Below the pieces are notes generated by a model. The model searched no databases. It was not told the DNA's origin and saw nothing but the letters and a program-made list of their open reading frames with translations. The translations under genes were made by a program, and so were the position numbers. A DNA stretch of 39,059 nt, taken from assembly GCA_009692275.1 (NCBI GenBank), contig SHZL01000001.1, forward strand, positions 1 to 39,059, in the 5' to 3' direction. Origin of the DNA: Lysobacterales bacterium (lineage in GTDB: Bacteria; Pseudomonadota; Gammaproteobacteria; Xanthomonadales; SZUA-36). Shown here piece after piece: positions 1 to 39,059 of this stretch (positions are counted from its first letter, which is position 1; each line of letters starts with the position of its first letter).

Positions 1-2
1 AA

Positions 3-1262
3 CTCATCAGTAACATTGTCAACAATCAAACCATGTACGGCGTGGTGCGGGTCAAAGTACCGCTGCAAAACTGCCCTGGCGCAACGAATTGCGCCACAAC
101 TGCAACTGCACTGAATGCGCTGGGTCAGACCGTGGCAGCAAGCACTTTGTACGGCCTGTGCAAGACCAAGACTGGTTTGTGCAATTGCGGCGCAGGAGCC
201 AGCGACATCGCAACCACGGTGGATATCGCGGCCAACAAAACCATCTGCTCCATGACCATTCCACAAAATGTTGCTCCCCCGAACAACAAGAAAATCAAGG
301 TCAAGGGCAGCATGATGTGGGATTTCGTGGACTCCACCACCGGTGACCCGATTCCGCTTGCAAGGCTGCCATGGGCGCCGCGCGACCTGTACTTCAAGGT
401 CAGCCTCCCGATCGCCGTGAACGGGGACCATGATGTGAATGGTGATGGCGCCATGGACAATATGTTGTATATCCAGTCGCTGTCCGCCGACCAGGATCCC
501 GGCATCATCGCTCCCACGATTGATTACCTCAAGATACCGGACAGCACCAAGGCGGACTTCCTCTACTACACCGGCGAAGCATTGACAGCGACGAAGTTCG
601 CCGCCCTGGACAGGCCAACGCAATACCACATGCTCATGGCCAACGGCTATCCCTCCGGTTGGGTGGAGGCATTCACCCGGCTGGATATAAGCCGCAGTGA
701 ATGGACCAGCATTCCGGGTGTTCAGCCGTCGTTGACTATGCCCCCAGGCGGCGCCATTATCACGGAAGACGATGTGCGCAGTCCCTTGTTCGAGGACATA
801 CCGGCCTATTTGTACACCGGCGGCCTGATCGATATGCACGACCAGGTGAATATTTCCGGGCTGCTCTATGTGCCCCAGGGCATGGAACTGGAAGCAAAAA
901 ATGGTTCCAACGCCAGCCCGCAACCCACCCGGCAATACGTGATTGGGGCCATCGTGGTGCGCGACAGCTTCTACATTGAGGCGAAGGTCGGTGAAACAGC
1001 CACCGTGATCAGTTCCGAGCCGGCAATTTATTCCACTGCACAGATATCGGCAAACGCGGCCTTGTCCTCCAATGCCCGTGACATGGTGTTTGGCAGCAGT
1101 GTTGCCTCATCCACCACGATTTCGGGGGATGATGACGGGGAAGATGACGACGACGATGAGCCGACCGGCGTAGCCGGTACCTGCTACACGAGTTGCGCCC
1201 CATCCAGCGAGTCCGCGCATCCACCCGGCTCCAGTCGCTGGATTGAGGTTCGACCGGAATAG
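3..1262 (+). CDS. Hypothetical secreted protein, 5' end probably outside the window; possibly type IV pilus-associated (weak)
   Basis: Long ORF with its first ATG at 33, but the frame stays open back to base 3. N-terminal part is Cys-rich, with a GDDDGEDDDDDE acidic tract near the C-terminus. The ending ...SRWIEVRPE resembles the W-x-E-V endings I recall for PilX-type pilus proteins (recollection only). TAG stop at 1260 is backed up in frame by TGA and TAA within 4 codons, and a strong terminator follows. Confidence 0.55.
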   Translation, partial: LISNIVNNQTMYGVVRVKVPLQNCPGATNCATTATALNALGQTVAASTLYGLCKTKTGLCNCGAGASDIATTVDIAANKTICSMTIPQNVAPPNNKKIKVKGSMMWDFVDSTTGDPIPLARLPWAPRDLYFKVSLPIAVNGDHDVNGDGAMDNMLYIQSLSADQDPGIIAPTIDYLKIPDSTKADFLYYTGEALTATKFAALDRPTQYHMLMANGYPSGWVEAFTRLDISRSEWTSIPGVQPSLTMPPGGAIITEDDVRSPLFEDIPAYLYTGGLIDMHDQVNISGLLYVPQGMELEAKNGSNASPQPTRQYVIGAIVVRDSFYIEAKVGETATVISSEPAIYSTAQISANAALSSNARDMVFGSSVASSTTISGDDDGEDDDDDEPTGVAGTCYTSCAPSSESAHPPGSSRWIEVRPE

Positions 1263-1328
1263 AATAACTGATAAGGCGGGCGTATCTCAGCGGTGCGCTG
1301 GTTCCTGCTTTGTCTGTTCCTGAGAAAA

Positions 1329-1352
1329 GCCCCACCCCGGTGGGGCTTTTTT
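1329..1352 (+). terminator. Rho-independent terminator
   Basis: GCCCCAC / GTGGGGC stem (1329-1335 / 1340-1346) with loop CCCG, followed by TTTTTT (1347-1352), about 65 nt after the stop at 1262. Confidence 0.85.
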
Positions 1353-1359
1353 GCAGGGC

Positions 1360-1432
1360 GGGGTCAGAGTACCAATTCATCCGTAGCCACGGAACCAGCG
1401 ACGTCCCCTTGCTGAATTGGTACTCTGACCCC
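1360..1432. repeat. Palindromic extragenic repeat, unit 1 (GGGGTCAGAGTA family)
   Basis: Perfect 20-nt inverted repeat: GGGGTCAGAGTACCAATTCA (1360-1379) and TGAATTGGTACTCTGACCCC (1413-1432), separated by 33 nt. Confidence 0.9.
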
Positions 1433-1475
1433 AAGCTCCCCACCCGGGGCCTATAATGTCCGGCCACCCAAGCCA

Positions 1476-4469
1476 GTGATGAGACCAGGAAACGTGAATA
1501 ACCATCGGCGGCAAGCGCTCATTTACGCGTGCTTTTTTCTTTCCGGCACCGCCGGTTTGATTTACGAAGTAGTGTGGGCGCGCCAGCTGGGCCTGTTCCT
1601 GGGCATCACCTCGTACGCCCACACGGCGGTTATTGCTGCCTATATGCTGGGTCTGGCCCTCGGCAGCTGGCTGCTGGGGCGCGGGTCAGATCGATTCCTG
1701 AATCCCTTGCGGTTTTATGCCTGGCTTGAACTCGTGATCGCGCTGTTTGCGGCCACCACGCCGTGGCTGTTTGAATTCCTCCAGTCGGCCTACGCCAGCT
1801 GGGCCGGGATCGCGGGCGTCACCGGCAACAGCGCCCATCTGACGCGCTTCGCCATTGCCCTTGCAGCGCTGCTACTGCCTACTTTTCTGATGGGTGGCAC
1901 CTTGCCCTTGCTGGTCCGCGGCGTAGTGCACAGTTTGCCCCAGCTCGGCGCCGTGACGGGCCGTCTGTATGGCCTCAACACGCTGGGCGCCACGCTTGGG
2001 ACGGCCCTGGCGGGTTTCGTCCTGCTACCGTGGCTGGGGGTAGTCAATACCATTTTCTGCGGCGTAGTAATCAACATTGGCATCGCACTCGTAATCCTGA
2101 GTTTGCCGCGGGCTGTGGTGGCTCCGCAGACAGCCCGCACGCTGAAAGACGATACAGTGATGGATACACCCGCCCTCACCTCAGCTCTCACCCCAGAGCT
2201 CACCCCAGTTCTCACTATGGGCCAGCGGGTATTTTTGTTGACGGGATTCGCGGCCGCAGGCTTTGCTGCTCTGCTGATCCAGTTGGCCTGGATTCGCAGC
2301 ATGGTGCTGGTGGTGGGGGGCAGTGTCTATGCCTTCAGTATCACGCTTACATCCTTCCTGGCCGGGATCGGTATGGGCAGCTTGATTTACAGCCGCTGGT
2401 TGAGCAGGCGCCAGTTGCCGGACGAGCGCTTTGCCCTGGCCGCGTCCCTGGCGTTCTTTGCCGGTCTTGCAATATTGCTGGGCCTGCTGGTCATCGTCCG
2501 CTTGCCGCGCTGGTTCCTGCAAGGCTACGACGCGGGTTGGGTGGACGATTTTGCGACCTACCAGGTCTTCATTTTTGCCTTGAGCCTGGCGCCGATGATC
2601 CTGCCAACCCTGCTGATGGGCGCCCTGTTTCCCTTGCTGGCAGTAACCTGGACCCGCAGCCAGGAAAGCGCGGGCCGCGGCATCGGCAGTGCTTATGCCG
2701 TGAACACCCTGGGCACGATTTTTGGCGCCTTGCTCGGTGGCCTTGTGCTGCTCCCCTCGCTGGGCATACAGCACAGCATAATCCTTGCTGCCGGTATCTA
2801 CGTAGCTGCTGCCATTGGGTTTTGGCTGGCCGCGCATCATCCCAGGCCCCTGACGACCGCGGTTGCCGTGTCTGTCTTCTTGCTGGCTGCCTACCTTCTG
2901 CCCTCCTGGGACCGCATGATGATGGCCCGGGGCATTTACTATGAGCCACAACAGTATGTCGAAGGTTTACATGATGGCGATCTGGAAGGCGTGGTGCGGG
3001 CAGAACCCCTGTTGTATTACGGCGAAGGCCTGGAAGGCACGGTCTCCGTCGTCCAGGAAGAGGTACAACGCGCGTTGCGCATCAATGGAAAAGTGGACGC
3101 CAGCAGTGAATCCGACCTGCAATCCCAGGTCAGTGCCGGCCAGCTGGCGGCCCTGATTCACCCGAAACCCCGTAACGCCCTGCTAATCGGATTGGGCAGC
3201 GGCGTTACCGCCGGAGCCCTGCTCACCCATCGCTCGATCGGAGAGCTCACGGTGCTGGAGATGTCACCGCAGGTGGTGGAGGCATCCGCATTTTTCGCCG
3301 ATACGAACCGCCACGCGCTAGAGGATTCCAGGCTGAAACTGGTTTCGGCCGATGCACGCAATTACGTGCTCGCCGCAAGGCAGCAATGGGACCTGATCGT
3401 TTCCGAGCCCAGCAATCCCTGGATCAGCGGTGTATCCAACCTCTTCACCGAGGACTTCTTTCGCCTGGCCAAGACCAGACTGGCCCCGGGTGGCATCATG
3501 ACGCAGTGGTTTCATTCCTACAGCGTAACCGCCGAGGATGTAAAATCAGTGCTACACGCTTTTTCCTCCAACTACGCCTATGTCACCATCTGGCATATGC
3601 AATATGGTGACCTGTTCCTGCTCGGTTCCGACCAACCGTATTTCCTCGACCAGCAGAAACTTCAGGCGGCCCTTGCTGACCCCGTGATCGGTCCTGACTT
3701 GCGCCGCGCAAACTTGGGCACGCCGCGTGAACTGTATCGCCATTTCCTCGCCTCGGGCGGATCGCTGACCGATTACCTGGCGGGGGCGATCACCAACAGT
3801 GACCGGCGACCCCATATTGAATTCAGTGCGCCTCGCAGCCTGTATGCCGGCTGGACTGACGCCGGCCTCCTGGATATCGCCCGGATTCTCAACGGCCAGA
3901 AGTTTGCCTTGCCCCTGCAGAACCAGGTTGCAAGCGACCGTAGCGGTATTACCAACACCGCCATGGGCCTGCAGGTCCGCGCATTGCTCGAAACACCGCA
4001 AGAAAACCTGCAGGCGTGGTGGTGGGTGTGGCGGGAAGCGTCCTGGCGCACTCCCGCGCCCACGCCCGACATTGGAGACCTGCGCGAGATGTCGTGGTCC
4101 GAGGGCGGCCTGCCCATCCAGGTTCAGTTAGAGCAATTTGATTTCTCCCCCGACCTTGACGTTCGCGCCCGCGAGCTATACGCCCAACTCAAACTGCCGG
4201 TAGTAGCGGGCGGCATGCTGGACAAGTCGGGCGACGAACACGCCCTCTGGTCGCTCGGCGCCAATGAACGTGCCGACCCCGGGGCCGGACCAGCGTTTGG
4301 CGCCGGTGTCATCGAGCTGGCCTTGAGCTGGACCTGCCCCTTAAGCGAGGGCGCCGTCAATCGCTTCCTGGTCGTGGCCCAACTGGCCGATCCTGGCGAG
4401 GAAGCATGGCCTGAAACTCTGGCCGCTTTCGCCAGCCGTTTTGAATGCCTTAATTTGGGGTCAGAGTAA
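1476..4469 (+). CDS. Fused polytopic membrane (MFS-like) / spermidine synthase-like aminopropyltransferase family protein with a long C-terminal extension
   Basis: About 480 aa of repeated hydrophobic helices, then a SpeE/class-I methyltransferase-like core (LIGLGSGVTAGALL, DLIVSEPSNPWISGVSNLFTEDFF, PGGIMTQW), then roughly 300 aa of unassigned sequence. Start is GTG 1476 or ATG 1479. The last codons and the TAA stop lie inside repeat unit 2. Confidence 0.8.
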   Translation: MMRPGNVNNHRRQALIYACFFLSGTAGLIYEVVWARQLGLFLGITSYAHTAVIAAYMLGLALGSWLLGRGSDRFLNPLRFYAWLELVIALFAATTPWLFEFLQSAYASWAGIAGVTGNSAHLTRFAIALAALLLPTFLMGGTLPLLVRGVVHSLPQLGAVTGRLYGLNTLGATLGTALAGFVLLPWLGVVNTIFCGVVINIGIALVILSLPRAVVAPQTARTLKDDTVMDTPALTSALTPELTPVLTMGQRVFLLTGFAAAGFAALLIQLAWIRSMVLVVGGSVYAFSITLTSFLAGIGMGSLIYSRWLSRRQLPDERFALAASLAFFAGLAILLGLLVIVRLPRWFLQGYDAGWVDDFATYQVFIFALSLAPMILPTLLMGALFPLLAVTWTRSQESAGRGIGSAYAVNTLGTIFGALLGGLVLLPSLGIQHSIILAAGIYVAAAIGFWLAAHHPRPLTTAVAVSVFLLAAYLLPSWDRMMMARGIYYEPQQYVEGLHDGDLEGVVRAEPLLYYGEGLEGTVSVVQEEVQRALRINGKVDASSESDLQSQVSAGQLAALIHPKPRNALLIGLGSGVTAGALLTHRSIGELTVLEMSPQVVEASAFFADTNRHALEDSRLKLVSADARNYVLAARQQWDLIVSEPSNPWISGVSNLFTEDFFRLAKTRLAPGGIMTQWFHSYSVTAEDVKSVLHAFSSNYAYVTIWHMQYGDLFLLGSDQPYFLDQQKLQAALADPVIGPDLRRANLGTPRELYRHFLASGGSLTDYLAGAITNSDRRPHIEFSAPRSLYAGWTDAGLLDIARILNGQKFALPLQNQVASDRSGITNTAMGLQVRALLETPQENLQAWWWVWREASWRTPAPTPDIGDLREMSWSEGGLPIQVQLEQFDFSPDLDVRARELYAQLKLPVVAGGMLDKSGDEHALWSLGANERADPGAGPAFGAGVIELALSWTCPLSEGAVNRFLVVAQLADPGEEAWPETLAAFASRFECLNLGSE

Positions 4470-4528
4470 AAACTTATGGACAATGCCACGCTCTTTAGCA
4501 ACAACTCAGGAGTTTTTACTCTGACCCC
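4457..4528. repeat. Palindromic extragenic repeat, unit 2 (GGGGTCAGAGTA family)
   Basis: Perfect 18-nt inverted repeat: GGGGTCAGAGTAAAAACT (4457-4474) and AGTTTTTACTCTGACCCC (4511-4528), separated by 36 nt. Confidence 0.9.
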
Positions 4529-4556
4529 ATCACTCCCACTTACAGAAGCGATCCCC

Positions 4557-5861
4557 ATGACCAAATTCATTTGGCTTTGCACTTGTATCATTGCCGCCTG
4601 CCTCGGCTACAACTTGGCATATGCGCAGCAAGCGGCAGTCACTGTTGGGCCGGTCTATGTAAAGGCCGGACACCTGCTCAACCCGGTCGATGGCAAGGTG
4701 ATCGACAACGCGGTGATCACGGTGACGGGCGATCGCATCACCGCCGTTGGTGATCAGAACACGGATATTCCGGCCGATGCAGCCGTGCTGGACCTGTCGG
4801 GCGCCTACGTATTGCCTGGGCTTATCGACATGCACACCCACATTGTCGGGTACCTGGACACGTACTATTTCGCTGCATATTTCCAGTCGCCGCACCGCGC
4901 GGTGATCGGCGGCGTGGTCAATGCCGAGCGCACCCTCTTGGCCGGTTTTACCAGCATTCGCAATGTCGGGGCGCCTGATTACCAGGACATTGCCATCCGC
5001 GATGCGATCAATGCCGGCGAAATACCGGGACCACGCATGGCAGCATCCGGCCCCAGCCTGGGCATCACCGGTGGACACTGCGATAACAATTCACTCAACC
5101 ATGCATTCGGGGAACGTTCCGATGGAGTGGCAGACGGCCCGTGGGAAGTGCGCACTGCAGTGCGCAAGAACGTCAAGTACGGCGCCGACCTGATCAAGTT
5201 CTGCGCCACCGGCGGCGTGTTTTCCAAGGGCACCATACCGGGCCAAACCCAGTACACGCTGGAGGAGATGCAAGCCATTGTTGATGAGGCCCATACCCAC
5301 GGGCGCAAGGTAGCGGCCCATGCGCACGGCACCGAGGGCATCAAGCGCGCCATCACCGCCGGGGTGGATTCCGTGGAGCACGCCAGTTATCTCGACGATG
5401 AAGCCATTGCCATGGCAAAGAAAAACGGCACCTGGCTGGCCATGGACATTTACAACACCGAATACACCACGGCCGAAGGCAAAGCCAACGGCGTCCCGGA
5501 AGAAAACATTGCCAAGGACCGCGCTGTCGGCGCGGCCCAGCGTGATAGCTTCTCCAGGGCGGTCAAAGCCGGCGTGAAGATGGTCTACGCCACCGACGCC
5601 GGCGTGTATCCCCACGGCAGTAACGGCAAACAGTTTGCCTTCATGGTGCAGTTCGGCATGACACCCCTGCAAGCCATCCAGTCAGCCACCGTCAACGCCG
5701 CCGAGCTGCTGGGTTGGCAGGATCACGTGGGCCAGATCGCCCCCGGCTTTTACGCCGACCTGATTGCCGTCAAAGGCGACCCTCTGCAGGACGTACGCGT
5801 GCTGGAAGATGTCGGGTTCGTGATGAAGGGTGGGGTTGTTTACAAACAAACCTCGCATTGA
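4557..5861 (+). CDS. Secreted metal-dependent amidohydrolase family protein (Xaa-Pro dipeptidase / imidazolonepropionase-like)
   Basis: Amidohydrolase metal-ligand pattern: LPGLIDMHTHI, KFCATGG, AAHAHG, VEHASY, ATDAGV. ATG 4557 gives a signal peptide MTKFIWLCTCIIAACLGYNLAYA. The upstream ATG 4476 lies inside the repeat and adds no hydrophobic leader. Confidence 0.85.
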   Translation: MTKFIWLCTCIIAACLGYNLAYAQQAAVTVGPVYVKAGHLLNPVDGKVIDNAVITVTGDRITAVGDQNTDIPADAAVLDLSGAYVLPGLIDMHTHIVGYLDTYYFAAYFQSPHRAVIGGVVNAERTLLAGFTSIRNVGAPDYQDIAIRDAINAGEIPGPRMAASGPSLGITGGHCDNNSLNHAFGERSDGVADGPWEVRTAVRKNVKYGADLIKFCATGGVFSKGTIPGQTQYTLEEMQAIVDEAHTHGRKVAAHAHGTEGIKRAITAGVDSVEHASYLDDEAIAMAKKNGTWLAMDIYNTEYTTAEGKANGVPEENIAKDRAVGAAQRDSFSRAVKAGVKMVYATDAGVYPHGSNGKQFAFMVQFGMTPLQAIQSATVNAAELLGWQDHVGQIAPGFYADLIAVKGDPLQDVRVLEDVGFVMKGGVVYKQTSH

Positions 5862-5866
5862 ACTGA

Positions 5867-6025
5867 GCGGCCTGCGGGGACTTTCTCCCGGGACCGTCGC
5901 CAGCAGGGCAGGGATTGCTCCCGGCAATCCTTCTGCATTTCCTCCATCCCTGGAGGTCGATGCTGGCGAGGAGCCTACAAGGATGTATTCACGGCGTGTC
6001 CCGGGGGGAAGTCCCCGCAGGCCGC
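5867..6025 (+). other. 159-nt nested palindromic element (candidate structured RNA or extragenic palindrome) between convergent genes
   Basis: 28-nt arms: GCGGCCTGCGGGGACTTTCTCCCGGGAC (5867-5894) and GTCCCGGGGGGAAGTCCCCGCAGGCCGC (5998-6025). Inner pairings are CGCCAGCA/TGCTGGCG, GGGATTGC/GCAATCC(T) and CCTCCA/TGGAGG. The two arm mismatches become G-U pairs only in a plus-strand transcript. Confidence 0.6.
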
Positions 6026-6077
6026 GAACCCAGTAGCACCCGTTTGTTGAAGGCTGGGCGCGGGATGTGTGTGGCTC

Positions 6078-8132
6078 TTATTCGATAGGGTAACGCTGCA
6101 ACAACGGCCCCAGTGCTTCTTTCAGCGGCCCCAGGTGGGATTCGAAATTGCGCCACTGCTCCAGGCCGCCCTGGTAGATGGGCTGGCGCACCTGTTCGGC
6201 GCTGGGCGTGCGGATGGCGCGCTCGGTTTCATAGAAACGCAGACACTGCTCTTCGAACGGCAGCCCGCAGTGTTCCAGCAGGCGGCGAACCTGACCTTCG
6301 GTATCGGCCACCATGTCTTCGTATTGCACTCGCAGCACCCGGCCGGGTAGCACCTGGTCCCAATGATCCATCAGGATGATGTAGTCCCGGTAGTAGCGCC
6401 CCATGCCCTCGAGGTCATAGGTGAAGGTCTGGCCGCGGGCAAACAATTGCTTGAAATTGGAAAAGCAGCAGGCCATGGGGTGACGGCGCGCATCGATGAT
6501 TTTCGCATTGGGCAGGATCAGGTGGATCAGTCCAATGTGTTGAAAGTTGTTCGGCAGCTTGTCGATGAAATACGGCTGGTCACCGCGCTGAATGCGCGTG
6601 GTCTGCAGGTAACTTTCACCCAGTTCGCGAAATTTGTCTGCCGGCAGGTCCCGCAGGATCTCGGGGTAGCAAGACGCCGGATTCTGCTTCGACTTTTGCC
6701 CCAGCTTGCGTGCAATGGCAATAATGTCGGTAAGCTCAGCGGTCCCGTCTACCAGAGAATGGCTGGCGAGGATCTGCTCCAGCAGGGTGGAACCGGAGCG
6801 CGGCAGGCCGACGATGAAAATCGGGTCGGGTGCGGGACAACCCTGCCCGGTTCGAGCAGCGCAGAACGCGGAGTCCAGGGCCTTGATCTGGCGGGCGGTA
6901 TCGAACACGTTGATGCGCGGATTGTGCCGGTGCTTGATGCGCCGGATGGCATTGCCCCGCTTGTAGAAGCGGAAGGATTCGTCATATTCCTTGCGGTCTT
7001 CCAGGGCTTTACCGAGGGCAAAGGCAATGTGAGCCTGGTCATCCGCGTCGCCGCCCTCGCTGGTGACCTGTGAACGCATCAGCTCAATGTCCGCATCGCC
7101 GAAGCGGAAGGTCTTGAGGTTGGCCAGGCTCCAGTATGCCTCGCCGATAGTTGGGCTCAAAGCTATGCATCTGCGGTACGCGGCAATGGCTTCCTCCAGG
7201 CGCCCCACCGATTTGAGCGTATGCCCGTAATTCATCTGCGCCCCCGCCTGCTTGGGGTAGTTTTTCAGTATCTTCTCGAAGATGGCCAGTGCTTCCTCGT
7301 GATCACCGCGCCGCACCAGCACAGACCCCTTGAGTACCAGGAAACCGGGGTTGTTGGGTTCGCGCGCCAGCAGTTGGCTTATCTGCGCATGGGCTTCCTC
7401 GAGTTTCTGCTGGCGCAATAGCGCCACGGCGTAGCTGTGGCGTGCGAGGTGGAAATCCGGCGCCAATTGCAGGCAGCGCTCCAATAAATGTCCGGCATCC
7501 TTGAGCTGATCCAGTTTCAGGGCAATGTCCGCGAGGATGCGCATGGCCGACACATCGGCCGGGTGCTGCATGAGAAAATCCTTGGTCAGGCGCTCGGCCT
7601 TGGCCAGCTTGCCGTCACGCACCAGATCAATGGCCTCAACCAGCTCGGGGTGCCGCACTGAGAGGGCATAGTGCCGCTCGTAGGCTGCGCGGGAGCCTGC
7701 TTCGTCGCCGCTGACTGCCAGCTGGTCGCCCAGCGCACGCCAGGCACCCGCATGTTTCGAGTCCAGGCGCACGGACTTCCTGAGTGCGGCGATGGCCTTG
7801 TCACCCTGCCCGACTGCGCCCAGCGATTGCCCGTACTCAAAAAGAAAACTGGGGGAGTCGGAATTGCGGGCAGCCAATGGCTCCAGCACCGCGAGGGCTT
7901 TCCGGGGTTTGCCTTGCCGGCGCAAAGCGGCAGCGAGAATGCGCATGGCGGGTTCGTTGCGGGAATAAACCTTGAGTATTTCCACGGCTTGCTGCTCTGC
8001 CAGGCCGGGATTCTGGTTGAGCAGGCTGGTGGCATGTTTGAGTGCCGTGCCAATGTCTGCGTTGGGTGTTTCCTCGGATGTGTTCACGGTGCACGTAGCC
8101 GGGTCGGGGAATTGTGCTGTATTAAGCCACAA
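6078..8132 (-). CDS. TPR-repeat sulfotransferase family protein
   Basis: N-terminal half is made of TPR-like helical repeats. C-terminal half carries the sulfotransferase PAPS-binding loop GLPRSGSTLLEQILASHS and downstream conserved blocks. Start is uncertain: TTG 8132 touches the repeat cluster, and GTG 8087 is an alternative. Confidence 0.8.
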   Translation of the reverse strand: MWLNTAQFPDPATCTVNTSEETPNADIGTALKHATSLLNQNPGLAEQQAVEILKVYSRNEPAMRILAAALRRQGKPRKALAVLEPLAARNSDSPSFLFEYGQSLGAVGQGDKAIAALRKSVRLDSKHAGAWRALGDQLAVSGDEAGSRAAYERHYALSVRHPELVEAIDLVRDGKLAKAERLTKDFLMQHPADVSAMRILADIALKLDQLKDAGHLLERCLQLAPDFHLARHSYAVALLRQQKLEEAHAQISQLLAREPNNPGFLVLKGSVLVRRGDHEEALAIFEKILKNYPKQAGAQMNYGHTLKSVGRLEEAIAAYRRCIALSPTIGEAYWSLANLKTFRFGDADIELMRSQVTSEGGDADDQAHIAFALGKALEDRKEYDESFRFYKRGNAIRRIKHRHNPRINVFDTARQIKALDSAFCAARTGQGCPAPDPIFIVGLPRSGSTLLEQILASHSLVDGTAELTDIIAIARKLGQKSKQNPASCYPEILRDLPADKFRELGESYLQTTRIQRGDQPYFIDKLPNNFQHIGLIHLILPNAKIIDARRHPMACCFSNFKQLFARGQTFTYDLEGMGRYYRDYIILMDHWDQVLPGRVLRVQYEDMVADTEGQVRRLLEHCGLPFEEQCLRFYETERAIRTPSAEQVRQPIYQGGLEQWRNFESHLGPLKEALGPLLQRYPIE

Positions 8133-8270
8133 ATTTGGGGTCAGAGTAAAAACTCACCCACTACCATGCGCAAGCGGTATCCCGCTAGTGGGTTTTTACT
8201 CCGACCCCAAATTGTACTCTGACCCCAAATTTTGAAATTGTACTCTGACCCCAAATTTTGCCAAATTTTG
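8131..8270. repeat. Repeat cluster of the GGGGTCAGAGTA family (one imperfect palindrome plus two tandem half-sites)
   Basis: GGGGTCAGAGTAAAAACTCACCCACTA (8137-8163) pairs with TAGTGGGTTTTTACTCCGACCCC (8186-8208). This is followed by a perfect 25-nt direct repeat AAATTGTACTCTGACCCCAAATTTT at 8209-8233 and 8235-8259, and a further AAATTTTG at 8263-8270. Confidence 0.9.
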
Positions 8271-8431
8271 CTTCCTTCTACCCGGGAAACAGGACAAGTC
8301 ATCCATTCAGGCGCATGTATTGTTGGCATTGCTCGTAGAACCTATGTCACACTGCAACAAATCCTTAACAAGTTTGCGTTGTCCATGCAACCAAAGAATT
8401 TTTGTTTTCGACCCCAACCGAGGAAAACATC

Positions 8432-11332
8432 GTGAAGCAATTCAATCGCAAACCGTTATCCAGCGCCATTTCACTCGCCATTGCCGGCACTGCCCTGGCG
8501 GCCATGGTTGTCCTGCCCGCCTATGCCGAGGAAGGCACACTCGAAGAAGTGACGGTCACGGCAACGAAGCGTACAGAAAACCTCCAGGACGTGCCCATTT
8601 CCATCCAGGTGCTGGGCGCCAAGGAACTGGAAGAGTTGCAGATCAGCAGCTTCGATGATTACATCACGTGGTTGCCCACCGTGTCCTACCAATCCAACGG
8701 GCCGGGCTATGGCATTGTTTACATGCGCGGTATCGCCAGCGGCGGCGATGGCGTTCATTCCGGTTCCATGCCCAGCGTAGGCTACTACCTCGATGAACAG
8801 CCGATCACCACCATCAACCAGATTCTCAACGTGCACGTGTATGACATCGCCCGCATTGAGGTCCTGGCCGGCCCCCAGGGCACGCTGTTTGGCCAGGGCA
8901 GCCAGGCCGGTACCATCCGCATCATCACCAACAAGCCGGAGATTGGCGTTAACGAAGGCGGTTACGATTTCTCTGCCAACTCCACCGCGCACGGCGACCC
9001 GGGCTACGGCATCGAAGGCTTCATCAATATTCCCATCAACGACCGCATGGCCGTCCGCCTGGTGGCCTGGCACGAGTACCAGGGTGGTTACATCGATAAC
9101 GTTCACAAAACAATGGAGTACGACATCAGCCACATTGTCCGAGACAATGCGGATTTGGTGGAAGCCAACTTCAATACCGCCGAAACCACCGGCGCGCGGG
9201 CGCTGCTGAAAATCGACCTGAGCGACGACTGGACCCTGACGCCCGGCATCCAGTACCAGAAGGGCAAGACCAACGGTATGTGGTTCGACAATCCCAAGTT
9301 CGTGGGCGAATATGAAGTGGCACGCTTCAACCCGGACAAGGCCAAAGAAGACTGGTACCAGGCAACCTTGACCCTGGACGGCCAGATCGGTGATCTCAAC
9401 CTGGTGTATGCCGGGGCTTACCTGGATAGAAATGTCGACAGTACCTACGACTATTCGGGTTATGCGGAGTACCTCGAATACGCTTATTCAGGCTATGGCT
9501 ACGAATGCTTCTATTACCTAGCTGATGGTAGCTGTGCCGACCCCACGCAATACGTGGTCAGCGACGAAGAATTCACCCGCTTCAGCAATGAACTGCGCCT
9601 GCAGTCCTCCCAGGATCAGCGCTTGCGCTGGATTGCCGGCCTGTTCTACCAGCGACAGGAACACTATTTCGACCTGCAGTGGACCGTGGACGAATTGCAA
9701 ACGGTCAAATCCGTGGTCGAGAACGGCCACGTGGTCTGGCAGACGAACCAGGACCGCGTCGATATAGACGGCGCCATTTTCGGTGAGGCTTACTTCGATA
9801 TTACCGACAACTGGACGCTGATCGGTGGTGTGCGCGGGTTCAAATGGGAGAATTCGCTGTACGGCTTCAACGGTTTTCTGAAGCACTGCACCGGTTATTA
9901 CGACGCGCAAGGCGATTTCGTCCAGGAGCCGGCAAGCGAAGGGGGCACGCCGCAGTATCCCTGCTACGACACCGGCATCCTGGATGATGTATCCAAAGGC
10001 CATGATACCGCCTGGAAAGGCAGCACCGAATACCACATCGACGGCGACAAAATGGTGTATGCGACCTATTCCCAGGGCTTCCGTGCCGGCGGCGTCAACC
10101 GCGCCAGGGTTGAGGGAATTCCGAAGTACCAACCGGACTTTGTGTATAACTACGAATTGGGCTGGAAAACCATGTGGGCGAATGGACAGCTCCGTTTCAA
10201 CGGCGCCCTCTACATCGAAGACTGGGAGAACTTCCAGTACGGTTTCCTGGATTTTGAAGCGTACGGCCCAGTGACCATCATCCAGAATGTGGGTAATGCC
10301 CGCACCAAGGGTTTTGAGTGGCAAATGGATTGGGCTCCGACCGAAAGCTTTAGCCTGAGCTTCCAGGGCTCTTACAACGACGCCAAGCTGACGACCGACT
10401 TCTGGCGCGTCAAGGCAGAAGAAGCCGCGGGCTTGCCGCCAACCTCCCCGAAGGGAACGGAAATGCCCTTCGTGCCGCCGCTGCAAATGACCAGCATTGC
10501 CCGTTACAACTTCACCATGGGTGAATTGGCTTCTTTTGCGCAGGTTGCGGTCTCGTACCGGGCTTCAGCCTGGACCTCGCTGGACCACGAAATTCGCGAG
10601 AATCCGGATATTGGCGGGAAGATGCCTGCCTACACCGTGTTGAACCTGTCGGCCGGCTTTGAACGGGACAACTGGACCGTTACATTTTACATGAACAATG
10701 CAACCGACAAGCGTGGCTTGACGGACATCCTGAACCCCGGCTATTACAGCCCCAGCGGCTTTGACTACAACCAGGTCATCATCCAGCCGAGAAATATCGG
10801 CATTCGCTGGACCCAGCGGTTTAACGGTGGCTATGAAGAAGCCTCATCACCACCGCCAGCGCCACCACCACCACCCGCCGCACCGCCGGAGAATCCGGAT
10901 CTGGACGGGGACGGCGTGCCGAACGCGCGTGACAAATGCCCCAATACCCGTCCGGGTGCAGTGGTAGACCTTGACGGTTGCGAAGTGGAAGCGGTGATTT
11001 CACTGGAAGGCGTGCATTTTGAGTTCGATAAAGCCACCCTGACCCCGGAAGCCATGGCCATCCTCGACAAGGCAGCCGGATTGCTGCAGTCACAGGAAAA
11101 GGTGGTAGTGGAAGTTGCCGGTCACACCGACAGCGTGGGTTCGGAAGAGTACAACCAGAAGCTGTCTGAGCGCCGCGCCGTTGCGGTGAAGGACTACCTG
11201 GAAAGCAAAGGTATAAAGGCCACCCGCCTGACCGCCATGGGCTACGGTGAAGCACAACCGGTCGCCAGCAATGATACCGACGCAGGACGGGCGCTCAATC
11301 GCCGCGTGGAGTTGATCGTACTGTCCCGTTAA
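8432..11332 (+). CDS. TonB-dependent receptor fused to a Pro-rich linker, a thrombospondin-type-3-like Ca-binding repeat and an OmpA C-terminal-like peptidoglycan-binding domain
   Basis: GTG 8432 is preceded by GAGGA (8420-8424). Signal peptide ends AYA, followed by plug-type sequence TLEEVTVTATKRTENLQDVPISIQVL. The barrel ends with the canonical terminal motif NIGIRWTQRF (Phe codon 10820-10822). The frame then continues for 169 aa: SSPPPAPPPPPAAPPENP, DLDGDGVPNARDKCPNT, and an OmpA-like core (FEFDKATL, VAGHTDSVGSEEYNQKLSERRA, NRRVEL). Confidence 0.85.
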   Translation: MKQFNRKPLSSAISLAIAGTALAAMVVLPAYAEEGTLEEVTVTATKRTENLQDVPISIQVLGAKELEELQISSFDDYITWLPTVSYQSNGPGYGIVYMRGIASGGDGVHSGSMPSVGYYLDEQPITTINQILNVHVYDIARIEVLAGPQGTLFGQGSQAGTIRIITNKPEIGVNEGGYDFSANSTAHGDPGYGIEGFINIPINDRMAVRLVAWHEYQGGYIDNVHKTMEYDISHIVRDNADLVEANFNTAETTGARALLKIDLSDDWTLTPGIQYQKGKTNGMWFDNPKFVGEYEVARFNPDKAKEDWYQATLTLDGQIGDLNLVYAGAYLDRNVDSTYDYSGYAEYLEYAYSGYGYECFYYLADGSCADPTQYVVSDEEFTRFSNELRLQSSQDQRLRWIAGLFYQRQEHYFDLQWTVDELQTVKSVVENGHVVWQTNQDRVDIDGAIFGEAYFDITDNWTLIGGVRGFKWENSLYGFNGFLKHCTGYYDAQGDFVQEPASEGGTPQYPCYDTGILDDVSKGHDTAWKGSTEYHIDGDKMVYATYSQGFRAGGVNRARVEGIPKYQPDFVYNYELGWKTMWANGQLRFNGALYIEDWENFQYGFLDFEAYGPVTIIQNVGNARTKGFEWQMDWAPTESFSLSFQGSYNDAKLTTDFWRVKAEEAAGLPPTSPKGTEMPFVPPLQMTSIARYNFTMGELASFAQVAVSYRASAWTSLDHEIRENPDIGGKMPAYTVLNLSAGFERDNWTVTFYMNNATDKRGLTDILNPGYYSPSGFDYNQVIIQPRNIGIRWTQRFNGGYEEASSPPPAPPPPPAAPPENPDLDGDGVPNARDKCPNTRPGAVVDLDGCEVEAVISLEGVHFEFDKATLTPEAMAILDKAAGLLQSQEKVVVEVAGHTDSVGSEEYNQKLSERRAVAVKDYLESKGIKATRLTAMGYGEAQPVASNDTDAGRALNRRVELIVLSR

Positions 11333-11355
11333 ATAGCCAGAAGCAGACCGGAAAA

Positions 11356-11381
11356 GCCCCGCGATGCGGGGCTTTTTCTTT
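11356..11381 (+). terminator. Rho-independent terminator
   Basis: GCCCCGC (11356-11362) / GCGGGGC (11366-11372) stem followed by TTTTTCTTT, 24 nt after the stop at 11332. Confidence 0.85.
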
Positions 11382-11520
11382 GGCAGTCCTCTATTCCGAC
11401 CAAACCCCCGTGGCATCCTTCACGTGCCACCCATCTTGCATGACGCCAATTCATTACCTGCATTCACTGAAATATCTTACCGGCGACCAGTCGCGAGTGA
11501 CGCATTATCAGGACCATGTC

Positions 11521-11886
11521 ATGGGCAGCTTTACATGGTTATCATCGCATGATAACTTTAGTCGGGCTTCATCGGTGAGCCGCAAGCACTCCATCAACCA
11601 TGGGCTGGAGGCATGGCGAGTGGCAGAAAACCCGCACCGGCCTCATGGCATCCGCTATTGCTTTACCTTGCATGATGAGAGCAACCAACGCCTTCTGGGC
11701 TACGACAATGCACATGCCGTGAGCGGTCGTAAACGGGCCTCCGCGTCGCGAAAACCCGAGTGGGACCACCGCCACGAAGCTGAAGCGGTACATTTCTACC
11801 CGTTTGTCGGTGCGGAACAGTTGCCGGTTGATTTCTGGAATGATGTTGAACGATTGGTGCGCGTATCGGAGCGGTCAACGAAATGA
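11521..11886 (+). CDS. DUF6516-like protein (family annotated in some databases as a TumE-type toxin)
   Basis: Pattern WRV..., HGIRYCFTL, RLLGYDNAH, DHRH, PF..AEQL..DFWNDVERL matches my recollection of the DUF6516 family. ATG 11521 is preferred because the upstream start at 11380 overlaps the terminator; ATG 11440 remains possible. It overlaps the next gene by 4 nt (ATGA). Confidence 0.6.
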   Translation: MGSFTWLSSHDNFSRASSVSRKHSINHGLEAWRVAENPHRPHGIRYCFTLHDESNQRLLGYDNAHAVSGRKRASASRKPEWDHRHEAEAVHFYPFVGAEQLPVDFWNDVERLVRVSERSTK

Positions 11887-12248
11887 ATGAAAAGGTATTG
11901 AAAATCGGCATCATGTCACGGGACGATTACCGGCACAGAGCCATTGAGATTGCCAGCGGCCGGTGTAAAGCGGGCAAGAACGATCCCAAGGTCTGGTTTG
12001 AGTCAATTCGATCGCTGGCCCAGGTGCTAAGTCCTGAGAACCAGAACTTATTGCGGGTTATCCTGGAACATGAACCGCAGTCACTGGCGGAACTCGAGCG
12101 GCTGAGTCAGCGTAAGAAGTCCAACCTTTCACGCACGCTGCGAACTTTGGAATCATTCGGCATTGTCGAATTGCCGAGAAATAGCGGCAGACTGGCGCCC
12201 AGGGTCCTGGCAACCGACTTTCGATTGGAGTTCGGGTTGAATCACTGA
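11883..12248 (+). CDS. Winged-helix (MarR-like) DNA-binding protein, putative antitoxin/regulator partner of the DUF6516 gene
   Basis: LKIGIMSRDDYRHRAIEIASG...PKVWFESIRSLAQVLSPENQNLLRVI...SLAELERLSQRKKSNLSRTLRTLESFGIVEL is a typical wHTH with an SNLSR recognition helix. The ATGA overlap suggests translational coupling to the upstream gene. Confidence 0.65.
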   Translation: MNEKVLKIGIMSRDDYRHRAIEIASGRCKAGKNDPKVWFESIRSLAQVLSPENQNLLRVILEHEPQSLAELERLSQRKKSNLSRTLRTLESFGIVELPRNSGRLAPRVLATDFRLEFGLNH

Positions 12249-12255
12249 GCCAAAT

Positions 12256-12268
12256 GTACTCTGACCCC
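12256..12268. repeat. Solo half-site of the GGGGTCAGAGTA family
   Basis: GTACTCTGACCCC lies between convergent stops at 12248 and 12282, with no inverted partner nearby. Confidence 0.7.
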
Positions 12269-12281
12269 ATCCCATCGTCCG

Positions 12282-14468
12282 TTAGTTGAAATCCCTGGGA
12301 ATCGCTTCTTCCCAGTGCTTTTCCCGGATGGTCTTGCCATCCTGTTCCAGCCTGCGCGTATAGCGGTAGTAGAAAAAGCCGGTATCGCTGGTGAATTCGA
12401 ACAGCCCGGTCCATTTCAGCACCCGGCCATCAAGCACGACCTCGTTGCTGTATTCGCTGTTTACCCCCGCGTGGGCCGGATCGACCACGCTGACAAAATG
12501 CTCCAGGTAGTCGCTGTAGTGTTCCGATCCCCAGGGGTAGGCGGTGGTCCCGCTGTTGGTGGCAAGCAGCCGGGTCGTGTCGGCGCGGAAATCGTGCGTG
12601 ACTTTGGATATTTCTGCATAGCCGGACTCGGTTTCTGCGGTGGATTCACCAAAACCCGGGGGGCTGGGATCGACCGTTGGCTCCTGGGTAAACACTGGCG
12701 GCGGCAGGGTAGCCGGAGGCAGCAGAGGCAAGACCAACCGGCTGAGTCCGTTAGTACCGGCTTCGCCACCCACTTCCAGCATGGTGGTCATTGCATGGGG
12801 CGTAGGCCAGAACATCGGCCACATACTGTTGTTCACCGCGAGGCGAATTCGGTGTCCCGTGGGAAAAACCCAGGAGGTAAAGTGCATCTCTATATCGAGA
12901 TCAACGGTTTCGCCGGGCACCAGGGCCTCCGGATGTTCCGCCGAATTTCGATGTGCACCATTGAGGGCTGCGCCGGTGATCAGCGTGACCCTGCCATCGG
13001 GCGCAACATCAGCGAGCCGGGCGATCCAGTGCGCCAGCGGCGCATCAGTGGAGGCGCGCAAGCTGACCTCGGGGAAACCCAGGATAGTGACGGCCTGCTG
13101 CAAGGGCGGGGTTTCGTACACCAGGCTGAAGGCATCTACCGCGCGCTGGTCCTCCTGCAGATCACCCCACCACATGACCGAACCTGCCGCTTCAACGCCG
13201 ACATCGGGTTTGTACAACAACTGGTGTGATGCCGCCTGTGGCGGTTCCGCTGCCAGGCCGTGATCGGCCTGCAGGTACAGCACTTCGTTGTTCGTGGACT
13301 GCAATGGCCAACCGGCTTCACTGCGCCACTGGCCCGGAATCTCCTCGACCTTCAGACCCGGAGGATGCCAGTCGCGAATGAACACCGTGAAGGCCGGCTC
13401 TTCCATCACGCCGTTGTCCGCGCCTTTGAGCCAATGATCGAACCAGCGCACGGCATCGGCGCGCCACTCAAAACCCGCCCCGGGAAACGGCTGGTTGGGC
13501 CAGGTGTGTGACCACGGACCCAGCAGCGCCTTCACCGGTGCCTTCATATGCTGCAGCATGCGCGGGATGCTGTCGCGGTAACCGTCATACCAGCCGCCCA
13601 CCACGTAGGTGGGAATGCGGATCGTTTCATAGCGCCCGATCAGGGAAGCGCGGTCCCAGAACGGACCATCCCGTTGCTGACGCTTGTAGACCAGGAACCA
13701 GGGCTCGGTATCAAAGCGGTTGGCAAAGTAGGCATCATCAACCAGATAGGCCGGCGCACCGGGTATGGCGTTCTCGATGTCCTGGCGCATCTCGTAGGAA
13801 TCGGCGTGCATGATGCCATCGGTAAAATGCACATCATCCTCATAAATATCGTCGGTGGCATCCACCGCGATGATGGCTTTGAGTGCCGGCGGGTTGCGCA
13901 TGGCCATCTGGATGGAGTTAAAACCGCCCCAGGAGATGCCGAACATGCCCACCTTGCCGCTGGACCAGCTTTGTTTCGACAGCCAGTCGATCACGGCCTC
14001 GCCATCGGCCTGCTCCTGCTCGGTGTATTCATAGGCCACCAGCTTGCCTTCGCTTTCCCCCGTGCCGCGAATATCTACCCGCGCCACCACATAGCCTTGC
14101 GCGACGAAATACGAGTAAAAACCAAAGCGGCTACTGCGCGACTCCATCTTGCGGTAGGGCAGGTATTCCAGCAGCACCGGGTGGCGATCCCCCGCTTGCA
14201 TGTCCTCAGGCACATAGAGGTCGACCGAGAGGCGCACGCCATCGGGCATGCTGATCCACTCAGTGCGGATGACCGGGTTGGCTGTTTGCGCTGCTGCGGG
14301 CTCTGCTGTTTCCGGCGCAGCCGCGGTCGCGCTGTCTGCTGTGACTTCTGCCCGAATATCGAGGCCAGGCCATGCCAGGCCGGTTGTCAGCAGCAATAAA
14401 ACCAGCAGCCCATGAAAGCACGTGCTGGGCAAGGACCTGCCGGGTAATGTGTGTGTTCGGGTAGTCAT
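12282..14468 (-). CDS. Secreted CocE/NonD family hydrolase (S15 X-Pro dipeptidyl-peptidase-like)
   Basis: YLPYRK, VDIRGTGESEG and the nucleophile elbow GISWGG, plus a long C-terminal beta-sandwich region. ATG 14468 is preceded by GGAG and gives a hydrophobic signal sequence. The longer ORF from 14645 would overlap the upstream transporter gene. Confidence 0.85.
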   Translation of the reverse strand: MTTRTHTLPGRSLPSTCFHGLLVLLLLTTGLAWPGLDIRAEVTADSATAAAPETAEPAAAQTANPVIRTEWISMPDGVRLSVDLYVPEDMQAGDRHPVLLEYLPYRKMESRSSRFGFYSYFVAQGYVVARVDIRGTGESEGKLVAYEYTEQEQADGEAVIDWLSKQSWSSGKVGMFGISWGGFNSIQMAMRNPPALKAIIAVDATDDIYEDDVHFTDGIMHADSYEMRQDIENAIPGAPAYLVDDAYFANRFDTEPWFLVYKRQQRDGPFWDRASLIGRYETIRIPTYVVGGWYDGYRDSIPRMLQHMKAPVKALLGPWSHTWPNQPFPGAGFEWRADAVRWFDHWLKGADNGVMEEPAFTVFIRDWHPPGLKVEEIPGQWRSEAGWPLQSTNNEVLYLQADHGLAAEPPQAASHQLLYKPDVGVEAAGSVMWWGDLQEDQRAVDAFSLVYETPPLQQAVTILGFPEVSLRASTDAPLAHWIARLADVAPDGRVTLITGAALNGAHRNSAEHPEALVPGETVDLDIEMHFTSWVFPTGHRIRLAVNNSMWPMFWPTPHAMTTMLEVGGEAGTNGLSRLVLPLLPPATLPPPVFTQEPTVDPSPPGFGESTAETESGYAEISKVTHDFRADTTRLLATNSGTTAYPWGSEHYSDYLEHFVSVVDPAHAGVNSEYSNEVVLDGRVLKWTGLFEFTSDTGFFYYRYTRRLEQDGKTIREKHWEEAIPRDFN

Positions 14469-14503
14469 ATCAGGCTCCAATGGGAAGGGCACATGGCCGG
14501 GAT

Positions 14504-15892
14504 TTACACCGTGGCCAACGCTGCGATCAACATGGTGGTAATGGCAATAGGGCAGACATAGCGCAACAACCACACGCACACCCGGCGCGCAAACGGCGTA
14601 GTCTCGGCGAGTTCCTCGTCCACGATCGCCCGCGAAAGGCGCCAACCCACGAATACGCTGGTCAGCAGTGCGCCTATCGGCAGCAGGATGTTCGCGGACA
14701 CATAATCCAAAACATCAAAAAATGTTTTGTCCGCGAACACCGGCACGACACCCAGGGGATGCCAGCCGGACCACAGGTTGAATGACAAAACCGACCCGAT
14801 TCCCAATACCCAGGCCAGGGCTATGGTGACGGCTACCGCCCTGGCTCGCGTGTGCTTGCGGTGCTGCTGCAGCCAGCCCACCACCGGTTCCATGCCGGCC
14901 AGCGACGGCGTCAAAGCCGCAAACACCAGCAACATGAAAAACAGCGTGCCAAACAAGCGGCCGCCCGGCATCTCGGAGAACACCGTGGCCAGTACGTCAA
15001 AGACCAGTTCTGGCCCCTGTGCCGGATCCATACCGTATTGAAAGACCAGCGGAAAGATCGTCAGGGTTGCCAGCAGCGACACCAGCAGGATCGAACCAGT
15101 GATTGCCAGCGCCGAGCGCACCAGGGAGGTCCCCTTTGAGACGTATGCCCCGTAGGCCAGCATCATGGCCAGGCCAACCCCGGTGGCGAAAAACGCCTGG
15201 CCGACCGCCACCAGCGCCACCTGCGGAGTAATGGCCTCGAGGTTGGGCGTAAAGGCAAAGCCCAGGCCCTGCCGCACATCCCCCGTGATCAGGGCATAGG
15301 TCGCCAGAATCATCAGCAAAACCAGCAATACCGGCGCGCGAACTTTCGTGGCAACTTCAATGCCACGGCCCACGCCGCGCGCCGAAATGAAGGCCACCAT
15401 CAGCAGAAACACCAGGTGCCAGGCGCCGATCTCGATGGGGTTCGCCAGGAACCCTTGCCAGAGGGCGGCAATTTCGTCACGGGACTGGTGGGCCAGCGCA
15501 CCGCTTGCGACTTTCCAGGTGTAGGCCAGCACCCAGCCGGCTATCACGGTGTAGTAGGACATGACGGCAAACACCGCGATGGTGCCGATAACACCAATCG
15601 CGTTCCATCCTGTACCCAATCCGGACTCGCGGGCCACGATGCCGGCAGCATCCGCCGGGCAGCGCTGCGACCTGCGCCCGATAGCGAACTCCGCCGCCAG
15701 CAAGGGCGTGGCGATGAGCAGGCAGGCGAGCACGAAGACCACGAGGAAGGCGCTGCCGCCGCTGGAACCGACCAGGTAGGGCAGGCGCCAGATGCTGCCC
15801 AGGCCAACTGCTGCGCCAATGGTGGCGAGGTAAAATGCCGGTCGCGAGGACCATGCAGGGCTGGAAGGGCTGGCAGGTTTGGCGGCTGGCAT
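14504..15892 (-). CDS. Sodium-dependent transporter, neurotransmitter:sodium symporter (NSS/SNF) family
   Basis: NSS signature GLGSIWRLPYLVGSSGGSAF near the N-terminus and about 11-12 hydrophobic helices. ATG 15892 is preceded by GGAGAG. Confidence 0.9.
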   Translation of the reverse strand: MPAAKPASPSSPAWSSRPAFYLATIGAAVGLGSIWRLPYLVGSSGGSAFLVVFVLACLLIATPLLAAEFAIGRRSQRCPADAAGIVARESGLGTGWNAIGVIGTIAVFAVMSYYTVIAGWVLAYTWKVASGALAHQSRDEIAALWQGFLANPIEIGAWHLVFLLMVAFISARGVGRGIEVATKVRAPVLLVLLMILATYALITGDVRQGLGFAFTPNLEAITPQVALVAVGQAFFATGVGLAMMLAYGAYVSKGTSLVRSALAITGSILLVSLLATLTIFPLVFQYGMDPAQGPELVFDVLATVFSEMPGGRLFGTLFFMLLVFAALTPSLAGMEPVVGWLQQHRKHTRARAVAVTIALAWVLGIGSVLSFNLWSGWHPLGVVPVFADKTFFDVLDYVSANILLPIGALLTSVFVGWRLSRAIVDEELAETTPFARRVCVWLLRYVCPIAITTMLIAALATV

Positions 15893-15969
15893 GGAACTCT
15901 CCGAATTGCTTTTCCGGCCACATGATATACGAGTCTCGCGTCGCTGCCTGCGCCGGCGGCTCTGGCGGA

Positions 15970-18900
15970 TTACTCCAACTGCTCCTCCCGCACCCCGAAC
16001 CAGGCGGCATAGAGTGCGGGGAAAAACAACAAGGTCAATACGGTGGCCATGATCAGCCCACCCATGATGGCCACCGCCATCGGTCCGAAAAACACGCTGC
16101 GTGACAGCGGGATCATCGCCAGCACCGCCGCCATGGCGGTCAGGACGATGGGCCTGAAACGGCGCACCGTGGCGTCGATCAGGGCCTTGTAGGGTGTGCT
16201 CCCTGCCCCTACGTCTTGCTCGATCTGATCGGCCAGGATAATCGAGTTGCGCATGATCATGCCGGATAAAGCAATGGCGCCCAGCATCGCCACGAAACCA
16301 AAAGGCACCTGCAACACCAGCAGGAACAGGGTGACGCCGATCAGGCCCAGCGGCGCGGTCAGGAACACCATCAGGCTAAGCGAAATGCTGCGCAACTGCA
16401 GCATCAACAAACTGAAAGCCACCAGCAGGAATAACGGCACACCGGCCATCACCGAGCGCGAGCCCCGGCTGGAGTCCTCGACGGTTCCGCCAAGCTCCAG
16501 CAGGTAACCGCCGGGCATGGCCGCGCGTATTTGATCCAGCGCCGGCGCAATCTGCGCAACCACCGTGGCCGGCTGTTCCTTGCCGTAGATGTCGGCCCGC
16601 ACCGTCACGGTGGGCAGGCGGTTGCGGTGCCAGATGATGCCTTCTTCGAAACCGTACTCCAGGGTCGCCACCTGCGACAGCGGCACGCTGCGGCCATTGG
16701 TGGTGGGTATGGCCAGGCTGGACAGCAGCGACAGCCGGCTGCGCTCCTCCTGCGGACCGCGCAGCAATATCTCTATCAGCTCGTTGTCCTCGCGGTAGTA
16801 ACTCACGCGCGAACCGGACAGCGAGCCACGCAAAAACTCCGCCAGCTGGCTGGAATTTATGCCCAGTGCGCGGGCACGATCCTGGTCGAGACTCATGCGC
16901 ACCACCTTGCTCGGTTCCTGCCAGTCGAAATTGACGTTGCTGACATGCGGGTTGGCGCGCACCGCGTCAGCCACTTTCGCGGCCAGGCGATGCACCTCCT
17001 CGATGTGTTCTCCGGACACCCGGAACTGCAGCGGATAACCCACTGGCGGGCCGTTCTCCAGCCGCGACACGCGGCTGGTGATGTCCGGAAACTCGGTGTT
17101 CAAATAGTTGATCAGCCAAGTGCGAACGTTTTCACGCGCCTCAATATCGGGCATGAGCAACACAAACTGGGCAAAATTCGGGTTAGGCAGCTGCTGGTCC
17201 AGTGGCAGGTAAAACCGCGGCGAGCCGGTGCCGACATAAGCAACATAATTCTCGATGTCAGCGCGGCCTTTAAGGGCCTGTTCGAGCTTCTTGACCTGGG
17301 CTTCAGTGGCCAGCAGGGAGGAGCCTTCCGCCAGCTTCAGGTCAACCATCAGCTCCAGGCGGGTCGAGGCCGGGAAGAACTGCTGCGGCACGAAGCGAAA
17401 CAGCAGCAGGGAGGCAATAAAGGTGGCCACCGTGAAGACGATTACCGTGCGTCGGTGCTGCACGCACCAGACGACCATGCCGCGAAAGAACACATAAAAC
17501 CGGCTTGCATAGGGGTCGTGGCCGGCATGGCCGGAACCCTGACCCTTGTGTTTGAAGTCGGGCAACAGCCGGTTGCCGAGGTAGGGCACAAACAGCACTG
17601 CAGCCAGCCAGGACAATAACAGGGCCAGGGTCACAACCTGGAAGATGGAGCGCGTGTATTCACCCGTGCCGGACTGCGCGGTGGCAATGGGCAGGAAACC
17701 CGCTGCCGTAACCAGTGTGCCGCTAAGCATGGGAAAAGCCGTAGCCTTCCACATGTAGCTCGCTGCCTTCAGGCGGTCCCAGCCCTGCTCCATTTTCACC
17801 GCCATCATTTCCACCGCAATGATGGCATCGTCGACCAGCAAGCCCAGCGCCAGCACCAGGGCGCCGAGGGAAATCTTGTGCAAACCGATGCCGAAGTAGT
17901 ACATGGCGGCAAACGTCATCGCCAGCACCAGCGGAATCGACAGGGCAACCACCAGTCCGGTGCGCAGCCCTAGTGACAGGAAGCACACCAGCAGCACGAT
18001 AGCCACGGCCTCACCCAGCACGCGCACGAACTCGCCCACACCGGCACGCACTGCCTGTGGCTGGTCGGCAACCTTGGCCAGTTCCATGCCCAAAGGCAGG
18101 TCCAGCTGGATGCGCCGGAACTCAGCCTCGAGGCGATGCCCCAGGTCGACAATATTTCCACCCGGCTTCATCGCCACCGCAATGCCGATGGCGTCTTCGC
18201 CGAGGAAGCGCATGCGCGGCGCAGCGGGGTCACTGAAACCGCGCCGCACCGTGGCGACATCACCAATGCGGAATGTTCGTTCACCGACGCGGATGGGAAA
18301 ATCACGGATGACCTCCACCGAGTCGAACCGGCCTGACACGCGCAGCTGTACGCGATCACTCGGGGTTTCGAAAAATCCGGTCGGGATCACTGCATTTTGC
18401 GCCTCAAGTGTCTGCTGCACCTCAAACAAGGACACGCCGAGGGTTGCGAGCTTGGTGTTGCTGAGCTCAATGAAGATCTTCTCGTCCTGCAGGCCAACCA
18501 GGTTCACCTTGGCGACATCGGTCACGCGCTGCAGCTCCAACTCGATCCGTTCGGCGTAGTCCTTGAGCGTGGCATAGTCAAAGCCCGCGCCGGTGAGGGC
18601 ATAGATATTGCCGAAGGTATCGCCAAATTCATCATTGAAGAACGGCCCTATCACATCCTGCGGCAACTCGGCACGGACGTCGGAGACTTTCTTGCGCACC
18701 TGGTACCACAAGGGCGGGAGTTCAGCGGAGTGCATCGCATCGCGGGCCACGAATATCACCTGCGATTCACCCGGCCGGGAGAACGAGCGGATGAATTCGT
18801 AGTTGCCGGTCTCCATCAGTTTCTTTTCGATCCGGTCGGTGACCTGGCGGCCTACCTCCTCGGCGGTGGCGCCCGGCCAAAGTGTGCGCACCACCATGGC

Positions 18901-19038
18901 TTTGAAGGTAAAGGGCGGGTCTTCGGACTGGCCAAGACGGGTATAGGACCATGCACCCACCGCCGACAGCACGATGATGGCGTACAGCACCAGCGAGCGG
19001 TTGTGCAGTGCCCAGGCAGAGAGGTTGAAGTCGATCAT
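15970..19038 (-). CDS. RND efflux transporter permease (AcrB/HAE1-like)
   Basis: 1022 aa with the duplicated 1+5 TM architecture and large periplasmic loops. Conserved RND blocks are present (LVDDAIIAVEMM, IMRNSIILADQIEQD). Confidence 0.9.
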   Translation of the reverse strand: MIDFNLSAWALHNRSLVLYAIIVLSAVGAWSYTRLGQSEDPPFTFKAMVVRTLWPGATAEEVGRQVTDRIEKKLMETGNYEFIRSFSRPGESQVIFVARDAMHSAELPPLWYQVRKKVSDVRAELPQDVIGPFFNDEFGDTFGNIYALTGAGFDYATLKDYAERIELELQRVTDVAKVNLVGLQDEKIFIELSNTKLATLGVSLFEVQQTLEAQNAVIPTGFFETPSDRVQLRVSGRFDSVEVIRDFPIRVGERTFRIGDVATVRRGFSDPAAPRMRFLGEDAIGIAVAMKPGGNIVDLGHRLEAEFRRIQLDLPLGMELAKVADQPQAVRAGVGEFVRVLGEAVAIVLLVCFLSLGLRTGLVVALSIPLVLAMTFAAMYYFGIGLHKISLGALVLALGLLVDDAIIAVEMMAVKMEQGWDRLKAASYMWKATAFPMLSGTLVTAAGFLPIATAQSGTGEYTRSIFQVVTLALLLSWLAAVLFVPYLGNRLLPDFKHKGQGSGHAGHDPYASRFYVFFRGMVVWCVQHRRTVIVFTVATFIASLLLFRFVPQQFFPASTRLELMVDLKLAEGSSLLATEAQVKKLEQALKGRADIENYVAYVGTGSPRFYLPLDQQLPNPNFAQFVLLMPDIEARENVRTWLINYLNTEFPDITSRVSRLENGPPVGYPLQFRVSGEHIEEVHRLAAKVADAVRANPHVSNVNFDWQEPSKVVRMSLDQDRARALGINSSQLAEFLRGSLSGSRVSYYREDNELIEILLRGPQEERSRLSLLSSLAIPTTNGRSVPLSQVATLEYGFEEGIIWHRNRLPTVTVRADIYGKEQPATVVAQIAPALDQIRAAMPGGYLLELGGTVEDSSRGSRSVMAGVPLFLLVAFSLLMLQLRSISLSLMVFLTAPLGLIGVTLFLLVLQVPFGFVAMLGAIALSGMIMRNSIILADQIEQDVGAGSTPYKALIDATVRRFRPIVLTAMAAVLAMIPLSRSVFFGPMAVAIMGGLIMATVLTLLFFPALYAAWFGVREEQLE

Positions 19039-19095
19039 GCGATCAGCTCAGCGCAGAGGCAGTTCATTGGGCCGGCAGTTCATGCAGGTAGCCGT

Positions 19096-20223
19096 TCAGC
19101 GAACACCGGGCTCTGCCGCAGCCGGTGGTGCGGACAGCACCACGGGGCGGTTCTGCTGGTCGATGGGCTTGATCAGCTGGCCGTCCCGCAGCAGGTGCAC
19201 ACCGGTAGCGACCACCCAATCGCCGGATGACACGCCCGCGATAACCGGCACTTCGGTTTCGCCGAACGGGCCAATCTGCACCGGCGTCAGTCGTACCCGT
19301 GAACTTTGCGGGTCGACGATCCACACCGCCGGTTGCCCAGCGCTGGAGTACAGGGCCGAGAGCGGCAGGGCCAGGCTGGGTGAGCCGGACCCGGTGGTAT
19401 AAACCCGGGCACTTTGGCCCAGCTCTACCGGCAGCCCGGTTTCTGCAAGACTGACCCGGGCGGCAAACGTACGTGAAGCGGCATCGGCGGCGGGCGAGAT
19501 TTCCCGCAGGCGGGCGGGAATGAGTGTGCCCGGCGTGGCCCACAACTCGACCAGCAGTTCCTTGCCGGGCGTGAACTCTGCGGCGCTTTGCTCGGGCACG
19601 CTGATGACAACTTCCCGTTCACCCTCGACGGCCAGCAGAAAAATACTCTGGCCGGCTGCCACGACCTGGCCGGCCTCGGCATAACGCTGCACGATCACAC
19701 CCGCATCAGGGGCACGCAATTGGGTATAGCTCAACTGGTTGCTGGCTGTCGTTGCCTGGGCACGCGCCTGGCGCAGGCGCGCCTGGGCGACCTGGAAAGC
19801 CGCATCCTGGGCTTCGAACTGCGAGGCGCTGATCAGCTTGCGCTCGAGCAGGCTGCGGTGCCGTTCAAGTTCTGCCTTGGCCAGCGCCAAGTCCGCTTCA
19901 GCCGAGGCCTGTTGGGCGCGCGCAGCCTCAAGCTGCAGGTCCAGATCCACCGGGTCGAGCCTGGCCAATACCTGCCCGGACTGGACCTGGTCGCCGACAT
20001 CAGCTTCGCGCCGGATCATCTTGCCGTTAAAGCGGAAGGCCAGCGCGGGTTCGTAGCGCGCCCGTACTTCACCGGCGAACAGCGTACCAAGCGGCATGCC
20101 GGCGCTGACCTGCACGACCATGGCCGGCCGGGTGGGCTCTTCAGTTGGGCCCTGGTCGGTGCACGCCGCAAGAAGTAGCGCCAGGGCGACAACTGCTGCT
20201 TGAGTTGATCGAAGTAGATTCAT
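19096..20223 (-). CDS. RND efflux periplasmic adaptor (membrane fusion protein), lipoprotein
   Basis: ATG 20223 gives MNLLRSTQAAVVALALLLAAC with a lipobox. A coiled-coil hairpin (LQLEAARAQQASAEADLALAKAELER) and a barrel/MP domain follow. It lies directly upstream of the RND pump. Confidence 0.85.
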   Translation of the reverse strand: MNLLRSTQAAVVALALLLAACTDQGPTEEPTRPAMVVQVSAGMPLGTLFAGEVRARYEPALAFRFNGKMIRREADVGDQVQSGQVLARLDPVDLDLQLEAARAQQASAEADLALAKAELERHRSLLERKLISASQFEAQDAAFQVAQARLRQARAQATTASNQLSYTQLRAPDAGVIVQRYAEAGQVVAAGQSIFLLAVEGEREVVISVPEQSAAEFTPGKELLVELWATPGTLIPARLREISPAADAASRTFAARVSLAETGLPVELGQSARVYTTGSGSPSLALPLSALYSSAGQPAVWIVDPQSSRVRLTPVQIGPFGETEVPVIAGVSSGDWVVATGVHLLRDGQLIKPIDQQNRPVVLSAPPAAAEPGVR

Positions 20224-20246
20224 GGGGGAAACGACCAGCCAAGGCA

Positions 20247-20350
20247 ACGAAGGGCCCGACGAAGGGCCCAGCGAAGGAAAGGGGCAGTGTAGGGGAATTC
20301 AGCTGGAGCCTCAACCTCAGGCGTTGGCACATCGGGCGTTGGCGCATCGG
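20247..20350. promoter_or_regulatory. Two sets of tandem direct repeats in a divergent promoter region (candidate operator sites)
   Basis: ACGAAGGGCCCG / ACGAAGGGCCCA / GCGAAGGAAA at 20247-20280, where each full unit contains palindromic GGGCCC. GCGTTGGCACATCGG / GCGTTGGCGCATCGG at 20321-20350 are adjacent 15-mers with one mismatch. The region lies between the adaptor start (20223) and the TolB-like gene start (20415). Confidence 0.35.
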
Positions 20351-20414
20351 GTTGTGCAGCGAGATGGCAGGCGGTTTTTCGTGCTACTATTTTTGCCCGT
20401 CCAGGAACCTGTCC

Positions 20415-22979
20415 ATGGCCACTTCACGCTTGATTCTTCGCTCTTTGTTTTTCACGTTGTTTGGGCTGCTTCTGGCCGCGCCGGCCCTGGCCGAACGCCA
20501 GACCGTGTTGCAGCAGATAGCCATGCCGCACAACTATTACTTTCGCGAAATGTACCTGCCGCAATTGACCAGTGGGCCCTCATCCGTCGCCTGGTCACCG
20601 GATGGCAGCAGGCTGGTGTATTCCATGCAGGGCAGCCTGTGGGTGCAGGCGCTGGATTCAACCAGTGCACGGCAAATCACCACCGGTCCCGGCTACGACT
20701 ACCAGCCCGACTGGTCACCCGATGGCAAGACCATCGTGTTTACGCGCTACCTGCACGATGCAATGGAACTCCAGCTGCTCGACCTCGGCAGCGGGGAGGT
20801 CAGGCGTGTGACGGAAACGGGTGCAGTCAACGTCGAGCCGCGCTGGTCGCCGGATGGTGCAAAAATTGCCTGGGTAAGTACGGCCGGCACCGGCCGGTTT
20901 CACATCCTGGTGGGTGCTTTCGGGCCTGGCGTTCTGAGCGGCGAAAGCCTGCAGGCACCCCGGAAAAGTGCCACGCCGCGAATCTACCACAGCGAGTTTG
21001 ACCATGAGCTCAGCCCCGCCTGGTCACCCGATGGCACTGAGCTGATCTTTGTCAGCAACCCGGAAAACGCCTACGGCACCGGTGGCTTGTGGCGGCGCGG
21101 CCTGGATGCCAATGCCACGCCCGTCCTGGTGCGCGCCGAGGAAACCACCTGGAAAGCCCGTCCCGACTGGTCGCCGGATGGCAAGCGCATCATCTGGTCT
21201 TCCTACCAGGGCCGCCAGTGGCACCAGTTGTGGCTGACCACCAGTGCAGGAGACGGCGATCCCCTGCCCTTAAGCTACGGCGAATTTGATATCACTGCGG
21301 CACGCTGGGCGCCCGATGGCCGATCCATTGCTTATGTGTCCAACGAACCGGACCACTCCGGTTTGTGGGTGCTGGAGTTGCCGGGCGGGCGCAAGTACCG
21401 CATTGAGGCGCAACAGCGCGAGTATCTCCACCTTATGGGCAGTCTCGCCCTGCAGGTGGTGGATGAAACCGGCGCTGCCGTTGCCGCACGAGTATCCATT
21501 ACGGGCAGCGATGGCCGCAGCTACGCCCCGGCGGAGGCCTGGATCCACGCCGATGACGCCTTTGACCGCAGCGACCGTGAGTTTGAGACCCACTACTTCC
21601 ACGTTGCTGGCGCAGCCACGGTCCAGTTGCCGGCAGGGAAAGCGGAAATTACGGTGTGGCGCGGGCTGGAACACGCCATCGCACGGCGCACGGTTGAGGT
21701 CAGCTCCGGCCGGGGTAACCGCCTCACGGTGCAGTCTGTGCCCCTGGGCATACCGCAGGACTGGAAGAATCAATGGCACAGCGGCGATGTGCACGTACAC
21801 ATGAACTACGCCGGGACCTACCGCAATACGCCCTCCCGCCTGGTGGAGCAGGCTACTGCGGAAGATCTGGACCTGGTATTCAACCTGATCGTGAACAAGG
21901 AACAGCGCATACCGGACATTGCCTATTTCTCCACGGCGCCCGATGACTCCAGCACCACCGCGGTGCTGTTGCTGCACGCACAGGAATTCCACACCGGCTA
22001 CTGGGGCCACCTCGGCTTGCTGGGCCTGCAGGATCATTTCCTGCTGCCGGGCTACTCAGCCTACCCCAATACGGGCCTGGCCAGTCCTTACCCGGACAAC
22101 GACACGGTGGCCGACCTGGCCCACCAGCAGGGTGCCCTGGTGGGTTACGTGCACCCCTTCGACACCTTGCCCGACCCGGACCATGACCCCGACCATGACA
22201 CTGCGCTGACCAATGGGCTGCCCGTAGACGTAGCGCTGGGCAAAGTGGATTACTACGAGGTCAGCGGTTTTGCCGACTATCGCCCTACCCAAGAGCTCTG
22301 GTATCGCTTGCTCAACTGTGGATTCAGGCTGACCGCCGCTGGCGGCACGGATGCCATGGCCAACTTTGCATCCCTGCGCGGCCCGGTGGGCCTCAACCGG
22401 GTGTACGTGCTGACCGCAGCGGGACCCCCTGATCCCGCCGCGCGCCGTGATCGCTGGTTGAGCGGCCTCAAGGCTGGCCATACCATGGCCACCAATGGGC
22501 CCATCCTGTCGTTTGCCCTTGCCGGCCAGCCACCGGGCGGCGAGCTCAGCCTGCCTGCAGGTGAGCATACGCTGGAATTCAGCGGCTTCATGCAGTCGCT
22601 GGTTTCCATCGACCACCTGGAAGTAGTGCAAAACGGCAAGGTAGTGCAAACCCTGGAGATGAACAAGGCACGCAATGCGGCACAATTTACCGGGCAGCTG
22701 AAGCTATCCGCCAGCGCCTGGGTGGTGCTGCGTGCCTGGAATGAAGACAGCAGCCCGGACATTTTCGACCGTTTCCCCTTTGCCACGACCAACCCGGTGT
22801 TCGTCGAAGTGGGCGGGCAAGCACTGCGCTCGCCTGAGGATGCGGACTACTTCCTGCGCTGGATTGCCAGCATGCGGGAGCAAACCGTGGCGAACACGGC
22901 TTACAATACGGCGGCTGAGCGGGAGGATGTTCTTTCCTCCATTGATGCGGCTGCCGCGGTTTTCGAGCAACGAAAGTGA
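20415..22979 (+). CDS. Secreted TolB-like beta-propeller fused to a PHP/CehA-McbA-type metallohydrolase domain
   Basis: Six W(S/A)PDG propeller repeats (WSPDGSRLV, WSPDGKTIV, WSPDGAKIA, WSPDGTELI, WSPDGKRII, WAPDGRSIA). The C-terminal half carries HSGDVHVHMNYAG and HAQEFHTGYWGH metal-ligand motifs. ATG 20415 gives signal peptide MATSRLILRSLFFTLFGLLLAAPALA. Confidence 0.8.
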   Translation: MATSRLILRSLFFTLFGLLLAAPALAERQTVLQQIAMPHNYYFREMYLPQLTSGPSSVAWSPDGSRLVYSMQGSLWVQALDSTSARQITTGPGYDYQPDWSPDGKTIVFTRYLHDAMELQLLDLGSGEVRRVTETGAVNVEPRWSPDGAKIAWVSTAGTGRFHILVGAFGPGVLSGESLQAPRKSATPRIYHSEFDHELSPAWSPDGTELIFVSNPENAYGTGGLWRRGLDANATPVLVRAEETTWKARPDWSPDGKRIIWSSYQGRQWHQLWLTTSAGDGDPLPLSYGEFDITAARWAPDGRSIAYVSNEPDHSGLWVLELPGGRKYRIEAQQREYLHLMGSLALQVVDETGAAVAARVSITGSDGRSYAPAEAWIHADDAFDRSDREFETHYFHVAGAATVQLPAGKAEITVWRGLEHAIARRTVEVSSGRGNRLTVQSVPLGIPQDWKNQWHSGDVHVHMNYAGTYRNTPSRLVEQATAEDLDLVFNLIVNKEQRIPDIAYFSTAPDDSSTTAVLLLHAQEFHTGYWGHLGLLGLQDHFLLPGYSAYPNTGLASPYPDNDTVADLAHQQGALVGYVHPFDTLPDPDHDPDHDTALTNGLPVDVALGKVDYYEVSGFADYRPTQELWYRLLNCGFRLTAAGGTDAMANFASLRGPVGLNRVYVLTAAGPPDPAARRDRWLSGLKAGHTMATNGPILSFALAGQPPGGELSLPAGEHTLEFSGFMQSLVSIDHLEVVQNGKVVQTLEMNKARNAAQFTGQLKLSASAWVVLRAWNEDSSPDIFDRFPFATTNPVFVEVGGQALRSPEDADYFLRWIASMREQTVANTAYNTAAEREDVLSSIDAAAAVFEQRK

Positions 22980-23137
22980 CCTGTAACAGAGAAATCGAAA
23001 GCAGCTCGCTGGTTCTGGCGGCGCCTGGCTTGATCTTCACTCGGCCGATAGCTATGGCTATCAACCTCGCTCCAGACCGGCGCCAGCCACCGCCATCCCT
23101 GCGCGATCCCTCTCCCACTCTCGCTGTTACAGGCCAC
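22976..23137. repeat. Inverted repeat bracketing the whole intergenic spacer
   Basis: GTGACCTGTAACAGAGA (22976-22992, containing the TGA stop) and CTCTCGCTGTTACAGGCCAC (23118-23137, ending 2 nt before the GTG start at 23140). The core CCTGTAACAG/CTGTTACAGG is perfect. Confidence 0.5.
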
Positions 23138-23139
23138 TA

Positions 23140-25836
23140 GTGATGGCTGCAGCAGCGGCGCGCGTAAAACGATTTGCCTGCCTCTGCGGGGCTTTGTTTG
23201 CCGGACTGATGCTGGCGCCGCTACCGGCTGCAGCCTGGCTCGACCTTGCTGCTGCGCACGTTGAACACCTGCAAAACGGCATGACGCTGATCGTGCTGGA
23301 AGACCACAGCCTGCCGGTGGCGAGTGTGCAAATGCTCTACCGGGTGGGCGCGCGCAACGAAACGGCGGGCGCGACCGGCCTGGCCCATTTCCTCGAACAC
23401 ATGGCGTTTCGCGATTCAGCCAATTTCCCGGACACGCAGTTGGTCAGCTCGATCTATGCGGCCGGCGGCGAATGGCATGGCTATACCTGGCTGGACCAGA
23501 CCACGTATTTCGCCACGGCGCCCAAAGAGAGCCTGGATTTGCTCCTGCGCATCGAAGCGGACCGCATGGCGCGACTGGAGATTTCCGCAGCGGATGTGGA
23601 CGTGGAGCGCGGCGCAGTCCTTACCGAGATGCACAGCTACGAAAATGATCCGGCTTCGGTACTGCAGGATAACGTGATGTACCTGGTTTTTCTGGCCCAC
23701 CCCTACCGCAACAACACCATAGGCTGGGAAAGCGATGTCGCCGCGATCAGCCACGATGAAATCGTGGCCTTTTACCGGCAGAACTACCACCCGGGCAATG
23801 CCATTCTTGCCGTGGTGGGCGATGTAAACAGCAAAGCCGTGGTGCAGCAGGTCAATGCCCTGTTCGCCGAAATTCCGGGCAAGCCGGCAACGCCGCTGCC
23901 ACACACGGTCGAGCCAGTGCAAAACGGCGAACGCCGCATGCGCCTGCAAGGCGAGCTGGACGGGAAATATCTCAAGATCGTCTACCGCGCACCGGCAGCC
24001 AACAGCTCTGATTATGCCGCCTTCCTGCTCGCGCAGGACATCCTGGCCGGTGGTTCGGGGGTCAGTTTCCTGCAGAACGACTGGGGAACGCCGGTGCGCG
24101 CTGATGCGCCGCTGGGCCAGATTGCCAATAGCGTGAATCCGGGGGCTGGTAGTGGCGGCGAAGTCAGCACGTGGTTCCCTCCCTCGGCGCAGGACTATGT
24201 GTTTGCCATCAACGGCCTGTTCGCGCCGGACGCCGACGAAACCGCCACTGAATCCGCCATTGAGCAGCAGATTCGCGCCACGCAGCAGTGGCTGCAAGCC
24301 GGCGATGAAACCGCACAGCATGCCCTGGACCTTGCCAGGCAACGGGTGCTGCGCGAACTCGTTTTCGATGTAGAAACTACCGAAGACGCAGCCCATCAAC
24401 TGGCATTTTTTGCCGGACTGGATGCGCTGGACGCGCTGCAGACCCTGCCCCAGACCGTGGCCACCAGCAGCACCCTGGATGTCGCCAATGTCATGGCCAG
24501 GTACCTGCGCAGCGATAGAAGAAACATTGCCTGGTATGTACCTTTTGCAGCATCCGGCGTCGCCGCATCCGGGCCCCCGGTCACAGGCTCCGAAGTCCTG
24601 GCAGCCGCAGCCATAGAACCCAAAGGCCTAAAACCTGAAGATGCAAAACCTCAAGATGCAAAATCCAGGCGCTCAAAATCCGCACGCTTAATTGCTGCGA
24701 CAAACAGCCAGCCGGAGCTGCGGCGGTTGAGCAATGGTCTGCCGGTCCTGCTGCAGCGCTCTGCCCTGTCGACTACGCTTAGCCTGCGGGTCATCACAGC
24801 AGGGGCGGATTTTCCCGCAAGCAATGCGACTGAAGGGCCAGTCCAGGCAGCCATAGGGTACAACCAGCCGAGCTGGGGTTTGTCCTCCCTGGGATTTGAT
24901 GTGTTACCAGATGAGCTCGGGGCGGCCATCGGTGAGGCGCGCAGGGTGCTGGAGTCAGCGGTCAGTGCGGCCGCTGCTGGCGCAACAACAAGCCCGCCCG
25001 CCAGTGACCGTGACCCGGCCGAGGTCCTGCAAGCGTACTTCAGCGAGATCCTGGGTCTGAGTCCGAGTCCTGGTGCGGCGGCCGGTGCATCTGTGGGTAA
25101 AACTCCCGTAGCCCCGCTGCTGCTGGTGCTCAGTGGTGATTTCGCTGCAGGGGACGCGTTAAGGCAACTCGAAAAAAGCTTTGGCGATTTCCCTACCACT
25201 TCGTCCACCGCCCCGGCTGAACCGGTTGACGCGCGGACTGCAAACACCCCGGCCATGAACATCGAGTCCACCCTGCCGCTGCCGGTCGCACAGGTGCAAC
25301 TGGGTTACGTGGTGCGGGCGCCTGCGCCCGGCGAAACTGCTGCCGCCGCGTGGCAAATGGCCTTGTACATTTTCAGCCACCAGTACGAAGGACGGCTGGG
25401 ACAGGAAGCCATCGCCAACCGGGGCTTGATTTATTACATCGGCAGCGACTACCAGACCGATGGCCACACCGGCTGGATCACGCTGGACATGGGGGTGGAT
25501 CCCGACACGTTGCCGGCAATGCAGCAATTGTTCCGCGCCACGCTGAACGAACTGGTGGATCGCCCACCGTCACAGCAGGAGGTGGACGAAGCACGCCATC
25601 ATCTGCTGGGCCGCTACCGCAGTGCCGCCCAGAGTAACGCCGAACTGGCAGACCGCCTTGCGCGTGACTGGTTATGGTATGGCCAGCCGCTCACTTATGG
25701 AGAATTACAACACCGGCTCAACGCCGTGCAGCGCCAGGACATTATCGACTTGCTGCCGGCCTTCATCGGCGGAACCACGGTATCGATCCTCAATCCCCCA
25801 CCCCAACCTGAACCTTTACCCGCGCCCGGCCGTTGA
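23140..25836 (+). CDS. Secreted M16 (pitrilysin/insulinase) family zinc peptidase, two-unit fused form
   Basis: Inverted zinc motif HFLEHMAF in the N-terminal unit, and a second M16-like inactive unit in the C-terminal half. Hydrophobic signal sequence. Start is GTG 23140 or ATG 23143. Confidence 0.85.
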   Translation: MMAAAAARVKRFACLCGALFAGLMLAPLPAAAWLDLAAAHVEHLQNGMTLIVLEDHSLPVASVQMLYRVGARNETAGATGLAHFLEHMAFRDSANFPDTQLVSSIYAAGGEWHGYTWLDQTTYFATAPKESLDLLLRIEADRMARLEISAADVDVERGAVLTEMHSYENDPASVLQDNVMYLVFLAHPYRNNTIGWESDVAAISHDEIVAFYRQNYHPGNAILAVVGDVNSKAVVQQVNALFAEIPGKPATPLPHTVEPVQNGERRMRLQGELDGKYLKIVYRAPAANSSDYAAFLLAQDILAGGSGVSFLQNDWGTPVRADAPLGQIANSVNPGAGSGGEVSTWFPPSAQDYVFAINGLFAPDADETATESAIEQQIRATQQWLQAGDETAQHALDLARQRVLRELVFDVETTEDAAHQLAFFAGLDALDALQTLPQTVATSSTLDVANVMARYLRSDRRNIAWYVPFAASGVAASGPPVTGSEVLAAAAIEPKGLKPEDAKPQDAKSRRSKSARLIAATNSQPELRRLSNGLPVLLQRSALSTTLSLRVITAGADFPASNATEGPVQAAIGYNQPSWGLSSLGFDVLPDELGAAIGEARRVLESAVSAAAAGATTSPPASDRDPAEVLQAYFSEILGLSPSPGAAAGASVGKTPVAPLLLVLSGDFAAGDALRQLEKSFGDFPTTSSTAPAEPVDARTANTPAMNIESTLPLPVAQVQLGYVVRAPAPGETAAAAWQMALYIFSHQYEGRLGQEAIANRGLIYYIGSDYQTDGHTGWITLDMGVDPDTLPAMQQLFRATLNELVDRPPSQQEVDEARHHLLGRYRSAAQSNAELADRLARDWLWYGQPLTYGELQHRLNAVQRQDIIDLLPAFIGGTTVSILNPPPQPEPLPAPGR

Positions 25837-25853
25837 AGATTCAATAGCGGTTT

Positions 25854-27689
25854 TCAACCTGCTGCTTCACCCTTTTTCTGCTCAATATACTGCCGCACCA
25901 GCACCTCCAGGGTATTGAGCGGCATGGAGCCATTGGTCAGCACCACGTTGTGGAACTCACGGATGTCGAACCGGTCACCCAGCTCGGACCTGACCAATTC
26001 CCGCAACTCCAGGATCTTCATCATGCCTACTTTGTAGGCCGTGGCTTGTCCCGGCAGTACGAAATATCGTTCGATCTCGGCCACCACGTCACTTTCCGCC
26101 ATGCCGGTGTTGGCCAGCATGTAGGCTATGGCTTGCTCGCGCGTCCAGCGCATGGCGTGAATGCCGGTATCAACCACCAGGCGCACTGAGCGAAACAGTT
26201 CCGCCTGCAACCGGCCAATGTTGTCGTTCGGGTCTTTGAGGAAACCCAGCTCCCACGCCAGGCGCTCCGCGTACAAGGCCCAGCCTTCACTGTAGGCCGG
26301 AAAAGGCGCCAGCCGGCGGAAGAACGGCAAGTCGTCCTGCTGTTGCTGGATGGCCAGCTGCAAATGATGCCCGGCTACGGCCTCGTGGTAGGCCAGTGTG
26401 CGCATGCCGTAGCGGGGCGTGGCCTTGGTGTCGTACAGGTTGGCATAGAACTGCCCCGGCCTCGACCCGTCCATGGCCGGTGGGTTGTAGTAACCGCCGG
26501 GAGCGGTCTTTCCCTTGAATTGCGCTACCCGGCGCACTTCCACCCCGGTGTTGGGTTTTACGTCAAAATACGGCTCCAGCCCAGCCGACACTTCATCGAT
26601 GATTGCCTGGTACTGCGCCAGTATTTCTTCGCGGCCTTCACCCGTGTCAGAAAAATAAAACCGCGGGTCTTCTGACATGGCTGTGATGGCGGCAGTAAAG
26701 CCGGCGGAAACATGCCAACCCTCCTGTGCCAGGATGTCGAGAATCTCCGCCTGGATGCGGGCAACCTCGCTCAGGCCGACATCGTGGAGGTGCGGCGGCG
26801 TGTAGTCGGTGGTGTTGAACAGCTTGAGTGACAGACGGTAGTACTCTTCACCATCCGGCAGGCTCCAGGCTCCATAATTTCCGTCCACCAACCGGTCCAG
26901 CGCCTCAAAGAAGCCGAGCAGCCGCCCGTAGGCCGGGTACACCGTGTTTTCAATGGCTGCCCGGGCCGCAAGGGCAATGCGCTCCTGTTCGTCTTCGGGC
27001 AGCTTGGCTTTTTGCATCTTGTCCAGTAAGGCCGTCATCAGGATGTTGTCTGCTGCGGGCGTGGCCACAAACCCGTTCATTTCATCCACTACCTTGGTGA
27101 TGACAAACTGTGGCGGGTTGATGTGCAAATCTTTCCGGCGTTGCAAACCTTAAATCACCTGGTCGAACTGGACTCCCACGGCATTGAGGCGGCTGACATA
27201 ATCCTCCGCATCGCCAACGCTGTCGAGCTGGTGGTCGGATTCCATGAACGATGGAAATTCGCTTTGAATACCCGACATCTGGTTGAGCGGAAAGGTATGG
27301 AAACGAAATCGTTCACCGGCGACCAGATTGCCCAACAGGAAGTCAGCAATCTGCCTGGACATCAGGTCACGGGGGCTTAAGTCCTCATTACGGTAGGACT
27401 GCGAGACGTTTTCTGCCGCCTTCATCTTGACAAAAAAGGCATCGCCCGCTGCAAGGCTTTGATCATCCAGCCGGGCATTGTGCCCGGTGATGCCAAAAGG
27501 CTCGAGTACATGCAGGGAGCTGAGCATCTCCGGGCTGTCCAGCAGCAACTGCACCATGGTTCGGCCAAAAAACAGATTGATGTTGACCGGTTTGAAATAC
27601 CAGGTGTGTGCGAGGAATAGACCGGCCGCCAGCCCCACCAGCGCGCGCATAATACCGCCAAACTTAAGAATTTTTTTCAATAGCTTCAT
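25854..27689 (-). pseudogene. DUF885 family (metallopeptidase-like) gene interrupted by an in-frame TAA
   Basis: ORFs 27689..27150 and 27146..25854 share a frame (both starts are 2 mod 3). They read ...VGVQFDQVI-TAA-GLQRRKDLHINPPQFV..., which is continuous DUF885-like sequence. The HEAVAGHHLQ motif lies in the downstream part, and an N-terminal hydrophobic anchor is present. Confidence 0.8.
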
Positions 27690-27695
27690 GACACG

Positions 27696-27974
27696 TTAAT
27701 CCATCGGGGATGGTACCTTATCCCCGGGTTTTGCTGCTGCGGTGTTTCGATCAGTTGCCACACACGGATCGGCTTGCCGTTCAGACGAATTGCTCTTGCT
27801 GCCTTTAACCGTTGTTGCCTGGGGAGCTGCCGTGCGATCGGACGAATTGCTCTTGCTTGATTTAACGGTTGCCCCTCTTTGCGCGTCACTGTTGTTGCAG
27901 GGCTCACTGGTGCTGGTCGCGGCGTCAGCCTGTGCCAGCGCGCTGCGCCACGGCGCTGCCATTACCAGCACCAT
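27696..27974 (-). CDS. Small secreted repeat protein (hypothetical)
   Basis: Signal-like start MVLVMAAPWRSALAQA. There is a 19-aa internal repeat (ATVKSSKSNSSDRTAAPQ / TTVKGSKSNSSERQADP) encoded by a 57-nt-period DNA repeat (27782-27814 and 27839-27871). The TAA stop is 6 nt before the DUF885 ATG. No homology recognised, and the start could instead be TTG 27986. Confidence 0.4.
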   Translation of the reverse strand: MVLVMAAPWRSALAQADAATSTSEPCNNSDAQRGATVKSSKSNSSDRTAAPQATTVKGSKSNSSERQADPCVATDRNTAAAKPGDKVPSPMD

Positions 27975-28238
27975 GAAAAGGCACAAGCGCCAATGAAGAT
28001 CATCGTGTGGAAAATTATACTGTGGGAAATTGTACTAGTTGAAAATGTATGACGTGAGCGGGTACGCATAAGACCACCTCCCGGAGATACCCCGTCTTAG
28101 ACCGGCCCAATTGCCGTTTTAACATTCCCAGCATAGTCCGTTCCTGGCAACTCCACAGCAGTACTACTTGTCAGTTAACTTTTGAGTTCCGGGTAAATGG
28201 GTTTACGCTACCCTTACTCACAACCGGCTCAGATGATC

Positions 28239-28649
28239 ATGCACAAAACAATCCTGCTACTGGCGTTGCTTGCACTGGGCGGTTGCGCCTCCACCGGCGG
28301 TGACCGCTCGAATGCCCCCTCATGCAATGGCACTGCGATGATTGAGACCCAGCTGTTTTTTGGCATGAGCCGGCCAGGGGGTGGCACGGTCAGCGACAGC
28401 GACTGGAATGAATTTCTGCAGTCTGAGATTGTGCCGCGCTTTGCCGAAGGGTTCAGCGTGATTGATAGCAGCGGTTTCTGGCTGGATGGTCAGAGCAAGC
28501 AGACTATCACGGAAGATAGCAAAATCATTTCCCGCCTGCTGCGACCGGGCGACGCTGAAGCCATAACGCAGATTATCGATGCCTACAGGAAAAAATTTGA
28601 GCAGGAATCCGTCTTGCGCGTTGACACGCCGGTTTGTGCAAAATTCTAG
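28239..28649 (+). CDS. DUF3574 family lipoprotein
   Basis: Lipobox LLALGGC. The sequence QLFFGMSRPGGGTVSDSDWNEFLQSEIVPRFAEGFSVIDSSGFW...KKFEQESVLRV matches my recollection of DUF3574. ATG 28233 is an alternative start. Confidence 0.7.
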   Translation: MHKTILLLALLALGGCASTGGDRSNAPSCNGTAMIETQLFFGMSRPGGGTVSDSDWNEFLQSEIVPRFAEGFSVIDSSGFWLDGQSKQTITEDSKIISRLLRPGDAEAITQIIDAYRKKFEQESVLRVDTPVCAKF

Positions 28650-28686
28650 TCACCGACCCGCCTACAGGTTAATGCTTCCAATATTC

Positions 28687-30926
28687 CTATTCCCCGCATT
28701 GGGTCCCCTGGTTAAGCTCAATGATGGCCAGGTCAGACGCGTCAGTTAACCCATCCAGGTTGATGTCGTACCAGCTGCTTTCCCCCGACGACAGCACCGC
28801 GAAGTCGCTCCAGTCTGCTTCGTCCAGCCCGTTGACCACACCGTCGATGTTGCCATCGCCGATGCAAGGGGGCTGTGAGGTTAGGATCTGCACCAGTCGC
28901 CCGGTCAATTCGAGGTAGTTGGCTTGCTGTCCCGGTGTGAGCGCGGGTAGTTGGAGCAGATCGAGATTCTCGCGATCGATTCGCGGCAGTGGCACGGCTT
29001 CGCCGATGGCATAGAACTCGTCCGAAACTTCCACATCGCAACCCGGCGGGCTGTCCGGATCTGGCTGGGCGTCGCCGCGGTAGGAGTTCCTCACCACCTT
29101 GTAGCCAACGTTGCGGACGGCAACAGAGCTGAGGGGTTGCAGGTCGAATAGTGGCTCGGCGTTGGCATACAGGAACTGGTTCACCTGGCAGCAATACTCA
29201 AGGCCCTCCGGCAACGGGATCCCGGCGGTGACCGGATCGTCGGCTCCCTCGCCCCACCACGTCCCGTTATTGTCCTCGCACACCGTCTTGGTGACCGGAA
29301 TCTGCGTGCAACTGTTGCTGATGGTGCAGGGCCCATTGTGGGCGCCATCGGCCTGGGTGTTTGGGCCGACCTGGGTGAAATTCCAGCTGCGTATGCTGGT
29401 TTGTTTGGGGTTGGTCAGATACGGCAGCATGGTCACCGAATCGAGCGTGCGTGGCACGCTCGCTGGCACATTGATGTGGGCGATCTGGCCGAACAATTGG
29501 TACAGGTCGGCAACGTTCACCATGTGCGTAACCGAACGGTTGGGTTTCTTGACCAGCGGCCCGGCGACGACAAGGGGCACCCACACGCCGGTCTGGTAGG
29601 CCGTGCCCTTCGCACGGTTCGGGTCGAAGGGCAGCTTCACAGCGCCGCCCAGCGTGCCATTGTCACCGAGGATGACGATCATCGTGTCGTTGTTGTTCGG
29701 GTTGTACTTCAGCTTGCCATCGTGGCCACGGCGCGCAATACCGGTGGAAACCAGCAGACGGGCAAATTCGGTATCCAGCGCCTCGATCATCAGGTTAGTC
29801 AGAACGCGCTGCTCCACGGACATCGAACTCTCACAGCTGAGGCCGCTGGTTGCCGCCGCGTCGGACGTCAGCAGCCTCTGGGGCGGTTGCATCACCGGCG
29901 TGTGCGCCGAAGAGAAGCTGACGCTCGCCATCCACGGCTGATGCTTGCGCTGGCGCTTGATCCAGTCAATGGCTGCGTCGACCTGCACGGTGCCGCGGTA
30001 GGTGCGCGCTCGAATGTCGGTCGGCGACACCTCCAGGACAGCGCCATGTTCGTCGTTAATGACCAGCGGCGATACGTAATGTGCGCTCAGGTTTTGGAAC
30101 CCGGTTTGAATGTTTGCGGGCATCTGGAACTTACAATGCTGGTCCGGGTCGAGGATGCCGCCACCGTCGCGGCAAGCGCGGCCCGGCGGAACGCCACCCG
30201 ATGTGCTCATCTCCGTGCACAGGCCATGGGAGGCGTAACAAGCACCGAAGTCAGCTCCACCAGCTGCTGCGCCGGGCACGAAGCCGCAGGAATAAGACTC
30301 CTCATTCACGGCAACACCACCGGCCGACCTGTCGATCGAAGCCGGGTCGCCGGTCTCGTCAAGCCAGCCGAAGAAGTAGTCCCAGCCGAGCGAACGCGGC
30401 ATGGCGTTATGGAAAGGGTTGTTGCCTTGCAATCCCAGGTGAAACTTGCCGAACAACGCGCTCTGGTAGCCGCGCTGCTTGAGTAACGAAGGCAGGCTCA
30501 CCTCGAAGGGCGAGACACCTGGGCGTTCGCCAAGTCATCAGGGCCCAGCGCGCCATAGACGTTGGTGCGAAGGGGGAAACGGCCAGTGAAAAACACCGCT
30601 CGGCTAGTGGAGCACGCAGGCATCGACCAGGTGTTACTGAAGCGGATGCCCGCATTGGCGATCGTGTCGATGTTCGGCGTGCTCGGCGGCGTTTCGCCGC
30701 CGTAGCCGAATGTCTTCATCTGGTCAATGCCGACATCGGCCATGATGATGAACAGGATGTTCGGCGATTTCGGCGCCGCCTGCACCGCGATCGGTTGCAA
30801 GCCTAACGCGAACAGGGCTAGAACCACGGCGAGCGACTGCCACGCGCCGACGCGACCAACGTTTCGTGGGAATGGGTGGTGCACAGCGCGCTTTGCCGTC
30901 GCCGGCTTCGGCTTCGAAGCACGCAT
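28687..30926 (-). pseudogene. Secreted sulfatase (alkaline-phosphatase superfamily) with dockerin-like C-terminal repeats, frameshifted
   Basis: The N-terminal piece (30926..30498) has PNILFIIMADVG and the active-site block MPACSTSRAVFFTGRFP. The second piece (30501..28687, different frame) continues with LPSLLKQRGYQSALFGKFHLG. The frames can only be joined within 30501-30546. C-terminus has GDGNIDGVVNGLDEADW and DINLDGLTDASDLAII. Confidence 0.8.
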
Positions 30927-30967
30927 AGTTCCGATCACATTCAACGTTCGCAACTCCTGCCTCCCAC

Positions 30968-32176
30968 TCAAACTCTTGCGATCGGTCGCTTTCCTGATCC
31001 ATTCGTCTCGTGCTTTTGCGCCACCGCTTCCTGCAGCAGCCATTGCCCCCCGGGTGGCAAGGACGCTTCGGACTCCCCGCCCGACTCCTTGGGTTCCGGT
31101 TGTTCCAGCTTCGCCACTGGGTTGGCGTGCTGCATGCAGAGCCGAAGGTCGTTGGGCTTGTCGGCGTTGGCCAGCGCCTGCGCATGGTCGATTCTGCCCT
31201 CCGAGTAGAGTCTCAGCAGATCCTGGTCAAACGTCTGACATCCGCTGCTCGTTCCGTTTTGTATGCCATCTTTAACCTTGTCCACCTGCCCCGACTTGAT
31301 CAGGTCTTTTACGTACGGGGTATCACGCAGGATTTCCACCACTGCCACGCGCTTGCCGTCGATCGACGGTACGAGACGCTGCGCGATGATCGCGCGCAGA
31401 CACATGGAGAGCTGCAGATAGATCTCCTCGTGCCGCTCGCCAGGAAAAAAGTTCATCACTCGGTGAAGCGTCTGGTAGGCATTGCTCGAGTGCAGCGTTC
31501 CCAAGCAGAGATGCCCCGTGTCGGCGAAGGTGATCGCAGCTTCCATCGCCATTCGATCACGGATCTCTCCAATCAGAATGACGTCCGGCGCCTGGCGCAA
31601 TGCGTTCTTGAGCGCATCATTGAAGGAATGTGTGTCTGTTCCGACCTCCCGCTGGGTGACAATGCACTTCCTGTTGGGGTGGATGAACTCGATGGGGTCT
31701 TCAACGGTGATGATGTGTCCGTCACTGTGTTCGTTTCGGTGATTAAGCATAGCAGCCAGCGTTGTGGTTTTACCTGATCCCGTGGCCCCGGTGACGAGAA
31801 TGAGACCCCTTTTCTGCAAGACGATGTCTTTGAAGACACTCGGGAACTGTAGTTGGTCGAGGGTAGGGATCGTTGTCTTGACATGGCGGATGACGATCCC
31901 GATGCTGTCGCGCTGTCGGTGCAGGTTGACCCGAAAGCGGCCAATATCGTCAAACCCGATTGCCAGATTCATCTCCAGGGCCTGCGCAAACGTCGCTTTC
32001 TCCGCATCGGTCATGAGGGAATTGGCCAACGTTTCGGTTTGAGTCGAGCCGAAATGTTGCGTTCCGATTGCGTGATTCACCCCCTCCGCGCGAATCAGGG
32101 GAGGGCTGTTCGTTGTAATGTAGAGGTCAGAAGCCTCACGATCGACCATTTCGCGCAGCAGCGCCTGGATGTTCAT
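30968..32176 (-). CDS. pilU: PilT/PilU-family type IV pilus retraction ATPase, PilU-like
   Basis: Walker A GATGSGKTTTLAAM, Asp box ITVEDPIEF, Walker B DVILIGEIRD, and His box GHLCLGTLHSSNA (PilU-like). ATG 32176 gives MNIQALLREMVDREASDLYIT. A low-complexity tail of about 45 aa is atypical. Confidence 0.85.
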   Translation of the reverse strand: MNIQALLREMVDREASDLYITTNSPPLIRAEGVNHAIGTQHFGSTQTETLANSLMTDAEKATFAQALEMNLAIGFDDIGRFRVNLHRQRDSIGIVIRHVKTTIPTLDQLQFPSVFKDIVLQKRGLILVTGATGSGKTTTLAAMLNHRNEHSDGHIITVEDPIEFIHPNRKCIVTQREVGTDTHSFNDALKNALRQAPDVILIGEIRDRMAMEAAITFADTGHLCLGTLHSSNAYQTLHRVMNFFPGERHEEIYLQLSMCLRAIIAQRLVPSIDGKRVAVVEILRDTPYVKDLIKSGQVDKVKDGIQNGTSSGCQTFDQDLLRLYSEGRIDHAQALANADKPNDLRLCMQHANPVAKLEQPEPKESGGESEASLPPGGQWLLQEAVAQKHETNGSGKRPIARV

Positions 32177-32340
32177 GCTTTCAATTCCCCTTGGTAACGA
32201 TGCAGCGCTGATCGGCACGTGCCTTTCGCTGACAGTAGCCGAATGGTGGGGAAATTGAACCTGTCAAAATTCGCAGTTGTGCAACTGCAAAAAAAGAGAG
32301 GACACCGATCACCCATTTCACACCTGGTGTTTGCCTGCCA

Positions 32341-32375
32341 GGCACCGGAGGGTGATGTGCGGGTCCTCCGGTGCC
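32341..32375. other. Perfect 11-bp stem-loop in a long non-coding spacer
   Basis: GGCACCGGAGG (32341-32351), a 13-nt loop, then CCTCCGGTGCC (32365-32375). No flanking T- or A-tract, so it is not a canonical terminator on either strand. Confidence 0.6.
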
Positions 32376-32750
32376 TAATCTATAGGAACATCCATGTACC
32401 TACCAGGCCCCGTCGTCAGACGGTGGTCACCTCCATGTGTTTTGCCGGAAAAAATGCATCCCTGTCATTTCGGCTGAAATCAGCCCCAATTCCCTGTGCT
32501 ACCGTGGATAAATCATCGCCTCTGCGCGAAAACAAAACCACTGTCACAAGTAGCAGTTCCGTACCGCAACTTGACGTGAAACCGTGGGACCAGGTATTTG
32601 GATTAAACTTGGATACTACCTCAAGCAGTTAGAGCAAGTTGTTGTTTTACCTGATGTGCGGGAGTATGCTCTATAGACGATTACCTCAGCAAGACAGGCC
32701 AACGACGAATAGAACGGTTGGCTGACTTCGCTAGGATAGGAGGTTACTGA

Positions 32751-33398
32751 ATGAGGCCGACACGAGTTGTTTTAGCGGATGACCATGCTCTTGTACTGGG
32801 CGCGTTTCGCCACTTGTTGTCCTCCGTTGCCGATTCCCAGATCGAAATTGTTGGAACTGCGGCCAACGGCCGCGAATTGATCAAGGTTGTCCGCGAACAG
32901 AAACCGGACGTTGTCGTCACTGATATTTCCATGCCGCTGCTGAATGGTCTTGATGCGGGAATCAAGCTGCTGAAGCTGATGCCTGGGCTCAAGATCATTT
33001 TCCTTACCGTCAATGATGATCCAGACCTGGTGGCTGACGTCATCCGCGCAGGGGCAAAGGGCTACCTGCTCAAAAACTCGGTTACCTCAGAACTTCTCCA
33101 GGCGATACGTGCCGTCGCTTCCGGTTCCACCTACATCACTCCCCTGGTGACGGGCAACATGCTAAGTTCCATTATTCAGGGTGACAAAAGAGAGCGGTTC
33201 AGCAAACTGACAGTGCGGCAGCGTGAAATCCTGCAACTGCTGGCCGAAGGCAGAACGATGAAAGAAACCGCGCGGGTGCTCAGCGTCACGCCGCGGACAG
33301 TGGCATTTCACAAGTATCGCATCATGGAAACCCTGGGCGTGGAAAACAACGCCCAACTGATCCGCTTCGCCGTGCGCAGCGGATTGCTCCCAGCCTGA
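32751..33398 (+). CDS. NarL/FixJ (LuxR-type HTH) response regulator
   Basis: Receiver domain (VVLADDH, VVVTDISMP, FLTV, KGYLLK) plus a LuxR HTH (LTVRQREILQLLAEGRTMKETARVLSVTPRTVAFHKYRIMETLG). GGAGG at 32739-32743 lies 7 nt before the ATG. Confidence 0.9.
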   Translation: MRPTRVVLADDHALVLGAFRHLLSSVADSQIEIVGTAANGRELIKVVREQKPDVVVTDISMPLLNGLDAGIKLLKLMPGLKIIFLTVNDDPDLVADVIRAGAKGYLLKNSVTSELLQAIRAVASGSTYITPLVTGNMLSSIIQGDKRERFSKLTVRQREILQLLAEGRTMKETARVLSVTPRTVAFHKYRIMETLGVENNAQLIRFAVRSGLLPA

Positions 33399-33444
33399 TC
33401 CACCCGTTCATTTAACCACCCCCGACTGTCAACTTTCACAGTGG

Positions 33445-33465
33445 CCCCCGCCCGTGTAGCGGGGG
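33445..33465 (+). terminator. Possible terminator hairpin (no U-tract)
   Basis: CCCCCGC / GCGGGGG stem with a 7-nt loop, 47 nt after the response regulator stop. It is followed by AACATGTCATTT rather than a T-run. Confidence 0.3.
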
Positions 33466-33833
33466 AACATGTCATTTCGCGAAAAGGAACTTCGCTAACA
33501 GAAAGTATTGGGCATGGACGCAGATGCAAGGATGCACGAACACTGGCGCGGGGAAGTACAGTTAGGCCTGGTTAGCGCATAGAACCGGGAAGTTCATCCG
33601 GTGCTGCCAGGGGAACGACAGGGAAGTCTTTCCCGGCACCGGATGTGACGCAGGAAGCACGCAAGGAAAACATCCGCCGTTTCTGAATGGAAACGGCCAT
33701 TCTGCCTGACGTCCCGGCAGGCAAGGTTCACTAGACCGGGGTACATATCAGGGAAGATGAGGAAATGGAAACTGTAAAGGGAAAAGGACAATTCACGAAC
33801 ATGCCGCCGCCTGCGTTACACCACCGTGGGCTA

Positions 33834-34235
33834 ATGCGCCTGATCACATTATCGGCTCTACCGCTGCTGTTCACAGCCTGCGTTCACTGGCCCGACATCG
33901 CCACTGACTGCGAATCCTATGGAGTAACTGAAAACAACACACCAATGGGACACCTGGTCCACCTGGAGCCGCTCTACCACGACGAGCTCAATACCCGTTG
34001 CGCGGGTGTGCAGCATTCCAATGCGGCCCATGATACAGAAATCAGGGGATGCGCGATCCCCCAGGGTCACGGGCTGGTCGATGCCTATTACTCGGTAGGT
34101 GATCGTTGCGCAATGAATCACGAGCTGTGCCACGCCAAGCATGGCCCGGGACACACCGAGCGGTATGTCAAGGAATTGCAGGATGGTGTGCCAATGCCGT
34201 ACTGCCCAAGCAATCAGTTGAGCTGGAAGGGATAA
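33834..34235 (+). CDS. Small Cys-rich lipoprotein with an HExxH motif (hypothetical metalloprotease-like)
   Basis: ATG 33834 gives MRLITLSALPLLFTAC with a lipobox. The mature part has 7 Cys and MNHELCHAKHGPGH. No family recognised. Confidence 0.55.
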   Translation: MRLITLSALPLLFTACVHWPDIATDCESYGVTENNTPMGHLVHLEPLYHDELNTRCAGVQHSNAAHDTEIRGCAIPQGHGLVDAYYSVGDRCAMNHELCHAKHGPGHTERYVKELQDGVPMPYCPSNQLSWKG

Positions 34236-34358
34236 GCGGCAATTGGTTCCGGCTTGGTGCCGTGGAAAACGCGCGGCACCACCGGGTGGCAATCATGAAC
34301 ACATTTTTTCTGGCGCAGTCTGAGCTTCGGTGCCGCCAAGGAAAGCAGGGGAAGAGTC

Positions 34359-35616
34359 ATGTCTGCTGTAATGAGGAGTGACAAGCTCCGGCAATTGCGG
34401 GTCTTGATCGTGGATGACAATTCCGGAGACCGCTCCTTATACCGGTACATGCTTAAGGAATCAGATCCCGCCACGGGCTATGTGTTCCAGGAAACCGAGT
34501 CAGGACGAGCGGCCATGGACCTGATCCGGTAGGAGGTCTTCGACTGTGTCCTGCTGGGCTATTTGCTGCCTGACATGGTCGGTCTTGACGTGCTGAAAAC
34601 AATAGCAGAGCAGACCAAAAGCCCCATATTGCCCACCATCATTTTAACCGGCTTCGGTGACGAAGCGACGGCCGTGCATGCCTTGCAGGGTGGTGCGCAG
34701 GGCTATTTGCCCAAACGCGACCTGAACGGGGAAGAGCTGGGCCAAGCCATCAATTGCGCCATCAAAGCTCACAAGCGACAGATGCTGGTGGAAAAATCGC
34801 GTTTGGAAATGGTTGCCAAGAACCAGGAGCTGACGGGCAAGTACCAGCAGGTGGAGGCTTTTAATCAGCAAATCCTGGGTAAATTCAAGAAACCGGTGTT
34901 GGCGCTGCGTGACCATATTGCTGAACTGACCGTGGAGGAAACCCGCCCGATGAACGGCAACCTGCAAAGCCATTTGTTAAACCTTAAACTGCAAAGCGAA
35001 CGGCTAGTGACCACGTTGAAAGACCTGATGGACAACCCGGGACTGGAAGTGGGCCAGTTATTGATTGCCACCCGACCCGAGGCAATCGTGGAACTTTTAT
35101 CTGCCACCGTGAATAACTTCCGGACGCTGGCAGAGGCAAGAAACATCCGCTTTTCGGTCAAAATCCAGCCGGGATTGCCGGAAGTACAAATGGCTCGGTA
35201 TCGCATTGAACTAAGTGCTGGTAAATCTGCAGGACAACGCAATCACGTTCACCCCACCGCACGGAAACGTATGCTTAACTGTGGAGCGGCGCATGGGGCC
35301 CCCGGATAATATAACGGTTACTGTGATCGATTCCGGTCCAGGCGTTGATCCTGGGCGGCTGGCAGTCCTGTTTGAGCAAAATGCCCATCAGCTGCCCGGC
35401 GGTTCTGAAGTCGATCAGGGGATGGGGCTGGGCCTGAAAGTGTGCCGGGAAATTATTCAGTCACACCAGGGCAGGATTACCGCCGAGAACCTTCCCCAGG
35501 GTGGGGCCTGCATGACCTTTACGCTGCCGCTTGATACCAGCAAAGCACCAGCAGCGGAGATCCAGGGAAAAGTTTCATGCAATAACGGGTCTGCCCAGTG
35601 GGGCCTGCATGCTTAA
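34359..35616 (+). pseudogene. Receiver-DHp-HATPase protein with degenerate phospho-sites, an in-frame TAG and a frameshift
   Basis: ATG 34359 (AGGGGAAG upstream) opens a REC domain (RVLIVDDNS...). TAG at 34530-34532 is in frame with ORF 34563..35309. The acceptor position reads LLGY (Gly where Asp is expected) and the H-box position reads ILGKFKKP (Gly where His is expected). Removing one base near 35212 restores RIEQVLVNLQDNAITFT (N-box) into ORF 35215..35616, which carries G-box motifs DSGPGV and GMGLGL. Confidence 0.75.
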
Positions 35617-37731
35617 GCTCCCACCTGCTGGACTACAGTCCATCGGCGCTATTGCCGCAACCGAGACCATGCCCATGGACCTTGGCACTTCGAGCCGGAG
35701 GCGCCAAGCGCTGAACTGGTTGCCTGCGCAGTGGCCGCACCCCCGCCTGATCGCCTACGCAGCCCTGGTGATTGCGCCATTACTGCTGTTTGCCGAATTG
35801 CACCAGAAGCCGTTCGACGTCAACATCATCAGGTTCCTGGTGGCCGACGCGACCGGGATTGCGCTGGCCCTGATGATTGGGCTTGTTGGGCTTGCCTACT
35901 ACCAGAGCTTCAAAACCCGGTCCTTGCTGTTCATTTCCATTGGGTTCATAGGCAGCGGCATCACCGACCTGGTTCATCTCGTCCAGACGTTAAACACCAA
36001 TCAGCATATGTTTCCGGTGTTGTTTTTTCAGGTCAAAGAGTGGAGTACCCTGGCGGCGCATTTGTTTCTTGCCATCCTGTTACTGGTGGGTTGGCGGACT
36101 GCTGAAGACCACATTTCACCGCGCGCGACATCTGAACTGGGTACCAAAGGCATCCATTGGTTTGTAATTGCCTTGATTTTGTTGACTTTCAGCAAGGCCT
36201 TGCTTACCCCTTTGGCAGTCCATGCTGGTGGCTCCGTGGATCTGACCGCGCACGGTCTGCGCCTTGCTGGTTACGCCATGGCTTTTGTCGCCCGGTTGTC
36301 CAGTACCCCGAACCTGTTGCACCAGGCCAGCAGCATACAATTGGAAGATCGTATTAATTCATTGATTCGCGAGTATGGACGCACGCACAGCCCTGGCTTC
36401 GTTTCGACCGTCCAGGACCAGCGGATAACGGGTTCCGGTACGTTTGAGCTGGACCTTGAGACCGGGCGAGAATGATCGAAGCATTGCGGCGCAGCCAGGT
36501 CGATGGAGAACTGTTCAAACAGCAGTTCCGGGTGGCGAGCTCTGGCGGCTATCGCTGGATGGAATCCATCGGCGGAATCGAGTGCGTAAATGGCAAGCCC
36601 ATCCGCCTGTTGGGATTTACCAATGATGTTACCGAGCGCAAGAACATTGGGCTGGAGAAAGACAGACTGTACCTGGAACTTGATCAGCCAATCGCCGCAT
36701 TGGACAAGTATGCAATTACCGCTGCGCTGGACCTGGAAGGCGTCATCCAGGCGACAAACGGGCTATTTTGCGAGTTTTGTGGCCTGGAAGAGGCGGAACT
36801 GATCGGACAGAAGTTCGCCTCACTTTTAATGGAAGATTTAACCGAACGTCCTGGCGGAGATATCCGGTAGACCATGCGCGACGGAACGACCTGGAATGGG
36901 TACGTGTCGCTGCGTGATTCACGCAGCGCAGAGCGCACAGCGAATGTCCCGCTGTCACCGCATCTGAACGACGACTCCGAAATTGACACATACGTTTTCC
37001 TGGGCCTCGATATAACTTCCCGTGTTGCCGCCAGGCGGGCTCTCGAGGTGAGTATTGAAGAGCATAAAAAGTCCAACCAAGAGCTGCAAATGTTCGCGCA
37101 CATCGTTTCGCATGATTTGCAGGAACCGATGCGCATGGTGTCGAGCTTCATGACCCTGTTGGAGCGGCGCTAGGCGGCAGACCTCAACCAGGAAGCCCGG
37201 GAGTATATCCAGTTCGCAGGTGAAGGCGCCGCACGGATGCGAAGTCTGTTGGATGGCCTACTGGAATATTCCCGCGTGCGATCCAGGGACATGGTGTTAG
37301 AGCAAATTCGCCTGAACAAACCGGTCGCGGACGCCATGGCAAACCTGGCCGTTCTCATTGGCGAGCGCGAAGCACAGATCACGGTTGCGGCGCTGCCGGA
37401 GGTCTGCGGTGACGGGGTTCAGCTGATGCAGCTGTTCCAGAATCTCATCAACAACGGAATCAAGTTCTGCAGCGCGCCCCCGCCGAAAATCGCCATCGGC
37501 GCCCACCGGGAAGAAGGGCGCTGGGTTGTTGAAGTCAGCGACAATGGCATCGGTATCGCCCCGGCGCATTATCAAAAGATCTTTCAGATTTTCAGCCGCC
37601 TGCACTCGCGCGAAGCGTATCCCGGCACCGGCGTGGGCTTGGTCTGCAAGCAAATCATGGAGCGTCTCGGCGGTCACATCGACGTCGCATCAATGCCCGG
37701 CCAGGGCACGACCTTCAAACTATGTTTCTGA
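35609..37731 (+). pseudogene. Membrane sensor-PAS-PAS-HisKA-HATPase histidine kinase interrupted by a frame break and two in-frame TAG codons
   Basis: Polytopic N-terminal module (35609..36475). A frame switch occurs at the ATGA at 36472-36475, inside a PAS domain (GTFELDLETGRE / IEALRRSQVDGELFKQQFRVASSGGYRWME). TAG at 36868-36870 and TAG at 37171-37173 are both in frame with the flanking ORFs (all starts 1 mod 3). H-box SHDLQEPMRM, N-box QNLINNGIKF, G-boxes DNGIGI and GTGVGL. Confidence 0.75.
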
Positions 37732-37732
37732 T

Positions 37733-39059
37733 CAGGCGGATTGTCTGTACGCCGTGGCAATGGCCAGGTACAGGCTGCCCAACCTGAGCGGTTTGGCCAG
37801 GAATTGCGCAAATCCGGCTGCTTCTGCCTTTGCGATCAATTCCGGCGAGGCGCCTGCAGACAGCGCGACACCGGTATATCACAGGTGCGTTGGTCATTCC
37901 TGAGCAGTTCCAGGGTTTCGAACCCCCCAAACCCAGGCAGGTTGATGTCCATCAGTATCAGGTCGGGCGATGAGGATTTTGCCAGCGCCACACCATCACG
38001 TCCATTGTATGCGGCAACAAAATTACAGCCCGGAATAATCCGGACGATCTCCGTCATCAGACTGATGCTGGCCACGTCATCCTCCACATACAGAATTCGC
38101 CCGCCTTCAAGCTCTTGAGTCTAAGCCGGTGTTGTTGCATCGCCTGCGAATGATTCGCAGTCAGTTGCGGATGCAGTCGGAATGTCGAACCAAAACGTCG
38201 ACCCGATGCCAACTTCGCTGTCGAAGTCGATGCTGCCGCCCATCAATCCAGCCAATTTCTTGCAAATACTGAGCCCGATCCCGGTCCCTTCAATCCTGCA
38301 GTGGGGTTCAACTACGCGCTCAAACGGTTCGAACAGGCGTGCCCGGTCGCTGGGATGGATTCCACGGCCACTGTCCTTGATGCAGATGCGCGTCATCAGA
38401 TCCGGCACGGTCGAGATGCTCACCGCGATCGTCCCGCCGGGCTTGTTGTACTTAATGGCGTTGGACAGCAGGTTAACCAGGATTTGTCGTGAGCGATGTG
38501 GATCGCCAATGACATCCGCAGAGTCTGCGGCAGGCGAATGGATGGTGATGCGATTCTTTTCGGCGAGCAAGCTGACCATGGACAGGGCGGTCTGCATCTC
38601 CTGAACCAGCGAGAATCTTTGCAGGTTAAGGGGGGTATGACCGCTATCGATGCGCGAGAAATCCAGCACGTCTTCGATCAGGCGTAACAGGTGATCACCG
38701 CCAGCCAGGATATGGTTGATGCCTTCGTTCTGCTTTGGCTTAAGGTTTTCGTTGTCAATCTGCAGCAATTGGGCAAAACCCAGCACCGCGTTCAAGGGTG
38801 TGCGCAGTTCGTGGCTCATGCGTGACATGAATGCGGACTTGGCGGAATTGGCTCGCGTGGCTTCATCCCTGAAAATCTGCAGCTCTCGCTGTGCGACTTG
38901 TTCCAACTCGGTATCGACTACATTGAAGACCATGCCCGCAATGGCGTCATCTGCACGTCTTATCATGCTGAGCGACAGGTGGGCAAATAAAGTCTTTCCG
39001 CTGGCGTGTCTTAACTGCAGCGCGAATACCCGGTTCGTGGAATCTCCCGGCAGCAGGAC
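37733..39059 (-). pseudogene. Hybrid PAS-HisKA-HATPase-REC sensor kinase (5' end outside the window) with an in-frame TAG at the kinase-receiver linker and a frameshift in the receiver
   Basis: The frame is open from 39059. H-box MSHELRTPLNAV, N-box NLLSNAIKYN, G-boxes DSGRGI and GTGIGL. TAG (38123..38121) is followed in the same frame by TQELEGGRILYVEDDV...LILMDINLPG (REC). Inserting one G near 37866-37871 restores DIPVVALSAGASPELIAKAEAAGFAQFLAKPL up to the TGA at 37735..37733. Confidence 0.7.

Follow-up and report, generated by a model that had tools for sequence, protein, structure and literature searches.

In-frame amber codons in a two-component signalling module of a Lysobacterales bacterium: probable nonsense mutations in decaying genes

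Bacterial pseudogenes have reportedly been the subject of several surveys, and unitary bacterial pseudogenes, which form where selection is relaxed, carry nonsense mutations, frameshifts and deletions. Two other systems place amber codons inside genes. In pyrrolysine decoding, which involves pylT, pylS and pylBCD, in-frame TAG codons are found in the methylamine methyltransferase genes mtmB, mtbB and mttB. Reassignment of TAG is also known, to Gln for instance in certain phages and protists; TAG then turns up within many genes, always opposite one amino acid in alignments, and is seldom used to end a gene.

The stretch of DNA analysed here (the window) is an entire contig of 39,059 nt, and all contig-wide counts below refer to these 39,059 nt; its base composition is about 56% G+C. 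Three adjacent two-component genes on it, named A, B and C, contain four in-frame TAG codons (sites 1 to 4, Table 1). They resemble unitary pseudogenes in that intact orthologues exist in relatives, each gene has several independent types of lesion, the lesions fall at conserved positions, the stop spectrum matches the codon content and the neighbours within one module are hit together. We see no material difference from such pseudogenes, the lesion density of 8 in 4.7 kb being fairly high. The locus shares with pyrrolysine decoding the presence of in-frame TAG within conserved protein domains. It differs in that sensor kinases are affected, with Glu, Gln, Tyr and Leu/Arg at the aligned positions, in that the contig has neither a Pyl gene nor a tRNA, and in that TAG commonly serves there as a functional terminator. 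Several in-frame TAGs close together would also be expected of a reassigned code, but here they occur only in frameshifted genes and at four different residues, and TAG stops intact genes. The ancestral genes belong with the COG4251-type ('bacteriophytochrome-like') kinases, which have an SHDLQEP H-box and MASE3/PAS inputs, and with phosphorelays of hybrid kinase, Hpt and REC proteins, as judged by the Pfam matches (MASE3, PAS_3/PAS_4, HisKA, HATPase_c and Response_reg), the JGI homologue names and the REC-Hpt gene that adjoins gene C in contigs L001 and L162. Unlike those kinases, the members on this contig are inactivated.

Lesions in genes A, B and C

The three genes were compared with five related metagenomic contigs (L001, L161, L162, L165 and L166), in all of which the synteny comparison found them undamaged and with order and orientation kept. 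The highest nucleotide identity for genes A-C among the relatives found was about 76%. For gene B the protein homologues P0006, P0008 and P0011 were also aligned, and P0002 and P0004 served as outgroups for identity. Domains were placed by Pfam on conceptually repaired proteins. An earlier reading made from the sequence only had put the four TAGs in frame, each flanked by recognisable domain sequence, in a REC domain, a PAS domain, the DHp helix after the SHDLQEP H-box and a kinase-to-receiver linker. The coordinates proved correct and the Pfam placement agrees with these domains. Alignment with the relatives also bears out its claim that the same genes carry frame breaks.

Table 1. Coordinates of the lesions, the genes that carry them and the neighbouring genes
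Feature	Position	Strand	Basis or remark
DUF885 pseudogene, in-frame TAA at 27152-27150	25854..27689	-	Pfam profile split
Sulfatase-family pseudogene, frameshift near 30505-30517	28687..31043	-	Sulfatase profile split between two frames
LuxR-type response regulator, intact, adjoining the decayed module	32751..33398	+	Pfam Response_reg and GerE
Receiver-gene remnant, last 22 codons of a single-domain REC gene	33666..33734	+	Comparison with L165
Gene A pseudogene, REC and HATPase_c, 418 aa if repaired	34359..35616	+	Pfam on repaired product
Amber codon 1 (site 1), Response_reg domain of gene A	34530..34532	+	Comparison with L165
+1 insertion (T at ~35212), frame shift within the N-box of gene A (RIEQVLVNL)	35211..35214	+	
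Gene B pseudogene, MASE3-like membrane domain, PAS, PAS, HisKA (SHDLQEP H-box), HATPase_c	35669..37731	+	Pfam
Junction of in-frame 61-codon deletion (183 nt), membrane helices of gene B lost	36152..36157	+	
Junction of out-of-frame 109-nt deletion, middle of first PAS of gene B lost	36455..36480	+	Frame changes here
Amber codon 2 (site 2), second PAS domain of gene B	36868..36870	+	
Amber codon 3 (site 3), HisKA/DHp helix of gene B, right after the SHDLQEP H-box	37171..37173	+	
Gene C pseudogene, hybrid kinase with PAS, HisKA, HATPase_c, REC	37732..39059	-	Pfam; 5' part beyond contig end
1-nt deletion, frame shift in receiver domain of gene C (IPV[I/V]ALSA)	37867..37869	-	
Amber codon 4 (site 4), HATPase-to-REC linker of gene C	38123-38121	-	

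Unbroken orthologues of gene A, each of 418 aa, are present in L165, L166 and L161. At site 1 the contig reads ATC CGG TAG GAG against ATC CGG GAG GAG in L165, the closest relative, so that a Glu codon has been changed by a G>T substitution; in remoter orthologues the residue is Arg or Thr. The site could also be read as a single-base indel (ATC[C]GGTAGG, giving GGT AGG, Gly-Arg as in L001/L161), a reading that we rejected because it requires a second, compensating indel and because L165 has ATC CGG GAG GAG. Further downstream, the insertion in the N-box gives GAAC-T-AAGTG, compared with the one base shorter GAGC-AGGTA in L001 and L161 and GAGC-AGGTG in L165 and L166.

Gene B is unbroken in L001 (805 aa) and L166 (803 aa). 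The gap of 61 codons is seen against L001, L166, P0006, P0008 and P0011, and the first-PAS segment measures 83 nt here versus 192 nt in L001 in a DNA alignment with L001 and L161. Site 2 is CAG (Gln) in L001, L161 and L162, corresponding to a C>T change, and the conserved TGG (Trp) codon just before it is CGG here. Site 3 is TAT in L001, L161, L162 and L166, and the residue is Tyr in eight of nine aligned homologues and His in P0008; the conserved Tyr that the sequence-only reading had proposed at this position is thus real.

The identity of gene B to P0002 (0.661) is close to that of undamaged orthologues (0.664 and 0.659), and so is its identity to P0004 (0.544 versus 0.570 and 0.557). This relative-rate comparison gave no clear acceleration of gene B and can therefore not serve as positive evidence for long-standing relaxed selection; the near-equal outgroup identities would fit a recent inactivation. 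A scan of metagenome contigs gave no match to gene B closer than 51% identity, and in the protein search no relative exceeded 72% identity and fragments of a close relative were absent. With no gene B relative above 72%, the lesions can be dated, and the original codon of site 4 assigned, only imprecisely.

Orthologues of gene C are unbroken in L001 (869 aa) and L162 (924 aa). Its stop adjoins that of the convergent gene B, an arrangement also present in L001. Site 4 is an unconserved position, opposite which L001 has CTG (Leu) and L162 has Arg. At the single-base deletion in the receiver domain the contig reads GTG-TCGCG, where L001 has GTGATTGC and L162 has GTGGTCGC.

Taken together, genes A-C carry four TAGs, one +1 insertion, one -1 deletion, the 109-nt deletion and the 61-codon deletion, and in each of the three genes the frame is also destroyed by one or more lesions other than TAG. 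Their frames are thus disrupted relative to intact syntenic orthologues, by several lesion types that go beyond any one recoding rule. Since all three genes are also frameshifted or deleted, amber readthrough could not restore any product. Every orthologue has sense codons at the four sites, and no stop or frame change was found at any site in the relatives, so that the conserved recoding site expected of programmed readthrough or frameshifting is missing.

Broken and intact neighbours

Upstream of gene A lies the remnant of a receiver gene, for which L165 holds a whole 152-aa REC gene; about 400 nt of it are absent here. The remnant contains an internal TGA at 33684-33686 (TGG in L165) and ends on its native TAG at 33732-33734, a stop common to L165. 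The LuxR-type regulator has a syntenic counterpart of 215 aa in L165, and an exact look-up of it gave no record. The DUF885 profile is split (7-120 and 125-530) over two ORFs in one frame; the interrupting TAA codon is GAA in relatives, which align without gaps over 1,877 nt at 95% nucleotide identity. The sulfatase orthologue in L165 is an unbroken protein of 759 aa at 85% nucleotide identity. The T2SSE-sulfatase inversion showed no convincing inverted repeats at either end, and the promoter and terminator sites predicted in the locus did not outnumber those in shuffled sequence. Of about 25 genes on the contig at least six are broken, a proportion that suggests above-average gene decay in this lineage. 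The names of its homologues point to an uncultured gammaproteobacterium of Xanthomonadales/Lysobacterales type.

Share and use of TAG

As the sequence-only reading had noted, genes A, B and C contain no in-frame TAA or TGA, and all four nonsense codons are TAG. Estimated from the codon content of these genes, TAG makes up 45-56% of the possible nonsense mutations, which gives a probability of 0.04-0.10 that four out of four are TAG. When the TAA of the DUF885 gene and the TGA of the receiver remnant are included, the binomial probability of at least four TAGs among six nonsense codons is about 0.34, a hand calculation that takes TAG as half of the nonsense outcomes. The all-amber pattern is no excess over chance, and with TAA and TGA in nearby dead genes the stop spectrum is one that random mutation of the available codons could produce. 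That all four are amber is mainly because CAG, GAG, TTG, TAY and TGG codons are common in sequence of about 56% G+C, making TAG the likeliest nonsense outcome. The four nonsense mutations correspond to about 2.6-3.1% neutral divergence over 4.6 kb and differ in kind (G>T, C>T, and T>G or C>G), so that the mutational burst raised by the sequence-only reading is not needed to account for them.

TAG is also the stop codon of at least three genes on the contig. It terminates the ORF at 33..1262, where it is followed by further stops (TAG-AAT-AAC-TGA-TAA) and then by an intrinsic terminator with a GC-rich hairpin and a T-run; it terminates the DUF3574 gene exactly where the Pfam profile ends; and it terminates the REC gene. 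No interrupting TAG occurs in the roughly 10,800 other ORF codons of the contig, and for in-frame TAGs distributed uniformly among all codons of the contig, the probability that all four fall within genes A-C is 2.5e-4. The in-frame TAGs track gene inactivation. ARAGORN found no tRNA gene on the 39-kb contig, and there were no Rfam matches and no Pyl-related Pfam families on it.

The 9-mer ATCCGGTAG is common to sites 1 and 2, and these are its only two copies on the contig, against 0.13 expected. Under simple independent mutation this sharing is only a coincidence.

Probable gene decay and competing explanations

We consider it very probable that this multi-kinase signalling module no longer functions in the organism and is eroding by ordinary neutral mutation, each of the four TAGs being a separate nonsense mutation at which translation ends normally. 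The module comprises the REC-ATPase protein, the MASE3/PAS sensor kinase, the convergent hybrid kinase and the small receiver gene. Selection on it was presumably relaxed, and the lesions would be true mutations, the TAGs being accompanied in these genes by single-base frameshifts and by three deletions. The sequence-only reading had taken decay as its default, and the intact orthologues now give this comparative backing.

The lesions might instead be assembly or consensus errors at a metagenomic contig end, produced via coverage or strain mixing. Gene C does cross the contig end, the window is the entire contig, and the ten lesions all lie within its last 13 kb. However, ORFs run unbroken for up to 1,022 codons in the first 25 kb and thus indicate a low overall error rate. 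None of the single-base indels, the gene A insertion included, lies in a homopolymer, and consensus errors do not typically take the form of clean losses of 109 nt, 183 nt and about 400 nt. In addition, the DUF885 alignment is gap-free over its 1,877 nt save for one GAA>TAA change, and the lesions cluster in one functional module. We therefore regard errors of this kind as unlikely.

Considerably less probable is that a local, sequence-directed process made some of the ambers jointly, for example by short-patch templated conversion of CCGGTAG from site 1 to site 2. The shared 9-mer would be accounted for in this way, as none of 100 shuffles contained two copies, and so would the two changes 3 nt apart at site 2 relative to three orthologues (TGG CAG > CGG TAG), which a single patch explains. 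On the other hand, the ATCCGG context at site 1 is ancestral, being present in L165, and site 2 already matched at five of six bases, which leaves just one extra transition to explain. Moreover, the codon after site 2 is also altered (TCC>ACC), unlike at site 1, the identity stops at the 9-mer, and the contexts of sites 3 and 4 and of the TAA and TGA lesions are unrelated.

With such copying as the smaller alternative, a weak amber suppressor encoded elsewhere in the genome is similarly improbable; if there were one, TAG would be less harmful than TAA or TGA and would accumulate preferentially in dispensable genes before frameshifts. The least credible explanation, to which we give almost no weight, is that TAG is read as sense or efficiently suppressed (by a suppressor tRNA, pyrrolysine or a reassigned code) and the ambers are tolerated in genes A-C: the four-out-of-four TAG pattern speaks for it, but it is already contradicted on this contig by the variety of the residues replaced, Glu (GAG), Gln (CAG), Tyr (TAT) and Leu/Arg, which neither one recoded amino acid nor one mutational route would explain, by the additional frameshifts or deletions in every TAG-bearing gene, by the use of TAG as the stop of at least three genes, one of them with back-up stops and an intrinsic terminator, by the TAG-free remaining ORF codons, by the lack of tRNA, Rfam and Pyl-related Pfam matches on the contig and by the TAA and TGA nonsense codons in nearby dead genes, so that the readthrough raised by the sequence-only reading finds no support here.

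Under ordinary gene decay, genes A-C call for annotation as pseudogenes of one signalling module, the REC remnant and the DUF885 and sulfatase genes likewise as pseudogenes, and the contig for translation with the standard bacterial code. The significance beyond annotation is small, the locus representing gene decay of an already known kind.

Amber codons and further lesions in the signalling module

Three-frame translation of genes A, B and C, three adjacent two-component signalling genes, confirmed the TAG codons at the four places named in the sequence-only reading, each with recognisable in-frame protein sequence on either side. The frames were then conceptually repaired, with X for each TAG, and a Pfam scan of the three genes placed the codons in the domains that this reading had given. 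The H-box of the gene B HisKA domain is SHDLQEP, and the 5' part of gene C lies beyond the window end. Genes B and C are convergent and their stops abut with 0 intergenic bases (TGA 37729-37731, TCA 37732-37734), as they also do in the related locus L001 (3502-3507).

Features of the signalling module and of other interrupted genes, with the codons found in orthologues (Pfam domains of genes A to C from repaired frames)
Feature	Position	Strand	Domain or lesion	Codon in orthologues; change
TAG site 1	34530-34532	+	receiver domain (REC), gene A	GAG (Glu) in L165, context ATC CGG GAG GAG; Arg/Thr in more distant orthologues; G>T
TAG site 2	36868-36870	+	second PAS domain, gene B	CAG (Gln) in three orthologues; C>T
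TAG site 3	37171-37173	+	DHp helix, gene B	TAT (Tyr) in four orthologues; transversion, T>G from TAT, C>G if ancestor TAC
TAG site 4	38123-38121	-	kinase-receiver linker, gene C (CTA on + strand)	CTG (Leu) in L001, Arg in L162; unconserved linker
Gene A	34359-35616	+	Response_reg, HATPase_c	
Gene B	~35669-37731	+	MASE3-like membrane domain, PAS, PAS, HisKA, HATPase_c	
Gene C	39059 to 37732	-	HisKA, HATPase_c, Response_reg	
REC remnant	33666-33734	+	TGG>TGA at 33684-33686	
DUF885 gene	25854-27689	-	in-frame TAA, 27152-27150	GAA (Glu) in L163 and L164
Sulfatase-family gene	28687-31043	-	frameshift near 30505-30517	

Intact orthologues were found in related metagenomic loci. One scan of species-representative genomes gave L001, a syntenic locus of a Gammaproteobacteria MAG (CAVPUV010000002.1), and four further loci came from protein searches and contig look-ups. 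L001 carries A, truncated by the end of its contig, B (805 aa, 71% identical to the window's gene B at the protein level) and C (869 aa), all of them intact and with B and C convergent. L161 holds A (418 aa) and B (487 aa), L166 holds A (418 aa) and B (803 aa), and L162, a Xanthomonadales MAG, holds a partial B and a C of 924 aa. The closest relative, L165 (76-85% nucleotide identity), has the order T2SSE, sulfatase (759 aa), LuxR regulator, single REC (152 aa), 156-aa ORF, A (418 aa) and start of B, all intact apart from the two outermost genes, truncated by the ends of the contig.

Gene A contains a +1 insertion at ~35212 that changes the frame within the N-box RIEQVLVNL; the window reads GAAC-T-AAGTG, whereas L001 and L161 (GAGC-AGGTA) and L165 and L166 (GAGC-AGGTG) have one base less. 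In gene B a 109-nt deletion in the middle of the first PAS domain changes the frame at ~36470, and 61 codons encoding membrane helices are absent after 36154 in comparison with five homologues. In gene C one base is missing at 37868/9, within IPV[I/V]ALSA. None of the single-base indels of genes A and C falls in a homopolymer. Since each TAG-bearing gene carries a further frame or deletion lesion, amber readthrough could not repair any of them. These extra lesions, together with the intact orthologues, support decay, which had been the default of the sequence-only reading.

Decay elsewhere on the contig

Only the last 22 codons of the 152-aa REC gene of L165 remain in the window, the rest being deleted. 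The DUF885 gene is split by its TAA, and the metagenomic relatives L163 and L164 encode an intact 620-aa protein (95% nucleotide identity, gapless alignment). The sulfatase, intact in L165, is divided between two frames (…ANAQVS / PFEVSLPSLLKQRGY…). We also observed that the segment with the T2SSE ATPase and sulfatase (28696-31837) is inverted relative to L165 1-3136, where both genes have the same orientation as the LuxR regulator; no convincing inverted repeats were found flanking this inversion.

An assembly or consensus error might be suspected, as the locus lies at the end of a 39,059-nt contig that the window covers in full. This is nevertheless unlikely, given the clean deletions of 109, 183 and ~400 nt, the indels outside homopolymers, the clustering of lesions in a single functional module and the intact first 25 kb, where uninterrupted ORFs are up to 1,022 codons long and have full Pfam coverage. 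The sequences themselves show the lesions, the intact orthologues, the sense codons that were replaced and TAG serving as a terminator; that the lesions are real mutations and that selection on the module was relaxed is our inference.

Several other genes were noticed on the contig. Two small overlapping genes at 11380-12248 (+) match the Pfam TumE (toxin) and HVO_A0114/MarR-like families and are likely a TumE-type toxin-antitoxin pair; they are located between a peptidase gene and a TonB-dependent receptor gene. At 8402-11332 (+) a 976-aa protein joins a TonB-dependent receptor (Plug and beta-barrel) to a C-terminal OmpA peptidoglycan-binding domain, an uncommon fusion. In the 997-aa ORF at 1476-4469 (+), only the central residues 557-703 match a Pfam family, as a spermine/spermidine synthase domain.

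Number, age and sequence context of the TAG codons

We listed all single-base changes by which codons of genes A to C, or of their L001 orthologues, become stops, applying several weightings of transition/transversion and of GC>AT. TAG accounted for 45-56% of nonsense outcomes, with CAG>TAG as the biggest class, and the probability of four TAGs in four was 0.04-0.10. It was 0.13-0.27 for at least four of five when the DUF885 TAA was added, and ~0.34 for at least four of six with the REC-remnant TGA as well (our own binomial arithmetic, taking TAG as half of nonsense outcomes). If in-frame TAGs were scattered across the ORF codons of the whole contig, as a reassigned code would have it, all four would fall in genes A to C with a probability of 2.5e-4. 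The four TAGs follow gene inactivation.

As nonsense changes make up ~3% of possible substitutions, four hits imply ~2.6-3.1% neutral divergence since constraint was lost, an estimate with wide error. The identity of gene B to outgroups is almost equal to that of intact orthologues, which fits a recent inactivation; such recency also explains the strong domain conservation remarked on in the sequence-only reading.

The 9-mer ATCCGGTAG is common to sites 1 and 2 (34524-34532 and 36862-36870) and has no other copy on the contig (0.13 expected), and the 7-mer CCGGTAG occurs in 8 copies versus 3.2 expected. A sequence-directed mutational event, for instance a short templated conversion patch, could lie behind the shared 9-mer, but we regard this as very improbable. 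The ATCCGG context of site 1 is ancestral, as it is present in L165, while the ancestral sequence of site 2 is ATCTGGCAG, so that one extra T>C (Trp>Arg) plus the C>T created the identity. Most likely the 9-mer identity is a coincidence in a neutrally drifting pseudogene, and the recurrence of the 7-mer and 9-mer probably reflects coincidence plus codon usage.

TAG as a terminator and the fate of the module

The TAGs stand opposite four different residues and involve at least three kinds of substitution, which argues against a single recoded meaning as well as a single mutational process. Furthermore, TAG ends 4 of the ~24 ORFs on the contig. After the TAG AAT AAC TGA TAA that closes ORF 33..1262 comes AAAAGCCCCACCCCGGTGGGGCTTTTTT, a textbook intrinsic terminator; in the DUF3574 gene the terminal TAG falls precisely where the Pfam profile ends; and the small REC gene has TAG as its native stop in the window and L165 alike. 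No tRNA gene, Rfam family or Pyl-related Pfam domain was found on the contig. Amber suppression or recoding, raised earlier as worth testing, is contradicted by everything on the contig, from the differing replaced residues and the use of TAG as terminator to the confinement of the TAGs to broken genes, and is extremely unlikely. Unlike in pyrrolysine decoding, TAG reassignment or programmed recoding, the TAGs here are not conserved in relatives, no single residue aligns with them and TAG is not avoided as a terminator.

The best-supported explanation is ordinary pseudogenisation of the signalling module. In their ancestral form the genes are members of familiar two-component families, namely kinases of the COG4251 type with PAS and MASE3 inputs, hybrid kinases and REC domains, and what is seen here amounts to standard bacterial pseudogene formation. 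One module, comprising genes A, B and C and the small REC gene, would have decayed in the ordinary way within a contig region where unrelated genes are decaying too, and its TAGs would function as normal stops.
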